DNA of 64,000 bases from Vicinamibacterales bacterium (GTDB lineage: Bacteria > Acidobacteriota > Vicinamibacteria > Vicinamibacterales > UBA2999). The stretch's first letter is position 1. Every line of letters begins with the position of its first letter. A model generated the notes under the pieces. The model was not told where the DNA came from and made no database searches. It saw only the letters and a list, made by a program, of their open reading frames with translations. Made by a program: the position numbers and the translations under genes. This document shows, one piece after another, positions 1-64,000 of this stretch. The stretch lies in NCBI GenBank assembly GCA_050250875.1, contig JBFWNV010000001.1, forward strand, positions 1,619,891 to 1,683,890, read 5' to 3'.

Positions 1-439
1 CGCTGATCAGCACGGCCCCGACCGCCCATTCGCCGCCGAAACCCAGGCCCTGTAGGCTGCGCGTGACCAACAGCTCGCCGAAGGAGTTGGTCAACCCCGA
101 CAGGAAGGTGAAAGTCGAGAACCAGACGATAGTCAGCTGGAGTACGCGGACGCGGCCGATGCGGTCGCTGAGCATGCCGGCCAGCCAGCCCCCGAGCGCC
201 GACATGATCAGCACCGCGGTGCCGAGGATGCCGGCTTGGCCGGTGGACATGTGCCACAGCGCGATTAGCGTCGGAATCGTCAACGCGTACATCTGCGTGT
301 CGAGCGCGTCGAGCGCCCAGCCGCTGAAGCAGGCGAAGAAGGTGCGCCGTTCGTCGCGCGACAGCTCCGAGTACCAGCTGAAAGCGCCGGCCGATTCCGA
401 GGGACGCGCCGTAGCCGGCGCCGCGACCGTCTGATCCAT
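1..439 (-). CDS. MFS transporter, N-terminal part (gene continues beyond window start)
   Basis: The minus-strand frame is open from ATG (complement of 437-439) to base 1. The translation MDQTVAAPATARPSESAGAFSWYSELSRDERRTFFACFSGWALDALDTQMYALTIPTLI...GGWLAGMLSDRIGRVRVLQLTIVWFS...RSLQGLGFGGEWAVGAVLI shows TM helices and the D-R-x-G-R loop typical of MFS. It is missing from the track only because it leaves the window. Track ORF 63..434(+) is its antisense shadow. Confidence 0.75.
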   Translation of the reverse strand, partial: MDQTVAAPATARPSESAGAFSWYSELSRDERRTFFACFSGWALDALDTQMYALTIPTLIALWHMSTGQAGILGTAVLIMSALGGWLAGMLSDRIGRVRVLQLTIVWFSTFTFLSGLTNSFGELLVTRSLQGLGFGGEWAVGAVLIS

Positions 440-499
440 CACACACCTCAGGCCTCGCCGTCGGCAGGGCGTGGGGGATGATATCGACGGGTCGGGACC

Positions 500-522
500 G
501 GTCAAATACCCTGATGTGGGTA
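500..522 (-). promoter_or_regulatory. Copy A of 7-2-7 inverted-heptamer site with abutting -35 box, oriented toward the MFS gene
   Basis: ggtcaa at 500-505 is TTGACC on the minus strand. The 16-mer TACCCTG-AT-GTGGGTA lies at 507-522. A -10-like TATCAT (complement of 478-483) sits 16 nt from the -35, about 40 nt upstream of the MFS ATG. There is no TTGAC on the plus side of this copy. Confidence 0.5.
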
Positions 523-619
523 CGGTGGCGAGGGCGACAGCCGCGCCGGGGTCCCGAACGGGCCGCTACAATGAGCGCATGATTGCCGGACTGGTCAGCG
601 GCAGCGCGAGCGTCGCCGG

Positions 620-1600
620 ATGATCGACGGGTTCCGCCAAGTCAGGGCGTTCCTGGCGGTAGCACGGCTGCGCAGTTTCGTCCGCGCCGCCGTCGAACTG
701 CACGTGTCGCAGCCGGCGCTGACAGTGCAGGTCCAGCAGCTCGAACGCACCCTCGGCGTGAAGCTGCTCGAACGGAACAACCGCCACGTCGCCCTCACCC
801 AGGCCGGCGAGGACATGCTGATCCCGCTCGAACGTCTGATGATCGACGCCGAGGCGATCCTCGGCCGCGGTCGTGACCTGGCGACGCTGCGCCGCGGCAT
901 CCTCACCGTCGCTGCCGTGCCCACGGTCGCGGCGACGCTGCTGCCGCCGGTGCTGCGAGAGTTCGGCGCGGCGTTTCCCGGTATCTCGGTGCGAGTGCGC
1001 GACGACGTCGCGGCCAACTTCATAGACCTCGTGCGCGCCGCAGACGTCGACCTCGGCATCGGCGGCCACATCGCGTGCGACCCGACGATTACCAGCCTGG
1101 ACCTGTTCGCCGATCCGATCTGCGTGTTCGCGCCGTTGCGGCATCCGCTGGCGACAAGGCGTCGCGTGACACTGCGCGACGTGATCGCCCACGACGTCAT
1201 CATGCCGAGCCGGGCCCTGAGCATCCGTGCCACGGTCGAGAACGGTCTGCAGCAGCAGGGGCTGTCGATTCGTCCGATCTACGAGACGAATCACTTCTCG
1301 ACCGCCGTGGGCATGGTCGACGCCGGGCTCGGCATCTCGATCCTGCCGCACATCGCCTTCGCCTGCTATCCGTCGAACAACGTCCGCTGCATCCCGCTCG
1401 CTCAGCCGCCGATGGATCGCCGAATGGTCATCGCGACCAAGGCGGGACGGCAGCTGCCGCCCGCGGTCGAAGCGTTCACGGCGATCCTGCACCGCCAGAC
1501 CGCCGTCTACACGGCGACGCTGGCGCGGTGGAAGGCCGGCCGGCGCCACGAGGCGGGCGGCCGACGCGCCAACTCAGTCCTGGTCGACGACCGCGGCTGA
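620..1600 (+). CDS. LysR-family transcriptional regulator
   Basis: Track ORF. The N-terminus MIDGFRQVRAFLAVARLRSFVRAAVELHVSQPALTVQVQQLERTLGVKLLERNNRHVALTQAGE is the canonical LysR winged HTH, and the 326 aa length fits an HTH plus substrate-binding domain. It is divergent from the MFS gene. Confidence 0.9.
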   Translation: MIDGFRQVRAFLAVARLRSFVRAAVELHVSQPALTVQVQQLERTLGVKLLERNNRHVALTQAGEDMLIPLERLMIDAEAILGRGRDLATLRRGILTVAAVPTVAATLLPPVLREFGAAFPGISVRVRDDVAANFIDLVRAADVDLGIGGHIACDPTITSLDLFADPICVFAPLRHPLATRRRVTLRDVIAHDVIMPSRALSIRATVENGLQQQGLSIRPIYETNHFSTAVGMVDAGLGISILPHIAFACYPSNNVRCIPLAQPPMDRRMVIATKAGRQLPPAVEAFTAILHRQTAVYTATLARWKAGRRHEAGGRRANSVLVDDRG

Positions 1601-2848
1601 CGGCGGCGCGCAGACGCCGCGGGCGATCAGGTCGGCGATCTCGGCCGCGGCGTAGCCGGCCTCGCGCAGTATCTCCGGCCCGTGCGCGCCCAGCGCCGGG
1701 GGTGGCGAGAGGGCACTCGCCGGCGTCGCCGAGAACTCCAACGGCGGCCGCGGCACGGCCACGGTGCCGGCGTGTCCGGACAGCGCGACGTCCTCGAGCA
1801 GTCCTTGCGCTCGCACCTGGGGGTCTTCGAGCACCTGCAGGGCGTTCTGGATCGGCGCCGCCGGCACCTGGTGCTCGTCGAAGACCGCCTTCCAATGCGC
1901 GGTCGGTCGCTGTCCGAGTACCGCCAGGATCGCCAGTTCGAGCTCGGCCCGGTTCTGAACCCGGAGAACGTTGGTGGCATAGCGGGGCGCGGCGGCCCAC
2001 TCCGGATGCCCCAGCGCCGTGGCGAAGCGCTTGAAGATCCGGTCGTTGGAGACGCCGATCATCAGCGGCCCATCCTCGGCTTCGAACGCCCCGTACGGAT
2101 AGAACGAGGCGCCGCTGGCCCCGAACGACGGGTAGCGGCTGCCCTGAGGCACGGGGTTGGCGCCGGTGAACTGGGCACCGAGCAGATTGTGGAACATCAG
2201 CATCACGCCGGCCTCGAGCAGCGAGGTCCTGACCAGCTGGCCGCGGCCGGAACGGGCACGCTCGGCCAGCGCCGCCAGCACGCCGACGACGATCCACAGC
2301 CCGGCGCTGCCGTCAATGATCGGCACCCCGCTGCGCACCGGCGCCGAGTCGGGCCCGACACCGGTCACGCTCATGATGCCGCTGCGACCCTGCAGCAGCG
2401 CTTCGTAGCCCGGCCGCGCTGCGTCGGGACCGCGGGTTCCGAACGCCGACAGCGACGCATGGATCAGGCCGGGATTGTCGGCACGCAACGTCGCCTCGTC
2501 GAGCCCGAGCGCTGCCAGCTTGTCGCCGCGCATGTTCTCGACGATGACGTCGCAGTTGCGGGCCAGCCGCCGCACCACCTCGCGGCCGTCCGGGGTGGTG
2601 ATATCGACGGCAATCGATCGCTTGCCGCGGTTCAGGGGCACGAACGCCGAGCCCCACTCGCCGAGGTGCGGCCCCATGTGGCGCGAATCGTCACCGCCGT
2701 CGATGCGCTCGATCTTGATGACGTCGGCGCCGAGATATCCGAGCACCAGTGCCGCCATCGGCCCGGCGATGATGGTGCTTAGATCGAGTACCCGCAGGCC
2801 GGCAAGCGGCGCGGCGGCAGACGACGTCGGGTCGCGTTCGGTAGGCAT
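1574..2848 (-). CDS. Family III CoA-transferase (CaiB/BaiF type)
   Basis: Track ORF, 424 aa. LAGLRVLDLSTIIAGPMAALVLGYLGADVIKIERIDGGDDSR is the characteristic N-terminal signature of CaiB/BaiF CoA-transferases. Confidence 0.9.
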   Translation of the reverse strand: MPTERDPTSSAAAPLAGLRVLDLSTIIAGPMAALVLGYLGADVIKIERIDGGDDSRHMGPHLGEWGSAFVPLNRGKRSIAVDITTPDGREVVRRLARNCDVIVENMRGDKLAALGLDEATLRADNPGLIHASLSAFGTRGPDAARPGYEALLQGRSGIMSVTGVGPDSAPVRSGVPIIDGSAGLWIVVGVLAALAERARSGRGQLVRTSLLEAGVMLMFHNLLGAQFTGANPVPQGSRYPSFGASGASFYPYGAFEAEDGPLMIGVSNDRIFKRFATALGHPEWAAAPRYATNVLRVQNRAELELAILAVLGQRPTAHWKAVFDEHQVPAAPIQNALQVLEDPQVRAQGLLEDVALSGHAGTVAVPRPPLEFSATPASALSPPPALGAHGPEILREAGYAAAEIADLIARGVCAPPSAAVVDQD

Positions 2849-2887
2849 TCGCTGGTGATCGGCATTAGATTGCAGCCCATCGCGGCC

Positions 2888-2927
2888 TGTAAAATTGCAT
2901 GTTCAAATCACAGCATTCCGGCATCGC
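2888..2927 (+). repeat. AT-rich conserved motif, copy 1 (left arm of a 40-nt inverted pair)
   Basis: TGTAAAATTGCATGTTCAAATCACAGCATTCCGGCATCGC. By hand alignment, 32 of 40 positions are identical to the reverse complement of 2966-3005. It lies in the divergent intergenic region between the CoA-transferase and the ABC operon. Confidence 0.6.
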
Positions 2928-2965
2928 AATCAATCGCCACCGAGACAAACCGGCACCACGACTTC

Positions 2966-3005
2966 GCGAAGCCGGAATACTGCGATTCCAACTTTCGATT
3001 TTACA
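2966..3005 (-). repeat. AT-rich conserved motif, copy 2 (right arm of inverted pair)
   Basis: The minus strand reads TGTAAAATCGAAAGTTGGAATCGCAGTATTCCGGCTTCGC. A 38-nt spacer (2928-2965) separates it from copy 1. Confidence 0.6.
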
Positions 3006-3165
3006 AACCGGGGACGCGGCTTGTACCCTCCGGATTACCTGCCGTCGCGGCCGCACGGTGGCCAGCGTCTGCGCGCATCGGTCGAGGAATGGACGATCGT
3101 CGGCGACACGTCGCCCGGGCCGGCCGACGCGTTCTAGCCGCGGCCGCATCGACGGGACGACCGAT

Positions 3166-3975
3166 ATGAGTGCCCACGCAATCATGGCGTTCAGTGGCGT
3201 CGGGAAGTCGTTCGCGACGAAGACCGGCGAGATAGTCGCGACCCGAGACATCACGGTGGCGATTGACGAGGGCGAGATCATCGCCATCGTCGGCCCCTCG
3301 GGCTGTGGCAAAACGACGTTGCTCAACCTGGTCGCCGGGCTTATGCTGCCGAGCACCGGGACGGTCTTCTATCGCGGCGAGCGCGTCGACGCGATCAACG
3401 GCCGGACCGGCTACATGACGCAGAGCGATCACCTGCTGCCGTGGCGCGATGTCGCTAGCAACATCGGCGTGCCCATGGAGATTCGCGGCGTGCCGGCGGC
3501 GGAACGCAGCCGGCGGGTCGCCGAGCTGGTCGAGCTCGTCGGCCTGTCTGGCTTCGAACGCAGCTATCCGGCGGCGCTCTCCGGCGGGATGCGCAAGCGC
3601 ACCGCGCTCGCCCGCCTGCTCGCCTACGATCCCGAGACGCTGCTCCTCGACGAGCCCTTCGCCGCCCTCGACGCCCAGCTGCGCTTGCGCATGCAGACCG
3701 AGCTCGTCGGGCTCAGCCGTCGGCTCAACAAGACGGTGCTGTTCGTCACCCACGACCTCGACGAGGCGGTGGCCGTCGGCGATCGGTGCCTGGTGTTTTC
3801 GGCGCGTCCGGGAACGATCCTGCACGACGTGCCGATCCCGCTGCCGCGCGACCGCGACATGCTCGCCCTGCGGTCCGACGCCGACTATCGGCTGCTCTGC
3901 GGGCGGCTGTGGGAGCACCTGGCCCCGGCGCTCGGCGCGGCCGATGGCGCCGGTCGCCGGCCGAAACGGCCATGA
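3166..3975 (+). CDS. ABC transporter ATP-binding protein (NitT/TauT nitrate/sulfonate/taurine type)
   Basis: Track ORF 2899..3975 trimmed to Met90 (ATG 3166), because the upstream part is Arg-rich and crosses the intergenic repeats. Motifs present: Walker A GPSGCGKTT, signature LSGGMRKR and Walker B LLLDEPF. Confidence 0.9.
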   Translation: MSAHAIMAFSGVGKSFATKTGEIVATRDITVAIDEGEIIAIVGPSGCGKTTLLNLVAGLMLPSTGTVFYRGERVDAINGRTGYMTQSDHLLPWRDVASNIGVPMEIRGVPAAERSRRVAELVELVGLSGFERSYPAALSGGMRKRTALARLLAYDPETLLLDEPFAALDAQLRLRMQTELVGLSRRLNKTVLFVTHDLDEAVAVGDRCLVFSARPGTILHDVPIPLPRDRDMLALRSDADYRLLCGRLWEHLAPALGAADGAGRRPKRP

Positions 3976-4739
3976 AGCTGCTGGCGGGACGGCTGCTGCT
4001 CGTCGGCGCACTGCTGCTGGCGTGGGATCTGAGTGCTTCGACCTTCGCCGACGAGTTCTTCATCAGCCGGCCGCTCATCGTCGCCGTCAAGTTCTGGGAG
4101 TTGGTCGCCAGCGGCCGCCTCTTCTATCATGGTTGGATCACCGTGGTGGAAACCCTTGGGGGGTTCGTCTCGGGGTCGGTCGCCGGCATCGTGGTCGGGC
4201 TGCTGCTCGGACGTAACGAGGGACTGGCCCGGCTGCTCGATCCGATCCTGATGGCGGTCAACAGCCTGCCGAAGGTGGCACTGGCACCGCTATTCATCAT
4301 GTGGTTCGGCATCGACATCGGGATGAAGGTCATCCTGACGGCGACCATCGTCTTCTTCCTGGTCTTCACCAACACCTACAACGGCGTCCGCAGCGTCGAT
4401 GTGCAGCTGCTGGAGATCCTGCGGTTGATGGGCGCGCGGGAGCGGCACCTGGTCACCAAGGTAATCGTGCCGTCGGCCCTGCAATGGGTGTTCGCCGGAC
4501 TACAGCTGTCGATTCCCTACGCGCTCATCGGGGCGGTGGTCGGCGAGATCATGGCCGCAAACCGCGGCCTCGGCTTCCTGCTGCAGGATGCCGCCGGGCA
4601 GCTCGACACCGGCGGTGTGTTCGCGGCGTTGCTGGCGATTGTCGTCTTAGCCTTGCTCCTGCAAGCGGGCGTGCGGCTGTGCGAGAGACGTCTCACACCG
4701 TGGCGCAGCGTTCCCGGCGGCCGGGAGGTCGCGGTCTAG
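3972..4739 (+). CDS. ABC transporter permease
   Basis: Track ORF 3786..4739 trimmed to MKLLAGRLLLVGALLLAWDL (ATG 3972, ATGA overlap with the upstream stop). It has multiple TM segments and an EAA-like loop (LMGARERHLVTKVIVPSALQ). Confidence 0.85.
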   Translation: MKLLAGRLLLVGALLLAWDLSASTFADEFFISRPLIVAVKFWELVASGRLFYHGWITVVETLGGFVSGSVAGIVVGLLLGRNEGLARLLDPILMAVNSLPKVALAPLFIMWFGIDIGMKVILTATIVFFLVFTNTYNGVRSVDVQLLEILRLMGARERHLVTKVIVPSALQWVFAGLQLSIPYALIGAVVGEIMAANRGLGFLLQDAAGQLDTGGVFAALLAIVVLALLLQAGVRLCERRLTPWRSVPGGREVAV

Positions 4740-5786
4740 GTGCCCGCGAACCGGCCGTCGAGGCCTACGAGCATCAGCTTCGTGGCGGTCGCCTTGGCCG
4801 CCGTTTCGATGCTGGCCTGCGGCGGCCGTACCGCCGCGCACACCGTGAGCGTCGGGTTGCCCACCGAGGGCTTCTTCTATGTGCCGTTGTATCTGGCCAT
4901 CGACGCCGGCTTCCTGGCGGCCGAGGGAATTGAGGCCGAGCTGGTCCAGTTCCGGGGGGGAGGCGCGTCGATCGCCGGTCTTGCCAGCGGCAGCGTGGAG
5001 TATTGCATCTGCGCGATCCACAACGCGATCAACGCGACGGTGAAAGGCAGCGATGTCACGCTGATCGGGACCATCACCGGTCAATACGCCAGCAACGTCG
5101 TGATCCGCGAGGACGTCGCCCAGCGCCTGGGCATCACCGCCGCCACGCCGGTGGCCGAGCGGCTGGCCGCGTTCCGGGGCCTCAAGATCGGCGCGACGGG
5201 CGTCGGCGGCGGCACCGACTTCCTGATTCGATATCTCGCTCGGAAAGCTAACCTCTCGCCCGAACGCGACTTTACCGTGCTGTTCCTCGGCGGCGCGGGC
5301 GCGGTCCTGTCGGCGTTCTCGCAGCGCCGGATCGACGCCTTCGTGTACTCGTCGCCGACGTCGGACATCGGACTGCTTCGCTACCGCGGCGTGCTGCTGC
5401 TCGACATGTCCCGCGGCGAGTTCGAAGATCTGCGCGACTATCCGTCGATGGCGCTCAGCGCGCGCAAGTCATGGCTCGACGCCAACCGCGACGTCTCGGT
5501 GCGACTGCTCCGGGCGCTGAGCAAGGCGACCCGGATGATCCACGACCAACCGGCCGAGGCGCAGCAGATCCTGCGCCGACGCTTCGGCGGGTTGCCGCCC
5601 GATGTCTACGAGGCCGCCTGGAACGCCAACGTCGTCGCTTACCCGATCACGCCGCGAGTCGAGGAGGCGAACGTGCAACGCGCGCTGGCCTTCCTCGCCG
5701 CGGTCCAGAACCAGGAGATTCCCGGTGTTGCCAAGGACTACTTCGACAACACCTATGCCGACGCCGCCCTGGCGGACGTGAAATAG
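4740..5786 (+). CDS. ABC transporter substrate-binding protein (NMT1/THI5-like)
   Basis: Track ORF with a GTG start directly after the permease stop. It has a lipoprotein-like signal (VAVALAAVSMLACGG). Size and position fit the binding component of a NitT/TauT-type system. Confidence 0.8.
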   Translation: MPANRPSRPTSISFVAVALAAVSMLACGGRTAAHTVSVGLPTEGFFYVPLYLAIDAGFLAAEGIEAELVQFRGGGASIAGLASGSVEYCICAIHNAINATVKGSDVTLIGTITGQYASNVVIREDVAQRLGITAATPVAERLAAFRGLKIGATGVGGGTDFLIRYLARKANLSPERDFTVLFLGGAGAVLSAFSQRRIDAFVYSSPTSDIGLLRYRGVLLLDMSRGEFEDLRDYPSMALSARKSWLDANRDVSVRLLRALSKATRMIHDQPAEAQQILRRRFGGLPPDVYEAAWNANVVAYPITPRVEEANVQRALAFLAAVQNQEIPGVAKDYFDNTYADAALADVK

Positions 5787-5798
5787 CAGCCAGCAGCG

Positions 5799-6749
5799 TC
5801 AGGGGTTCAGCACTCGGATCGGCGCGCCGTCGCGCCAGGCGCGGATGTTCTCGACCGTCTCGCGATAGAACATGCGCAGCGTGTCCTCGGTGACGAACCC
5901 GATGTGGGGCGTCGCCAGCACGTTGTCGAGCAACCGGAACGGGTGGCCACTGGGGAGCGGTTCGACGGCAAAGACATCGAGCGCCGCCCCGCCGATGCGG
6001 CGGAGCCGCAGGGCATCGATGAGCGCCGCCTCGTCGACCAGCGGACCGCGCGAGGTGTTGATCAGCAGCGCCGACGGCCGCATCAGTGCGAGTTCGTCGG
6101 CGCCGACGATGCCACGGCTCCGATCGCTCAACACCAGGTGAATGGTCAGGATGTCCGCGGTCTCGAACAGTTCGGTCTTGGCAACCAGCGCGACGCCATG
6201 CTGCGCGGCGCGCTCCGCCGTCAGGTTCGGGCTCCAGGCGACGACCCGCATCCCGAACGCTTGACCGACGCGCGCGACCATGGCGCCGACCTTTCCAAGG
6301 CCCAGAACGCCAAGCGTCCGGCCCTGCAAGTCGCCGCCGACTGCGGTCTGCCACCCGCCCTGTGCGACCGACCACGCCTGACCGGGCACGTGGCGAAGCA
6401 GCGCCAAGATCAGCGCCCAGGTCAGCACCGGCGCACCGAGCGACGGCGAACCCGTACCGCACACCATGATGCCGAGTTGACGCGCCGCCGTCATGTCGAT
6501 CGACGCGTTGCGCATAGTCGTCGAGGCGATCAGCCTCAGGCGCGGCAACTGCTCAAGGATAACCCCCGGCAGCGGCGTCCGCTCACGCAGGACGCAGACT
6601 ACATCGAAGGGGGCGAGCCGGGCGACGACGGCAGCGGGCTCAGCGAGATGATCGCGGAAGACGGTAACGGCTGCACCGTCTCCCAGCACATCCCAGTCGG
6701 CAAAATTCAGGGCGACGCCTTGATAGTCGTCGAGAATCGCGATGTTCAC
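5799..6749 (-). CDS. D-isomer-specific 2-hydroxyacid dehydrogenase
   Basis: Track ORF, 316 aa. It has the NAD motif LGVLGLGKVGAMVARVGQAFGMRVVAW, the catalytic-region motifs LINTSRGPLVDE and ALDVFAVEPLP, and LATPHIGF with the conserved His. Confidence 0.9.
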   Translation of the reverse strand: MNIAILDDYQGVALNFADWDVLGDGAAVTVFRDHLAEPAAVVARLAPFDVVCVLRERTPLPGVILEQLPRLRLIASTTMRNASIDMTAARQLGIMVCGTGSPSLGAPVLTWALILALLRHVPGQAWSVAQGGWQTAVGGDLQGRTLGVLGLGKVGAMVARVGQAFGMRVVAWSPNLTAERAAQHGVALVAKTELFETADILTIHLVLSDRSRGIVGADELALMRPSALLINTSRGPLVDEAALIDALRLRRIGGAALDVFAVEPLPSGHPFRLLDNVLATPHIGFVTEDTLRMFYRETVENIRAWRDGAPIRVLNP

Positions 6750-6813
6750 GGCACGAGACTACTTGAGCGGCGTGGATCGCGCCAAGCCTCCCGAGTCCTT
6801 CCCCTGTCGTCGG

Positions 6814-8373
6814 CTACTGGCCGGCGCGCGCGGTCGAGGGCAGCGGTGCGGCGACGATGTCCTTGAGATCCAGCTTGTTGGTCTCGTCGATGATCTTGGC
6901 GTAGGCCCGGGTGAGCTGCTCGAGCGACGCTGCCGGGATCACCTCTGGGGTGTCGCGGTCGGAGTGATAGAAATCGCTCGACACGATCGACATGATCGAC
7001 GGTGCGTCTCGCCACACCTGCCCCATGTCGCCGCTTGCTGCTGGCTCCATGCGGTGCATGATCGACACTCCGAAGGTCTTGTAGGCGTTCAGGGAGAGCG
7101 CCGCCAGCTTGGGGCTGCCGTGCACGAACCAGCGGCGTGGCTGGGTGGCGGTGGTCGGCCGCATCTCGCCCTCCCAGATCGACAGCGCCAGCGGTGAGGC
7201 ATGCTCGGCGTTGATCATCAGCGCCGTCTTCGCCAGGACCGTGTCGCGGTTGTCGTGCATCCACTTGACCCCGAGCGATCCGGCGTGATGGCCTGACGTG
7301 GTGACGAACTTGAGGGTGCGCCGCCGCTGCGTCTGCGGAACCTTGGCATAGTGCTCGGCCAGCGCCACCATCACGGCCATGCCCGAGGCGTTGTCCGACG
7401 CGGCCTGGAAATAGCCGTCATGGTGCGAGAACACGATGATGTCCTCGTCGGTCGTCCCCGGCAGCTGGCCCCAGACGTTCGAGTCTTTCAGGCCGGGCCG
7501 CATCTCGGTCGCCAGCGCCATCCTGGCGCGGACGACCCCGCCCGTCTCCAGCATCTCGCGAATTGCCTTGCCGTCCTCGTTGCCGATGGTCAGGTGCGGA
7601 ATCCTCACGCCGCTGGCGCCGGCCTGGTAGATCCAGTTGCCGAAGTACGACAGGTTGACGAGGATCGCGGCGGCGCCCTTGGCTTCGGCCCGCGTGATCG
7701 CGCCGTTCCAGATTGCCGAGTGATCGCTGACGCGCGGTGTCATGATGCTTTCGATCAGCACCGCCTTGCCCTTGACGTCGCGGCCCATGAAGTCGGCTTC
7801 GGCGCCGAGGCCGACCCACACCACCTCCAGATCGAGGCCGCCCGCCGGCGTGCCCGCCGACCCGACCGTCGGCATGACGCTCGCCGGCGTGATCGTCTTG
7901 CCACCGCCGGTCACCGACAGGCTCCACGACGTCGTGAACCACTGCGGCGGCAGGTCGAACGGCTGGTAGCGGATGTCCTGCAGGCCGAGCTGCCGGAACC
8001 TGTCCTCGACCCATTTCTCGCTCATGTGGTCGTACTCGGTGCCGGCGATACGCCCCCACCACTTGTTGCCGTCGGCCTTGCTCTTGAGAGAGATGGCGAC
8101 GACTTCCTTCAGATAGCCCTTGATGCGCTCGCCGTCGATGTCGGCGTAGGCCTTCTCGGCGGCCGGCAGCGGGAAGCGGACGAAGGTGGTGTCGTCCAGC
8201 GGGAACCCATGCGCACGAGGCTCGGAGCTGCCGCGCGGCCAGGTATAGGGCTGGCGCTTGCTCGGCTGGTTTCGTCCCACCTGGCCGGTGGCGATCCCGG
8301 TGGTCCAGATCGCCGCGCCACTGACGGCGACGGAGAGCACAACGAACAACACGCGGCGATGTCTCGATGTCAT
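6814..8373 (-). CDS. Secreted M28-family metallopeptidase with PA domain
   Basis: Track ORF trimmed to MTSRHRRVLFVVLSVAVSGAAIW (signal). It has a PA-domain-like insert (VKGKAVLIESI...AEAKGAAAILV) and M28 zinc-ligand regions (IIVFSHHDGYF, SDNASGMAVMVALAEHY). Confidence 0.8.
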   Translation of the reverse strand: MTSRHRRVLFVVLSVAVSGAAIWTTGIATGQVGRNQPSKRQPYTWPRGSSEPRAHGFPLDDTTFVRFPLPAAEKAYADIDGERIKGYLKEVVAISLKSKADGNKWWGRIAGTEYDHMSEKWVEDRFRQLGLQDIRYQPFDLPPQWFTTSWSLSVTGGGKTITPASVMPTVGSAGTPAGGLDLEVVWVGLGAEADFMGRDVKGKAVLIESIMTPRVSDHSAIWNGAITRAEAKGAAAILVNLSYFGNWIYQAGASGVRIPHLTIGNEDGKAIREMLETGGVVRARMALATEMRPGLKDSNVWGQLPGTTDEDIIVFSHHDGYFQAASDNASGMAVMVALAEHYAKVPQTQRRRTLKFVTTSGHHAGSLGVKWMHDNRDTVLAKTALMINAEHASPLALSIWEGEMRPTTATQPRRWFVHGSPKLAALSLNAYKTFGVSIMHRMEPAASGDMGQVWRDAPSIMSIVSSDFYHSDRDTPEVIPAASLEQLTRAYAKIIDETNKLDLKDIVAAPLPSTARAGQ

Positions 8374-8430
8374 GCCTGCCTCCTGACTGTCGCTTCGTAC
8401 CATCGCGAGCCTAGGGGCCGATCGTCGCGA

Positions 8431-8456
8431 TGTAAAATCGATTGTTCAGAACACAG
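8431..8456 (+). repeat. AT-rich conserved motif, copy 3
   Basis: TGTAAAATCGATTGTTCAGAACACAG matches the first 26 nt of copy 1 at 21 of 26 positions (hand alignment). It contains the perfect palindrome TGTTCAGAACA. ATTCCG recurs at 8480, as it does in copies 1 and 2. Confidence 0.5.
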
Positions 8457-8528
8457 TCTTTTCACAATGCGAATGAGCGATTCCGTGCCGTAGGGGTAGC
8501 ATCGCCACCGCCACGTCCGGAGACTGCG

Positions 8529-9311
8529 ATGACCGTCGAACGGTTCGGTGACGTTTCGTTCCAGCGACAGGGGCGGGTCGGGCTCGTCGAGCTGCATCGC
8601 CCGCCTCACAACTATTTCGACGCCGCGCTCTTGCGCCACCTCGGCGAGGCGTTCTCGGCCGCCGCCGACGATGGCGAGTGCCGGGCGATCGTGCTGTGCG
8701 CCGAAGGCCGGTCGTTCTGCGCCGGCACCGATTTCACGAGCCGCGGCGACGGCGCCGCCGACGACCATACCCGCGCCGCCCGCCTCTACGACGAAGCGGC
8801 GAAGCTGTTCGCGGTGAGGACGCCGGTCGTGGCGGCGATCCACGGGCCTGCCGTCGGTGGCGGCCTCGGCCTGGCGCTCGTCGCCGACTTCCGCGTCGCC
8901 TCGCCCGAGGCCCGCTTCAGCGCCAACTTCGTCCGCATCGGCATCCATCCGGGATTCGCGCTCACCGCCACGCTGCCGCGGGTCATCGGCACGCAGCGCG
9001 CCAGCCTGCTCTTCTACACCGGCCGCCGAATCGACGGCGCGCAGGCCATCGCCTGGGGGCTGGTCGACGCGCTGGCTCCGGCCGAGACCCTGCGCGAGAC
9101 GGCGGTCGCGCTGGCGGCCGAGATCGGCGAAGCCGCGCCTCTGGCCGTGCAGTCCACGCGCGCGACGATGCGCCGCGATCTGCAGGCCGCGGTGGCGGCG
9201 CAGCTCGCCCTCGAGCTCGCCGAGCAGACGCGGCTGCGTCGCACCGACGATCACCGCGAGGGCGTGCGAGCGGTGAGCGAGCGGCGGCCGGCCCGCTTCA
9301 CCGGTCGCTGA
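8529..9311 (+). CDS. Enoyl-CoA hydratase/isomerase (crotonase) family protein
   Basis: Track ORF 8442..9311 trimmed to MTVERFGDVSFQRQGRVGLVELHRP (ATG 8529). Crotonase motifs are present: VLCAEGRSFCAGTDF and AAIHGPAVGGGLGLALVADFRVA. Confidence 0.9.
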   Translation: MTVERFGDVSFQRQGRVGLVELHRPPHNYFDAALLRHLGEAFSAAADDGECRAIVLCAEGRSFCAGTDFTSRGDGAADDHTRAARLYDEAAKLFAVRTPVVAAIHGPAVGGGLGLALVADFRVASPEARFSANFVRIGIHPGFALTATLPRVIGTQRASLLFYTGRRIDGAQAIAWGLVDALAPAETLRETAVALAAEIGEAAPLAVQSTRATMRRDLQAAVAAQLALELAEQTRLRRTDDHREGVRAVSERRPARFTGR

Positions 9312-9318
9312 CGCCGGC

Positions 9319-11400
9319 TCACGACGGCAGGCGGAACGCCAGGTACTCGCCGGAATACGCGCCTCCGCTGACGGCGACCACGATGTGCTGGCGTCCGTCG
9401 ATCTGGTAGGTCATCGGCGTTCCGCTCTGCGGCGCCGGCAGGTAGATCGACCCCACCTCCCGCCCGGTCGCCTTGTCGTAGGCGCGCAGCATCGCCCCGC
9501 GGCCGCGACCCGGAATGGCGTTGGTCAAGGGGTCGCCGACGACGATCAGCGTCTTGGTGACCAAGGCGCCCACGGCGCCAGACTGCCCGGTTCGCGGCAG
9601 GTCGACGCCCCTCAGCGCCGGATGGTTGCGGACGGCATCCGGCGTCTCGCCGTGCGGGACCTGCCAGCGGATGTCGCCGGTGTCGAGATCGATCGCGGTG
9701 ATGCGGCCGTACGGCGGCTTCAGCAGCGGCAGGCCGCGGGGGCGGAAGTCGACGTCGATCAGCCGCTCCGAGCCGCCGAACTCGCTGACCGCGGTCGCCG
9801 CCGGTGCTTCGGCGCCGGCGTCTTCGCCCGGTCCGCCGATGTAGCGCACGCCGGTGATCGCGTTGCCCGACACGTAGCGCAGGTCCGAGAACGACGGGTC
9901 CGGCGACGGCATCAGGCCGTACGGCACGAACGAGGTGTAGGACGGAACGATGAGGGTGTGGGTCTCGGGGTCGTAGGCGGCGCCCGGCCAGTTGGTGCCG
10001 CCGGCCGAGCGGAACGCGTGGATCGGTCCCTGGGCTCGGCTCTCGACCGCCGGTGTGAAGATCGGACCGAGCTGGAACTTGCTGGAGACCCGCTCGGCCT
10101 CGGCGCGCAGCTCGGGCGTGAAATCGATGAAGTCCTTGCTTTCGACGCCCTGGTAGTCGTAAGGCTTGGGCTTGGTCGGAAACGGCTGGGTCGGGGCGTA
10201 CCATTCGCCCGGCACCCGGCCGGCAGGCACCGGGCGCTCCTCGATCGGCCACACCGGCTGTCCGGTGACGCGGTCGAACACGTACACCATCGCCTGCTTG
10301 CCCATGACCGCCACCGCCTTGATCGGGCGGTTGTCGACGCGAATGTCGGCGAGAATCGGCGCGGCGGCGATGTCCATGTTCCAGATCGGATGGTGCACGA
10401 GCTGGTAGTGCCACTTGCGCCGGCCGGTCCGCAGGTCGACCGCGACCAGGCTCTCGGCGAACAGATTGTTGCCCGGGCGGTGCCCGCCGTAGAAGTCGGA
10501 GGTCGGCGTCTCGACCGGCAGGTAGGCGACGCCGAGATCCTCGTCCACGGCCAGCTGGTTCCACACGCCGACGTTGCCGGTGGTGCGCCACGAGTCGTTC
10601 AGCCAGCTGTCGTTGCCGAACTCGCCGGGGCCGGGGATGGTGTTGAAGGCCCAGAGCCGACGACCGCTGCGGGCATCGAACGCGTGGACCAGGCCCTTGG
10701 TGTTGCTGGCGCTGCGCGGCGTATGGCCCTCGCGGAACGACGAGCCGACCAGGACGACGTCACCGGCCACCGTCGGCGCGGAATGCAGACCGATCTCGCC
10801 GCTCTCGAGGTCGATCTGCCGGCCGTTGGCCCCGACCACGCCCTGTTTCAGATCGACGATGCCGCCACGTCCGAACGTGCCGATGCGGCTGCCGCTCCTG
10901 GCATCGAGGGCGACCAGCTGATAGCCGGTGGTCACGTAGAAGATGCGCGGCGCGACACCATCGCTCCAGTAGCCCACGCCACGGCCCGACAGCTGGCGTG
11001 GCGACGCCGCCGCCCGCTTGCCCTCGCGCTCCGACGACACCCAGCGCAGCTCGCCGGTCGCTGCGTCGACGGCGATGACCGCGCGGCGGGTGCCGGCCGT
11101 GGTGTAGAGCATGCCGTCGACGACGAGCGGCGTTCCTTCCAGCTTGAACTCGGGGCGTGGGCCGAAGCTGTCGGTCTTTAGCCGCCAGGCCACTTCCAAG
11201 GTCGAGAAGTTGGCGGCGTCGATCTGGGCCAGCGGCGAGTAGTGGTGATTGCGGTTGTCCCCGGCATACGAAGGCCAGGCCCCGTCGGCGGTGCCCCGGC
11301 TGGCGCGCGCCGACCGGGCCGCACCGCCCCCGATCGTCGTGCCGAGCGCGGCGGCGACGACGGCTACCAGCAGACCGTAGCTCAGTCGGGTGGCGTTCAC
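9319..11400 (-). CDS. PQQ-dependent (quinoprotein) dehydrogenase, secreted
   Basis: Track ORF, 693 aa. It has a signal peptide. The sequence WPSYAGDNRNHHYSPLAQIDAANFSTLEVAWR, plus repeated propeller W-motifs, is typical of the 8-bladed PQQ glucose/alcohol dehydrogenase family. Only 10 nt separate it from the upstream UxuA-like gene, so they are probably one operon. Confidence 0.85.
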   Translation of the reverse strand: MNATRLSYGLLVAVVAAALGTTIGGGAARSARASRGTADGAWPSYAGDNRNHHYSPLAQIDAANFSTLEVAWRLKTDSFGPRPEFKLEGTPLVVDGMLYTTAGTRRAVIAVDAATGELRWVSSEREGKRAAASPRQLSGRGVGYWSDGVAPRIFYVTTGYQLVALDARSGSRIGTFGRGGIVDLKQGVVGANGRQIDLESGEIGLHSAPTVAGDVVLVGSSFREGHTPRSASNTKGLVHAFDARSGRRLWAFNTIPGPGEFGNDSWLNDSWRTTGNVGVWNQLAVDEDLGVAYLPVETPTSDFYGGHRPGNNLFAESLVAVDLRTGRRKWHYQLVHHPIWNMDIAAAPILADIRVDNRPIKAVAVMGKQAMVYVFDRVTGQPVWPIEERPVPAGRVPGEWYAPTQPFPTKPKPYDYQGVESKDFIDFTPELRAEAERVSSKFQLGPIFTPAVESRAQGPIHAFRSAGGTNWPGAAYDPETHTLIVPSYTSFVPYGLMPSPDPSFSDLRYVSGNAITGVRYIGGPGEDAGAEAPAATAVSEFGGSERLIDVDFRPRGLPLLKPPYGRITAIDLDTGDIRWQVPHGETPDAVRNHPALRGVDLPRTGQSGAVGALVTKTLIVVGDPLTNAIPGRGRGAMLRAYDKATGREVGSIYLPAPQSGTPMTYQIDGRQHIVVAVSGGAYSGEYLAFRLPS

Positions 11401-11410
11401 GACGGGGCCA

Positions 11411-12514
11411 CTACGCGGCTTCGGCGTTCACGGCCTGCACCATCGCCTTGATGTAGCCGTATGCGAAGGCGAACGCCTGATTGCGTGCCGCTGGATCGTG
11501 GTGCTCGGGCACATGATCCGGGCAGAGCATGTACGGGTAGCCGACGTCGCGCAGCGTCCGCACCACCTGGTAGAAGTCCATGTCGCCGTTGTCGGGATAG
11601 ACCTCCATGAATCGGTCCCATCCGCCCTTGATGTTGCGCAAGTGGACGTTGAAGATCTGTTTGCGGCCGCCGACATAGCGGATGATCGGGTGGATCTCGG
11701 TTCGCGGATCCTTCAAGCCCTCGGCGGTCGAGCCCAGGCACAGGTTGAATCCGTGGAAAGGACTGTCGTAGAGCTCGGCGAACCGCTTGATGCCGGCGAA
11801 GACGTCGGGGCTGTTCCAGCGGGTAATGCCGCGATACCCGGCATGGGTCGGCGGGTCGGCGATGTGGTTGCCCAGCTGCACCTTGTACTCGGCCGCCACG
11901 GGCAGAATGCGGTCGAGCAGATAAGTGATGCGCTCGAACATCATGTCGGCGGTCACCGTACTGGCGATGGTCATCGGCGGGTTGCGCTTCACCGCCTCGT
12001 CGTAGTCCCAGGTGTTGTAGCGGGCGTTGCCCCGCTTCGGATCGGGCGTCCGCCCGGTGCGCAGCATGCCGAGAATCGTCGTGTTGTAGTTGAGCAACCG
12101 GACCCCGGTCTTGCCGGCGACCGAGATCATCTGCTGGACCTGCTCGATGTCGCGGTCGCGCTGCGGGCTCTGTCCGAGCATGATGCTCGGGAACTTGGTC
12201 GACTCGATGCCCTGCGAATGCCACAAATGGTAGGCCTCGAGCTTGATGCCGTACTTGTCGCACGCGTCGCGCTTCCTGAACGAGTCCTCGAGATCCCAGC
12301 CGACGCCGGGAATGCTCTTCGGCTCGTCGCCGTCGATGTTGAAGACGCCGTGGCGGGCCTTGAACTCGAGATTCTCGATGGTGGTACCGCCGGATTGACA
12401 GCCGACGTGCATCGCCGCCCGGACCGGCGATGTGGATTGGGCGGAGACGCGCGCGCCCAGCGCAGCACCGGCCGCCGTGGTCGCGATCGCGTGGCCGAAG
12501 TCTCGGCGTCTCAT
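11411..12514 (-). CDS. Tat-signal mannonate-dehydratase (UxuA)-like TIM-barrel protein, paralog 1
   Basis: Track ORF 11411..12631 trimmed to Met40 (ATG 12514). The N-terminus MRRRDFGHAIATTAAGAALGARVSA is a twin-arginine signal. LPVAAEYKVQLGNHIADPP, IFNVHLRNIKGG and MLCPDHVPEH parallel the E. coli UxuA motifs (VHPDDPP, THLRS, RPDHGH). Confidence 0.75.
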   Translation of the reverse strand: MRRRDFGHAIATTAAGAALGARVSAQSTSPVRAAMHVGCQSGGTTIENLEFKARHGVFNIDGDEPKSIPGVGWDLEDSFRKRDACDKYGIKLEAYHLWHSQGIESTKFPSIMLGQSPQRDRDIEQVQQMISVAGKTGVRLLNYNTTILGMLRTGRTPDPKRGNARYNTWDYDEAVKRNPPMTIASTVTADMMFERITYLLDRILPVAAEYKVQLGNHIADPPTHAGYRGITRWNSPDVFAGIKRFAELYDSPFHGFNLCLGSTAEGLKDPRTEIHPIIRYVGGRKQIFNVHLRNIKGGWDRFMEVYPDNGDMDFYQVVRTLRDVGYPYMLCPDHVPEHHDPAARNQAFAFAYGYIKAMVQAVNAEAA

Positions 12515-12653
12515 CGTAGTGACCTCGTGGTCGTCGTCGCTCGGATGGCCCGCTGGAGCGAGCCGGCGAGAAGCCGAAAGCGAGCTCCAGGCGATTCCGG
12601 CGCATCGGCGGCGATGCGTCGAGCGGGCCACACGATAGCCGAGGCACGCCGGT

Positions 12654-12681
12654 AGTCAATACCCCGATCGAGTTATTGACG
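12654..12681. promoter_or_regulatory. Copy B of 7-2-7 site, flanked by TTGAC on both strands
   Basis: AGTCAA-TACCCCGATCGAGTTA-TTGACG, with the 16-mer at 12660-12675. A minus-strand -10-like TATCGT (complement of 12632-12637) lies 16 nt from the minus -35 and points at the UxuA-like/PQQ dehydrogenase operon. Confidence 0.55.
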
Positions 12682-12715
12682 GGGCGGGAGCGGCGGCGGC
12701 GCCATCGTCGCCCGG

Positions 12716-12742
12716 GTCAATACCCTACTCAGGTTATTGACT
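12716..12742 (+). promoter_or_regulatory. Copy C of 7-2-7 site with -35 box for the cupin gene
   Basis: GTCAA-TACCCTACTCAGGTTA-TTGACT, with the 16-mer at 12721-12736. A -10-like TAGTGT lies at 12760-12765, about 70 nt upstream of ATG 12835. Confidence 0.55.
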
Positions 12743-12834
12743 GTCCCAGGAGCCGAACTTAGTGTCCGAGTTCGCTTCGCACTCGCCCCCGGTGATGGCG
12801 GGTGACGCGGGCGGGTGGACCAGGGAGAACGACG

Positions 12835-13437
12835 ATGCTTAGATCAGGTATCTCGGGGGTGTTGGCAGCCGTGCTCGTCGTTGCCGCCCCCGTCGCACAG
12901 GACTATCAGCCCACCTGCCGAAACTGTCCGGCGACCTACATACCTAATCAGGAGCTCCAGGCCTACATCACCAGGGCCAAGAATCGCGGAATTCTCGACC
13001 AGCAGGTCCGGGCGCTCGACATCGGCAAGATCAACGCCGCGGTTGGCATCGTCCACCGCGGCAAGCTGACCGCCCAGGCTCCCAACTCGGTCGCCGAGCA
13101 CGACCTGGTCGGCGAGGTGTACTACATCCTCGATGGCGCCGGCACCCTGGTGACGGGCAGCGACTTGGTCGGGAAGAAGCGGCGCCCAGCCGACGCCGAG
13201 AACGTCCGAATGCTCAACGGCCCGGGCAACGGCGCGGCGTCGATCCGCGACGGCGTCTCGCACGAGCTGAAGACCGGCGACGTCATCGTTATCCCGGCCG
13301 GCACCGGCCACGTCTTCTCGAAGATCGACGACCATATCACCTACTTGATGCTGCGGCTCGATCCCGATAAGGTGACGCCGCTCAAGACCGAGGCCGATTC
13401 ACGCGCCGATCTGGCCCGCTTCGGCACCAAGCCCTGA
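12835..13437 (+). CDS. Secreted cupin-domain protein
   Basis: Track ORF trimmed to MLRSGISGVLAAVLVVAAPVAQ (signal). The cupin core is HDLVGEVYYILDGAGTLVTG...LKTGDVIVIPAGTGHVF. Confidence 0.7.
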   Translation: MLRSGISGVLAAVLVVAAPVAQDYQPTCRNCPATYIPNQELQAYITRAKNRGILDQQVRALDIGKINAAVGIVHRGKLTAQAPNSVAEHDLVGEVYYILDGAGTLVTGSDLVGKKRRPADAENVRMLNGPGNGAASIRDGVSHELKTGDVIVIPAGTGHVFSKIDDHITYLMLRLDPDKVTPLKTEADSRADLARFGTKP

Positions 13438-13440
13438 GCC

Positions 13441-13459
13441 GGCCGCCGCTAGCGGCGCC
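13441..13459. terminator. Short GC hairpin between convergent stops (weak bidirectional terminator candidate)
   Basis: GGCCGCCGC-TA-GCGGCGCC lies between the cupin stop (13437) and the regulator stop (13459-13461). There is no U-tract. Confidence 0.3.
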
Positions 13460-14094
13460 TATTGCAGGTGGATGATGCCGCGGCGCAACGCCACGGTGAT
13501 TGCGGCCGTGCGATCGTTGACCTTGAGCTTGGTCAGGATGTTGCGGACGTGGACGTGGACGGTCTCCTCGCTGATGACGAGCGCCGCGCCCACTTCCTTG
13601 TTGCGCATTCCCTGTGCTACCAGCTCCATCACCTGCACTTCGCGAGGCGTGAGGGTCGGTCCGCTGGCGCGCGCCGCCAGTTGGGCGGCGACCTCTGGGC
13701 GCACCGGATGACCGCCGGCATGAACCTCGCGAACCACCCGGACGAGGTCCTCGGACAGCATGTCCTTCAGCAGGTAGGTGGTCGCACCGGCCTCGAGCGC
13801 CCGATAGATGTCCTCGTCGCCCTGGTACATCGTCAGGACGATGATCCGGCCGGCCGGATCGATGCCACGGATCCGGCGGATGGCCTCCACGCCGCTGACC
13901 GATCCCAGCTGCAGGTCCATCAGCGTCACGTCGGGCTGCAGGCGCTGGAACATCTCGACCGACGCTTCGCCCGACGCCGCCGCGCCGACCACCTCCATGT
14001 CCGGCTGCCGGCCGATGATGAGCGCGATCCCGTCGCGGACGATCCGGTGATCATCGACGCAGAGTACCCGGATGAGAGGCATGTTCGCCGCCAC
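13459..14094 (-). CDS. NarL/LuxR-family response regulator
   Basis: Track ORF, 211 aa. The receiver domain is IRVLCVDDHRIVRDGIA...DVTLMDLQL, and the C-terminal GerE/LuxR HTH is LTPREVQVMELVAQGMRNKEVGAALVISEETVHVHVRNILTKLKV. Confidence 0.92.
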   Translation of the reverse strand: MAANMPLIRVLCVDDHRIVRDGIALIIGRQPDMEVVGAAASGEASVEMFQRLQPDVTLMDLQLGSVSGVEAIRRIRGIDPAGRIIVLTMYQGDEDIYRALEAGATTYLLKDMLSEDLVRVVREVHAGGHPVRPEVAAQLAARASGPTLTPREVQVMELVAQGMRNKEVGAALVISEETVHVHVRNILTKLKVNDRTAAITVALRRGIIHLQ

Positions 14095-17000
14095 CTACGC
14101 CGCCATGGGGACGATGGCCCGGATGTTGGTGCCGAAATTGACGCGGCTGGCGATCTCGAGTGATGCGCCGATCTCTTCGGCCCGCTCGCGCATGCTGATG
14201 AGGCCGTAGTGTTCGGCGGCGGCCTCGGTCAGCAAGCCGTGGTCGAAGCCGCGGCCGTCGTCGTTCACCTGCAGGGTCACCGCGGTATCGGTGTAGGCCA
14301 GTTCGACGCGGATCAGCGTCGGGTCGGCGTGACGGACGGCGTTGTTGACCGCTTCCTGGCCGATTCTCAGCAGCTCGTCCTCGATCTTGCGCGGGAAGCG
14401 GCGCACGGTCCCGCACACCGAGAACTCGAAGCGAATCGCCCGGTCGGCGGTCAGGTGTTCGCCGGCGTCGCGCAACGAGGCGACGAGGTCGCGGCGGCGG
14501 AGCGGCTGCGAGCGCAGATCGACGATCGACTGGCGGGCCTCGCGGATGTACTCCTCGATCTGCTTGCGCATGCGGACGAAGCTGCGCTGCATGCCCGGTG
14601 AGTTGGTCTCAACGTCGGCAGCGATGGCGTCGAACTGCAGCGCGACGCCGACCAGCCCCTGCAGCAGCGTATCGTGCAGTTCGCGACTGAGGCGGACGCG
14701 TTCGCCGAGGACCAGGGCGAACTGCCCGCGAATCTGCCGCAGGCGCAGCAGCCAGACGCCCCACACCGCCAGCGCCAGGGCCACGACGGCGCCGGCCGTG
14801 AACCAGCTGGTCTGGTAGAACATCGGCGCGATGGCGAAATCAATCGCCGCCCCCGGTTCGACCCAGGTGCCGTCGGGAGCGCTGGCGACGACCCGGAACG
14901 TGTACTGGCGCGGCGGCAGGTTGGTGTAGAAGGCGGTGCGGCGCGTCCCGGCGTCGACCCAGTCGGCATCGAAGCCGTCGAGCCGGTAGAGAAACCGCGT
15001 CCTCAGCGGCGAGCTGAGGTTCAGTTCCGAATATGCGATCTCGACCCGCGTCGTGCGCGCTGGCAGCCGCAGGCCGTTGGCGATCTCCATGCGGGTCTCG
15101 TCGGCAGTGACGTACTCGACGGTGATCGGGTGGCGCGCCGGCGCGTCGCGGAACGCCCTCGGGTCGATCACGCTGAGGCCGCGCGAGGTGACGAACCACA
15201 GCCGGCCGTCGCTGGCCCGCACCACCCGGCGGTTGTTGTTGTAGGCATGGGGCAGGCCGGCCAGGCCGTCCGACCGATCGTAGGAACTGTAAGGAATACC
15301 CGTCGACCGGCCGGCCGCCACCTCGTCGAAATCGTGCCGCGATACGCGCAACAGCCCGAACCCGGTGCCGATCCACAAGGTGTGGACGTCGTCTTCGGCG
15401 ATCGCGGTCAGGTCGCTGACCGGAAAGCCCCGATCGGAACGGACGGTCACGAACCGGCCGTTAGCGAACCTGCTGAGTCCGCCGATGGCGGCCAGCCACA
15501 CCGCGCCCTCATCGTCCTCGAAGATCTGACGGCAGGTGCCCCCGCCGAGACCGTCGGCCGGACCGTAGACCTTGAACGTCCCGCTGCGATCGCGGATGGC
15601 GACCCGGCCGTCGGCCAATGCCGCCCACAGCTGGCCGCGGCGGTCCGTGTAGAGGACCTTGATCCGCACGTCGCCGAACTCCGGTGGCAGAGGTACACGA
15701 CTGACCGCCCCGCGGACCCACCGCCCCAGGACCTGGTTCTGGTCGTAGAGCCAGACACCGCCGGCGAAGTCCGACGCGATGAGGTCGATCTGGGAGAGCG
15801 GGCCGGCCGACAGCGGCGACAGCCGGGTGGTCCCCCCCGGCATCCTGGCGACGTACCGATCGGTGGCGACCCAGATGGTTCCGCGCTCGTCGGCGTGCAT
15901 CGTCCGCAGGCGCGACCCGCTGAGCGGCACCCGCAACGACGGCGACTCGCTGTCGCCGGGCGAGAAGCGGCTCAGGGCGTCGTCGGTGCCCACCCAGACG
16001 TTGTTGTCGGGCGTCATCTCGATGCCGACGACGAAGCCCTGGTCGGTGAGCTGACTGACCCGACGGGGCGTCAGGCGGTTCAGGCCCTCGGTCGTGCCGG
16101 CCCAGATGTTGCCGTCCTTGTCTTCGAGGAGGGCGCCGACGCCGTCGCTGAGCAATCCGGTCAGCGAACTGGCCCGCTCGCTCTGGAACCCGCTCGGGCG
16201 GCGCGGTCGGATTCGCCACAGCCCCTGGCCGATCGTCCCGACCCACAAGTTGCCCCGCCGATCGAGCAGCAGACGGTAGCCGCGGCCACGCTCATCGAGG
16301 TCGAACGGGAGCTGCGCGCTGCCGACGACGTGGAAGCCGGCCGTCCAGTCGTTGACCAGCAGGCGACCGGTCGCATCCTGGACGAACGATCGCGGGAACC
16401 CGCCGACGATGGCCGGCACGCGGCCGGCCGCGTCTTCGGTGAACGAGCGCTGGAACCGGCCGACGAGTCCGGCCTCGGTCGGCTCTTCGGTGTCGGCGTC
16501 GATGACTTCGAGCTGGGTAAAGCTCGACTCGCCGGGTTGTCGACGCAGGATCCCGGTGGCCGTACCGACGTAGAAGCGTCCACTCTGGTCGACGTAGGCG
16601 CTGTAGACCGCCGCCTCCGGCAACCCCTGCGCGGCGCCGACGTGCTGCCAGCGGCCATCGGCGAAGCTGAACAGACCCTTCTCGCCGCCAGCCCAGATGA
16701 CGCCGGCCAGGTCTTCGATCACCACCATGAACGCCGCACCGGGCACGCCCTCGGCCTCGCCGAACGTGCGGATGCCGTCGGGGCGTATCCGCGCCAGCCC
16801 GCCGGCGTTGCCGTAGCCGACCCAGATGCTGCCGTCGCGCGCCGCATGGAGGGCCCGCACCGGCTTCTGTCGGCCCGAGTCGCCGGTCGGCTTCGACGTG
16901 AAGCGCACGCCGTCGAATCGGAGCAGTCCGCCGTCCGACCCGACCCACAGGTAGCCGTCGAGATCCTGCGCCAGCGCCCAGACGTTGCCGTCCGGCAGCC

Positions 17001-17226
17001 CCTCGCGCTGGCTCCACGACGTAATCGTGTAGTCGGTCAGCACGCCGCGGAGATCGGCGGCCGACATCGGTGCGCCTGCGGCCACGAGGACGCCGAGGGC
17101 GAACGCCACGGACAGGGCGCGCAAGTAGATCACAGGCGGCTGCGCGAAGAAGGCCACAAAATCTACTGAAGCTCTTCGATGGCTGTCAATCACCCGAACC
17201 GGGTAGGCCAAGGCGCTCGTTCGCAT
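14095..17226 (-). CDS. Sensor histidine kinase with periplasmic beta-propeller repeats and Y_Y_Y domain (HisKA_3 type)
   Basis: Track ORF 14095..17889 trimmed to Met222 (ATG 17226); the upstream 221 codons are low-complexity and cross the promoter motif. Domains seen: a signal/TM segment, repeated propeller blades (WVGSDGGLLRF, WAGGEKGLFSF, WVGTIGQGLWR, WAGTTEGLNRL), a Y_Y_Y-like domain (FLYRLDGFDADWVDAGTRRTAFYTNLPPRQYTFRVVA), a TM helix, the HisKA_3 box RVRLSRELHDTLLQ and an ATPase domain. Its stop abuts the regulator start. Confidence 0.85.
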   Translation of the reverse strand: MRTSALAYPVRVIDSHRRASVDFVAFFAQPPVIYLRALSVAFALGVLVAAGAPMSAADLRGVLTDYTITSWSQREGLPDGNVWALAQDLDGYLWVGSDGGLLRFDGVRFTSKPTGDSGRQKPVRALHAARDGSIWVGYGNAGGLARIRPDGIRTFGEAEGVPGAAFMVVIEDLAGVIWAGGEKGLFSFADGRWQHVGAAQGLPEAAVYSAYVDQSGRFYVGTATGILRRQPGESSFTQLEVIDADTEEPTEAGLVGRFQRSFTEDAAGRVPAIVGGFPRSFVQDATGRLLVNDWTAGFHVVGSAQLPFDLDERGRGYRLLLDRRGNLWVGTIGQGLWRIRPRRPSGFQSERASSLTGLLSDGVGALLEDKDGNIWAGTTEGLNRLTPRRVSQLTDQGFVVGIEMTPDNNVWVGTDDALSRFSPGDSESPSLRVPLSGSRLRTMHADERGTIWVATDRYVARMPGGTTRLSPLSAGPLSQIDLIASDFAGGVWLYDQNQVLGRWVRGAVSRVPLPPEFGDVRIKVLYTDRRGQLWAALADGRVAIRDRSGTFKVYGPADGLGGGTCRQIFEDDEGAVWLAAIGGLSRFANGRFVTVRSDRGFPVSDLTAIAEDDVHTLWIGTGFGLLRVSRHDFDEVAAGRSTGIPYSSYDRSDGLAGLPHAYNNNRRVVRASDGRLWFVTSRGLSVIDPRAFRDAPARHPITVEYVTADETRMEIANGLRLPARTTRVEIAYSELNLSSPLRTRFLYRLDGFDADWVDAGTRRTAFYTNLPPRQYTFRVVASAPDGTWVEPGAAIDFAIAPMFYQTSWFTAGAVVALALAVWGVWLLRLRQIRGQFALVLGERVRLSRELHDTLLQGLVGVALQFDAIAADVETNSPGMQRSFVRMRKQIEEYIREARQSIVDLRSQPLRRRDLVASLRDAGEHLTADRAIRFEFSVCGTVRRFPRKIEDELLRIGQEAVNNAVRHADPTLIRVELAYTDTAVTLQVNDDGRGFDHGLLTEAAAEHYGLISMRERAEEIGASLEIASRVNFGTNIRAIVPMAA

Positions 17227-17262
17227 CCGTCGGCCCGGGAGGGCGCCCGAAGGCGCAATCGG

Positions 17263-17284
17263 TACCCTGTTGTGGGTATTGACG
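17263..17284 (+). promoter_or_regulatory. Copy D of 7-2-7 site with -35 box
   Basis: TACCCTGTTGTGGGTA-TTGACG. A -10-like TAGTGT lies at 17302-17307, about 105 nt upstream of ATG 17414, in the divergent region shared with the kinase gene. Confidence 0.5.
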
Positions 17285-17413
17285 GCCGATCGGCGCAGCC
17301 GTAGTGTTGGCCAGCCTTTCGGCCACACGCGGGGCGCTCTGCCCACCGAGGACGGGCGTGCGTCGTGCCCGGGCGTGTTCGCCGGGCCTCGGGAGGGTGG
17401 GAGACACGCCATC

Positions 17414-18676
17414 ATGAACAGGCACCTGCGGTCGTACTCGTTCGTCTTGTGCGCGGTGCTGTTGCCCCTGGCAGGACCCGCCGCTTCGATGGCGCAGCAG
17501 GGCCTCAACGCCGGCCCGTCGTCCGAGCTGGTGATGACCCCGACCGGAGAGGTGGTCGGGCCGATCGATCTGGTGACGGCGATCAACCGCTTTCCGCTGG
17601 TCGAGGGCCCCCGTCCGGCCAGAGATATGGTCCCGGGTTGGACCGTGCCCGCCAAGATCGTCGTCAACGTCGACCGGCCCGAGCGGACGCCGTGGCTCCA
17701 GGCGGCGATGCCGCCGGGAGTGACTGTGGTGGGCGTGGCCAACAACCTGGAGAACCAGAAGCACTGGCCAGACGCCGACGCCATCGTCCTCGTCAGCGGC
17801 GCCTGCGGGCTGGAGCACGGGGAAAGCGACGCCGACATGTTCAAGCGCGCCCCGAAGCTCAAGTGGATCCACTCGTCGTCGGGCGGCACCGATCAGTGCG
17901 CATCGGCGACCGAGATCAGGACCGGCAAGATCCTGCTGACCAACAGCCAGAAGGTCAAGAACGACGGTTTGTCGGAGAGCGCTTTCGGCTTCATCTTCGC
18001 GCTGGCGCGCAACGCCGAGGTCGCCTGGGGCAATGCCCAGGGCGGCGCCTTCGGCACGGTTCGGCCGACCCGTCCGGCCAAGTCGCTGCACGGGGCGACC
18101 ATGATCGTCGTCGGCCTGGGCGGCGCCGGCACCGAAATCGCCCGGCTGGCGCACGAATTTGGCATGACGGTGATCGCGACGCGCGCTTCCAGTCGCGAAG
18201 GTCCGCCATTTGTCGAATACGTCGGGCTGGCCCCCGAGCTCCCCAACCTGATCGGCCGCGCCGACATCGTGGTGATTGCCGCGCCGCTGACGCCCGACAC
18301 CAGGGGCCTGTTCAACGCCGAGATGTTCTCGAAGATGAAGCGCGGTGGCATGCTGGTGAACTTCTCGCGGGCCGAAATCGTGGTGCCCGACGATCTGGCG
18401 GCCGCGCTGAGGGACGGGCGCGTTGGCAGCGCCGGGTTGGACTGGGCTTCGGAGCACCCGCTGCCGCCCAGCTCGCCACTCTGGAAGTCGCCGAACCTGA
18501 TGCTCACTGGTTCGCGGGAAACGCCGCGCAGCACCCGTTCCGGCGGCCGCCAGACTAGCAATCCGATCGCGCAGCGCGACGAGGAGCTGCGCTGGGTCCT
18601 GGTGCGGGAGAACATGCGCCGCTACGCCGCCGGCGAGAAGCTTTACTCGGTCTTCGATCCCAAGCGTGGCTACTGA
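17414..18676 (+). CDS. Signal-peptide-bearing D-2-hydroxyacid-dehydrogenase-like protein
   Basis: Track ORF 17270..18676 trimmed to MNRHLRSYSFVLCAVLLPLAGPAASMAQQ (Sec-type signal). It has the Rossmann motif VGLGGAGTEIARLAHEFGMTVIATR. The family-typical C-terminus ENMRRYAAGEKLYSVFDPKRGY is also present. Confidence 0.75.
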   Translation: MNRHLRSYSFVLCAVLLPLAGPAASMAQQGLNAGPSSELVMTPTGEVVGPIDLVTAINRFPLVEGPRPARDMVPGWTVPAKIVVNVDRPERTPWLQAAMPPGVTVVGVANNLENQKHWPDADAIVLVSGACGLEHGESDADMFKRAPKLKWIHSSSGGTDQCASATEIRTGKILLTNSQKVKNDGLSESAFGFIFALARNAEVAWGNAQGGAFGTVRPTRPAKSLHGATMIVVGLGGAGTEIARLAHEFGMTVIATRASSREGPPFVEYVGLAPELPNLIGRADIVVIAAPLTPDTRGLFNAEMFSKMKRGGMLVNFSRAEIVVPDDLAAALRDGRVGSAGLDWASEHPLPPSSPLWKSPNLMLTGSRETPRSTRSGGRQTSNPIAQRDEELRWVLVRENMRRYAAGEKLYSVFDPKRGY

Positions 18677-18704
18677 CGGCTGCGTCTACTGACGAGGGCC
18701 CGGC

Positions 18705-20051
18705 ATGAGTTCGTTCTCCCAACGCGTGTTCAACGTGCATGCCGACGAGGTGGCGCCTCTAGCAGTGGCGACGCTCTACTTTTTCTTCGTCCTCACCGCC
18801 CTGATGGTGCTGCGACCGGCGCGTGACGCGCTCGGAATGAGAAGCGGGCTCGACGCCATCCGCTGGCTGTTCATCGGCACGGCGGCGGTGACGCTGGCGG
18901 TCAATCCGCTGTTCGGGTGGCTGGTCAGCCGCTTCCGGCGCCTCGTCTTCATCACCGCCACCTATGCATTCTTCGCCCTGAGCCTGGTCGGCTTCTACGC
19001 GCTCATCACGATGGCGCCGGCCGCCGTCGGCGAGATCAGCGGCAGGGTGTTCTACGTGTGGTTCAGCGTCTTCAACCTGTTCAGCACGATGGTCTTCTGG
19101 GCGCTGATGGCCGACCGCTTCACGCTCGAGCAGAGCAAGCGGATCTTCGGCGTCATCGCCGTCGGCGGGACGCTCGGCGCCATTGTCGGGCCGTGGCTGG
19201 CGAGTGTGCTGGTCGGGCCGCTGGGAACAGCGGCGATGCTGCTGGTCTCGGCGACGTTCCTGTTCCTGGCGATCGTCGCGGCTTGGGGCGTGGCCTGGCT
19301 GCGCCCGGAACGGACGGCCGAAGCTCAGCGCAGCGGCCCGGTGGAGCCGGCCATCGACAGCGCCGTTATCGGTGGCAACGCCTGGGCGGGCATCGGCGCG
19401 GTGTTCCGGTCGCGCTACCTGCTCGGCATCTCGGTCTACGTACTGGTGATGACCGTGACCGCCACGTTCATCTACTTCACCCGCCTGCAGATGGTCGCCG
19501 CCCTCGGCGCCGACACGGACATGCGGGCGACGGTGTTCGCGCAGATCGACCTCATCACACAGGTGGCGACGCTGGTGCTGCAGGCAGTGGTGACCGGGCA
19601 TCTGATGAGGCGGCTCGGCGTCGCGGTGGCGCTGGCGATCTTGCCGGTGGTCGTTTCGCTGGGGTTCGTCGGGCTGGCCATCGCCGGCTCCTTCGCTGTG
19701 CTCGTCCTGTTCGACGCGACGTTCCGGGCGATTCAACGGGCCATCACCCGGCCGGCTCGGGAGACGCTGTTCACGGTCGTCACGCGGGAAGAGAAGTACA
19801 AGTCGAAGGCGTTCACCGACACCTTCGTCTACCGCGGCGGCGATGTCATCGGCGCCTGGACCGAAGGCTGGCTGGGGCAACTCGGCATGGCGCTGGCCGG
19901 ATTGGCGGCACTGGCGGTACCGCTGGCAGCGTCCTGGGCGGTTTTGGGACTGTGGCTGGGTCGCGCGCAACGTCGGCTGGCCAGCGGCGACCTCCCGGCG
20001 GCGGGCGCCGCCGCGCCAGCCGCCATTCCTGAACAGGCCACCGCGCCGTGA
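18705..20051 (+). CDS. Polytopic carrier, ATP/ADP-translocase-like (TLC/Npt) branch of MFS-fold transporters
   Basis: Track ORF, 448 aa, with about 12 hydrophobic segments. The N-terminus VAPLAVATLYFFFVLTALMVLRPARDALG resembles TLC/Npt-type carriers. This is a family-level call only. Confidence 0.65.
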   Translation: MSSFSQRVFNVHADEVAPLAVATLYFFFVLTALMVLRPARDALGMRSGLDAIRWLFIGTAAVTLAVNPLFGWLVSRFRRLVFITATYAFFALSLVGFYALITMAPAAVGEISGRVFYVWFSVFNLFSTMVFWALMADRFTLEQSKRIFGVIAVGGTLGAIVGPWLASVLVGPLGTAAMLLVSATFLFLAIVAAWGVAWLRPERTAEAQRSGPVEPAIDSAVIGGNAWAGIGAVFRSRYLLGISVYVLVMTVTATFIYFTRLQMVAALGADTDMRATVFAQIDLITQVATLVLQAVVTGHLMRRLGVAVALAILPVVVSLGFVGLAIAGSFAVLVLFDATFRAIQRAITRPARETLFTVVTREEKYKSKAFTDTFVYRGGDVIGAWTEGWLGQLGMALAGLAALAVPLAASWAVLGLWLGRAQRRLASGDLPAAGAAAPAAIPEQATAP

Positions 20052-20110
20052 CCCGGCGCTCGAGCACTACGACCACGAGTCAGCGATTCGACACGGAAGG
20101 GGATGAGGCC

Positions 20111-21424
20111 ATGAAGGAAGTCCTGGAAGCCTGGGAACACAAGCGCGACGTGATGGCGAAGGACCTGGAGTACCAGGAGTACCGAAAGCGCTACAAGAAG
20201 GACCTCGAATACTTCTCGACCAGCGGCAAGGTGTTCTCGCGGCGCACGCTGGGCCGGCTGGCCTTCGGCGGAGCGGCCGCCGCGGCCGTGCTCGGGAACA
20301 TGCGTGCCCTCAACGCCGCGGCCAACGATGTCCTCGCCGACGGCACCGGCGTGAAGCTCTGTCATCGTCCGCTCGGCAACAGCATCAACCCCACCGCCGA
20401 CGATGTCCGCTTCATCAAAGAGGTCGGCTTCAAGTGGTGCTACGGCAACGGGCGCGCCAGGGACGGCAACTTCCTCTCGGTCGACGAGCAGAAGGCCGCC
20501 AAGAAGCGCTACACCGACGCCGGCCTCATCCTGCACAACATCCGCTACATCCTTGGCGGCAAGGGCAACTATGCCCTCAACACCCTGCTGCTCGACCTGC
20601 CGGGCCGCGCCGAGGCGGCCGAGCACCTCAAGCAGTTCATTCGGGCGACCGGAAAGAACGGCGCCGGATTCGACTATACCGGCTCGCGCTTGATGATCAC
20701 CGGCGTCTGGAGCAGCGGGCAGGTGGAGGGCCGCGGCGGCTCGAAGACGCGCCGGTTCGATCCCGCCTCGCCGGACGTCCGCGCCAGCGACTACCTGGGC
20801 GTACTCGACAAGGCTCCGAGACCCGCGTCCGGGCTGAACTCGCTGTATTGGGGCCGCCAGTACAAGTACGAAGAGGTCATGGCCAACTTCAAGAATCACT
20901 TCGTGAAGGAGATCGTGCCGGTCCTCGAGGAAGAGGGCGTCTTCATCGCGTTCCACGGCCCCGACGATCCGCCGGTGTTCGAGAGCCTTGGCGGGGTGTC
21001 GCGCGTGCTGTCCAACTACGAGCGTATCAAGGCGATGTTCGCGGCGGCCAACAGCGCCAACGTCGGCATCCAGTTCTGCGCCGGCAGCTGGAACGAAGGC
21101 GGGCCGCTGATGGGCAAGGACATCCTCGAGGCGCTGAAGGAGTTCGCGGCAGCCAAGAAGTACCGCGAAATCCACTACCGCAACGTCACGAGCCCGCCGG
21201 TCAACGGACAGCCGAAGTTCGACGAGGCGATGGTTGACTCCGGTTACTACGACTACTACAAGATCATGAAGACGGTGGTCGACATCGGATGGGACGGCTT
21301 GGTCCATCTCGACCACTCGCCGGACATGGTCGGGGCGCCATACAGCTACCCGGCCTTCGCCGCCGGCTACATGCAGGCCGCGCTCGCCCGCGCCAAGAGC
21401 TCACCGAAGGGCCAGCTCACTTAG
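20111..21424 (+). CDS. Tat-signal mannonate-dehydratase (UxuA)-like TIM-barrel protein, paralog 2
   Basis: Track ORF 20048 trimmed to ATG 20111 (GGAAGGGGA upstream). A twin-arginine motif FSRRTLGRLAFGGAAAAAVLG begins at about residue 42. IAFHGPDDPP, EIHYRNV and VHLDHSPDM parallel UxuA motifs. An alternative start is GTG 20231. Confidence 0.75.
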   Translation: MKEVLEAWEHKRDVMAKDLEYQEYRKRYKKDLEYFSTSGKVFSRRTLGRLAFGGAAAAAVLGNMRALNAAANDVLADGTGVKLCHRPLGNSINPTADDVRFIKEVGFKWCYGNGRARDGNFLSVDEQKAAKKRYTDAGLILHNIRYILGGKGNYALNTLLLDLPGRAEAAEHLKQFIRATGKNGAGFDYTGSRLMITGVWSSGQVEGRGGSKTRRFDPASPDVRASDYLGVLDKAPRPASGLNSLYWGRQYKYEEVMANFKNHFVKEIVPVLEEEGVFIAFHGPDDPPVFESLGGVSRVLSNYERIKAMFAAANSANVGIQFCAGSWNEGGPLMGKDILEALKEFAAAKKYREIHYRNVTSPPVNGQPKFDEAMVDSGYYDYYKIMKTVVDIGWDGLVHLDHSPDMVGAPYSYPAFAAGYMQAALARAKSSPKGQLT

Positions 21425-21511
21425 TACGCCACCGGGGCCGGCGGCGCCGTCACGCGCTGCCGGCGCCCTGTCCGGTCAGCACGGCCCCATCGATCACGGA
21501 GACGCGAGCGC

Positions 21512-23371
21512 ATGAGCAAGCGGCAGAAGCGCGCAGTCAGCCGGCGCGCGTTCATCAACCAGAGCGCCGCCGCCGGGCTGGGAGCGGCGGCGCTGGCCGG
21601 TGCGGCGACCGAGGCCGGCGCGCAGCCGAGGCGTCAGTGGGATCTCGAAGCCGACGTCGTCGTCATCGGCTCCGGCGCCACCGGCCTTCCGGCGGCAATC
21701 CGCGCCAGGGACAAAGGCGCCTCGGTGATCGTCGTCGAGGCCAACTACGACGTCGGTGGCCACGGCATCCTCAGCGGCGGGAGTCTGCCGCTCGGCGGCG
21801 GCACCAGCTGGCAGAAGCAGCACGGCATCGAAGACTCCCCCGACCAGGTGTTCAAGGATCTGACCGACTGGTCGGTGGTCCTGCCCCACGGCATCGCCGA
21901 CTATCGCTACAACGATCGCGAGGTGCAGCGCGCCTTCGCTGACAACTGCGCAGCGACGTTCGAGTTCCTGATCGCCAACGGCATCGTCGTCAGGCCACCG
22001 GCCTTCGACTCGGGTTCGGTGGGGATCTCGGCGCTGCGGATGTGCGCGCCGGTGCTCGAAGGCGTCAACGTCCCTGGCCCGATGAGCCCGGGCGGCGGTC
22101 GCGGCGCCGCCAACATCAGGCCGCTCGAGGCCAGCGCGCGCAAGAAGGGCGTCCGCTTCCTGCTGAACTACCACATGGACCGGCTGTTCAGGGAGAGCCC
22201 GACCGCTGGCCGGGTGCTCGGCCTCGAAGCCAGCTACAGGCCGCGCTTCCTCCCCGGGTCGACGACGCGCCTGGAGAGCTATCGATCCGAAGGCAATATC
22301 GCCCTCACCCGGCCGACCGTCTCGGTGCGGGCCCGCAAGGCGGTAATCATCGCCAGCGGCGGCAGCTCGAGCAACGCCAACTTCCGGAGAATCTTCGATC
22401 CTCGGCTCACCGAGGAGCATCAGACCGGGGGCGAACCCTATTCGTTCCAGGACGCCAGCGGCGAGCTCGCCGCGATGGCCATCGGCGCGTCGCTGTGGGC
22501 GACGGCGAATGCGTTCGAACGGCGCCGCGTCATCATGAAACGCAACGTCGTCGGCTCGCAGTACACCTACACGCAGTGGGGACCGAAGAGCCCGCTGTTC
22601 CCGTTCTCGCGCGCCAGCGGCATCAACCTCGGCATCGCCGGCTGGGAGCACGTCATCAGCGTGAACCAGGTCGGCAAGCGGTTCTGCGATGAAACGCACG
22701 GCGAGTTGCCGGACGGCACCGGCTACAACTCCATCGACGGCTACGTCCACGGCAGTTTCAGGAACACCAGAGCCAAGCCCCACGCCAATGCCGACGGCGT
22801 GAAGCAGGAGCGGCCGCTCTATGTGCACGCCGCGCTGGCGTTGAACGAAGGCTCCCAGGCCCCCGACTATGCGGCCGGTCCGGTGTGGGTGATCTTCGAC
22901 GCCGACGCGGTGGCGCGCCGGAAGTGGAACGTGGAGCCGCCGTTCGTCGACAAGGAACACGGCTACTTCTTCGCCGCCGACACGCTCGAGGAGCTGGCGC
23001 GCGGGCTGACCAGGAACACGTACCAGAAGGTGCCAATGCCGCCGGCCAATCTCGTCGCCACGGTCGCCCGCTACAACTCGTTCGTCGACCTGGGCAAGGA
23101 CGAGGACTTTGAGAAGCCCGGCCCCAAGCACAAAATCCAGACCCCGCCGTTCTACGCGGCGTGGGGCACGCCGATCTGCCACGACACGGTGACCGGGCTG
23201 CGCATCAACGGCAAGTGCCAGGTCATCGACCTGCACGGCCACGTCATTCCCGGCCTCTACTGCGGTGGTGAGTCGGCGGGGGGCAGCAACCAACACGGCT
23301 GGGGCCGCTGTTCGTGCCAGGGTTACATCTCCGGCGGCAACGCCGCCGACGAGGTGGCGCCCGGCCGCTAG
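21512..23371 (+). CDS. Tat-exported FAD-dependent oxidoreductase (FAD_binding_2 / fumarate-reductase-flavoprotein-like)
   Basis: Track ORF, 619 aa. MSKRQKRAVSRRAFINQSAAAGLGAAALAGA is a twin-arginine signal, and DVVVIGSGATGLPAAIRA is the dinucleotide fold. Confidence 0.85.
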   Translation: MSKRQKRAVSRRAFINQSAAAGLGAAALAGAATEAGAQPRRQWDLEADVVVIGSGATGLPAAIRARDKGASVIVVEANYDVGGHGILSGGSLPLGGGTSWQKQHGIEDSPDQVFKDLTDWSVVLPHGIADYRYNDREVQRAFADNCAATFEFLIANGIVVRPPAFDSGSVGISALRMCAPVLEGVNVPGPMSPGGGRGAANIRPLEASARKKGVRFLLNYHMDRLFRESPTAGRVLGLEASYRPRFLPGSTTRLESYRSEGNIALTRPTVSVRARKAVIIASGGSSSNANFRRIFDPRLTEEHQTGGEPYSFQDASGELAAMAIGASLWATANAFERRRVIMKRNVVGSQYTYTQWGPKSPLFPFSRASGINLGIAGWEHVISVNQVGKRFCDETHGELPDGTGYNSIDGYVHGSFRNTRAKPHANADGVKQERPLYVHAALALNEGSQAPDYAAGPVWVIFDADAVARRKWNVEPPFVDKEHGYFFAADTLEELARGLTRNTYQKVPMPPANLVATVARYNSFVDLGKDEDFEKPGPKHKIQTPPFYAAWGTPICHDTVTGLRINGKCQVIDLHGHVIPGLYCGGESAGGSNQHGWGRCSCQGYISGGNAADEVAPGR

Positions 23372-23410
23372 GACGCCGCGCGGCCTGGCCGCCGGCCGAG
23401 GAGACAGCCG

Positions 23411-24064
23411 ATGGTCCAGAGGCACGGCCAGACGGCACCGCACGCGCCCAGCATCGCCGTCTGGGACGTTCCGTCGCCGGTGGTGGCAGGACGTCCGTTC
23501 ACGCTGAAGGTAGGGGTGACGTGCTCGGCGCGCTGTCAGCTGGCGCAGCACCCGGTCGCCGTCCGCGACGAGAGCGGAGCCACCGTCGGCCGAGGGCACC
23601 TCGGTGCGCAGCCGTGGGCTGGCACCGAGGCCCTGTACTGGGCCGACGTCGACCTCGTGGCCCCGATGGCGACCGGGCTGACGCGCTGGGCCGCCGGTGT
23701 GTCCGGCCACGCGATGGACGAGGCCCACGACGATGCCGCGACGCCTTTCACGTTCGTCACTGTCGCGCCTCCTGCACACCAGGTGACGATCACGGTCACC
23801 GGCGCCGGCACGACGGCACCGATCGGCGGCGCGGACGTCCGCCTGGGCCCCTACCGGGCGGTCACTGACTTCGACGGCGTAGCGACGGTGGACGTGGCCG
23901 CCGGCACCTACGAGCTCGGCATCTGCGCTGACGGCTACGTGGCGCCCGCCGTGACGCTCGACGTGACCGCCGATGTCGCGGTCGTCGTCGACGCCGTGAA
24001 GACTCTTTCTGCCGCCGAGCAGGACGAGCAGTTCGAACGCTGGGAAGCGAGCCAGTGGGGATGA
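23411..24064 (+). CDS. Hypothetical protein with C-terminal carboxypeptidase-regulatory-like (prealbumin-fold) segment
   Basis: Track ORF, 217 aa, GC3-biased, 40 nt after the FAD oxidoreductase gene. I saw no signal peptide. VTITVTGAGTTAPIGGADVRLGPYRAVTDFDGVATVDVAAGTYELGICADGY resembles CarboxypepD_reg-type domains. I do not recognise the N-terminal half. Confidence 0.5.
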   Translation: MVQRHGQTAPHAPSIAVWDVPSPVVAGRPFTLKVGVTCSARCQLAQHPVAVRDESGATVGRGHLGAQPWAGTEALYWADVDLVAPMATGLTRWAAGVSGHAMDEAHDDAATPFTFVTVAPPAHQVTITVTGAGTTAPIGGADVRLGPYRAVTDFDGVATVDVAAGTYELGICADGYVAPAVTLDVTADVAVVVDAVKTLSAAEQDEQFERWEASQWG

Positions 24065-24172
24065 GGCCGTTCGCATCGCCCTTCGACGCGGCCGCGACGA
24101 TGCGTGCGTGCTGCGCACGGCTACCGGGCCGCCCCGGCCGTCGGCGCCTCGGATCCGCGCATTTCCGGCCCA

Positions 24173-24194
24173 TACCCGCTTCAGGTTATTGACG
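24173..24194 (+). promoter_or_regulatory. Copy E of 7-2-7 site with -35 box for the TonB-dependent receptor
   Basis: TACCCGCTTCAGGTTA-TTGACG. A -10-like TTAGCT lies at 24212-24217, about 150 nt upstream of ATG 24364. Confidence 0.5.
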
Positions 24195-24363
24195 GAGTGG
24201 TGCCGTGACCGTTAGCTTCCGATGCCGCGGCAGCATCGTACCGACCTTGACAGGCCGGTAGTGCGGCTCGCCGAGCGATGTCACAGGTGAGGAGGGTCCC
24301 TTGGTGTTCTCGAGTGAGCGGGTGCACGCGGCGAAGCGACCGACAACGAACGAGGTGGCCAAC

Positions 24364-27300
24364 ATGACGACGCAGTTCACTCGGAGGCTCATCGCGCTCG
24401 CAGCGTCGAGCCTGCTCGTCTGGGTTGCGGCCGTGCCGGCCGCCGCTCAGACGACCACGACCAACTCCGGCATTGAAGGCCGGGTGGTCGACGACACCAA
24501 CGCTACGCTGCCGGGCGTGACCGTGACGATTTCCAGCCCGGCATTACAGTCGCAGCCCGAAACCTTCTCTGCCGCGGACGGGCGCTATCGCTTCACGACC
24601 CTACCTGGCGGCACCTATACCGTCAGGTTCCAGTTGACCGGCTTTAAGACCGTCGAGCGGTCCAACGTCCAGCTGTCGGCGAACTTCGTCGCCACCATCG
24701 ACGCCAAAATGGAACTCGGCGGTATCGAGGAGACGATCACCGTGACCGGACAGTCGCCGGTGGTGGACACCCGCACGGTGGCAGCGGTGGCGACCATAAA
24801 GTCGGATGCTTGGGAGCTGCTGCCGTCGTCGCGCAGCTACGAGGACATGGGCAAGCTCGCCCCGGGCATCCGAGTCAGCGGCATTCCCGACGTCGGCGGC
24901 AGCAAGACCGGCGGCGGCCGGGGCTCGCTGATCAACTACGGCACCAACGTCGGTGGTAGCACCCTGATGTTCGACGGTGTCAACACCGACGGCGTCGCCG
25001 GCTACTACGACGTCGGCGCGATCGAAGAGATGGTCGTTCGTGCCGCCGGCAACGACCCTGAGATCGCCACGCCCGGCATGACGTTCCAAACGATCGTGCG
25101 ATCGGGCGGCAATCAGTTCCACGGCATGGCGTTCGGGGCCTTCCAGACCCGCGGTATGCAGGGGGACAACATCACCGACAAGCTGCGGGCGGCGCGTGTG
25201 ACCGCCGGCAACCCGATGGATCACTACTTCGACGTCAACGCTTCGCTTGGCGGACGTCTCATTCGCGACAAGCTGTGGTTCTTCACCAGTATTCGCAACA
25301 AGGAGTACGTCGACGAGCCGATCGGCTTCGCGCGCGACCCCGGACCGGACGGGCTGTGGTGGACGGGCGACGAGCCGGCCGGGCAGGTCAAGAACAGCGA
25401 GTCGTCAGGCAAGAAACCCTCGGGCGTCAAGCTCAAGTACCAGCTGACCGACAAGCAGTCGCTGTCGTACATGCACTACGCCAATACCAAGTACTTCGAC
25501 GGCAACGACGCCGACCAGAACCACAACGGCGACTCGGTGCACCCCCAGGTGCACTGGAACCAGATCTACAACGCCGAGTACACCTACACACCGTGGTCCA
25601 ACGGGATCATCAACGCCGCGTTCGGCAACGCCGGCTGGCACTCACGGCACGTGCCCGCCGATACGGTTGGGGCCAACACTCTGCAGAGCAACTTCGACAC
25701 CGTGACGCTGCGGTGGACCGGACCCGGCTGGGACAACAAGTCGGCTGGCGTCGACGAACCTACCCCGACGGGGAACAAGAGCTACCGCTATCAGTGGTTT
25801 GCCAATTACACTCACTTCGTGCCGCGCTGGCTCGGCGTCGAGCACGACATCAAGACCGGCGTCTACTTTGCGCAGGACGCCTACAACCGCTTCCAGCGCC
25901 GCCGCAGCGCCGATGAAGGCGGTTCCGACAACGACTACCTCGCGGTGTTCGCCAACGGCACGCCGGTTGAAGTGGTCACCTACAACTCGCCCTTCCAGGC
26001 CAAGAACAGTGTTAGTCACCAGAGCTGGTACATCCGCGACAATTTCCGCGTCGGCGACAAGCTCACGTTGAACGCCGGGCTGCGGATCGAGCGATACCAC
26101 GTCTATCTGCCGGCGCAGTCGAAGGAAGCCGGCCAGTTCTCGCAGGCCGCCGACTTCGCCTACAAGTCCCTCTACGACTGGCGAGACTTCGCGCCGCGGT
26201 TCGGGCTGTCCTACGCCATCAACGACAAGACGGTGGTCAAGGCGGCGTGGGGCCAGTTCAACTTCGCCATCCGCGCCGATACCGCCGGCATCGTTCGTCC
26301 GTTCAACCTCAACGACCACACGCAGCGCCGGTATCGCTGGAACGACCTCAACGGCGACAAGATCTTCCAGGGGACATTCAACCAGCAGACCGGCCAGGTG
26401 GGAGGCGAGTTCGGGAACTTCATCGGCACGGATCCTGGCACGGGGTCCTCGAGCCAGGTGTTGAATCGCGACCTCAAACAGCCGCGAACCGACGAGTTTA
26501 CGCTCTTTCTCGAACGCGAGCTGATGGGCGCGCTGTCGGCGCGGCTCGGCTACGTCTACAAGGTCGCCAACGACCGCTACCAGGTGGTCAATCTCGAGCG
26601 GCCATTCGAGGCCTTCAACGTCCCGGTGACGGTGCGTGATCCTGGCGCCGATGGCGTGCTCAACACCGGTGACGACGGCGACATGGTTACCTACTACGAC
26701 CTGAATCCAGCGAACCGTGGCCGCGAGACCCTGATGGCTATCAACCCTGACGGCTTCAACGATAGGTACCACAACATCGACGTCGCACTGACCAAGCGGC
26801 TGTCGAGCGGCTATCAGTATGCGGTGAGCTATCTGGGGACCAAAAGGAACGCGTTCGCCGGCGGGGTCTTCCCGATGGACCCGAACGCCGCGAGCTTTTT
26901 CCCGAAGGACCAGTCGTGGGAACACACGTTCCGCGCCAGCGGCAGCGTCCAACTGCCTCTCGGGCTCATGACCTCTTCGGTCTTCGAAGTACAGAGCGGA
27001 ACGGCGCAGGCGCGCGACGTCCAGTTCCGCACCGGCCTGCCGACTCTCAGCAGCCTCACGCTCCGGATGGAACCTCTGGGATCGCTGCGGCTGCCGGCGG
27101 TGAAGCTGCTGAACGTGCGCGCTGCCAAGCGGTTCACGATCCGCCAGAACCACACTGTCACGGTGGAGTGGGATCTGTTCAACGCGCTCAATTCTAACGC
27201 CGCGACCAACATGACCCGACGGTCGGGACCGAACTTCAACCGGATCAACGCCATCCTCCCACCGAGAGTCATGCGCCTCGGGATGGTCTACGCCTTCTAG
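24364..27300 (+). CDS. TonB-dependent receptor with N-terminal carboxypeptidase-regulatory-like domain
   Basis: Track ORF 24301 trimmed to MTTQFTRRLIALAASSLLVWVAAVPAAAQ (signal). It has a CarboxypepD_reg-like domain (GIEGRVVDDTNATLPGVTVTISSP...GRYRFTTLPGGTYTVRFQLTGF), a plug and a long beta-barrel. The C-terminus is MRLGMVYAF. Confidence 0.9.
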   Translation: MTTQFTRRLIALAASSLLVWVAAVPAAAQTTTTNSGIEGRVVDDTNATLPGVTVTISSPALQSQPETFSAADGRYRFTTLPGGTYTVRFQLTGFKTVERSNVQLSANFVATIDAKMELGGIEETITVTGQSPVVDTRTVAAVATIKSDAWELLPSSRSYEDMGKLAPGIRVSGIPDVGGSKTGGGRGSLINYGTNVGGSTLMFDGVNTDGVAGYYDVGAIEEMVVRAAGNDPEIATPGMTFQTIVRSGGNQFHGMAFGAFQTRGMQGDNITDKLRAARVTAGNPMDHYFDVNASLGGRLIRDKLWFFTSIRNKEYVDEPIGFARDPGPDGLWWTGDEPAGQVKNSESSGKKPSGVKLKYQLTDKQSLSYMHYANTKYFDGNDADQNHNGDSVHPQVHWNQIYNAEYTYTPWSNGIINAAFGNAGWHSRHVPADTVGANTLQSNFDTVTLRWTGPGWDNKSAGVDEPTPTGNKSYRYQWFANYTHFVPRWLGVEHDIKTGVYFAQDAYNRFQRRRSADEGGSDNDYLAVFANGTPVEVVTYNSPFQAKNSVSHQSWYIRDNFRVGDKLTLNAGLRIERYHVYLPAQSKEAGQFSQAADFAYKSLYDWRDFAPRFGLSYAINDKTVVKAAWGQFNFAIRADTAGIVRPFNLNDHTQRRYRWNDLNGDKIFQGTFNQQTGQVGGEFGNFIGTDPGTGSSSQVLNRDLKQPRTDEFTLFLERELMGALSARLGYVYKVANDRYQVVNLERPFEAFNVPVTVRDPGADGVLNTGDDGDMVTYYDLNPANRGRETLMAINPDGFNDRYHNIDVALTKRLSSGYQYAVSYLGTKRNAFAGGVFPMDPNAASFFPKDQSWEHTFRASGSVQLPLGLMTSSVFEVQSGTAQARDVQFRTGLPTLSSLTLRMEPLGSLRLPAVKLLNVRAAKRFTIRQNHTVTVEWDLFNALNSNAATNMTRRSGPNFNRINAILPPRVMRLGMVYAF

Positions 27301-27319
27301 GCAGTCCGACTGAACCGAC

Positions 27320-27358
27320 GAGCCGGCGGCAGGAGGTAAGCACTCCGTCCGCCGGCTC
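27320..27358 (+). terminator. Stem-loop after the receptor gene (terminator candidate, no U-tract)
   Basis: GAGCCGGCGG (27320-27329) pairs perfectly with CCGCCGGCTC (27349-27358). The 19-nt loop contains an inner GGAG/CTCC stem. The structure starts 20 nt after the stop codon. Confidence 0.45.
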
Positions 27359-27380
27359 GCTGCGTCCGTAAGCTCCCCTG

Positions 27381-28307
27381 GTGACTGAACGGTTCCGCGT
27401 AGACTGCTCCGGCGAGGAAGCGGTCGTGCGGAAGTCGACGTTCAGTGAGACGCAGATCGTCGGAATCCTGAGGGACGCCGAGAGCAGCGTACCGGTGGCG
27501 GAGTTGCTGCGGAAGTACGGGTCAGCAACGCCACGTTCTTCAAGTGGCGGAGCAAGTGCGGCGGGGCGTCGGCGAGCCGGGGCGATGCGGCGGTGATCGC
27601 CGTGTTGACTGAGGCCGCGGCGCGGTATCCGCGGTGGGGCTTCTGGACGCTCTACGATCGGCTGCGCGCCGAGGGCCACCTGTGGAACCACAAGCGGCTC
27701 CAGCGCGTGTATTGCGCGCTGCGGCTGAACCTGCCGCGACGGACGACGCGGCGGGTGCCGAAGCGGCTCCGCCAGCCGCTCACGGCCCCACCGGTGCTGG
27801 ACCAGACCTGGGCGCTGGACTTCATGACCGAGACGCCCTACGACGCCCGGCGCGTGCGGCTGCTGACCGCGCTCGACGAAGGCGATTTGCGAGGGCCTTG
27901 AGATTGCCATGGGCGTGTCCCTGCCCAGCCGACGCGTGGTGCGCGTCCTCAACGAACTCGTCGCGCTGGATGGTCGGCCGGTCGCGGTCCGCGTCGACAA
28001 CGGCCCGGCGTTTACGGCCCAGGCCTTCGTCGAGTGGGCCACCGAGCACCGCGTGGCTATCCACTACATTCAGCCGGGCACACCCGACCAGAACGCCTAC
28101 CTCGAGAGTTTCAACCGCAGCTGTCGCACTGAGGTGCTGAACGCGCACCTTTTCGAATCGATCGCCGAGCTGCGCGTCGCCACCGACGCGTGGCTCCAGG
28201 TGCACAACCGCGAGCGGTCCCACGACAGCCTCGGCCGGGTGCCGCCGCTCACGTTTCTGCCGAGGCCGACAGAGGCCGGTCAGTCTCCCTGGGAACCGTC
28301 CGCCTGA
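27381..28307 (+). pseudogene. IS3-family transposase orfAB, frameshifted and internally deleted
   Basis: Three track ORFs (27381..27596, 27593..27901, 27909..28307) carry consecutive pieces. There is a frameshift after KYG. The orfA C-terminus and orfB N-terminus appear lost (KCGG joins directly to ...AAARYPRWGFWTLYDRLRAEGHLWNHKR). There is a further frameshift/stop near 27880-27902 (…ALDEG / EGLEIAMGVSLPS). Confidence 0.75.
27382..28307 (+). mobile_element. Degraded IS3-family (IS407-like) insertion sequence
   Basis: Imperfect terminal inverted repeats are present: TGACTGAACGGTTCCGCGTAGACTGCTCCGG (27382-27412) versus the complement of 28276-28307, TCAGGCGGACGGTTCCCAGGGAGACTGACCGG. They enclose orfA-like (FSETQIVGILRDAESSVPVAELLRKYG, then out of frame VSNATFFKWRSKCGG) and orfB-like DDE/rve sequence (VRVDNGPAFTAQAFVEWATEHRVAIHYIQPGTPDQNAYLESFNRS). 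The element is about 0.93 kb, shorter than intact family members. Confidence 0.8.
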
Positions 28308-28316
28308 CGGGCGAGC

Positions 28317-28454
28317 TTAACGCCCCGACGTGTAGGTGATGAATCCTGCCAGTCCGCCATTGCCCACACCCTGGAACTCGCCGTTCCAGTTGTTCGCGAG
28401 CGGCAACCACACCTCGATCCTGATGTCGGAGTCGCTGGGCCAGCACCGGCGGCG
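28317..28454 (-). pseudogene. Tannase/feruloyl-esterase family gene fragment truncated next to the IS end
   Basis: The minus-strand frame reads ...CWPSDSDIRIEVWLPLANNWNGEFQGVGNGGLAGFITYTSGR*. The block I-x-x-E-V-W-L-P...W-N-G-x-F-x-G-V-G-N-G-G-x-A-G is the conserved tannase/feruloyl-esterase N-terminal motif. The frame stops 10 nt from the IS right end, and the rest of the gene is absent. Confidence 0.5.
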
Positions 28455-28833
28455 CCAACCACCATCCCGGGCCCGGCCCGGCATACCATTGCCACCACCG
28501 CGCCGGTAGCGACGGCGCCGCGGGTAAGCATGCGGCGCAGTCTGGTGGCGGCGCGAGCGCTGTGTCCACGACCCCCCGAAAGGTCACTGCCGTCGGACGC
28601 CCCTTGGGTATCAGCCGCGCCGGTCGCTCGAGGCGACTCAGGCTAGGATCGGTCTGGTGTCCGGGCAACCGCAGGCCGACGACGCGCCGCCGGCCGTGGA
28701 ATTCGAGCAGGTGTCTCTGGCGTTCGACGAGTCGCTCACCGAGGTGCACGGAGTGACGCTTCACCGCGTTACAAGTCGATGTGCACCGGCAGGTCAACGC
28801 CACCAGGACCGCCCGACCTTGTTCCGAAAATGT

Positions 28834-29178
28834 CTACAAACTTCGGACAGAAGGTCCCGAGCCTCCGCGACGGTCTTTGGCGATGCGCCGACGAAGAGTC
28901 ATCTCGGTCGCCAAGGTGCCGCGGTAGCGGCCGAGCACGACGACGTGGTCAGTGCCGTCAACGAAGGTGTCAGGGGTCACGGTGAAGTCATCGACCGCCA
29001 CCATGAGCCGGCCGAACACACCCTCGCCAACGGCTTGCGGTCCAACATAGGGATTGCGATCCGCAAGATCTGCTGGCGCGTGTCGAATCCGGTCGAGGAC
29101 TACTGCGTGTTCCCGACGAAGGACGAAGCCACCGGCAGGTTCGCGGCCCTCATCATGTGGGTGCGTGAGGCTGTGAAT
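28834..29178 (-). pseudogene. SnoaL/NTF2-like protein fragment (frameshifted)
   Basis: The open minus frame reads ...NPYVGPQAVGEGVFGRLMVAVDDFTVTPDTFVDGTDHVVVLGRYRGT, resembling the middle of SnoaL-like/ketosteroid-isomerase-fold proteins. There is no plausible start, and the C-terminus degenerates into Arg-rich sequence. Confidence 0.35.
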
Positions 29179-29457
29179 TCACCACTGCACCTCGGGACGG
29201 ACGGATCAAGTAAACCATCGGGATTCATACCTCTGTCGATGGTTTGATCGCCCGAAGCAAGCGGGCCTTCAGATCCGGTCCGTTCGCAAGGCTCGCGATT
29301 CAATGTCGTCCTCGACCGGTTCAGGGTTGCATGTTCCGCGATGGGCACCCGCCGGACCGGGGCCGACGATCGCAACGTCGTTCATGAGGCGGATCGGAGC
29401 CTGGCTCTGCCATGTGATCCACCGGAGTGTTGACTGTCGGTAGTACGCTGGCTCGTT

Positions 29458-30735
29458 GTGCGGGTGATTCATGGGTGCGGTCCAGCCATCCTGATCGCGG
29501 TCCTTACGGCAGCGACCTTCACGATCGGCTGTGGGCCCCGAGGTGACGTGCTCACCTTTTCGGGCAGCGTGCTCGGCGCCGAAGGCGCGAGTCTCCGGTC
29601 GCAGATCGCACGCTTCGAGGCGGAGCACGGTCTGCCAGTCGAGCTGCGACCGACGCCCGATGCGGCCGATCAGCGCCATCAGCTCTACGTGCAATGGCTG
29701 AATGCGTGGTCGACCGAGCCGGACGTCCTGCAGCTCGACGTGGTCTGGACGCCCGAGTTCGCCGCGGCCGGCTGGATCCGTCCGCTCGACGACGTCCTTC
29801 AATCCGCAGACGCGGCCGACTTCTTCCCGGCTCCAATGGCGGCCAATCGATGGCGGGGGCGGCTGTACGCCGTTCCCTGGTTTGTCGACGTCGGCATACT
29901 GTACTGGCGCACGGACCTGATGCCGGCCCCGCCCGAGACATTTGCCGCGCTCGAGGCCATCGCCCGCCGTGCGATCGCCGACAAATCGGCCGGCTCCGGA
30001 TTCGTCTGGCAGGGCGCGCGGTACGAAGGCCTGGTCACCGTCTTTCTCGAATACCTCGTCGGCTACGGCGGTGCAATCCTCGACGCAGCCGGTCACGTCG
30101 TCGTCGACTCGTCGGCCGCGGTGCAGGCGCTGACGGCGATGTATGACTCGCTCTACCGCGACGGGATCGTGCCGGAGGCGGTGCTGACCTGGCAGGAGGA
30201 ACAGACGCGCTTCGCGTTCCAGAACGGCAACGCCGTATTCATGCGGAACTGGCCCTACGCGGCGGCGCTCCTCCGGAATCCAGGCGAGTCCAAAGTCGAG
30301 GGACGTTTTGCGGTCACGGTAATGCCGCGGGCAAACGGCCGGTCAGCTGCCACGCTTGGCGGTGCGCAGCTGGCGATCAACGCACGATCGCGGCACCCCG
30401 GTGCCGCCTGGGCGCTCATCAGATATCTCACGGCTCCCGCGCAGATGCTCGAGCGTGCAGCCGCGACGGCGCAGTTTCCTGCGCGTCGCAGTGTGTACGA
30501 CGACGCGGCGCTCGCCTCGTCGCTGGCGATCGCGCCGGCGCAGGCGCGCGCGATCATCGAGCGCGCGGTGCCGCGGCCGGTCACTCCCGTGTATACGCAG
30601 CTCTCGGGCATCCTGCAGATTCACCTGCACCGCGCGTTGACCAGGCAGGCGACGCCGGCGGCGGCCCTGTCGAGCGCAGCCACGGAGATGCGGGTGTTGC
30701 TGCAGTCGTTAGGTCTGGAGCAGGCGGCATCGTGA
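29458..30735 (+). CDS. Sugar ABC transporter substrate-binding protein (CUT1 family)
   Basis: Track ORF, 425 aa, with a lipoprotein-like signal (LIAVLTAATFTIGCG). LQLDVVWTPEFAAAGWIRPLDD and YAVPWFVDVGILYWRTDL are typical of family-1 extracellular solute-binding proteins. Confidence 0.85.
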   Translation: MRVIHGCGPAILIAVLTAATFTIGCGPRGDVLTFSGSVLGAEGASLRSQIARFEAEHGLPVELRPTPDAADQRHQLYVQWLNAWSTEPDVLQLDVVWTPEFAAAGWIRPLDDVLQSADAADFFPAPMAANRWRGRLYAVPWFVDVGILYWRTDLMPAPPETFAALEAIARRAIADKSAGSGFVWQGARYEGLVTVFLEYLVGYGGAILDAAGHVVVDSSAAVQALTAMYDSLYRDGIVPEAVLTWQEEQTRFAFQNGNAVFMRNWPYAAALLRNPGESKVEGRFAVTVMPRANGRSAATLGGAQLAINARSRHPGAAWALIRYLTAPAQMLERAAATAQFPARRSVYDDAALASSLAIAPAQARAIIERAVPRPVTPVYTQLSGILQIHLHRALTRQATPAAALSSAATEMRVLLQSLGLEQAAS

Positions 30736-31622
30736 TGCCGGCACACACGGCGGGGAGGCGCGAGGCTCGGTTCGCATGGGCGCTGCTTGCGCCCCTCGTG
30801 ATCGTGCTGACGATTGTCGCCGTCGGTCCGCTGATCGCCAGCGTGTGGGAGTCGTTCCACCGGCACGACCTGCGCATGCCGTGGTTGGGCCGGCCGTGGA
30901 TCGGATTCGCGAATTATGTGGCCGCGGTGTTCGATCCGAGGCTGATCGATGCGCTGACGCACACGTTCTTCTTCACGATCGTCAGTGTCGCGCTCGAGAT
31001 CGTGTGCGGTCTCGCGCTGGCGATGGCGCTCGACTCCGTGCGCCGCGGTCGCGGAACTGCCCGGGTGATCGTGCTCATGCCATGGGCGCTGCCCACGGTC
31101 GTCGGCGCCCTCGTGTGGCGGTTCATGTTCGAGACCGAAACGGGCGTGGTGGGGGCGCTCCACATCCCGGGACTCCAGCGTGCGTGGCTGTCGGATCCAG
31201 TGCTGGCCTGGGTACCGATCCTTCTCGCCGACACGTGGAAGAGCACGCCGTTCGTCACGCTGCTGCTGCTCACCGGCCTTCAAGCGATCGATCCCGCGCT
31301 GCACGAGGCCGCGCGTATGGACGGAGCCGGACCGTGGCGTCGCTTCATCACGATCACGCTTCCGCTGCTTCGGCCGGCCCTCATCGTCGCTGGCATCTTC
31401 CGCGTGCTCGATGCATTCAGGGTGTTCGATCTCGTCTATGTCCTGACAGGCGGCGGCCCGGGCACCGCGACCGAGATCGTCTCGCTGTATGCGTTCACGA
31501 CGCTCTTTCAGGACCTGCGATTCGGGTACGGATCGGCGTTGACGGTCATCACGTTCGGCATCACGTTCGTCCTCGCGCTCGCGTACATTCGTGCGCTCTC
31601 TGTGGGTGCCGAAGGCCGATGA
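30732..31622 (+). CDS. Sugar ABC transporter permease (MalF/LacF-like)
   Basis: Track ORF, 296 aa. The EAA loop is LHEAARMDGAGPWRRFITITLPLLRPAL. It overlaps the upstream gene by 4 nt. Confidence 0.9.
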   Translation: MMPAHTAGRREARFAWALLAPLVIVLTIVAVGPLIASVWESFHRHDLRMPWLGRPWIGFANYVAAVFDPRLIDALTHTFFFTIVSVALEIVCGLALAMALDSVRRGRGTARVIVLMPWALPTVVGALVWRFMFETETGVVGALHIPGLQRAWLSDPVLAWVPILLADTWKSTPFVTLLLLTGLQAIDPALHEAARMDGAGPWRRFITITLPLLRPALIVAGIFRVLDAFRVFDLVYVLTGGGPGTATEIVSLYAFTTLFQDLRFGYGSALTVITFGITFVLALAYIRALSVGAEGR

Positions 31623-32437
31623 CCGTGAGCCGGCTGCTCGTGCGGGCGGGGTCGGTCGCGTTGTTCGCGGTGTGGGCGTTTCCGGTCTATTGGATGCTGG
31701 TCGCCTCCGTTACGCCCGAAGCTCGCCTGTTCGGCGTTCCGGAGTTGCTACCGACAACGATCGTCTTCGATCACTATCGCGCACTCTTCGCTGAGCGGCA
31801 GTTCTGGCTCCCCGTCAGAAACTCTCTCGTCGTCGCCGCGGCGACTACCGTGCTGGCGCTCGCGGTCGCCATGCCGGCAGCGTACGCAGCCGCTCGACTG
31901 CGGTTTCGTGGCCGCTCAATCCTTCTTGCGGCGGTGCTCGCGGTGTCGGTGTTCCCGCAGATCTCGATCGTGTCGCCGCTCTTCCTGCTGCTTCGATCCG
32001 CCGGGCTGATCGACACCTTTCCCGGGCTCGTGCTGCCGTACCTCACGTTCTCCCTTCCGCTGGCCGTCTGGCTGCTGGCAGCGTTCTTCCGCCAGCTCCC
32101 GCGCGATCTGGAGGAGGCGGCGCTGATGGACGGAGCGAGCCGTCTCCGGACGGTGGTCGAGGTGATGCTGCCGCTGGCGGCGCCAGCGATTGCGACGACC
32201 GCGATCCTCACCTTCCTTTATGCCTGGAACGAGTTTCTGTTTGCGCTGTCGTTCACGCTCGGGCCGGACCGGCAGACCGTACCGGTTGCGATAGCACTCT
32301 TTCGGGGGCAGTATCAGGTGCCGTGGGGCCAGATACTGGCGGCCGCCGTCGTGGCCTCTGTTCCCGTCACGGTCATCGTGCTCCTGTTTCAACGCCGGAT
32401 CGTGAGTGGTCTCACGTCCGGCGCGACGAAGGGGTAA
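31619..32437 (+). CDS. Sugar ABC transporter permease (MalG/LacG-like)
   Basis: This is the C-terminal 272 aa of track ORF 30776..32437, starting at ATG 31619 (MTVSRLLVRAGSVALFAVWAFPVYWML). The EAA loop is LEEAALMDGASRLRTVVEVMLPLAAPA. It overlaps the upstream gene by 4 nt. Confidence 0.9.
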   Translation: MTVSRLLVRAGSVALFAVWAFPVYWMLVASVTPEARLFGVPELLPTTIVFDHYRALFAERQFWLPVRNSLVVAAATTVLALAVAMPAAYAAARLRFRGRSILLAAVLAVSVFPQISIVSPLFLLLRSAGLIDTFPGLVLPYLTFSLPLAVWLLAAFFRQLPRDLEEAALMDGASRLRTVVEVMLPLAAPAIATTAILTFLYAWNEFLFALSFTLGPDRQTVPVAIALFRGQYQVPWGQILAAAVVASVPVTVIVLLFQRRIVSGLTSGATKG

Positions 32438-33490
32438 ATGGCCGCGATCGCACTGACCGGAATCGAGAAGACATTCGCACCAGACCAGAAGGCGCTGCGC
32501 GACGTGCATCTATCGATCGCGGACGGCGAGCGCGTCGTGCTGGTGGGGCCGTCTGGCAGCGGGAAGAGCACGCTGCTGCGGATCATCGCGGGGCTCGAGA
32601 TACCCACCGCCGGATCCGTGTCGATAGACGGCCGCGACGTCACCAGCGTTCCGCCGGAGCGGCGCGATCTGGCGATGGTCTTCCAGTCGTACGCGCTCTA
32701 CCCGCACAAAAGCGTCCGCGACAACCTCGCGTTCGGTCTGCGCGTGCGGCGTGTGCCTCCTGCGGAAACCGCACGACGGGTGGACGCGGTCGCGCGCTCG
32801 CTTGGACTCGAGCAACTGCTCGATCGTCGTCCGGCGCAGCTTTCGGGCGGTCAGCGGCAGCGGGTCGCGCTCGGTCGCGCGATTGTACGGGAGCCACGCG
32901 CATTCCTGTTCGACGAACCATTGTCAAACCTCGACCCTCAGCTGCGTGGCGCGGCGCGGGCCGAGCTGGTGGAGTTGCATCGGCGGCTGGGCGCGACGAT
33001 GGTGTACGTGACGCACGACCAGGAGGAAGCGATGACGCTCGGACAACGTATCGCGGTCCTCAACAATGGCCGCATCGAGCAGTTGGCGGCGCCTTCGGAG
33101 CTGTACAGCCGGCCGGCGACCGTCTTCGTCGCGGGCTTCGTCGGATCGCCGTCGATGAACCTGCTGGACGTGGAACACCTGGCCTCGCTCGGCGTCACGG
33201 CGCAGGTGCCGGCAGCGGCGCGGTCCGCGGGTTTTCGCCCGCATGATGTGCGGCTCACGACGGCGTCGGACGGATGCGCCAGCGTCGCGTTGATCGAGCC
33301 GCTCGGCCACGCGAACGTCCTGCATCTTCTCGCCGGTGACCTGCGCGTGGTTGCGGTGGCGCCGTCGAATCAGGCGTGGGAGATCGGTGAGACCGTGTCC
33401 CTCGCGGTTGACTCCGGCAGCATGCATTGGTTCGATGCGAAAGGATGGCGCGTGTTGGTAGGTGCCGAGACTCAGGGCCGCAGGATGTAG
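32438..33490 (+). CDS. Sugar ABC transporter ATP-binding protein (MalK/UgpC-like)
   Basis: Track ORF, 350 aa. Motifs present: Walker [10 protein letters not shown], signature LSGGQRQRVALGRA, Walker B FLFDEPLSNLD, and a C-terminal MalK-type regulatory domain. Confidence 0.92.
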   Translation: MAAIALTGIEKTFAPDQKALRDVHLSIADGERVVLVGPSGSGKSTLLRIIAGLEIPTAGSVSIDGRDVTSVPPERRDLAMVFQSYALYPHKSVRDNLAFGLRVRRVPPAETARRVDAVARSLGLEQLLDRRPAQLSGGQRQRVALGRAIVREPRAFLFDEPLSNLDPQLRGAARAELVELHRRLGATMVYVTHDQEEAMTLGQRIAVLNNGRIEQLAAPSELYSRPATVFVAGFVGSPSMNLLDVEHLASLGVTAQVPAAARSAGFRPHDVRLTTASDGCASVALIEPLGHANVLHLLAGDLRVVAVAPSNQAWEIGETVSLAVDSGSMHWFDAKGWRVLVGAETQGRRM

Positions 33491-33689
33491 ACGAATCGTG
33501 CTCCCACTCCACGCATGGTCGACCTCATTGTTGACGCTCGCCCGGGACTGACCAGCTGTGCTCAGCGAAGACTGACCACCGGCACGGCGTCTTGTGGCCC
33601 GAGGTGGGTGGCCGATCGTCGTCGTCGGCTGGTCATTCCGTGGCGAGCAGAACTGCGGTTCGCTGGTCAGCGTTCGTCGAGCGCCAACA

Positions 33690-33705
33690 GGGACGCAGGG
33701 ATTCG
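33690..33705 (-). repeat. Exact 16-nt duplicate of the tRNA-Gln 3' end
   Basis: GGGACGCAGGGATTCG (plus strand) at 33690-33705 is identical to 33797-33812 inside the tRNA (T-loop, T-stem and acceptor 3' strand). It has the same orientation and lies 107 bp downstream of it on the minus strand. Confidence 0.7.
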
Positions 33706-33791
33706 GTCCCGCTCGCGCCGAGCCGATGGCGAGGCGCGGCGTGACGCACGTGCCCTGCGGAGCAGCCAACGAGCGAGTGAAACGAGTGAGT

Positions 33792-33865
33792 TGGCTGGGA
33801 CGCAGGGATTCGAACCCCGATAACCGCGTCCAGAGCGCGGTGTCCTACCGTTGAACGACGTCCCA
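33792..33865 (-). tRNA. tRNA-Gln (anticodon CTG), CCA encoded
   Basis: I folded the cloverleaf by hand on the minus strand. Acceptor stem TGGGACG/CGTCCCA; D arm GTTC-AACGGTA-GGAC; anticodon arm CCGCG-CTCTGGA-CGCGG; variable loop TTAT; T arm CGGGG-TTCGAAT-CCCTG; discriminator G; CCA. It is 74 nt, and the U1-A72 pair is typical of bacterial tRNA-Gln. Confidence 0.9.
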
Positions 33866-33963
33866 GCAGACGGGCAGGAACTTACGAATATACCGGAGAT
33901 CCCCGGGTTCCGGCAACCGCGGCCGCGGCTTCCGGCCCGCCACGTTATGATCAGTGGACCCGG

Positions 33964-35586
33964 ATGCCCGATCCCGCGCCCCCTCGACCCACCCCCGGGG
34001 GCGAGGTCACCAGCTACGCCCATCTCGACGATCGGCAGCGCCTCGTCACCCTCGGCGGGCTGATGCTCACGCTGCTGCTGGCGGCGATGGACCAGACCAT
34101 CGTCGGCACCGCCATGCCGCGCGTGGTCGCCAGCCTGAACGGCTTCGACCGCTATCCGTGGGTGACCACGGCCTACCTGCTCACCTCCACCATCTCGGTG
34201 CCGGTGTTCGCCAAGTTCTCGGACCTCTACGGCCGCAAGTGGCTCTATCTGATCGGCCTGGCGATCTTCGTCGTTTCGTCGTGGCTGTGCGGCGCCGCCG
34301 GCAACGTGCCGCTCCCCATCGACGGCATGAACCAGCTGATCCTGTTCCGCGGCCTCCAGGGCATCGGCGGCGGCGCGGTGATGGGCCTGACGTTCACGAT
34401 CATCGGCGACCTGTTCTCGCCGGCCGAACGCGGCCGCTACCAGGGGATGTTCGGCGCCGTGTTCGGGCTGGCCTCGATCGTCGGGCCGCTGGCCGGCGGC
34501 TGGATCACCGATCACCTGTCGTGGCGGTGGGCGTTCTACGTCAACGCGCCGCTCGGCATCGCCGCGCTGGGCGTGCTCTATCGCACCTTCCCGTTCGTGC
34601 CGCCGCATGGCAGCTCGCGGACGATCGACTGGCTCGGCCTGGTGACGCTCGCGGGCTGGATCGTGCCGCTGCTGATCGCGCTCAGCCGCGTCACCGAGGC
34701 CGGGTGGACCGATCCCGCGGTGCAGCTGCTGCTGGCGCTGGCCGCCGCGTCGTTCGCCACGTTCATCTGGGCCGAACGGCGGGCCGAGGAGCCGATGATG
34801 CCGCTGTCGCTGTTCGGCATACGCACGATCGCCCTGGCGTCGGCCGGCGTGTTCGTGCTCGGCATGTCGATGTTCGGGATGTTCGTCTACCTGCCGCTCT
34901 ACCTGCAGGGCGTGCTCGGCATGTCGGCGGCGGCCTCGGGTACGCTGTTCGTGCCGATGATCTTCGCGATGATCACCGCCAGCGTCGCGTCGGGGCAGAT
35001 CGTGTCGCGCACCGGCCGCTACAAGTTCCTGGCCGTCGGCGGCGCGGTGCTGGCCACGGCCGGAATGGCGCTGCTGGCCCGGCTCGGGCCGTCGGGCACG
35101 GCCACCACGATTCTGTGGTGCCTGGTGGTGTGCGGCTTCGGCTTCGGTGCCGCGCAGCCGGTGTATGCCCTGGTGGTGCAGAACGCGGCGCCGCGCGCCC
35201 AGCTCGGCGCCGCCACCGCCACCAGTCAGTTCTTCCGCTCGATCGGCAGCACGATTGGGGTGGCGGTGTTCGGCACACTGCTGCTGGGCATCTACCACCA
35301 GCGGCTGGCGGCTGCGCTGCCGCCCGACACGCCGGCGCAGGTGCGCGCCGTGGTCGACAACCCGCTGACGATGACCGGCACGCACGATGCGGCCGCCGCC
35401 CGCCAGCTGCCGCCGATGGATCCCGCCGTCGCCTCCGGCGTGAAGTCGAGTCTGGCGGCCGGGATGCAGCGCATCTTCGACCTCGCCGCGGTGGCGATGG
35501 CGGCCTCGGTGGTGCTCAACCTGCTGCTGCCGGAGCTGCCGCTGCGGTCGCGGGCGGAGCACGCGCCGCCGCCCGACGCGGCCTAG
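33964..35586 (+). CDS. MFS efflux transporter, DHA2 (EmrB/QacA, 14-TMS) family
   Basis: Track ORF, 540 aa. LGGLMLTLLLAAMDQTIVGTAMPRVVASL and FAKFSDLYGRKWLYLIGLAIFVVSSWLCG are DHA2 signatures. Confidence 0.9.
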   Translation: MPDPAPPRPTPGGEVTSYAHLDDRQRLVTLGGLMLTLLLAAMDQTIVGTAMPRVVASLNGFDRYPWVTTAYLLTSTISVPVFAKFSDLYGRKWLYLIGLAIFVVSSWLCGAAGNVPLPIDGMNQLILFRGLQGIGGGAVMGLTFTIIGDLFSPAERGRYQGMFGAVFGLASIVGPLAGGWITDHLSWRWAFYVNAPLGIAALGVLYRTFPFVPPHGSSRTIDWLGLVTLAGWIVPLLIALSRVTEAGWTDPAVQLLLALAAASFATFIWAERRAEEPMMPLSLFGIRTIALASAGVFVLGMSMFGMFVYLPLYLQGVLGMSAAASGTLFVPMIFAMITASVASGQIVSRTGRYKFLAVGGAVLATAGMALLARLGPSGTATTILWCLVVCGFGFGAAQPVYALVVQNAAPRAQLGAATATSQFFRSIGSTIGVAVFGTLLLGIYHQRLAAALPPDTPAQVRAVVDNPLTMTGTHDAAAARQLPPMDPAVASGVKSSLAAGMQRIFDLAAVAMAASVVLNLLLPELPLRSRAEHAPPPDAA

Positions 35587-35872
35587 AGGTAGGGCGGCAG
35601 AAGCACGAGCACGACACGGAACGCCGCGTGCTGCGCGCACGCGGCGTTCGTGTATTCAGCGGGAGCCGGTATGCCCGGGCCGCTGAACCTGGGGGAGGCC
35701 AGCTCGTGTCGCGACGACGTCATGCGCGCCGCCGCGGCGGCACCGCGCACTGCAGAAAGCGAGCCAGTTGCCTCCGCGCGACGGATGGCGTCGATCGCGC
35801 ACTGATCGTCGGCGGCCCGCGATGGCCCAGTCGCCTCAACGCCGGCTCGCCCCGACCAACGTCTCGCTGGGG

Positions 35873-35926
35873 CCAGAAAGGGGTCTGACCCCAATTCAAG
35901 GTCCGCCCAGAAAGGGGTCTGACCCC
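35873..35926. repeat. Two direct copies of a 20-nt palindrome-containing element (REP-like)
   Basis: CCAGAAAGGGGTCTGACCCC occurs at 35873-35892 and again at 35907-35926. The core GGGGTCTGACCCC is self-complementary. The element lies between the convergent DHA2 and gltX genes. Confidence 0.6.
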
Positions 35927-35960
35927 TGTCGGGCGGAGGCAGACTTGTCGCAGAAACGGC

Positions 35961-37433
35961 CTACGGAAGCGTCGCCGCGAGGCGGTCGAGCCGGGCCACC
36001 ACCTCGGCCCTGCCGAGCAGGCGCAGCATCTCGAACAGCCCGGGGCTGACGGTGCGGCCCGTCATCGCCAGGCGCGTGGCGTGGATCAACACCCCCGCCT
36101 TCACGCCGCGGGTGTCGGCGACGAGCCGAAGCACCCGCTCGAGCTCGGCCTCGTCGAACGCCGTCAGATCGGCATAGGCGCCGCGCAGCGCCTCGAGGTG
36201 GCCGCGCAGGCCGGGCGCTGCCAGATGCTTCGCCGCGCCCTCGGCGTCGTAGCTCGTCGGCGCCGTCAGGAACGGCTGCGCGCCGTCCACGAACTCGCCC
36301 AGCCGCTTGCAGCGCGGCCGCAGCAGCGCCAGCACCTCGGCGAACCACACCTGCCGGTCGCCGGCCAGCCCGTCTCGCCACAGCCCGGCGCGTTCGAACC
36401 ACGGCCGCAGCCGGCCGATGAGCACCTCGTCCGACAGCCGACCGAGGTACTGGTGGTTGAACCAGTCGAGCTTCTCGGTGTTGAACACCGCATTGCCGGT
36501 GCTGATGCCCTCGAGGGAGAAGCGCGCGATCAGATCCTCCAGCGACAACAGCTCCTCGTCGCCCCCCGGCGACCAGCCGAGCAGCGCCAGGAAGTTGACC
36601 ATCGCCTCCGGCAGGTAGCCCTGCCGCTCGTACTCCATCACCGAGGTGGCGCCGTGGCGCTTGCTGAGCCGCTTCTTGTCGGGGCCCATGATGAGCGGCA
36701 CGTGCGCGAAGTGCGGCACCGGTGCGCCGAAGGCCTGGTAGAGCAGCACCTGCTTGGGTGTGTTCGAGATGTGATCGTCGCCGCGCACGACGTGGCTGAT
36801 CGCCATGTGCACGTCGTCCACGACGACCGACAGGTGATAGGTGGGGTAGCCGTCGGACCGCAGCACGACGAAGTCCTCGATGTGCGCGTTGTCGAAACGG
36901 ACATCGCCGTGCACGAGGTCGGCGAACGCGGTCTCGCCGGGCGGGACGAGAAACCGGATCGCGTGAGGCTCGCCGGCGGCGACCCGCCGAGCCACCTCGT
37001 CCGTCGGCACGGCCAGGCAGGCCTCGCGGTCGTAGCGGCGCTCGTAGGTGCCGTCGTCGGCCGCCGCCGCGTCCCCGCGCCTGGCCGGTCCCCCAAAGTC
37101 GTAATAGGCCCGGCCGGCCGTCACGAGCTGGCGCGCGGCTGCGCGATACCGGTCGAGGCGTTCGCTCTGGAAATACGGGGCATGCGGGCCGCCGACTCCC
37201 GGGCCCTCATCCCAGTCGAGGCCCAGCCAGCGCAGTCCGTCGAGGATGCCGGTGACCATGTCGGTCGACGACCGCTCCACGTCGGTGTCTTCGATGCGCA
37301 GCACGAAGACGCCGCCGGTGCGGCGGGCGAACAGCCAGTTGAAGAGCGCGGTACGAGCGCCGCCGACGTGCAGGTACCCGGTGGGGGAAGGCGCGAAGCG
37401 GACGCGAGGATTACTGCCGAACTGGGAAGGCAT
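35961..37433 (-). CDS. gltX: Glutamate--tRNA ligase
   Basis: Track ORF 35961..37529 trimmed to Met33 (MPSQFGSNPRVRFAPSPTGYLHVGGARTALFNWLFARR). It has the class I HIGH-type motif (PTGYLHVGG) and a KMSKS-type motif (RLSKRHG). Confidence 0.92.
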   Translation of the reverse strand: MPSQFGSNPRVRFAPSPTGYLHVGGARTALFNWLFARRTGGVFVLRIEDTDVERSSTDMVTGILDGLRWLGLDWDEGPGVGGPHAPYFQSERLDRYRAAARQLVTAGRAYYDFGGPARRGDAAAADDGTYERRYDREACLAVPTDEVARRVAAGEPHAIRFLVPPGETAFADLVHGDVRFDNAHIEDFVVLRSDGYPTYHLSVVVDDVHMAISHVVRGDDHISNTPKQVLLYQAFGAPVPHFAHVPLIMGPDKKRLSKRHGATSVMEYERQGYLPEAMVNFLALLGWSPGGDEELLSLEDLIARFSLEGISTGNAVFNTEKLDWFNHQYLGRLSDEVLIGRLRPWFERAGLWRDGLAGDRQVWFAEVLALLRPRCKRLGEFVDGAQPFLTAPTSYDAEGAAKHLAAPGLRGHLEALRGAYADLTAFDEAELERVLRLVADTRGVKAGVLIHATRLAMTGRTVSPGLFEMLRLLGRAEVVARLDRLAATLP

Positions 37434-37540
37434 GGGGGTCGACTCAGGATACCTTCCCAGGGGTCGCCGCCGGCGCCCGCGCGGGCCACGGGCGTGAGGG
37501 CGGCGGGCCGCGGTAGGCGCTAACCCCAAGCGAGGTCCTC

Positions 37541-39832
37541 GTGAAGCAGAAGCTCTCGGCGCTGGTCATCGTGATCCTCGCCCTAGCCATGGGCACGACG
37601 TCGCCGCGCACGCAGTCGCGCGTCGAGGTTCCGCAACGTGTGGCCGACCGCATCGCGGCCGGCGAGTCGGTGCCGGTCATCGTCGGCGTCGATGCGACGT
37701 TCGTTCCGGAGGGCGACCTGGCCGATCGCGACGCGGTGGCCAGTCAGCGCGACGCCATCGCGCGCGTGGTCGACGACGTCATGACGCGAGCCAGGGACAC
37801 CGGCGCCGTCGTCGGCTCGGGCCTCGGCATCTTCCCGTTCTTCACGGCCCGCGTCGATCGCGCGAGCCTCGAAGCGCTGGCGGCGATGCGCGGCGTGACG
37901 AGCATCGTGGAGAACACGGTCGATCGCGTCGACCTGGCCTCGAGCATCCCCATCGTCAACGCCGCCCCGACGCTGGCGGCCGGCATCACCGGCGCCGGTT
38001 GGCGGGTGGCGATCGCCGACACCGGCATCGAGAAGACCCACTCGTTCCTCGCGCCCGGCGGCGCGACCAAGGTCGTGGCCGAGGCGTGCTTCGTCAATGC
38101 CGGCGGTGCGGGCACGGGCACCTCCACCTGTCCGGGCGGCGGGTTCGCGTCCACCGCCAGCGGCAGCGCGGCGCCCTGCTCGGCTCCGAACGACTGCAGC
38201 CACGGGACCCACGTCGCCGGCATTGCCGCGGGCGTCAACGCCGGGGGCACCGGCGTGAACGGCGTCGCGCCTGGTGCCCAGCTGATCGGGTTGCAGGTGT
38301 TCACCCGGTTCGACGACCAGGCCACGTGCGGCTTCAACCCGGGCGACGTGCCCTGTGCCGTCAGCTACGTCTCCGACCAGGTGCTGGCGCTCAATCATGT
38401 GGCATCACTGGCCGGGGCCAACAACGTCAACCAGATCGCCGCGGTGAACATGAGCCTCGGCGGCGGCCAGTACTTCGACCAGCTCACCTGCGACACTGCG
38501 CAGATCAATGTCAACAGCGGCCGCAAGGCCGCGATCGACAACCTGCGGTCGCTGGGCATCGCCGTGGTCGCCTCGTCGGGCAACAACGGCTTCCCGACGT
38601 CGATGGGCGCCCCCGGCTGCATCTCGTCGGCGGTGAGCGTGGGGTCGATCACGGATGCCCTGCTGGTGTCGAGCTTCAGCAACAACGCGCCGTTCCTCTC
38701 GCTGTACGCCCCGGGCTCCAACGTGACGTCGTCGGTCACGGGCAACGGCTTCGCCAGCTTCAACGGCACCTCGATGGCGGCCCCCCATGTGGCGGGCGCA
38801 TGGGCGCTCATGAAGCAGGCGCTGGGGTCGGCCTCGGTCAGTGCAGTGCTGGCGGCGTTCCAGGCCACCGGGACGACCATCAACGACCAGCGGGGAGGCG
38901 GCGGCACGCCGCATCCCCTCATCAACATCAACGCCGCACGCCTGAACCTGCTCGGTGGCGGTGGTGGCGGCGGGCTGCCCGGCGCCCCGACCAACTTCGT
39001 CGCCACCGTGAGCGGCAACGCCATCAACATGTCGTGGAACGCGTCGGCCGACGCCGAGACGATCCAGGCGGCGGCCACCAACTACAACCTGATCGCCCGG
39101 CTCGCCCCCGGCGCCGCACCGGTCGTCGTCCTGCCGCTCGGCAACATCACCAGCTTCGGCGTCAACGCCCCCAACGGCACCTTCTTCCTGAGCGTCCAGG
39201 GCACCAACGCCTCCGGCCCCGGGCCCGAATCGAACGTCGTGCAGGTGACCGTGCCGGCGGTGCCGCCGCGGCCCGGCAACCCGACCAACCTGGTCGTGAA
39301 CGTGGTCGGCAACAGCGCCACCTTCACCTGGAACGCGCCGGCCAGCGGCGGGCCCGTGGCCAACTACGTGCTGCTGGCCAGCAACGCGCCGTTCCCGGCG
39401 CCGGCGCTGGTGTCGGTGCCGCTGCCGGCGTCTCCCACTGCCGTCGGGTTCAGCGGCATTCCGGCCGGGGTCTGGTTCGTGCGGGTCTTCGCGCAGAACG
39501 CCGGCGGCAACAGCCTCAACTCCACCAACGAGGTGCAGTTCACCATCGCCGGTCCGGCGCCGCCCGGAGTGCCGACGCTGAACGCGCCGGTGGTCGTCGC
39601 CAACAACGTCTCGCTGTCGTGGACGCCGGGGGCTGGCGGCGCACCCACGTCCTACACGCCGCTCGCGTCGGCCACGTCCGGCGGGGCGCCGTTCCTGAGC
39701 GTGCCCGGTCTCTCCGGCACGGGTGCCGCCTTCGGCGGCGTGCCCAGCGGCACCTACTTCCTGCGCCTGGTCGCCGTGAACGCGCTCGGTTCGAGCGCGC
39801 CGTCTAACCAGGTGACGTTGACCGTACCGTAG
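37541..39832 (+). CDS. Secreted S8 (subtilisin-family) serine peptidase with three C-terminal FN3-like repeats
   Basis: Track ORF, 763 aa, with a signal peptide. The catalytic triad motifs are IADTGIE (Asp), HGTHVAGIAAG (His) and GTSMAAPHVAGAWAL (Ser). A Gly7 linker is followed by three ~95-aa repeats. Confidence 0.9.
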   Translation: MKQKLSALVIVILALAMGTTSPRTQSRVEVPQRVADRIAAGESVPVIVGVDATFVPEGDLADRDAVASQRDAIARVVDDVMTRARDTGAVVGSGLGIFPFFTARVDRASLEALAAMRGVTSIVENTVDRVDLASSIPIVNAAPTLAAGITGAGWRVAIADTGIEKTHSFLAPGGATKVVAEACFVNAGGAGTGTSTCPGGGFASTASGSAAPCSAPNDCSHGTHVAGIAAGVNAGGTGVNGVAPGAQLIGLQVFTRFDDQATCGFNPGDVPCAVSYVSDQVLALNHVASLAGANNVNQIAAVNMSLGGGQYFDQLTCDTAQINVNSGRKAAIDNLRSLGIAVVASSGNNGFPTSMGAPGCISSAVSVGSITDALLVSSFSNNAPFLSLYAPGSNVTSSVTGNGFASFNGTSMAAPHVAGAWALMKQALGSASVSAVLAAFQATGTTINDQRGGGGTPHPLININAARLNLLGGGGGGGLPGAPTNFVATVSGNAINMSWNASADAETIQAAATNYNLIARLAPGAAPVVVLPLGNITSFGVNAPNGTFFLSVQGTNASGPGPESNVVQVTVPAVPPRPGNPTNLVVNVVGNSATFTWNAPASGGPVANYVLLASNAPFPAPALVSVPLPASPTAVGFSGIPAGVWFVRVFAQNAGGNSLNSTNEVQFTIAGPAPPGVPTLNAPVVVANNVSLSWTPGAGGAPTSYTPLASATSGGAPFLSVPGLSGTGAAFGGVPSGTYFLRLVAVNALGSSAPSNQVTLTVP

Positions 39833-39846
39833 CCGAACGGTGATCG

Positions 39847-39885
39847 CGACGAACGGCTGCCGGACATCCCGGCAGCCGTTCGTCG
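39847..39885 (+). terminator. Strong stem-loop terminator candidate after the S8 peptidase gene
   Basis: There is a perfect 17-bp stem: CGACGAACGGCTGCCGG (39847-39863) pairs with CCGGCAGCCGTTCGTCG (39869-39885), with a 5-nt loop ACATC. It starts 15 nt after the stop codon. The T-tract is weak (TGTACGTCGTCTT). Confidence 0.7.
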
Positions 39886-39937
39886 TGTACGTCGTCTTGA
39901 CAACGTCCGGCGGCAGCCGGAACAGTTCGGCGACACG

Positions 39938-41053
39938 GTGACCCGCGCCGCCTTCTTCCGTCTGCACTCCTGGCTGGGCATCACGACCGGCGTGTGCCTG
40001 CTCCTCATCGCCTGGAGCGGGTCGCTGGTCGTCTTCAACGACGAGATCGAGTGGCTGCTCGACCCGGCAGCGCGCGCCGATCCGGCGCTGGGCGTGCGGC
40101 CGCTCGACGACGTGGCCGCGGCCATCCGCGCCCGCCATCCCGAGCGGCGCTTCGCGATCCATCCGCAGATCGGCCGGCACTGGGCGCACGTCGCCTACGT
40201 CTACGAGGGGCGCACGCAGCGCTACCTGCAGATCGACCCGGCCACCGCCGACATCCGCCGCGACGATCCGATGGACGGCTACACCTTCAACGTCGCCTAC
40301 TTCCTGCGCCAGCTGCACGTGCGGCTGCTCATGGGCTTCTGGGGCCGCGTGTTCGTCGGAGTGTTCGGCGTGACGCTGGTGCTGTCGGCGCTCACCAGCC
40401 TGGTGATCTACCGCGAGTGGCTGCGTTCGCTGGTGCGGCTGCGCCGCGGCCACGGCCGGCGCATCTTCCACATGGACCTGCACAAGGCCATCGGCTTGTG
40501 GACGCTGGCCTTCAACCTGCTGTTCGGCGTGACCGGCGCGGTGCTGGGGCTCGAAAACCTCTATTTCCGGCTGTGGCCGGCGGCGCCGCGCTCGCCGGCG
40601 GTCTTCGCCCCGGCGCCGCTGCTGGCCGCGCCGCTCACGGTCGACGGCGCGCTGACCCGCGTGACCAGCCGCGACCCGCGCTTCCGGCCGACGTCGATCG
40701 AGGTGCCCGTCGAGGGGCCGCTGGTCGTGCGCGGCGACCACCCGGGCGTGTTCATCGCCGAGGGCGCCAGCGAATACCAGGTGCACGCCGGCACCGGCGT
40801 GGTGCACCGCGTGATCGACGCGCGCCGCGCGCCGTGGCCCGAGTTTCTCTACAACCTGCTCGACCCGCTGCACTTCGGCTACTTCGGCGAACGGCTCGGA
40901 TTCGTCACCGGCTACGCCGTGGAGATCGTCTGGTGCGTGGCCGGGCTGGCGCCCGGCGTGCTGGCGATCACGGGCGGGGTGATGTGGCTGGTGCGGCAGC
41001 GACGCCGCAGCGGACGCCGGCTGGCGGCCGATGTCGCCGGCGAGCCGGTGTGA
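39938..41053 (+). CDS. PepSY-associated TM-helix domain protein (PiuB-like)
   Basis: Track ORF, 371 aa. MTRAAFFRLHSWLGITTGVCLLLIAWSGSLVVFNDEIEWLLDP is the typical N-terminus of this family, and four TM segments are present. Confidence 0.85.
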   Translation: MTRAAFFRLHSWLGITTGVCLLLIAWSGSLVVFNDEIEWLLDPAARADPALGVRPLDDVAAAIRARHPERRFAIHPQIGRHWAHVAYVYEGRTQRYLQIDPATADIRRDDPMDGYTFNVAYFLRQLHVRLLMGFWGRVFVGVFGVTLVLSALTSLVIYREWLRSLVRLRRGHGRRIFHMDLHKAIGLWTLAFNLLFGVTGAVLGLENLYFRLWPAAPRSPAVFAPAPLLAAPLTVDGALTRVTSRDPRFRPTSIEVPVEGPLVVRGDHPGVFIAEGASEYQVHAGTGVVHRVIDARRAPWPEFLYNLLDPLHFGYFGERLGFVTGYAVEIVWCVAGLAPGVLAITGGVMWLVRQRRRSGRRLAADVAGEPV

Positions 41054-41111
41054 CGCAGGTAGCAGGGACGAGCGCCGCGCCGGCCGCGGCCTTCGGGAAT
41101 AGGCTCGTCCG

Positions 41112-41531
41112 ATGCACCCGCCCCTTCGTGTCGTGTCGGCCCTCGGCGTGGCGGTGGCGATCACCGTCAGCCTGGCCGCTCCGGCGGCCGCCCAGTCGGG
41201 CGGCGCGACGCCGTCCGGTGCGGGTGCGGCACGGCGGGATTCCGTAATGAACGGCCTGCTCGTGGGCGCGGGCGTCGGCTTCGCTGCGGGCTTTCTCGGC
41301 ATGGCGGCGTACAACGCCAGGGAGACCGCCAGCGGTCCCATCTGGGACGGCGAGGCGCTGGGCATCTACACCAGCGTCGGGCTGCTCGGCGCGGGGATCG
41401 GCGCCGGCATCGGCGCGGCCATCGACGCCCTGCGCCCGGACCGGCGGTGGAACGGCCGGCCCCGGCCGGTCGAATTGGCGCCGATCCTGGGCGCACGCCG
41501 CCGCGGACTGCGGCTCACGATTCGCCGCTGA
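41112..41531 (+). CDS. Hypothetical small exported protein with glycine-zipper-like segments
   Basis: Track ORF, 139 aa. It has a signal peptide (VSALGVAVAITVSLAAPAAAQ) and Gly-rich hydrophobic stretches (GLLVGAGVGFAAGFLGMAA, GLLGAGIGAGIGAAIDA). I do not recognise a family. Confidence 0.45.
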   Translation: MHPPLRVVSALGVAVAITVSLAAPAAAQSGGATPSGAGAARRDSVMNGLLVGAGVGFAAGFLGMAAYNARETASGPIWDGEALGIYTSVGLLGAGIGAGIGAAIDALRPDRRWNGRPRPVELAPILGARRRGLRLTIRR

Positions 41532-41666
41532 TCGCCTCCAGTCGTCATCGGGACCGTCACGCCGACATCTGCTGGTAGGCACGTCCTGCGAAGCGTCGTT
41601 CCTCCACGAGCCGTCAGCCGCCGGGCGGCGCGGGCAGGGGACCGGTTCCGTATACTGCCGCTCCCG

Positions 41667-42701
41667 ATGCTGGCCACCCGACTGCGCAACCAGCGCCTCG
41701 ACCGCACGCCGTTCCGCCGGCCCGACGAGGTGGTGCAGTGGCTCGGTGCGGTGCAGGCGCAGGACTACACCGGCGCCACCTGGGCGATCGCGCTGCGCGC
41801 CAGGTCGCTGACCGCCGCGGCGATCGATCGCGCCTTCGACGACGGCCGCATCCTGCGCACGCACGTGCTGCGGCCGACGTGGCACTTCGTCACCCCGGCC
41901 GATCTGCGCTGGATGCTGGCCCTGACCGGCCCGCGGGTGCGGCGGGTGCTGGCCAGCTACGACCGGACGCTGGAGATCGACGCGCGGCTGCTCGGCCGCG
42001 CGCGACGCATCGTGGAGCGCGCGCTCGAAGGGGGCCGCCACCAGACCCGCGAAGCGCTGGCCGGCGCGCTGCGGACGGAGGGCCGGATCGAAGCCAAGGG
42101 GCAACGCCTGGCGCACATCGTGATGCACCTCGAGCAGGCGGCGGTGATCTGCAGCGGCCCGCGCCTCGGCAGGCAGTTCACCTATGCGCTGGTCGGCGAG
42201 CGCGTGCCGCCGGCGCCCTTGCCGTCGCGAGACGACGCCCTGGCCGAGCTGGCGCGCCGCTACTTCCAGAGCCACGGCCCGGCCACCGTGCACGACTTCG
42301 CGTGGTGGTCGGGGCTCACCGTGGCCGACGCGCGCCGGGGTGCGGCGACGGTCGACGCCGGCCTGCGGCTGGAGGCGCCGCCGGCCGCCGAACGCGTCGG
42401 CGGCGCGCACTTCCTGCTGCCCAACTACGACGAGTACCTCATCGCCTATCGGCATCGGGGCGCCGTGCTCGACCCCAGACGGTCGCGCAACTTCGGCGTC
42501 TTCACGAGCGCCGAGTACCCGCACCAGGTCGTGCTCGACGGCCGCATCGCCGGCAGCTGGCAGCGGACCATCGGGACCCGCGAGGCCACGGTCAGGCTGA
42601 AGCTGTTCGCCAGGCCGTCGCGTGAGCACCGCACCGCGCTGGCCGGACAAGCGGCACGCTACGGCCGCGTCCTGGGTGTGCCGTGCCGCCTCGAGACGTA
42701 G
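41667..42701 (+). CDS. Winged-helix DNA-binding domain protein (YcaQ/DUF1006 family)
   Basis: Track ORF, 344 aa. VVQWLGAVQAQDYTGATWAIALR and ILRTHVLRPTWHFV match the conserved YcaQ-family N-terminal region. Confidence 0.8.
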   Translation: MLATRLRNQRLDRTPFRRPDEVVQWLGAVQAQDYTGATWAIALRARSLTAAAIDRAFDDGRILRTHVLRPTWHFVTPADLRWMLALTGPRVRRVLASYDRTLEIDARLLGRARRIVERALEGGRHQTREALAGALRTEGRIEAKGQRLAHIVMHLEQAAVICSGPRLGRQFTYALVGERVPPAPLPSRDDALAELARRYFQSHGPATVHDFAWWSGLTVADARRGAATVDAGLRLEAPPAAERVGGAHFLLPNYDEYLIAYRHRGAVLDPRRSRNFGVFTSAEYPHQVVLDGRIAGSWQRTIGTREATVRLKLFARPSREHRTALAGQAARYGRVLGVPCRLET

Positions 42702-42712
42702 CCGCGGCCTGG

Positions 42713-43033
42713 TCAGTCGTCGTCGAATTCGAAGGCCACCGTCACCCGCGCGCCCTCTTCCTTCACGCCGCGGACGCGCCTGGGCACGGGCAGGAAGCCC
42801 GACCCGTCCTTGCTGCGCCAGAGGCTCGTGCTCCAGGCCACGCCGTCGAGTTCGGCGCGGATGGGCGTGCGACCCCAGGCCCGGGTGATCGGCGGCGCCA
42901 GCCGCTGGGGCACCTGCACGTAAGTCCAGCCGCCTTTGCCGGGGATGCGGGCCAGAACGGCGCGGAACGGGCCGCGCCGGATTGACGCTCGGGGCACGTT
43001 CGAAGCGTGGACTTGCGCCGACGTGCGGCGCAA
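42713..43033 (-). CDS. DUF1905-family protein
   Basis: Track ORF, 106 aa. FRAVLARIPGKGGWTYVQVPQRLA...VTVAFEFDDD fits the small DUF1905 beta-barrel family. It lies 15 nt downstream of yceI on the same strand. The start codon is uncertain. Confidence 0.6.
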   Translation of the reverse strand: MRRTSAQVHASNVPRASIRRGPFRAVLARIPGKGGWTYVQVPQRLAPPITRAWGRTPIRAELDGVAWSTSLWRSKDGSGFLPVPRRVRGVKEEGARVTVAFEFDDD

Positions 43034-43048
43034 GCCCCTTCTCGTCCG

Positions 43049-43594
43049 CTAGGCCACCCTGGTCGCGGCCTGACGCACCGCCTCGACCTCGATCTCGAGC
43101 GTCACGGTGTCGCCGACCATCACGCCGCCGGTCTCGAGCACCTGGTTCCAGCCCAGGCCGAACGCCTTGCGGTCGAGGGTGGTCCGCGCCGAGAACGCCG
43201 CGCGCTGGTTGCCCCACGGGTCCTTCACCGTGCCGAGCGACTCGACGTCGAGGGCGATCTCGCGGCTGATGCCCTTGAGCGTCAGCTGGCCGACCAGGCG
43301 GTAGTCGTCGCCGCGCTTCTCGATCCCCGAGCTCTTGAAGGTGGCGTCGGGGAACTGCGCCACGTCGAAGAAGTCGGCCGACTTGAGGTGCGTGTCGCGG
43401 TCGGCGACGCCGGTTTCGATGCTCGAGGTGTCGATGGTCGCTTCGACGGTGGCCTGGCTGAAGTCGCCGTCGGGGACGACCACGGCGCCGCTCCACCGGC
43501 CGAACTGGCCGCGCACCTTGGCGATGACGAGGTGGCGCACCGAGAAGTGGATGCCGGAGTGGCTGCTGTCGATTTCCCAACGCTGCGTGGCCAT
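43049..43594 (-). CDS. YceI-like polyisoprenoid-binding protein
   Basis: Track ORF 43049..43663 trimmed to Met24 (ATG 43594, with AGGAG 9 nt upstream). MATQRWEIDSSHSGIHFSVRHLVIAKVRGQFGRWSG is the YceI-family signature. Confidence 0.9.
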   Translation of the reverse strand: MATQRWEIDSSHSGIHFSVRHLVIAKVRGQFGRWSGAVVVPDGDFSQATVEATIDTSSIETGVADRDTHLKSADFFDVAQFPDATFKSSGIEKRGDDYRLVGQLTLKGISREIALDVESLGTVKDPWGNQRAAFSARTTLDRKAFGLGWNQVLETGGVMVGDTVTLEIEVEAVRQAATRVA

Positions 43595-43646
43595 GTCTGT
43601 AAGCTCCTGAATGAGTTGTCCGACTGTCGAGCGATACTCACAACAG

Positions 43647-43662
43647 AGCAACAGTCGTGCCA
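43647..43662 (-). promoter_or_regulatory. Sigma-54 (-24/-12) promoter for yceI-DUF1905
   Basis: The minus strand reads TGGCACGACTGTTGCT, matching the consensus TGGCACG-N4-TTGCW at every conserved position. It lies about 50 nt upstream of the yceI ATG, in the divergent region shared with a sigma-54 activator gene. Confidence 0.7.
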
Positions 43663-43757
43663 TAACGTCTGATGTTGAAAATCAACAACTTGGTGGCGAT
43701 ATCAGTCAAAATGACAATCGAAATGATAATCTAGACTCTCACAATGAGAGTTTTCCC

Positions 43758-45389
<1,632 letters not shown>

Positions 45390-45445
45390 CGGCTGGCGGC
45401 CAGGACGCCTTGACCAGGCGATTGCCACTCTGCTCTAGTGACGCG

Positions 45446-45931
45446 GTGTCCGGCCGCCTGCGGATCGACGTCGTGGTCAACGGCACGGCGCGCGCCGGCG
45501 AGGTCGAACCCCGGCTCCTGCTGAGCGACTTCCTGCGCCAGGACCTCGGCCTCACCGGCACGCACGTCGGCTGCGAGCACGGCGTCTGCGGCGCGTGCAC
45601 GGTGCTGGTGGACGACCAGCCGGTGCGAGCCTGCCTGATGTTCGCCGTGCAGGCCGACGGCACCAGGGTGACCACCGTCGAAGCGCTCGCCGCGCCGGAC
45701 GACGGCGCGCTCAATCCGCTGCAGGCGGCGTTTCGCGACGCGCATGCCCTGCAGTGCGGCTTCTGCACGCCCGGCATCCTGATGAGCATGACGGCGTTCC
45801 TGCGCGAACAGCCGGCGCCGTCCGAGGCGGCGATCCGCGAGGCGCTCTCCGGTCACCTGTGCCGCTGCACCGGCTACGCCAACATCGTCCGCGCGGTCGC
45901 CCACGCCGCCCATGACGCGCGTCCTCGGTAG
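45446..45931 (+). CDS. Molybdenum hydroxylase small subunit, [2Fe-2S] (CoxS-like)
   Basis: This is track ORF 45410..45931; I prefer the in-frame GTG at 45446 (MSGRLRIDVVVNG...). The cluster motifs are CEHGVCGACTV, CGFCTPG and CRCTGY. Confidence 0.88.
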   Translation: MSGRLRIDVVVNGTARAGEVEPRLLLSDFLRQDLGLTGTHVGCEHGVCGACTVLVDDQPVRACLMFAVQADGTRVTTVEALAAPDDGALNPLQAAFRDAHALQCGFCTPGILMSMTAFLREQPAPSEAAIREALSGHLCRCTGYANIVRAVAHAAHDARPR

Positions 45932-48260
45932 CCGCGTCCCCCGCAACGAAGACGCGCGGCTGCTCACCGGCCGGGCGCTGTTCGTCGACGACGTCCAGCG
46001 CGAGGGCATGCTCCACGTGGCGTTCCGCCGCAGCGACCGCGCGCATGGCCGGTTGCGGTCGGTGGACGTGACGGCGGCGCGGGCCCGGCCCGGCGTCGTC
46101 GCCGTGTACACCGCCGCCGACCTGGGCGACTACTGGCAGCCGGGTCCGCTGCTGGTGCCGCCGCCGCCGGTGCCCGGCATGACCTTCAACGCCTGCACGC
46201 AGGTGCCGCTGGCCCGCGACAAGGTGCGCTACGCCGGCGAGCCGGTGGCGATGGTGGTGGCCGAGAGCCGCTACGTGGCCGAGGACGCGGCGGCCGACGT
46301 CGTCGTCGCCGTCGAGCCGCTCGAGGCGGTCGTCGATCTGGAAGCGGCGCTGGCGCCGTCGGCGCCGCGGCTGCACGAGCACCTGCCGTCGAACCTGGCC
46401 GCTCACGTGCACCAGACCAAGGGCGACTACGCCGCCGCCCGCGCCGCCGCCCAGCTGGTCGTCGCCCGCCGCTTCCGTTACGACCGCGGCGCCGCGGCGG
46501 CGATCGAGAACCGCGCCGTCGCCGCCCAGTGGGATCCGCGCAGCGAGCAGCTCACCGTGTGGGACACCACCCAGGCGCCGATTCCCATCAGGAACGGCCT
46601 GGCCCGGATGCTCGGCCTGGCCGAGTCGCAGGTGCAGGTGATCGCGCCATTCGTCGGCGGCGGGTTCGGGCCGAAGATCATGATGTTCTACCCCGAGGAG
46701 GTGCTCGTGCCGTGGGCGGCGCGGGCGCTCGGCCGGCCGGTGAAGTGGACCGAGGACCGGCTCGAGAACTTCGTCGCCACCACCCAGGAGCGCAGCCAGA
46801 TCCACGACGCCGAGATCGCGCTCGCCGCCGACGGCCGCATCCTCGGCGTGAAGGACGTCTTCCTGCACGACACCGGCGCCTACGACCCCTACGGCCTCAC
46901 CGTGCCGATCAACTCGCAGTGCACGCTGCTCGGCGTCTACCGCGTGCCGGCCTACGACAGCGAGTTCCGCGCCGTCTTCACCACCACGCCGATCGTGACG
47001 CCGGTGCGCGGCGCCGGCCGCCAGCACGGCGTGTTCGTGATGGAGCGACTGCTCGACCTGGCGGCCCGGCAGCTCGGGATCGACCGGCTCGAAATCCGCC
47101 GCCGCAACCTGCTTCGTCCGGACGAGTTCCCGCACGATCACGGCATCGTCTTCCAGGACTTCACCTCGCTCACCTACGACAGCGGCGACTACCTGCCGGC
47201 GATGGAGCAGGCGGCGGAGATGATCGGCTACGACCGCTTCCGGCGCGAGGAGCAGCCGCGGCTGCGCGCCGAGGGGCGCCGGGTCGGCATCGGCCTGGTG
47301 AACTACGTCGAGGGCACCGGCATCGGCCCGTACGAGGGCGCGCGGGTCACCGTCGAGCCGAGCGGCCTGGTGCGCGTGGCGACCGGCGTGGGCACGCAGG
47401 GGCAGGGCCACTTCACGGCGTTCGCGCAGATCGTCGCCGAGGTGCTCGGCGTGGACGTGGCCGCCGTGCGGGTCGTGACCGGCGACACCCGCGAGTTCAA
47501 CTGGGGCACCGGCACCTTCGCCAGTCGCGGCGCCGTGGTGGCCGGCACGGCGTGTCATCAGGCGGCGGTGGCGGTGCGGCAGAAGGTCTTCGAGCTGGCC
47601 GCGCGCCTGCTCGGCGTCTCCGCCGACGATCTCGTGCTCGCCGCTGGACGCGTGCATCGCGCCGGCGACCCGGCTGCGGGGCTGGCGCTCGGCGAGCTGG
47701 CGGCGAAGGCCAACCCGCTGCGCGGCGCGGTCACGGCCGGCGTCGAACCCGGCCTCGAGGCCACGGCCTATTTCGGGCCCGACCGCGGCAGCACGGCCAA
47801 CGGCGTGCACGCGATGATCGTCGAGGTCGATCCCGACACGGCGATCGCCCGCATCCGGCGCTACGTCGTCGTCCACGACTGCGGCCACCTGGTGAACCCG
47901 ACCATCGTCGAAGGCCAGATCCAGGGCGGCGTCGCCCACGGCATCGGCAACGCGTTCTACGAGCAGCTGGTGTTCGATCGCCAGGGACAGCTGACCACGG
48001 CGTCGTTCATGGACTACCTGCTGCCGCTCGCCACCGACGTGCCCGACGTGGAGATGGCGCACCGCGAGACCGCGGCGCCGGGCAACCCGGCGGGGCTCAA
48101 GGGCGTCGGCGAGGCCGGCTGCATCGCCACCGGCGCCCTCTTCGCCCAGGCGGTCGAGGACGCGCTGGGCGGGGACGTGGAGATCCTCGAGATTCCGCTC
48201 AGCCCGAACCGCCTGTTCGAGCTGATGCAGGCGACCGCCGCCAAGGGCCCGACGGCATGA
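45912..48260 (+). CDS. Molybdenum hydroxylase large subunit, molybdopterin-binding (CoxL/xanthine-dehydrogenase family)
   Basis: Track ORF, 782 aa. The N-terminus is RVPRNEDARLLTGRALFVDDV, with FVGGGFGPK and GVGEAGCIATGA. It overlaps the small-subunit gene by 20 nt. Confidence 0.9.
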   Translation: MTRVLGSRVPRNEDARLLTGRALFVDDVQREGMLHVAFRRSDRAHGRLRSVDVTAARARPGVVAVYTAADLGDYWQPGPLLVPPPPVPGMTFNACTQVPLARDKVRYAGEPVAMVVAESRYVAEDAAADVVVAVEPLEAVVDLEAALAPSAPRLHEHLPSNLAAHVHQTKGDYAAARAAAQLVVARRFRYDRGAAAAIENRAVAAQWDPRSEQLTVWDTTQAPIPIRNGLARMLGLAESQVQVIAPFVGGGFGPKIMMFYPEEVLVPWAARALGRPVKWTEDRLENFVATTQERSQIHDAEIALAADGRILGVKDVFLHDTGAYDPYGLTVPINSQCTLLGVYRVPAYDSEFRAVFTTTPIVTPVRGAGRQHGVFVMERLLDLAARQLGIDRLEIRRRNLLRPDEFPHDHGIVFQDFTSLTYDSGDYLPAMEQAAEMIGYDRFRREEQPRLRAEGRRVGIGLVNYVEGTGIGPYEGARVTVEPSGLVRVATGVGTQGQGHFTAFAQIVAEVLGVDVAAVRVVTGDTREFNWGTGTFASRGAVVAGTACHQAAVAVRQKVFELAARLLGVSADDLVLAAGRVHRAGDPAAGLALGELAAKANPLRGAVTAGVEPGLEATAYFGPDRGSTANGVHAMIVEVDPDTAIARIRRYVVVHDCGHLVNPTIVEGQIQGGVAHGIGNAFYEQLVFDRQGQLTTASFMDYLLPLATDVPDVEMAHRETAAPGNPAGLKGVGEAGCIATGALFAQAVEDALGGDVEILEIPLSPNRLFELMQATAAKGPTA

Positions 48261-49132
48261 AGCCGGCGCCGTTCGCGTATCACCGGCCGGCGACGCTCGA
48301 CGAAGCGCTCCACCTGCTGGCCGAGCACGGCGGCGACGCCAAGCCGCTGGCCGGCGGCCAGAGCCTGGTGCCGGCGATGAACTTCCGCCTCGCCCAGCCG
48401 GCGGTGCTCGTCGACCTGAACCGGCTGGCTGGACTTGCCGCCCTCGAGCGACACGACCTCGGGAGTCGTTTCGGCGCCATGGCACGTCACCGCGACCTGG
48501 AGCACAGCCCGGTCGTGGCCGAGCGCGCACCGCTGGTCGCCGCGGCGATGCCGTGGGTGGCGCATCCGCCGATCCGGACCCGTGGCACGCTCGGCGGCAG
48601 CCTGGCGCACGCCGACCCGGCGGCGGAGCTGCCGGCGGTGATGCTGGCGCTCGACGCCTCGATCGGCGTGCGGCACCAGACCGGCTCGCGCGCCATCGCG
48701 GCCGCCGACTTCTTCCTCGGCCTGTTCACGACCGCGCTGGCGCCCGGCGAGCTGATCGTGGACGTCACGGTGCCGCCGCCGCCGCCGCGGAGCGGCTGGG
48801 CCATCGACGAGGTGTCGCGGCGGCACGGCGACTTCGCGCTGGCCGGCGCCGCGGCCTTCGTCACGCTCGACGACGAGGGCCGCGTCGGCACGGCGCGGAT
48901 TGGCCTGTTCGGCGTCCACGACTGCGCGGTGCGCGCCGTCAATGCCGAGCGGATCCTGGCGGGCCAGGCGCCGACCGACCAGGCGATCGCCGCCGCCGCC
49001 GACGCCGCTGCCCGGCGCGATGCCAGCCCGGTGACCGACCTGCACGCCTCCGTGCTCTATCGCCGCCATCTGACCGGCGTGCTGGTGCGGCGGGTCGTGG
49101 CCCGCGCCGCCGCGCGCGCCGGTTCGAACTGA
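48257..49132 (+). CDS. Molybdenum hydroxylase medium subunit, FAD-binding (CoxM-like)
   Basis: This is the last 291 aa of track ORF 46529..49132, starting at ATG 48257 (ATGA overlap). MKPAPFAYHRPATLDEALHLLAEHGGDAKPLAGGQSLVPAMNFRLA is the typical FAD_binding_5 N-terminus. Confidence 0.88.
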   Translation: MKPAPFAYHRPATLDEALHLLAEHGGDAKPLAGGQSLVPAMNFRLAQPAVLVDLNRLAGLAALERHDLGSRFGAMARHRDLEHSPVVAERAPLVAAAMPWVAHPPIRTRGTLGGSLAHADPAAELPAVMLALDASIGVRHQTGSRAIAAADFFLGLFTTALAPGELIVDVTVPPPPPRSGWAIDEVSRRHGDFALAGAAAFVTLDDEGRVGTARIGLFGVHDCAVRAVNAERILAGQAPTDQAIAAAADAAARRDASPVTDLHASVLYRRHLTGVLVRRVVARAAARAGSN

Positions 49133-49136
49133 CGTC

Positions 49137-50561
49137 ATGGCGGCGCCGCTCATCAACGCCGACCTGGCGCCGACGGCACCGGCTGCCCGTACGTGGAACC
49201 TCTGGCACATCGCCTCGCTCTGGGTCGGCATGAGCGTGTGCATCCCGAGCTACATGCTGGCCTCGACGATGATCGGCGCCGGCATGGGCTGGCGGGCCAG
49301 CCTGCTGGCGGTGTTCCTCGGCAACCTGATCGTGCTCGCGCCCATGGTCGTCACCGCGCACGCCGGCACCCGCTACGGCATCCCGTTCCCGGTCTTCGCC
49401 CGCGCCGCCTTCGGCACGCGCGGCACCCACGTGCCGTCGCTGCTCCGGGCGGTGGTGGCGTGCGGCTGGTTCGGCATCCAGACCTGGGTCGGCGGCCTGG
49501 CCATCCACGCGCTGCTCGGGGTGGCCTGGCCGGCCTTCACCGCGCTCGGCGGCGGCTGGCGGTTCATGGATCACACCGCGGCCGAGTTCGTGAGCTTCTT
49601 CGTGTTCTGGGCCGTCAACCTCTACTTCGTCTGGGCCGGCACCGAGAGCATCAAGTGGCTCGAGACGGTGTCGGCGCCGCTGCTGATCGCGCTGTCGCTG
49701 TCGCTCCTGTGGTGGGGCGCCTCGGCGGCCGGCGGCGTCGGTGCGATGCTGGCCGGCGCCGACCGCTTGAGCGCCGGCGGCGGCGGGGCAGGGCTCGCCG
49801 TGTTCCTGCCGTGGGTCACGGCGATGGTCGGCTACTGGGCGACGCTGTCGCTGAACATCCCCGACTTCTCGCGCTTCGCGCGCACCCAGCGCGACCAGGC
49901 CGTGGGGCAGGCCCTGGGCCTGCTCACCACGATGCCGTTCATCGCCTTCATCGGCGTGGCCGTGACCGGGGCCACGGTGGTGGCGTTCGGCGAGGCGGTG
50001 TGGAACCCCGTGGACCTGCTGGCCCGGCTCAGCGAGCGGTCGGGGAACCCGCTGCTCGGCGTCGTGGCCATGGCGGCGCTGCTCGTCGCCACGCTGACCA
50101 CCAACATCGCCGCCAACATCGTCGCCCCGGCCAACAGCTTCTCGAACCTGGCCCCGCAGCGTGTGGGCTTCCGGCTCGGCGGCCTCATCGCCGGCGCGAT
50201 CGGCGTCCTCATCGTGCCGTGGGCGCTGCTCGATCGGTATCAGACCTGGCTCATCACCTACTCGGGCCTGCTCGGCGCGGCGGCCGGCGTGCTGCTGGCC
50301 GACTACGTGCTGGTGCGGCGCGGCGTGCTGGTGGTGGAAGAGCTGTACGACCCCCGAGGCCGTTACGCCTATCGCGACGGCGTGAACCCGGCGGCGATGG
50401 TCGCGCTCGCCGCCGGCGTCGCCACCGCGCTCGTCGGGCTGGTCGTGCCCGGGCTGCGGCTGCTGTTCGACGCCGCGTGGTTCTCGGGCGCGATCGTCGC
50501 GGCGGTCGTGTATCGTGCGCTGATGCGCGGCGAAGCCGTGCCCTTCCCGGAGCGTCCATGA
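49137..50561 (+). CDS. NCS1-family nucleobase/hydantoin-type cation symporter
   Basis: Track ORF, 474 aa. DLAPTAPAARTWNLWHIASLWVGMSVCIPSYML and GTRYGIPFPVFARAAFGTRG...GWFGIQTWVGG are NCS1 signatures. Confidence 0.88.
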   Translation: MAAPLINADLAPTAPAARTWNLWHIASLWVGMSVCIPSYMLASTMIGAGMGWRASLLAVFLGNLIVLAPMVVTAHAGTRYGIPFPVFARAAFGTRGTHVPSLLRAVVACGWFGIQTWVGGLAIHALLGVAWPAFTALGGGWRFMDHTAAEFVSFFVFWAVNLYFVWAGTESIKWLETVSAPLLIALSLSLLWWGASAAGGVGAMLAGADRLSAGGGGAGLAVFLPWVTAMVGYWATLSLNIPDFSRFARTQRDQAVGQALGLLTTMPFIAFIGVAVTGATVVAFGEAVWNPVDLLARLSERSGNPLLGVVAMAALLVATLTTNIAANIVAPANSFSNLAPQRVGFRLGGLIAGAIGVLIVPWALLDRYQTWLITYSGLLGAAAGVLLADYVLVRRGVLVVEELYDPRGRYAYRDGVNPAAMVALAAGVATALVGLVVPGLRLLFDAAWFSGAIVAAVVYRALMRGEAVPFPERP

Positions 50562-51355
50562 AGACCTACGACCTGTCGCAGCCGCTCAACCAGGAGTGCT
50601 CGTTCTGGCCGTTCTACCCGCCGTTCGAGGTCAAGTACATCAAGCGCAAGGCCGAGCACGGCGTCAACGCGCAGTACATCATGACGTCGAACCACATGGG
50701 CACGCATCTGGATGCGCCGCGGCACTTCGTGACCAGCGGCATGACCATCGACGAGATTCCGGTCGAGTGGCTGTGCGGTCCCGGCGCGCTGGTCGATCTC
50801 TCCGACGCGATGGACGACTTCGATCTCTACACGCCGAAGATGATCGAGGACCGCGTCGAGGTGAAGCAGGGCGACCTGCTGTTCCTGCACACCGGCTGGG
50901 AGCGCTTCGCCCAGTTCGGGGCCACGCCCGACGAGGAGCGCTACATCCACCGCCATCCCGGCGCCCATCCCGACATGGTGCCGTGGCTGCTCGACAAGGG
51001 CATCCACATCTGGGGCGTGGACTGCATCTCGACCGACCATCCGATGAACCTGCCGATCGGCCGCTTCCTCGGCAAGGGCGCGCACGGCCACTGCGACCGG
51101 GTGCGCGCGGCGTGCGAGGCAAAGTTCGGCGGCCCCGACGGCGTGGCGGCGCTGTTTCCCGATTCGGCCTACCAGCTCACGCACAACGCGCTGTTCCCGG
51201 CCAACTGCATGCACATCGAGAACCTGGGCGGCGACATCGCCGCGCCCGAGCTGCAGAACCGCCGGCTGATCCTCGGCATCTTCCCGTGGAAGTTCCGCGG
51301 CGGCGAGGCGGCGTTCGCGCGGGCGGTGGCGTTCACGGGCGACTGGACGCCGTGA
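50558..51355 (+). CDS. Cyclase-family metal-dependent hydrolase (kynurenine formamidase / isatin hydrolase fold)
   Basis: This is the last 265 aa of track ORF 49193..51355, starting at ATG 50558 (ATGA overlap). It carries the HMGTHLDAPRH motif of the cyclase family. Confidence 0.85.
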   Translation: MKTYDLSQPLNQECSFWPFYPPFEVKYIKRKAEHGVNAQYIMTSNHMGTHLDAPRHFVTSGMTIDEIPVEWLCGPGALVDLSDAMDDFDLYTPKMIEDRVEVKQGDLLFLHTGWERFAQFGATPDEERYIHRHPGAHPDMVPWLLDKGIHIWGVDCISTDHPMNLPIGRFLGKGAHGHCDRVRAACEAKFGGPDGVAALFPDSAYQLTHNALFPANCMHIENLGGDIAAPELQNRRLILGIFPWKFRGGEAAFARAVAFTGDWTP

Positions 51356-52797
51356 GCACCGCCCCGCGTGCACTGGTCGATCGGTCCGCCACCGAGCTGC
51401 GCCACCTGGTGGCGACGCGGCAGGTGTCGGCGCGCGAGCTGCTGCGGGCCACCCTGGCGCGCATCGCGCAGGTGAACCCGGTGGTCAACGCCGTCGTCAC
51501 GCTGAACGAACGCGCCGAGATCGAGGCGCAGGCGGTGGACGACGCCCTGGCCCGCGGCGAGGCCCCGGGGGCGCTGTGCGGCCTGCCGGTGGGCATCAAG
51601 GACGTCACGCCGGTGGCCGGCGTGCGCACCACCTACGGCTCGCCGCTGTTCGTGCACCACGTGCCCGACCGCGACGCGGCCGTCGTCACCCGGCTGCGGC
51701 AGGCCGGCGCGGTGATCGTCGGCAAGACCAACTGTCCGGAGTTCGCCGCCGGCGGCAACACCTTCAACGAGGTGTTCGGACGCACCGTCAACCCGTGGGA
51801 TACCGCCAGGAGCGCCGGTGGATCGACCGGCGGCGGCGCCGCCGCGCTCGCCACCGGGATGATCGCCCTGGCCGAGGGCACCGATCTCGGCGGCTCGCTG
51901 CGCATCCCGGCGTCGTTCTGCGGCGTGTGCGGCATCCGGCCGTCGGTGGGCCTGGTGCCGACCGCGCCGACCGGCTGGGCCTGGGACACGCTGCAGGTGA
52001 GCGGGCCGATGGGCCGCACCCCCGCGGACGTGGCGTTGATGCTGCAGGCGATGGCCGGCGCGTCGCCCGCGGCGCCGCTGGGCCAGCCGATTGCCGGGCG
52101 CGATTTCGCGGCCGCCGTGGCCCGCGGGGTCCGGCGCGGACTGCGCGTCGCCTACGCGCCCGACCCGGCCGGGATCGGCATCGACGCCGACGTCGAGCGG
52201 GTCTGCCGCGCGGCCGTCGCCACGCTGGGCGAGGCCGGCGCCGTCGTCGCCGAGCACCCGCTCGATCTCGCCTTCGTCCGGCCGGCGTTCCTGGCGCTGC
52301 GCGGCCTGTGGTTCGTGACCCAGCTGCACGGGCAGCTGGCGCTGCGCGACCGCTTCGGGCCGAACGTCGCCGGCAACATCCGCGCCGGCCTGGAGACCTC
52401 CGTCGCGCAGCTGGCCGAGGCCGAGCAGGTGCGGGGCCGGCTCTGGGACCTGTGCCGCGATCTCTTCTCCGGCGTCGACTGCGTCGTCACGCCGTGCATG
52501 GCGGTGCCGCCGTTCCCGGTGACCGAGAACTACCCGGCGACCATCGCCGGCCGGCCGATGGCCACCTACGTGGACTGGATCGCGCCGACCTTCGTGTGGA
52601 GCATGACCGGTCTGCCGGTGGCGGCCGTGCCCGCCGGCCGCGACGCGCACGGCCTGCCGGTCGGCCTGCAGATCGTCGGTCCGCCGCTCGGCGAGGAAGT
52701 GGCGCTGGCCGTGGCCGCCGCGGTGGCGGAGCGCTGCCCGATCGGCGACAGTCCCCTGTCACGCTCCGCCCGGAACGGGGACGGTCCCCGGGCATGA
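51352..52797 (+). CDS. Amidase-signature family amidohydrolase
   Basis: This is the last 481 aa of track ORF 50596..52797, starting at GTG 51352 (GTGA overlap). The AS motifs are GLPVGIKD, GGSTGGGAAALA and GTDLGGSLRIPASFCG. Confidence 0.88.
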   Translation: MSTAPRALVDRSATELRHLVATRQVSARELLRATLARIAQVNPVVNAVVTLNERAEIEAQAVDDALARGEAPGALCGLPVGIKDVTPVAGVRTTYGSPLFVHHVPDRDAAVVTRLRQAGAVIVGKTNCPEFAAGGNTFNEVFGRTVNPWDTARSAGGSTGGGAAALATGMIALAEGTDLGGSLRIPASFCGVCGIRPSVGLVPTAPTGWAWDTLQVSGPMGRTPADVALMLQAMAGASPAAPLGQPIAGRDFAAAVARGVRRGLRVAYAPDPAGIGIDADVERVCRAAVATLGEAGAVVAEHPLDLAFVRPAFLALRGLWFVTQLHGQLALRDRFGPNVAGNIRAGLETSVAQLAEAEQVRGRLWDLCRDLFSGVDCVVTPCMAVPPFPVTENYPATIAGRPMATYVDWIAPTFVWSMTGLPVAAVPAGRDAHGLPVGLQIVGPPLGEEVALAVAAAVAERCPIGDSPLSRSARNGDGPRA

Positions 52798-53549
52798 CTT
52801 ATCTCGATCCCGCCGTTCCGCGCCGGATCGACGGCTGGCAGAGCCCGGCCCTCGGCCTGCCGATGCCGGTCGTCACCTACGGCGACCGCGGTCGTCCGCT
52901 GCTGCTGTTTCCGACCGCCGCCGCCGACTTCCTCGAGAACGAGCGCTTCTTCCTGGTCAAGGCGATCGAGCCGGCGATCCTCGCCGGCCACGTGCGCGTG
53001 TTCTCCATCGACAGCATCAACAAGCACGCGTGGATGGACCGCGAGGTGCCGGTGGCCGAGCAGGGGCGCCGTCAGGCGCTCTACGCGCGCTACATCGAAG
53101 AGGAAGTGGTGCCGTTCATCCGCCACGCCTGCGGCGACCCGTCGGTGCGCATCGCCACGACGGGCGCCAGTTTCGGCGCGTTCCACGCCGCCAACAGCCT
53201 GTGCCGCCGGCCGGATCTCTTCGACGGGCTGATCGGGATGAGCGGCTTCTACGATCTCGAGCCCGACTATCTGAAGGGCTACAGCGACGCCAACTGCTAC
53301 TTCAACAACCCGGCGTGGTACCTGCGCGAGTTGTCGGGCGAGCCGCTGCGTCTGCTGCAGACCGCCTGCCGCATCGTGATCGTGAGCGGACGCGGCGCCT
53401 ACGAGGCGCCGCAGGCCTCGCAGGCGTTCGCCGACCTGCTCGCCTCACGTGGCATCCCGCACACGCTCGAGTTCTGGGGCCACGACGTGAACCACGACTG
53501 GCCGTGGTGGCGGCGGATGCTGCCGCACTACCTGCCGCAGGTCTGTTGA
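52794..53549 (+). CDS. Alpha/beta-hydrolase esterase-family protein
   Basis: This is the last 251 aa of track ORF 51576..53549, starting at ATG 52794 (ATGA overlap). It has the nucleophile elbow G-A-S-F-G (TTGASFGAFHAANS). The substrate is unknown. Confidence 0.65.
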   Translation: MTYLDPAVPRRIDGWQSPALGLPMPVVTYGDRGRPLLLFPTAAADFLENERFFLVKAIEPAILAGHVRVFSIDSINKHAWMDREVPVAEQGRRQALYARYIEEEVVPFIRHACGDPSVRIATTGASFGAFHAANSLCRRPDLFDGLIGMSGFYDLEPDYLKGYSDANCYFNNPAWYLRELSGEPLRLLQTACRIVIVSGRGAYEAPQASQAFADLLASRGIPHTLEFWGHDVNHDWPWWRRMLPHYLPQVC

Positions 53550-53553
53550 CGGC

Positions 53554-54414
53554 TCACTGCACCGCCGCCAGGCCCTCGGTCAACTCGACGTAGGTGCCCC
53601 ACGGATCGGTGAAGAACGCGATCGCGATGTTGAGCGCCGCCACCTTGGTGTAGGGCCGATCGAACTTCACGCCCTTGGCTTCGAGGTCCTTGACGAACTG
53701 CTCGAGGTTGCGGACCTCGAAGCCGATGTGATCGAGCGCCCGGCCCTTGGTGGAGACCGGCGTCTCGCCGGCCGCCGCGCCGCCGAACGTGAGGTTCACG
53801 CCGGGCAGATCGCCGGCCTCGAAGGTGCCGCGCTTGCCGGGCCTGGCGCCGAGCATCTGCACGTACCACGCTTTCATCGCCGCGATGTCGGGCGCCGCCC
53901 AGTGGATGTGGTGCATGACGATGGCGTGCGGGATCGCCTTGTTCTCGATCAACTCGACCTTGGTCTCGTCGGGGCCCAGCACGAAGGCGAGCCGGTTCGG
54001 GCTGTTCGGCGGGGAGGCGATGTCGTCGACCACGCTGTAGGCCGCGGGCGACTCGGCGCGGGTCGCCATCACGAAGCCGTTGGCCTTCAGGCGGTCGATG
54101 GCGGCGCGCAGGTTCGGCACCTCGAACCCGACGTGGTTCACCACCGTGCCCTTGGTGCCGCCGGTGGCCGCCCGCGCCGTGACGAACACCAGCACGTTGG
54201 GGAACTTGACGATGGTCGCCGGCGAGGTGCCGATGGTGACCGGCGTGCCGCCGAGCCCGTCCACCCAGAACTTGCGGTGCGCGGCGACGTCGCTGGCGTT
54301 GATGTGATGGTGCCCGTAGGCGACCGGGCCGTCCTTGGCGGCGAGCAGCTGCGCCGACGCCGGTGCCGGCAGCAGCAGGAGTCCCGAGACGAGGGCGAGA
54401 CAGAGGATGCGCAT
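53554..54414 (-). CDS. Secreted two-domain VOC (glyoxalase/dioxygenase-fold) protein
   Basis: Track ORF, 286 aa, with signal MRILCLALVSGLLLLPAPASAQ. It contains two VOC-like modules (HHHINASD...VNHVGFEVPNL and MHHIHWAAPD...LDHIGFEVRNL). Confidence 0.8.
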   Translation of the reverse strand: MRILCLALVSGLLLLPAPASAQLLAAKDGPVAYGHHHINASDVAAHRKFWVDGLGGTPVTIGTSPATIVKFPNVLVFVTARAATGGTKGTVVNHVGFEVPNLRAAIDRLKANGFVMATRAESPAAYSVVDDIASPPNSPNRLAFVLGPDETKVELIENKAIPHAIVMHHIHWAAPDIAAMKAWYVQMLGARPGKRGTFEAGDLPGVNLTFGGAAAGETPVSTKGRALDHIGFEVRNLEQFVKDLEAKGVKFDRPYTKVAALNIAIAFFTDPWGTYVELTEGLAAVQ

Positions 54415-54460
54415 AGCCGCCTACGATACCGCCGATTGCGGCTCGGCGCACCGGGTGGCG

Positions 54461-55606
54461 TCAGCGGCGTGGCGACACGCCGGGCCAGGGGTCGGCGAAC
54501 CGCGGATCGCCCAGCAGCGCCTCGTCGGTCAGCGACTCGAGGAACGCGAGAAGGTCGGCGCGCTGGCCAGGCGTGAGCCAGAAGCCGCGCACCCCCTCGC
54601 TCTTGTTCGGGTTGTCGTGGCCGACGCCCTGGTTCGGCCCGTCGGCGATGGTGCGGCCGCCGTCGGCGTAGTGATCGATGACGTCGCCGAGCGTGGCCAC
54701 GCTGCCGTCGTGCATGTAGGGCGCGGTGACCGCGATGTTGCGCAGCGACGGCGTCTTGAACAGGCCGACGTCTTCGGCGCGGCCGGTCTCACGGTGCAGG
54801 CCGGTGTCGCTGGCCGGATACGAGAACGGGCCGCGCAGGTTGTAGAGGCCGTTGTTGCGGAAGGCCGGCGGCCCCGCCGGCTCGGCGCTCATCGCGTTCG
54901 AGAAGTGCACGCCGCCGTGGCAGGTGAAGCACGACAGCGGTCGGCTGTGGAACAGCATCTCGCCGCGCTTCGCCGACGCCGAGATGGCGCTGTCGTCGCG
55001 ATCGAAGTGGTAGCGATCGTAGGGCGAACGCATCGAGACCAGCGCGCGCTCGAACCCCGCCAGTGCCCTGGTCACGTGCTCGACGGTGAAGCGCGTGACG
55101 CCGGGGAACGCCGCGGGCAGCAGGCGCCGATAGGTGGCATCGGCCGACAGCCGGTCGAGCCAGCGGGTGTCGGCGCGGTCGAGTCCGAGTTCGACCGGAT
55201 CGGTGCCGTACATCGGCACCAGGGCCTGATGCTCGAGGCGGGTCATCGCCGGGTTGGCCCACGTCAGCGTCTCGGCGTAGGCCACGTTCACCAGGCTCAT
55301 GCTGCTGCGGACGTGCGCCTGCCCGGTGGAGCCGACGCTGTGCGGCTTGCCGTCGGTGAAGGCGCGGGCCTGCTCGTGGCAGGCGGCGCACGACTGCGTG
55401 CCGTTGGCCGACAGGCGCGTGTCGTAGAAGAGATGCCGGCCCAGCTCGACCAGCGCGTCCGACATCGGGTTGTCGGGCGGCACCTGCGGCGGGCGCACGC
55501 CGGCGGGGAGCGACCACGAGTAGCCGGCCCGCGCCGGCAGTGTCGTGGCGCCGGCCACCGCCAGCCACAGGGCGATGGCGCCCGCAAACGCCGTGCGCAT
55601 GGTCAT
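54461..55606 (-). CDS. Di-haem cytochrome c peroxidase-fold enzyme (MauG/MbnH-like)
   Basis: Track ORF trimmed to MTMRTAFAGAIALWLAVAGATTLPARA (signal). There are two CxxCH motifs (CAACHE, CFTCHG). LFYDTRLSANGTQSCAACHEQARAFTDG is typical of the MbnH/MXAN_0977-like branch. Confidence 0.85.
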   Translation of the reverse strand: MTMRTAFAGAIALWLAVAGATTLPARAGYSWSLPAGVRPPQVPPDNPMSDALVELGRHLFYDTRLSANGTQSCAACHEQARAFTDGKPHSVGSTGQAHVRSSMSLVNVAYAETLTWANPAMTRLEHQALVPMYGTDPVELGLDRADTRWLDRLSADATYRRLLPAAFPGVTRFTVEHVTRALAGFERALVSMRSPYDRYHFDRDDSAISASAKRGEMLFHSRPLSCFTCHGGVHFSNAMSAEPAGPPAFRNNGLYNLRGPFSYPASDTGLHRETGRAEDVGLFKTPSLRNIAVTAPYMHDGSVATLGDVIDHYADGGRTIADGPNQGVGHDNPNKSEGVRGFWLTPGQRADLLAFLESLTDEALLGDPRFADPWPGVSPRR

Positions 55607-55617
55607 GGGCGCGATCG

Positions 55618-56157
55618 CTACTTGCGGAGCCGCACCACCTCGAGCCGCTCGAGCATGCGGATCGAGCGCGCCCCGCGCGAGTCCTTCGGCGCCACGATCC
55701 GCCACGGCCCCTGGTAGGCGAAGAGCGGCTTGCCGTCGATGGTGTCGGCGACCATGATGTCGTTCGCGGTGAACGCGTTGTCGAGTTCCGGCAGCGAGAA
55801 CACCACCTGGTAGCCGTCGGCGGCGCCGGCCGTCACGTAGGTGGCCACGGCGTTGCCGCGCAGGTTCTCACCCAGCGGCACGCCGGCCTTCTTCAGGATC
55901 TCGCCCACCAGCACCCCCTCGTAGGTGACGACGCGGCCCTCGTCCTTCACCTCGGCCCTGGTGCGCGGCATCGCCTTCAGATCGGCGACGCTGAGGGCGA
56001 GCGGGGTGGCGACGTCGCCGGCGACCGTCAGCGTCGTCGGGGCGGCGGCGGTCGGCGCCGCCGGCTTGGCGGTGCCGGGAGCCGCCTGTGCCCCGGCCAC
56101 CGACGGCACGCTCACCGTGAGCGCCAGGAACCAGGCCGCGAGAGCCAATCGAGTCAT
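55618..56157 (-). CDS. Small secreted molybdopterin-oxidoreductase-like domain protein
   Basis: Track ORF 55618..56724 trimmed to Met190 (MTRLALAAWFLALTVSVPSVAGA signal). LTVAGDVATPLALSVADLKAMP...YEGVLVGEILKKAGVP...AADGYQVVFSLPEL...GPWRIVAPKD resembles the stand-alone Oxidored_molyb-type domain. It is only 179 aa. Confidence 0.6.
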   Translation of the reverse strand: MTRLALAAWFLALTVSVPSVAGAQAAPGTAKPAAPTAAAPTTLTVAGDVATPLALSVADLKAMPRTRAEVKDEGRVVTYEGVLVGEILKKAGVPLGENLRGNAVATYVTAGAADGYQVVFSLPELDNAFTANDIMVADTIDGKPLFAYQGPWRIVAPKDSRGARSIRMLERLEVVRLRK

Positions 56158-56177
56158 GAGCGCACTCCCGTCGCAGT

Positions 56178-58292
56178 CTACAGTCCGATCCGCGTCTTGA
56201 CGAAGAAGGTCCGGCCCGGCTGCGGGAAGCCCCATGCCAGCTCGAAGTTGTCGTCGGTCAGGTTGCGCCCGCCGACCATCAGCTCGATGCCGCCCGGAAA
56301 GGTGTACTGCGCCGACAGGTTCAGCATGGTGTAGGCGCCGGTGCGGACGTAGGGGAAGGCGGGGGCCGGGTTCACGTCGCTCCAGCGGTCGCCGGCCAGG
56401 TCGAGGCTGGGCGAGATGGCCAGCCGATCGACGGGCGTGAAGGTGGCGTGCACGAACGCCTTGTGCGTGGGCACGCCGGTGGGCCGCAGGTTGGGCTGCA
56501 GCGCGTCGGTGATGGTGCGGCGGATCCAGGTGTAGTTGCCGCCGACGCGGACCCGGTCGCCGAGCGGCAGGTCGCCGGCCACCTCGGCGCCGTAGAACTC
56601 GCCGTCGCCGACGTTCCGGGTTTGCGTCGTCGCGTCGGGCAGCACCACCGTCTGGATCAGATCGCGCACGTCGCTGTAGAACACCGCGCCTTCGAGCCGA
56701 GCGCCGCCGACCGTGCCCTTCCACCCCAGTTCGAGGTTGGTGGCGCGCTCCGGCCCCAGATCCGGATTCGGCGTGGCGGTGCCGAACCGCGTGCTGTAGA
56801 GCTCGAAGATCACGGGGAAGCGCGCCCGATTCGAGACGCTGGCGTGCACCTCCGCAGTCGGCGTGTAGTACCAGATCGCCGCGCCCTGCCAGTTGAACGA
56901 GTCGGCGCCGCCCCGCGGGTATTCGAAGAGGCCGCGCGCGGCACTGAACTCCTGCGCCTTGTCGATCGCATAGCTTTCGACGCTGACGCCGGCCACGAGA
57001 GCGAGGCTCGCGCTGGCGCGGAACGTGTTCTCGACGGCCAGCGACCAGGTGTGCTGCTCCTGCTCCTGCGTGGGCTCGGTCGTGCTCGCCGTCGGATGCG
57101 TCGGCCGACTGACCTGTGATTCGCTGTGGAAGTCGGCGCGGTAGTGCGCGGCGGCCTTGAGCGTGTTCGCCGCGATCGCCGTCGTGCCCACCTCGACGGT
57201 GCCGCCGTAGGCATGGTCGTCGTAGGGGCTGAAGAAGCGGCCGTTGGCCGATTGCAGGGTGTAGGTGCCGTCGTCGTAGGCCTCGAGCCCGTTCTCGAAC
57301 GTGTTGTAGTAGATGCGGGTCTTGGCGTAAGTCGTGCCGGTGAGCTGGGTGCGCGACAGGAACGAGACGTTCTGCAGGTCCCAGTACGGCCAGCGCCAGT
57401 AGCTGTTGGGCGGCACCGGCGGGTTGTTGTTCACGTTGAGCGGCGCGCCCTTCTCGCCCTCCTGGCGCGTGTAGTTGACGGTGTACTCGTCGGTGGTGTT
57501 CGGCGTGAAGCCGACCTTGGCGTTGACGCGCCAGTCGCGGCTGTCGGAGCCGACCCGGCGGCCGCCGGGCTGCAGCGAGTTGACCGGCGCCGCGTAGTCG
57601 CTGGAGAGCGTCCAGAAGTCACGGTCCGAGGCGTTGAGGCTGCCCTGGGCGTAGAAGCGCTCGTGGCGCGTGCCGGCCATGGCGTAGCCGCTCCACGCCT
57701 CGCGGTCGTCGCGCCCACCCAGCCACGCCGCGCCCTCGACCTCGAGCGGCCGCGTCGGTTTGCGGGTCACCAGGTTGATCGCGCCGCCCATGCCGCCCGG
57801 GCCGTCGATGACCGACGCGTAGCCCTTCTGCACCTGCACGGCGGCGACGTCGGCGGTGAGGAAGCGGGCGAAGTCGAGGCGGTTGTCGGCCGGCAGGTAG
57901 ATGCGGACGCCGTCCATCATCAGTGGCACCTGCCAGCGGCCGAAGCCGCGGACGAACACGTCGCTCTCGTTGCGCCGGCCGTTGGCGTCGAAGGTGCTGA
58001 CCACGCCCGGCACCATGTTCACGGCCTGGTCGAGGTACTGGCGGTCGAAGGTCCACATCGACTCGCGGGTCAGGATGGCGCCGCCGACCCCCGGCGTGCC
58101 CTCGGTGGTGCCGACGACCACGATTTCACCGAGGTCGAAGATGAAGTCGCGATCGCCGGGCTGGGCGGGTGCCGGGGCGGCTGGCGCCGGTGTCGGCTGC
58201 GGCGACGGCGTCTGTGCGTTCGCCGCCCGCCCCGCCAGACCCATGCCCAGCCACGCCATCACTGCCGTCGTCCGCACCCACGCTCGCGTCAT
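56178..58292 (-). CDS. TonB-dependent receptor
   Basis: Track ORF, 704 aa, with a signal peptide and a Pro/Ala-rich linker. It has a plug (VFVRGFGRWQVPLMMDGVRIY, VQKGYASVIDGPGGMGGAINLVT) and a beta-barrel. The C-terminus is TFFVKTRIGL. Confidence 0.9.
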   Translation of the reverse strand: MTRAWVRTTAVMAWLGMGLAGRAANAQTPSPQPTPAPAAPAPAQPGDRDFIFDLGEIVVVGTTEGTPGVGGAILTRESMWTFDRQYLDQAVNMVPGVVSTFDANGRRNESDVFVRGFGRWQVPLMMDGVRIYLPADNRLDFARFLTADVAAVQVQKGYASVIDGPGGMGGAINLVTRKPTRPLEVEGAAWLGGRDDREAWSGYAMAGTRHERFYAQGSLNASDRDFWTLSSDYAAPVNSLQPGGRRVGSDSRDWRVNAKVGFTPNTTDEYTVNYTRQEGEKGAPLNVNNNPPVPPNSYWRWPYWDLQNVSFLSRTQLTGTTYAKTRIYYNTFENGLEAYDDGTYTLQSANGRFFSPYDDHAYGGTVEVGTTAIAANTLKAAAHYRADFHSESQVSRPTHPTASTTEPTQEQEQHTWSLAVENTFRASASLALVAGVSVESYAIDKAQEFSAARGLFEYPRGGADSFNWQGAAIWYYTPTAEVHASVSNRARFPVIFELYSTRFGTATPNPDLGPERATNLELGWKGTVGGARLEGAVFYSDVRDLIQTVVLPDATTQTRNVGDGEFYGAEVAGDLPLGDRVRVGGNYTWIRRTITDALQPNLRPTGVPTHKAFVHATFTPVDRLAISPSLDLAGDRWSDVNPAPAFPYVRTGAYTMLNLSAQYTFPGGIELMVGGRNLTDDNFELAWGFPQPGRTFFVKTRIGL

Positions 58293-58380
58293 GCCTGCTC
58301 CCGGAAGAAGGGCCGCCGGTGCCCGCCGCGCCGGAATGCCGCCTTGGCTTGTAACGTACCGGCACTATTTGGGTCAATTC

Positions 58381-58412
58381 GACTCGATTACAGAGTCGAT
58401 TCGAGTCGATTC
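58381..58412. promoter_or_regulatory. Triple decamer repeat in divergent intergenic region (candidate operator)
   Basis: GACTCGATTA-CA-GAGTCGATTC-GAGTCGATTC. The GACTC/GAGTC cores are reverse complements of each other. The repeat lies between the receptor ATG (58292, minus) and the amino-acid ABC operon start (58476, plus), in a locally AT-richer patch. Confidence 0.4.
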
Positions 58413-58475
58413 TGGTCGCCGGCGGGGCGGCGACGACGGCGCAAGTGGTGCCGCGGAAGCGGATAGAATCCGCGC

Positions 58476-59243
58476 GTGTCGTCCGCGCCGCTCCGCCCCG
58501 CGCTCGCCGTCGTCGTCCTGCTCGCCGCCGCCGCGGCGGCCGGGGCGCAGACCCGTCCTCTGGTCGTCGGCTCGAGCGCGACCTACCCGCCCTTCGCCTA
58601 CGAGACGCCGTCGCGGCAGATCGTCGGCTTCGACGTGGACGTGATTCAGGCGATCGCGCAGAAGGCCGGGCTCGCCGTGCGGATCGTCAACACGCCGTTC
58701 ACGGGCGTCTTCGCCTCGCTCGACAACGGCGACCTCGACGTGGTCATCTCGGGCGTCACGATCACCGACCGCCGGCGCCAGTCCTACGACTTCACCGCGC
58801 CCTACTTCGAGGCCCGCCAGCTCATCGCCGTGCCGGCCGCCAGTGCGGTGCGCACCCTGCAGGACCTGACGGGCAAGAAGGTCGGCGTCGTGACCGGCAG
58901 CACCGCCGACGACGTCGCCTCGCGCACGTTCGGCAAGACCAGTCCGAACATCCGCCGCTTCGACACCACCCCGCTCATCGTCGCCGAACTGGTCGCCGGC
59001 GGCGTCGACGCGGCGATTGGCGACAACGGCGTGATCGCCTACCGCGTGCAGGAGCACAAGGGCCTGAAGACGGTAAACGACCCGTCGTTTCCGAAGGAGT
59101 ACTTCGGCATCGTCGTGAAGAAGGGCAACACGGCGCTGCGCGACCGGCTGAACGCCGGGCTCGCCGCCATCGTCGCCGACGGCACCTACGCCCGCCTGTA
59201 TCGCACCTGGTTCAAGACCGAACCGCCGGTGCTGCCGAAGTAG
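58476..59243 (+). CDS. Amino-acid ABC transporter substrate-binding protein (family 3)
   Basis: Track ORF with a GTG start and a signal peptide. YPPFAYETPSRQIVGFDVDVIQAIAQKAGL and DVVISGVTITDRRRQSYDFTAPYF are family-3 SBP signatures. Confidence 0.88.
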   Translation: MSSAPLRPALAVVVLLAAAAAAGAQTRPLVVGSSATYPPFAYETPSRQIVGFDVDVIQAIAQKAGLAVRIVNTPFTGVFASLDNGDLDVVISGVTITDRRRQSYDFTAPYFEARQLIAVPAASAVRTLQDLTGKKVGVVTGSTADDVASRTFGKTSPNIRRFDTTPLIVAELVAGGVDAAIGDNGVIAYRVQEHKGLKTVNDPSFPKEYFGIVVKKGNTALRDRLNAGLAAIVADGTYARLYRTWFKTEPPVLPK

Positions 59244-59255
59244 TCAGCCGCGCCG

Positions 59256-60026
59256 ATGGACGAGCCCGTCCTGTGGTTCGGGTGGTTCCGCGCCGACATC
59301 GTCGCGGAGTACGCCGACCTTTTCTGGCAAGGCCTGCGGATGACCATCGGGGTCACCGTCATCGGCATCGTCCTCGGCGCGCTGCTCGGGCTGGTGATCG
59401 GCATGGCCCGGCTCGCCGACGCCCGCCACGCCCCCGGCCGCCAGCTGGCCCGTTACCTGCTGCGCTGGCCGGCCACGGTCTACGTCAGCTTCTTCCGCGG
59501 CACGCCGCTCTTCGTGCAGATCATGCTGATGCACTTCGCCGTGGTGCCGCTGCTGATGAACCCGGCCGACGGCCTGCTGGTGAGCGGCGACACCGCCCGA
59601 ACGCTGCGGCAGGATTACGGCGCGCTCGTCTCGGGCGTGCTCGCCCTCACCCTCAATGCCGGCGCCTACATCTCCGAGGTGTTCCGCGCCGGCATCCAGT
59701 CGATCGACCGTGGCCAGGTCGAGGCGGCGCGCTCGCTCGGCCTGTCGTATCGCCGCACCATGTACCACGTGGTCCTGCCGCAGGCCTTCCGCCGGATGCT
59801 GCCGCCGCTCGGCAACAACGCCATCGCGCTGCTCAAGGACTCGTCGCTGGTCTCGGCCATCGGCCTGTCGGAGCTGGCCTACGCGGCCCGCACCGTGGCC
59901 GGCGCCTATTCACGCTACTGGGAGCCGTATCTCACCATCGCCGTGATGTACTGGATGCTGACGCTGGCGCTCGCCTACGCGGTGCGCCGCCTGGAACACC
60001 GCTATGGCCGCGGCGATACGCGTTGA
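59256..60026 (+). CDS. Amino-acid ABC transporter permease (HisMQ/GlnP type)
   Basis: Track ORF, 256 aa. The EAA loop is [34 protein letters not shown]. Confidence 0.9.
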
Positions 60027-60735
60027 GGCGCTGACCAAGCGATTCGGCGCCCTGGCGGTGCTGCGCGGCATCACCTGCGAGGTGCAGCCGTCGGAGGTGG
60101 TGTGCGTCATCGGCCCGTCGGGGTCGGGGAAGAGCACGCTGCTGCGCTGCCTGAACGGCCTGGAGGAGGCGACGAGCGGCCGGGTGACGGCCCTCGGCGT
60201 GCCGGTGCACGATGCCGCCACCGACCTGGACGCGCTGCGGGCCGAGATCGGCATGGTGTTCCAGCGCTTCAACCTGTTCCCGCACAAGACCGTGCTCGAC
60301 AACCTCACGCTGGCGCCACGGGCCGTGCGCGGACTGTCGCCGGGCGAGGCGCGGGCCCGCGCCGAGGCGCTGCTCGAGAAGGTGGGGGTGCTCGACAAGC
60401 GCGACGCCTGGCCCAATCAGCTGTCGGGCGGCCAGCAGCAGCGGGTGGCCATCGCCCGGGCGCTGGCCATGCAGCCGAAGGTGATGCTGTTCGACGAGCC
60501 GACGTCCTCGCTCGACCCCGAGATGGTCGGCGAGGTGCTGGCGGTGATGCAGACCCTGGCCGACGAGGGCATGACGATGGTCGTCGTCACGCACGAGATG
60601 GGCTTCGCCCGCCGGGTCGCCGACCGGGTGCTGTTCCTCGACGAGGGCCTCCTCGTGGAGGAGGGCGCGCCGGACGACCTCTTCGACCGTCCGCAGCAGG
60701 CGCGAACCCGGCGGTTCCTCAGCAAGGTACTGTAG
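60004..60735 (+). CDS. Amino-acid ABC transporter ATP-binding protein (GlnQ-like)
   Basis: Track ORF, 243 aa. Motifs present: Walker [10 protein letters not shown], signature [14 protein letters not shown] and Walker [12 protein letters not shown]. Confidence 0.92.
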
Positions 60736-60750
60736 GACCGGCTCGAGCGC

Positions 60751-61188
60751 TCAGCGCTTGCGTACGACCTCGACCGAGCACGGCGCGTGCAGGACCACCG
60801 AATGCGCCACCGACCCCAGCAGGAACCGACCGGGGGCGCCGTGACCGTGGGTTCCCAGCACGACCAGATCGGCCTGCCAGCGCTCGGCTTCGTCGACGAT
60901 CAGCTGCTTGGGCGAACCCTCGAGGATCTCACTGGTCACCGTCAGCCCGGGCCGGGCCAACTGCGCCACCGCCCGCTCGACGATCTCCGGGGCGTGCTTC
61001 CTCGCCTTGTCGAGATGGTCGAGAGCCACGAAGGCGAGAACCAACGCCGGATCGACCGCGAACGGCACCGCGGTGTGGATCACCGTCAGCACCTTCACCT
61101 CGGTGCCCTCCGGCCACGTACGCGCCGCGACTTCAGCTATCGCGGCCGTGCCGGACGGCGAGCCATCGGTTGCTACCAGTATCTTCAT
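60751..61188 (-). CDS. Universal stress protein (UspA family)
   Basis: Track ORF, 145 aa. MKILVATDGSPSG...ADLVVLGTHGHGAPGRFLLGSVAHSVVLHAPCSVEVV carries the USP ATP-binding motif G-2x-G-9x-G(S/T). Confidence 0.88.
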   Translation of the reverse strand: MKILVATDGSPSGTAAIAEVAARTWPEGTEVKVLTVIHTAVPFAVDPALVLAFVALDHLDKARKHAPEIVERAVAQLARPGLTVTSEILEGSPKQLIVDEAERWQADLVVLGTHGHGAPGRFLLGSVAHSVVLHAPCSVEVVRKR

Positions 61189-61301
61189 TGTTGCGGCCTC
61201 GCTGCGAGCCGATCAGGCACTAGCATAGCCCGGGCCCTCGCCCACGATCGACGGCGTCGTGCCGGTGGCCCGGGCTCGACGACGGCGGCGCGGAGGGACG
61301 C

Positions 61302-61633
61302 GTGACGACGTTCGCCTGGATTGTCGGCAGCTCGGTCGCGATGACCGGCATCGCGTGGGTGGGACTCGCGATGGCGCTGCGGCCCTGGTGGCCAACTTCG
61401 CCTCGGCAGCGACGATCGTTCCCGGTGCGCTCGTCGCCTATTACCTGTCCGCCGACGCCGACATCACCATGCTGTTGTCGTTCGCCGCCGGCAACTTCAT
61501 CTACATCGCCGCGTCGGATCTGATCCCCGAGGTCAAGCTCGGCCGCCGGCTGCGGGACAGCCTTGTGCACTTTGCCGCCTTCGTCGCCGGGATCGCGATG
61601 ATCGCCCTGACCCGGCTGGTGGTCGGCGGCTGA
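61302..61633 (+). pseudogene. ZIP-family metal transporter remnant (internal deletion and frameshift)
   Basis: Frame 1 (61302-) reads MTTFAWIVGSSVAMTGIAWVGLAMAL, like a ZIP TM1. Frame 2 (track ORF 61259..61633) reads LVANFASAATIVPGALVAYYL...LLSFAAGNFIYIAASDLIPEV, like the last two ZIP TM helices. The central metal-binding helices are missing. Confidence 0.45.
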
Positions 61634-61658
61634 CCCCGGGGTCGCGCCGCTCGCGGCC

Positions 61659-62063
61659 TCAGCCCAGCACCGGATGCAGCGCGATCGGCAGCACCCGGGC
61701 GAACCGCTCGAAGTCCTCGTCAGTGGTCAGGATCGGCAGCCGGTGTCGTTCGGCCACCGCGCACAGCAGGAAGTCGGTGTTCGAGCCCTGGACGCCCTTG
61801 GCACGGCACCGGTTGAAGCACTCGGCCGCGTGCTCGTAATCGGCCGCGACGATCGGCTCGTCCGGGAACGCCCGCAGATGATCGCGGAGACGCAGGAAGT
61901 CCGCCCGTTCGCGGATGCCACTGAGCAGTTCCTGGCGCACCGGACCGACCAGCGCCGCCCGGCCGTCGGCGACCAGGCGCCGCAAGACGTCCACGGCGGC
62001 GTGGGCCGGCGCGCGCCGCCGCAGGGCCAGCGACCACACCGATGTGTCGATCAGGACCTTCAT
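61659..62063 (-). CDS. vapC: Type II toxin VapC (PIN-domain ribonuclease)
   Basis: This is the last 134 aa of track ORF 61659..62540, starting at ATG 62063. MKVLIDTSVW...VRQELLSG...ILTTDEDFERF carries the conserved PIN acidic residues. It overlaps the antitoxin gene by 4 nt. Confidence 0.85.
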   Translation of the reverse strand: MKVLIDTSVWSLALRRRAPAHAAVDVLRRLVADGRAALVGPVRQELLSGIRERADFLRLRDHLRAFPDEPIVAADYEHAAECFNRCRAKGVQGSNTDFLLCAVAERHRLPILTTDEDFERFARVLPIALHPVLG

Positions 62064-62260
62064 CGCTTCCGGCGCTGCTTCTTGTAGTCGTATTTCGGGT
62101 CGTAGTCGATCGTGCCGAAGAGGTCGGCCACACGGGCCTGTTTGCGCCGGTTGATGTACTCCTGCAGCGCCTCGGTCACGGTATCCTTCTTCGTGGTCTT
62201 CCCGCCGATGCGCAGGGCTTCCTCCAGCAGGGCATCGTCGAGCGCCAGATTGGTCGCCAT
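62060..62260 (-). CDS. vapB: Type II antitoxin VapB-like (small DNA-binding antitoxin)
   Basis: Track ORF 62060..62266, probably starting at MATNLALDDALLEEALRIGGKTTKKDTVTEALQEYINRRKQ. Its size, position and basic C-terminus fit a VapB-type antitoxin. Confidence 0.7.
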   Translation of the reverse strand: MATNLALDDALLEEALRIGGKTTKKDTVTEALQEYINRRKQARVADLFGTIDYDPKYDYKKQRRKR

Positions 62261-64000
62261 GCACACACAGTATCACACACGGCAATGTGTAGCACCGGGA
62301 GCGGCCCTTGCGCTGGCAGCCGTGCTCGCCGTCACCGGCTGCGCCGGGCCCGCGGCGCCGCCGCCGGCGGAGCCGCCGGCCGCCCCGGCCGCGCCGGCGC
62401 CGGCCGGCGACCCGGTGCCGGTGGCCGCCACCGCCGATCCCGAGGTGGCCGCCACCGTCGATCAGGTGCTGGCCACGGCGATGCATCCCGGCCTGACGTG
62501 GGGATCGATTCCCGACGTCGCGTCGTCCCTGAAGTCGCACTACGACGCCGAGGCGGATCGCCTGCTGTGGTTCGACGGCGCGCGGCCGGCGGCGTTACTC
62601 GAGGGCACGGTGGCGACCATCGCCGCGGCCGGCGCTCACGGACTCGATCCCGCCGACTACGACGCCGCCCTCATCGGTGAGCAGTGGAGGACCATGAAGG
62701 CGGGCGGCGGCTCCGGGCCGGAGCGCGCGCTGTTCGACCTGGCGGTGAGCGTGGCGGCAGCGCGGATGCTCAAGGCCGTGCACATGGGCCGCGTCGATCC
62801 GGCGACGATGCTGTGGGGCTACGACGTGGCCGCCAAGCAGTTCGACCCCGTCGCGGCGCTCGGCCAGGCGCGCACCGGCCGCGGACTCGCCGACGAACTC
62901 GAGGCGCTGCAGCCGCCGTTTCCGCACTACCGGCGGGCGCGGCGGATGGCGGCCATCTACCGCGACCTCGCCAAGGGCGGGGAGCCACCGCTGGTGCCGG
63001 CGCTGGCCGGCGGCGTGCGCAAGGTGGAACCCGGGGGCAGCTGGGCCGGCGTGTCGCAGCTGGCGGCGCGCCTGCGGGTGTTCGGCGACCTGCCGCGCGA
63101 CGCGGCGATCCCGGAGTCCGATCCGCCGATCTACACGGGTGCGCTGGTCGACGCCGTGAAGGCGTTCCAGCGCCGCCACGGCCTCGACACCGACGGCGTC
63201 ATCGGCCCGGGGACGATCCGCGCCGTGAACGTCCCGCTGGCCGACCGCATCCGCCAGATCGAGCTGTCGATGGAGCGGATGCGCTGGCTGCCGACGCTGA
63301 GCGACCGCGCCAACGTGTTCGTGAACGTCGCGCTGTTCCGGATGTGGGCCACCGACCCGGCCACCGGCGAGGAGCCGCTGCGCATGAACGTCGTCGTCGG
63401 CGAATCGCTCGACCACCGCACGCCGATCTTCGTCGAGCAGATGGAGTACGTGATCTTCCGGCCGTACTGGAATCCGCCGCGCAGCATCATCACCAAGGAG
63501 ATCGTGCCGCGCGCCCGGCGCGACCCGGGCTACATCGCCCGCCAGCAGATGGAGATCGTGGCCAGCGGCGCCGACGCCGCCGCGGCCCTGCCGGTGACGC
63601 CCGAGAACATCGACAAGGTGCTGTCGGGCCGGCTGTTCGTCCGCCAGAAGCCCGGCCCGCACAACTCGCTCGGCCTGGCCAAGTTCATCTTCCCGAACTC
63701 CGAGGACGTCTACATGCACGGCACGCCGGCGCAGGCGCTGTTCGCCCGGGCGCGGCGCGACTTCAGCCACGGCTGCATCCGGCTCGAGAACCCGGCGCGC
63801 TTCGCCGAGTGGGTGCTGCGCGACCAGCCGGAATGGACGCGCGAACGCATCGACAAGGCGATGCAGGCGGAGCGGCCGCTGCGCGTCAACCTCAAGGAGA
63901 AGCTGACGGTGGTGCTCTTCTACGCCACCGTGCACGTCAACTCCGAGGACGAGGCGTTCTTCGTCGAGGACATCTACGGCCACGACAAGGCCCTCGACGC
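62259..64000 (+). CDS. L,D-transpeptidase, YcbB/LdtD-like lipoprotein (3' end beyond window)
   Basis: The plus frame is open from ATG 62259 to the window end, which is why it is absent from the track. It has a lipobox (LALAAVLAVTGC), a PG_binding_1 motif (VKAFQRRHGLDTDGVIGPGT) and the YkuD catalytic motif (FSHGCIRLENP). The start codon is uncertain. Confidence 0.85.
   Translation, partial: MHTQYHTRQCVAPGAALALAAVLAVTGCAGPAAPPPAEPPAAPAAPAPAGDPVPVAATADPEVAATVDQVLATAMHPGLTWGSIPDVASSLKSHYDAEADRLLWFDGARPAALLEGTVATIAAAGAHGLDPADYDAALIGEQWRTMKAGGGSGPERALFDLAVSVAAARMLKAVHMGRVDPATMLWGYDVAAKQFDPVAALGQARTGRGLADELEALQPPFPHYRRARRMAAIYRDLAKGGEPPLVPALAGGVRKVEPGGSWAGVSQLAARLRVFGDLPRDAAIPESDPPIYTGALVDAVKAFQRRHGLDTDGVIGPGTIRAVNVPLADRIRQIELSMERMRWLPTLSDRANVFVNVALFRMWATDPATGEEPLRMNVVVGESLDHRTPIFVEQMEYVIFRPYWNPPRSIITKEIVPRARRDPGYIARQQMEIVASGADAAAALPVTPENIDKVLSGRLFVRQKPGPHNSLGLAKFIFPNSEDVYMHGTPAQALFARARRDFSHGCIRLENPARFAEWVLRDQPEWTRERIDKAMQAERPLRVNLKEKLTVVLFYATVHVNSEDEAFFVEDIYGHDKALD

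Follow-up and report, generated by a model that had tools for sequence, protein, structure and literature searches.

A molybdenum hydroxylase, cyclase-family hydrolase and amidase module of soil Acidobacteriota as a candidate oxidative pyrimidine pathway

We propose, with slightly better than even confidence, that a tightly packed operon of an uncultured soil acidobacterium (Vicinamibacterales bacterium) converts uracil or thymine via barbiturate or methylbarbiturate and ureidomalonate to malonate, with a cyclase-fold enzyme replacing barbiturase. The operon lies in a stretch of 64,000 nt, here called the window (GCA_050250875.1, JBFWNV010000001.1, positions 1,619,891-1,683,890), which was compared with about 180 related loci; counts for the module refer to 63, 65 or 80 related loci. 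A preliminary description of this DNA had named such a pyrimidine route as one speculative option, and among the readings considered the comparative evidence now favours it.

Organization and conservation of the operon

Seven genes lie close together on the plus strand from about 45446 to 53549 (ORF coordinates). The first three encode a molybdenum hydroxylase: the small subunit S (45446..45931, 161 aa from GTG 45446), which binds two [2Fe-2S] clusters, the molybdopterin-binding large subunit L of the xanthine-dehydrogenase/CoxL family (45912..48260, 782 aa) and the FAD-binding medium subunit M (48257..49132, 291 aa). They are followed by an NCS1 nucleobase:cation symporter (49137..50561, 474 aa), a metal-dependent hydrolase of the cyclase family PF04199 (50558..51355, 265 aa), an amidase-signature enzyme (51352..52797, 481 aa) and a translationally coupled alpha/beta esterase of PF00756 (52794..53549, 251 aa). 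S and L overlap by 20 nt (S stop 45931, L start 45912). ATGA overlaps join L to M (48257), the NCS1 gene to the cyclase gene (50558) and the amidase gene to the esterase gene (52794), a GTGA overlap joins cyclase and amidase (51352), and M and NCS1 are 4 nt apart (49132 to 49137). All of these overlaps and the 4-nt gap had been reported before and were reproduced exactly when the coordinates were rechecked. Because the genes overlap, we infer that the seven are co-transcribed. A terminator scan gave no terminator-like site at the gene junctions of the operon; its single weak match is located inside the esterase gene and is within chance expectation.

The start of the operon has to be moved. 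Position 45394, given previously, is out of frame with the small-subunit gene. The reading frame of S is open from TTG 45410. L008 and L010, the nearest of the related loci (which are designated L plus a number), share an in-frame GTG start at 45446, and this codon is the most likely start of the small subunit, giving 161 aa as in L008.

As judged from the compared loci, the conserved unit comprises six genes: S, L, M, an optional NCS1 symporter, the cyclase-family hydrolase and the amidase. In 59 of 63 loci, drawn from several phyla, L and M are found upstream of the cyclase gene and on its strand; the amidase gene is directly 3' of it in 51 of 65, and in 19 of 63 the NCS1 gene is placed between M and cyclase. 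The module recurs in hundreds of MAGs of Acidobacteriota and Gemmatimonadota, all of its carriers are MAGs, and relatives of the cyclase occur in at least 588 stretches of GTDB species-representative genomes. The description as a seven-gene operon thus holds for the packing of the genes, but the esterase adjoins the module in this genome only. Of the 80 related loci only L010 has its gene, at a distance of 4 kb from that of the amidase and there too beside the glyoxalase gene, and homologues of 70-93% identity are found in unrelated, housekeeping contexts. The esterase had been counted among the hydrolytic steps of the pathway, a role that its lack of conservation with the module and the housekeeping contexts of its family speak against. 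A housekeeping-type esterase may have joined the 3' end of the operon through a local rearrangement in this genome.

Enzymes and importer

The architecture of a three-subunit molybdenum hydroxylase is complete, with Pfam matches of S, M and L all far above the cut-offs. S contains eight cysteines and matches Fer2_2 (107 bits) and Fer2 (33 bits), M matches FAD_binding_5 (166 bits) and CO_deh_flav_C (76 bits), and L matches Ald_Xan_dh_C, MoCoBD_1 and MoCoBD_2. In a PDB search the nearest solved relatives of L were QorL (1t3q, 514 bits), KdhL (7dqx, 482 bits) and mycobacterial CoxL; no characterised enzyme was found close to L, QorL being the nearest at this score. The catalytic glutamate of L lies in GVGEAG (731-736), aligned with GMGES of QorL, and the glutamine at the molybdenum site in TTQAP (219), aligned with ATQMP of QorL. 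L reaches no NCBIfam equivalog cut-off, those for XdhA, PucD and related proteins included. It scores 892 against CODH_aero_grp5 (NF040766, cut-off 950), 598 against glyceraldehyde dehydrogenase alpha (cut-off 790) and 509 against TIGR02416 (cut-off 991). True CO dehydrogenases carry an AYxCSFR loop whose cysteine binds copper. The active-site loop of L, VRGAGR (365), contains no cysteine. We therefore rejected an assignment of L as aerobic CO dehydrogenase (form I CoxL), as the AYxCSFR loop is absent and both CODH models stay below cut-off. The gene set had earlier been described as unlike the xanthine, nicotinate, picolinate and caffeine clusters, and we found no characterised operon of the same composition.

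The NCS1 protein matches Transp_cyt_pur (PF02133) with 355 bits and falls just under the cut-off of TIGR00800 (347.9 against 353.1). Its best NCBIfam matches are allantoin permeases and its best structural match is the hydantoin carrier Mhp1, to which residues 3-471 can be aligned. In this alignment the equivalents of Mhp1 W117, Q121, W220, N314 and N318 are kept. We take these to be the residues that bind the ureide-ring ligand, and their retention counts for the pyrimidine reading.

The cyclase-family protein matches Pfam Cyclase with 129 bits (cut-off 23). In 24 homologues there is no change in its motif HMGTHLDAPRH (46-56) or in residues H161, H219 and E221, and identity across phyla amounts to 77-97%. 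Foldseek placed isatin hydrolase (4m8d) first with an E value of 2e-11 and returned only PF04199 family members among the top 28, for a predicted model with a mean pLDDT of only 71.6. That isatin hydrolase, the nearest structural relative, is itself a cyclic-amide hydrolase again argues for the pyrimidine reading. Assignment as arylformamidase KynB was rejected (TIGR03035, 65 bits against a cut-off of 223).

The amidase matches Pfam Amidase (PF01425) with 330 bits and contains the Lys/cis-Ser/Ser triad as K83 in GIKD, S158 in GGSTGG and S182 in GGSLR. Its scores are 231-242 bits against AtzE models (cut-offs 426-461), 148-169 against allophanate hydrolase (cut-offs 487-511) and 228 against GatA (cut-off 481), and these three assignments were rejected as all scores are below the subfamily cut-offs. 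The best subfamily match is the unnamed PRK07486 (408 against 465). The C-terminal approximately 16 aa of the amidase are unique to this genome. For the esterase, a Pfam Esterase match of 35.5 bits and GASFG at 124 were found. The domain assignments of the preliminary description, including the HMGTHLDAPRH motif and the GxSxG esterase, are borne out by these matches.

Proposed pathway

The gene content fits the order suggested from the outset, uptake followed by ring hydroxylation and C-N hydrolysis. The NCS1 symporter, the proposed substrate importer, would bring in uracil or thymine; at loci with a deaminase gene, cytosine may enter and then be deaminated. The molybdenum hydroxylase would act as uracil/thymine C6-hydroxylase and place a water-derived hydroxyl group on C6, yielding barbiturate or 5-methylbarbiturate. 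The cyclase-fold metal hydrolase, as a ring-opening cyclic amidohydrolase and barbiturase analogue, would then open the cyclic amide to ureidomalonate and thereby serve as a non-homologous substitute for barbiturase; the amidase is the other candidate ring opener. As a putative ureidomalonate (N-acylurea) or malonamate amidase, the amidase-signature enzyme would cut the N-acylurea or half-amide to malonate and urea or ammonia. In many relatives a MatB-like ligase could lead on to malonyl-CoA or methylmalonyl-CoA.

Biochemical knowledge of the oxidative pyrimidine pathway goes back to the 1950s. In its classical form three enzymes, uracil/thymine dehydrogenase (EC 1.17.99.4), barbiturase (EC 3.5.2.1) and ureidomalonase (EC 3.5.1.95), take uracil to malonate and urea (PMC3758960). 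For Rhodococcus erythropolis the pathway is credited to Soong et al. 2001/2002, as cited in PMC3758960. Homologues of AtzD/Bar occur in about 3% of genomes, and the pathway is considered rare (PMC3758960). In the literature searched, we found no assignment of genes to EC 1.17.99.4 and EC 3.5.1.95, and look-ups of the two activities gave no reference sequence with which the module could be compared. The number of core enzymes in the module matches the classical three, which counts for the pyrimidine reading. The more specific statement that SML is the uracil/thymine dehydrogenase, that the cyclase-fold enzyme is a non-homologous barbiturase (or a ureidomalonate hydrolase) and that the pathway is common in uncultured soil phyla is made more tentatively, with confidence a little short of even.

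Pyrimidine-linked context in related loci

The pyrimidine reading draws above all on relatives of the operon, in which deaminases, MatB-like ligases, nucleobase carriers and parallel operons are found. Linkage to pyrimidine genes is seen in a few examples, L099, L104, L133 and the haloarchaeal L088, and is represented in the window by NCS1 only. L099, in which L is 70% and the cyclase 79% identical, is an orthologous module and the one locus with a cytosine deaminase inside such a module. A 151-aa deaminase lies between NCS1 and cyclase, a MatB-like ligase follows the cyclase, and no amidase was found within 10 kb. Compared with solved structures, this deaminase scores 99 bits against yeast cytosine deaminase and 54 bits against TadA; among 80 loci in which it was found, most contexts are unrelated. 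About 22 loci contain a gene for a CoA ligase, which in L003, L042 and L099 is part of the operon itself. Among solved structures this enzyme comes closest to malonyl-CoA synthetases (4fuq 314 bits, 3nyq 286 bits; next best 212), and the MatB-like ligases score 396-401 under an NCBIfam cut-off of 558. Within the 64-kb window we found no MatB-like ligase.

Two loci suggest that ring openers of different fold can take the same place. The gene order in L133 is a cytosine-deaminase-like protein, L (54% identical to that of the window), AllF, AllG and an AtzD/barbiturase-family hydrolase. In L104 the same deaminase is followed by M (57%), S (67%), an AS amidase, AllF, AllG and a cyclase-family protein. 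By this order, the cyclase-fold and the Toblerone-fold enzymes hold equivalent slots. The AtzD-family protein of L133 is a cyanuric acid hydrolase by NCBIfam score (462, cut-off 360), and in the PDB it scores 379 bits against cyanuric acid hydrolase and 295 against barbiturase. AllG is named 'oxamate carbamoyltransferase subunit' in Pfam. The substrate of oxamate carbamoyltransferase is oxalurate, the lower homologue of ureidomalonate.

On haloarchaeal plasmids a 39%-identical cyclase is combined with an XDH-family hydroxylase, a dihydropyrimidinase-like amidohydrolase and NCS2 carriers. In Halostagnicola the cluster encodes CodA and CodB as well, each scoring higher than its NCBIfam cut-off. 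Identity between the haloarchaeal large subunit and L of the module is only 30-34%, and by this measure the haloarchaeal system is analogous to the module and not orthologous. Against the pyrimidine reading weigh this lack of orthology, the single locus with a deaminase inside the module and the missing amidase there, the MatB-like ligases with scores under the cut-off and none in the window, and the cyanuric acid hydrolase scores of the L133 protein.

Upstream region

Directly before S, a promoter-like block on the plus strand (45410..45445) consists of TTGACC, 18 nt, TCTAGT and GACGCG, the last adjoining the GTG. The window, L008 and L010 share this block, and the sequence on either side of it is not conserved. 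TTGACC is a -35-like hexamer and TCTAGT a weaker -10-like one, and the block is possibly a sigma-70-type promoter. A generic promoter scan made no call at this block, and no GG-N10-GC is conserved in it among the three loci.

Upstream of the operon lies an activator with XylR_N, V4R, sigma-54-AAA+ and HTH_8 domains in Pfam (43758..45389, plus strand). In the long ORF the XylR_N match begins at aa 56; ATG 43758 follows an AT-rich spacer. The preliminary description was right to place a sigma-54 activator directly upstream, but the control of the operon that this implied is at odds with two findings: the consensus promoter is on the opposite strand, and close homologues of the activator are present only in L008 and L010 (two of 80 related loci). 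This promoter, TGGCACGACTGTTGCT (43647..43662, minus strand), is the one site in the whole 64 kb that matches TGGCAC-N5-TTGCW with 0 mismatches. It faces a divergent yceI-like gene (Pfam YceI; 43049-43594, minus strand) with an AGGAG ribosome-binding site and lies about 50 nt upstream of its ATG 43594. The activator probably controls this yceI-like gene. A palindrome, GTTGAAAATCAAC, is present at 43674-43686.

Alternative explanations

The enzyme families set the reaction types only and leave the substrate free. The same architecture could therefore act on another small polar N-heterocycle, such as a ureide derived from a purine or of the imidazolone/hydantoin type, a modified pyrimidine or an s-triazine analogue (for example 5-azauracil, which would give cyanuric acid), an explanation we regard as unlikely but deserving of weight. 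It would suit the closeness of NCS1 to allantoin permeases and the Mhp1 hydantoin carrier, the score of the L133 AtzD-like enzyme as cyanuric acid hydrolase and the AllF/G/H-like genes, which by their Pfam names belong to allantoin/oxalurate metabolism in E. coli; NCS2 and Xan_ur_permease neighbours suit purines too. On the other side, by established chemistry hydantoin, allantoin and creatinine offer no sp2 C-H beside nitrogen for a molybdenum hydroxylase. Breakdown of purines past urate or xanthine takes several enzymes that are missing from the module, while s-triazines are too rare in nature for at least 588 carrying genome stretches. The in-operon deaminase is far nearer to cytosine deaminase than to other CDA-fold enzymes, and malonyl-CoA-synthetase-like ligases suit a C3 dicarboxylate product.

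A pathway for a quinoline-, nicotine- or indole-type aromatic N-heterocycle under a XylR-type sensor is improbable. Here the hydroxylase, which resembles QorL and KdhL, would form a lactam, the cyclase would act like isatin hydrolase or arylformamidase, and amidase and esterase would work on side chains. The nearest solved relatives of L, quinoline 2-oxidoreductase and 6-hydroxypseudooxynicotine dehydrogenase, those of the cyclase, isatin hydrolase and kynurenine formamidase, and the XylR_N/V4R activator directly upstream all point this way. Against it, 80 loci gave no oxygenase or ring-cleavage dioxygenase inside or close to the module, and the carrier is of the nucleobase NCS1 type and not one for aromatic acids. 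The activator is confined to two of 80 loci with its consensus promoter pointing away from the operon, the esterase is not conserved with the module, the cyclase stays under the arylformamidase equivalog (65 against 223), and the identity of L to QorL is moderate (514 bits over 770 residues). It is very improbable indeed that SML is a 'form II' CoxL-type CO or aldehyde dehydrogenase, unrelated to the hydrolases and packed with them incidentally. The best NCBIfam matches do carry such names, 'aerobic carbon-monoxide dehydrogenase large subunit' group 5 (892) ahead of glyceraldehyde dehydrogenase alpha (598), but both miss their cut-offs (950 and 790), the VRGAGR loop lacks the cysteine of the copper-binding AYxCSFR loop, and no coxD/E/F/G genes were found at the locus. 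The shared strand of SML and cyclase in 59 of 63 loci from several phyla argues that their association is not incidental.

Implications

If the oxidative pyrimidine reading is true, genes would be assigned to EC 1.17.99.4 and EC 3.5.1.95. The cyclase/KynB/isatin-hydrolase fold would gain a third catalytic role as non-orthologous replacement of the Toblerone-fold barbiturase, and a large 'form II CoxL' clade would obtain a function. This clade scores near or above one NCBIfam 'CO dehydrogenase' cut-off and is thus at risk of mis-annotation. Among the uncultured soil Acidobacteriota, Gemmatimonadota, Longimicrobia and related phyla the pathway would be a common one, and variants of it would regain carbamoyl phosphate via AllFG(H)-like enzymes. 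In this way, abundant but largely uncultured phyla of the soil may obtain carbon and nitrogen from the nucleobases of necromass.

Comparison with known systems

The classical oxidative pathway and the steps proposed for the module run in the same sequence: a single hydroxylation, a single amidohydrolysis that opens the ring and a single cleavage of a linear amide. Malonate, the predicted end product, fits the MatB-like ligases of the module's relatives, and cytosine deaminase and nucleobase carriers in related loci are a further likeness. The two differ in the ring opener, an AtzD/TrzD-fold barbiturase in the classical pathway and a cyclase-fold (PF04199) metal hydrolase in the operon; a Pfam search of the seven operon proteins gave no match to PF09663 (AtzD/TrzD barbiturase). 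They differ also in their hosts, Actinomycetota as against Acidobacteriota, Gemmatimonadota and other uncultured soil phyla. In the AtzD/TrzD/barbiturase pathways with an AtzE-type enzyme, a trioxo six-membered N-ring is likewise opened before an amidase-signature enzyme acts on an N-acylurea carboxylate, and in L133 an AtzD-family enzyme occurs beside the 54%-identical large subunit. The fold of that ring opener is unrelated to the cyclase of the module, and the module needs a hydroxylase step upstream.

Isatin hydrolase and kynurenine formamidase (4m8d, 4j0n, 4co9) share with the cyclase its fold and the HxGTHxDxPxH metal motif, and isatin hydrolase also opens a cyclic amide, as proposed here. 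Identity is 17-24%, the genomic partners are others, and the highly conserved C-terminal half of about 100 residues (STDHPMNLPIGRFLGKG...) remained unaligned to solved KynB in phmmer. The nic (nicotinate), pic (picolinate), xanthine (xdh/puc) and caffeine (cdh) clusters also begin with an XDH-family hydroxylase, but they need oxygenases, decarboxylases or uricase-type enzymes that the module does not contain. QorSML (1t3q) and KdhSML (7dqx) resemble SML as three-subunit Mo/FeS/FAD enzymes with the catalytic glutamate and a form-II-type loop without cysteine. Their identity to SML is only moderate, and they act on bicyclic or pyridyl aromatics. Unlike the module, the Qor and Kdh operons hold oxygenases and have no NCS1 symporter, cyclase or amidase.

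Gene organization of the operon

Translation of the proposed genes bears out every junction listed in the preliminary description: the 20-nt overlap of the small (S) and large (L) subunit genes, ATGA overlaps at 48257, 50558 and 52794, the GTGA overlap at 51352 and the gap of 4 nt between 49132 and 49137. The start of the operon has to be moved, since 45394 is out of frame and the open reading frame opens at TTG 45410. GTG 45446 is the only start that is conserved and in frame in both closest relatives, L008 and L010, and gives an S protein of 161 aa, as in L008. The claimed domain content agrees with profile matches for all seven proteins: S is a two-[2Fe-2S] protein, L a 782-aa MoCo-binding subunit, the medium subunit (M) FAD-binding, and the importer an NCS1 carrier; these are followed by a cyclase-family protein (PF04199) with the motif HMGTHLDAPRH, an amidase-signature enzyme with residues K83, S158 and S182 and an esterase (PF00756) with the motif GASFG. 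Co-transcription is likely, because terminator-like sites are absent from all operon gene junctions and an Rfam scan of 42500-54600 gave zero RNA families. The same gene run is present on a contig of assembly GCA_050182705.1, and a database protein of a Vicinamibacterales MAG matches the amidase with 100% identity.

In the window, similarity to the relatives breaks off some 50-75 nt ahead of the stop codon of the amidase gene, and the 16-aa tail of the protein, which runs into the ATGA, is unique. In L010 the esterase is located 4 kb from the amidase, with the glyoxalase gene of the window again as its neighbour, and esterase homologues with 70-93% identity sit in unrelated housekeeping contexts. 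Taken together, this argues that the esterase was fused to the operon locally and is not among the conserved steps of the pathway. The preliminary description largely holds, but the unit is better seen as a conserved module of six genes to which an esterase has been joined locally. Convergent with the esterase, 53554-58292 (minus strand) encodes a two-domain glyoxalase/VOC protein, a MauG-type di-haem peroxidase, a small Oxidored_molyb protein and a TonB-dependent receptor; the glyoxalase-esterase pair is kept in L010.

A conserved module in several phyla

The cyclase-family protein is more conserved than every other module protein, with 77-97% identity in Acidobacteriota (Vicinamibacterales, Thermoanaerobaculia), Gemmatimonadota, Longimicrobia, Calditrichota and KSB1. 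Its relatives occur in at least 588 stretches of GTDB species-representative genomes, and we compared 80 of these loci; all module carriers are MAGs. L and M are upstream of the cyclase on the same strand in 59 of the 63 loci with enough flank. The amidase directly follows the cyclase in 51 of 65 and is found anywhere in the locus in 57 of 65, while an NCS1 gene between M and the cyclase is present in 19 of 63. The esterase occurs in one of the 80 loci and a close homologue of the activator in two. Median identities to the window proteins (cyclase 81%, L 74%, S 70%, amidase 65%, NCS1 65%, M 60%) are high for a comparison between phyla. Apart from the module and a MatB-like ligase, no gene cluster recurs beyond a handful of the 80 loci, and the flanks vary by locus (peptidases, lectins, sensor kinases, toxin-antitoxin genes and similar). 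High identities across phyla next to unrelated flanking genes suggest a mobile and self-contained module. At 50558-51355 the cyclase gene has a G+C content of ~0.69, compared to 0.73-0.76 in its neighbours and ~73% in the window. Its conservation and lower G+C would fit very strong constraint, spread of the module by horizontal transfer, or both.

Several loci deviate from this organization. L002 (CP070670.1, a closed 2.96-Mb Gemmatimonadota genome) is devoid of S, L and most of M; what is left is a CO_deh_flav_C fragment of 74 aa that borders on a truncated EF-Tu and the ribosomal-protein operon. On the metagenome contig L003 the module is intact and its cyclase protein is identical. L002 either underwent a deletion or rearrangement or contains an assembly join. 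The 409-aa database protein P0006 joins a CO_deh_flav_C domain to a cyclase domain; whether gene-call fusion or real fusion of the M C-terminus with the cyclase, it is consistent with the adjacency of the two genes. Two types of loci have no adjacent hydroxylase: L006/L007 (Calditrichota) with cyclase, type III CoA-transferase, amidase, succinate-semialdehyde-dehydrogenase-like protein and AllH, and L100 with MatB-like ligase, SnoaL, cyclase, DUF2784 and amidase, adjoined by malate synthase and isocitrate lyase. Eleven related loci carry a second set of XDH-family hydroxylase genes, 30-36% identical to module L and often divergent and directly upstream of the module: upstream and divergent in L052, L056, L057, L068, L072, L077, L079 and L082, and also in L008, L013 and L043. 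The taxonomic labels of four bins (L009, L012, L024, L054), given as Bifidobacteriaceae, Bifidobacterium or Brocadiaceae, look doubtful; their module cyclases are 82-95% identical to that of the window.

The upstream activator

The gene directly upstream of S (43758-45389, plus strand) encodes XylR_N, V4R, sigma-54 AAA+ and HTH_8 domains, and its true start is probably ATG 43758. The preliminary description placed the operon downstream of a small-molecule-sensing sigma-54 activator. The position is correct, but the activator is not demonstrably the regulator of the operon. Between the activator stop and S, three close relatives share a promoter-like block of TTGACC, 18 nt, TCTAGT and GACGCG, the last directly abutting the GTG start. 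A conserved GG-N10-GC is absent from this block, so the link between activator and operon is positional only. The weak GG-N10-GC at 45394-45409 is rejected as a sigma-54 promoter, as it is unconserved in L008 and L010 and has a poor -12 element.

The single perfect match to a sigma-54 promoter in the 64 kb, TGGCACGACTGTTGCT at 43647-43662 (minus strand), is located about 50 nt upstream of the divergent yceI-like gene, in an AT-rich divergent spacer with the palindrome GTTGAAAATCAAC. This textbook promoter is predicted to drive the yceI-like gene, which is followed by a DUF1905 gene (42713-43033). Within the region 43049-43757, which comprises the minus-strand gene and the spacer, the 163-nt AT-rich spacer contains GTTGAAAATCAAC and the tandem CAGTCAAAATGA / CAATCGAAATGA, where the XylR_N/V4R activator probably binds.

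Nature of the hydroxylase and its substrate

Best solved relatives of L are quinoline 2-oxidoreductase (514 bits), KdhL (482) and mycobacterial CoxL (482). L reaches no NCBIfam equivalog cut-off; the top model is NF040766 'CODH_aero_grp5', whose cut-off of 950 is missed with a score of 892. At the active site, true CO dehydrogenases carry the loop AYxCSFR, which contains a Cys. L has VRGAGR here without the Cu-binding Cys loop, and it retains the catalytic Glu and the Mo-site Gln. From the loop, the score below cut-off and these residues, the SML enzyme appears to be a hydroxylase and not a CO dehydrogenase, and CO as substrate is unlikely despite the name of the top model. In the metagenome locus L133, the large subunit (8457-10841) passes NF040766 with 1092 against 950, and its gene sits between those of a cytosine-deaminase-like protein and an AtzD-family hydrolase. 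The model name 'aerobic carbon-monoxide dehydrogenase large subunit' may be a mis-annotation of this clade. An aromatic heterocycle, which the quinoline 2-oxidoreductase match could bring to mind, is likewise unlikely: oxygenase genes are absent in and around the module across the 80 loci, which excludes nic-, pic-, qor- and caffeine-type logic. In a plasmid collection the best matches to L (45-50% identical; Serratia, Variovorax, Nonomuraea) and to the amidase (42-47%) have unrelated contexts and offer no clue to function.

We lean slightly towards the oxidative pyrimidine route, raised as speculation in the preliminary description, as the best-supported explanation. Uracil or thymine would be converted via (methyl)barbiturate and ureidomalonate to malonate, with a cyclase-fold enzyme in place of barbiturase. 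Several independent context clues, each of which rests on few loci, point to a pyrimidine. The orthologous module in L099 (L 70%, cyclase 79% identical) has the order S, L, CoxG, M, NCS1, deaminase, cyclase, CoA ligase, with the amidase absent; its 151-aa deaminase matches yeast cytosine deaminase with 99 bits versus 54 for TadA. The MatB-like CoA ligase, absent from the window, is found in about 22 loci, inside the operon in L003, L042 and L099; in many Gemmatimonadales loci it sits immediately downstream of the amidase in convergent orientation. Among proteins of solved structure it comes closest to malonyl-CoA synthetases (314 and 286 bits; 212 for the next), and its best NCBIfam model is malonyl-CoA synthase, with a score below cut-off.

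When metagenomes were scanned with the L099 deaminase, most contexts were unrelated and three loci were informative. L133 has the order deaminase, L (54% identical to window L), FdrA/AllF, AllG and an AtzD/TrzD-family ring-opening amidohydrolase, and in L177 an AtzD-like gene as in L133 adjoins the deaminase. In L104 the order is deaminase, M (57%), S (67%), AS amidase, FdrA/AllF, AllG and a cyclase-family protein. Two operons that are otherwise parallel therefore differ in their hydrolase, which has the Toblerone fold in one and the cyclase fold in the other. The Pfam name of AllG is 'oxamate carbamoyltransferase subunit'; the substrate of that enzyme is oxalurate, an N-acylurea one carbon shorter than ureidomalonate. 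The NCS1 carrier keeps equivalents of the Mhp1 residues that we take to bind the ureide ring. Next after the pyrimidine comes the same architecture acting on another small N-heterocycle, a possible but rather doubtful reading. For the AtzD-like protein of L133, cyanuric acid hydrolase outscores barbiturase, which speaks for this reading and against the pyrimidine. AtzD-family matches in the plasmid collection are ordinary atzD/trzD genes.

Comparison with known systems

The cyclase scores below the arylformamidase equivalog (65 versus a cut-off of 223), and the amidase matches only an unnamed NCBIfam subfamily. Nearest structural relatives of the cyclase are isatin hydrolases, which open cyclic amides, as judged from a medium-quality AF2 model with pLDDT < 50 in the metal-motif region. 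A 35% identical cyclase of Rhodococcus ruber is part of a Rieske-oxygenase/nitrilase cluster, a different pathway, and was dropped as a lead. On haloarchaeal plasmids, a 39% identical cyclase occurs with an XDH-family hydroxylase, a dihydropyrimidinase-like amidohydrolase and NCS2 carriers, in the Halostagnicola cluster also with CodA and CodB, each above cut-off. With its hydroxylase 30-34% identical to that of the module, this system is analogous, not orthologous; its large subunit also proved not orthologous to the second XDH-family set of the eleven loci. Both here and in L104 the cyclase is paired with other amidohydrolases, and in the module either the cyclase or the amidase may be the one that opens the ring.

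The pathway type is already known: in the classical oxidative route, uracil is the common nucleobase that is brought to central metabolites by a hydroxylase, a cyclic amidohydrolase and an amidase (PMC3758960). In the accessible full-text literature the gene combination is undescribed, and genes or sequences are given neither for uracil/thymine dehydrogenase nor for ureidomalonase, the Rhodococcus enzymes. If the pyrimidine route is correct, novelty would lie in the proposed family of the ring-opening enzyme, in the candidate genes assigned to the steps and in the wide occurrence among uncultured soil phyla.
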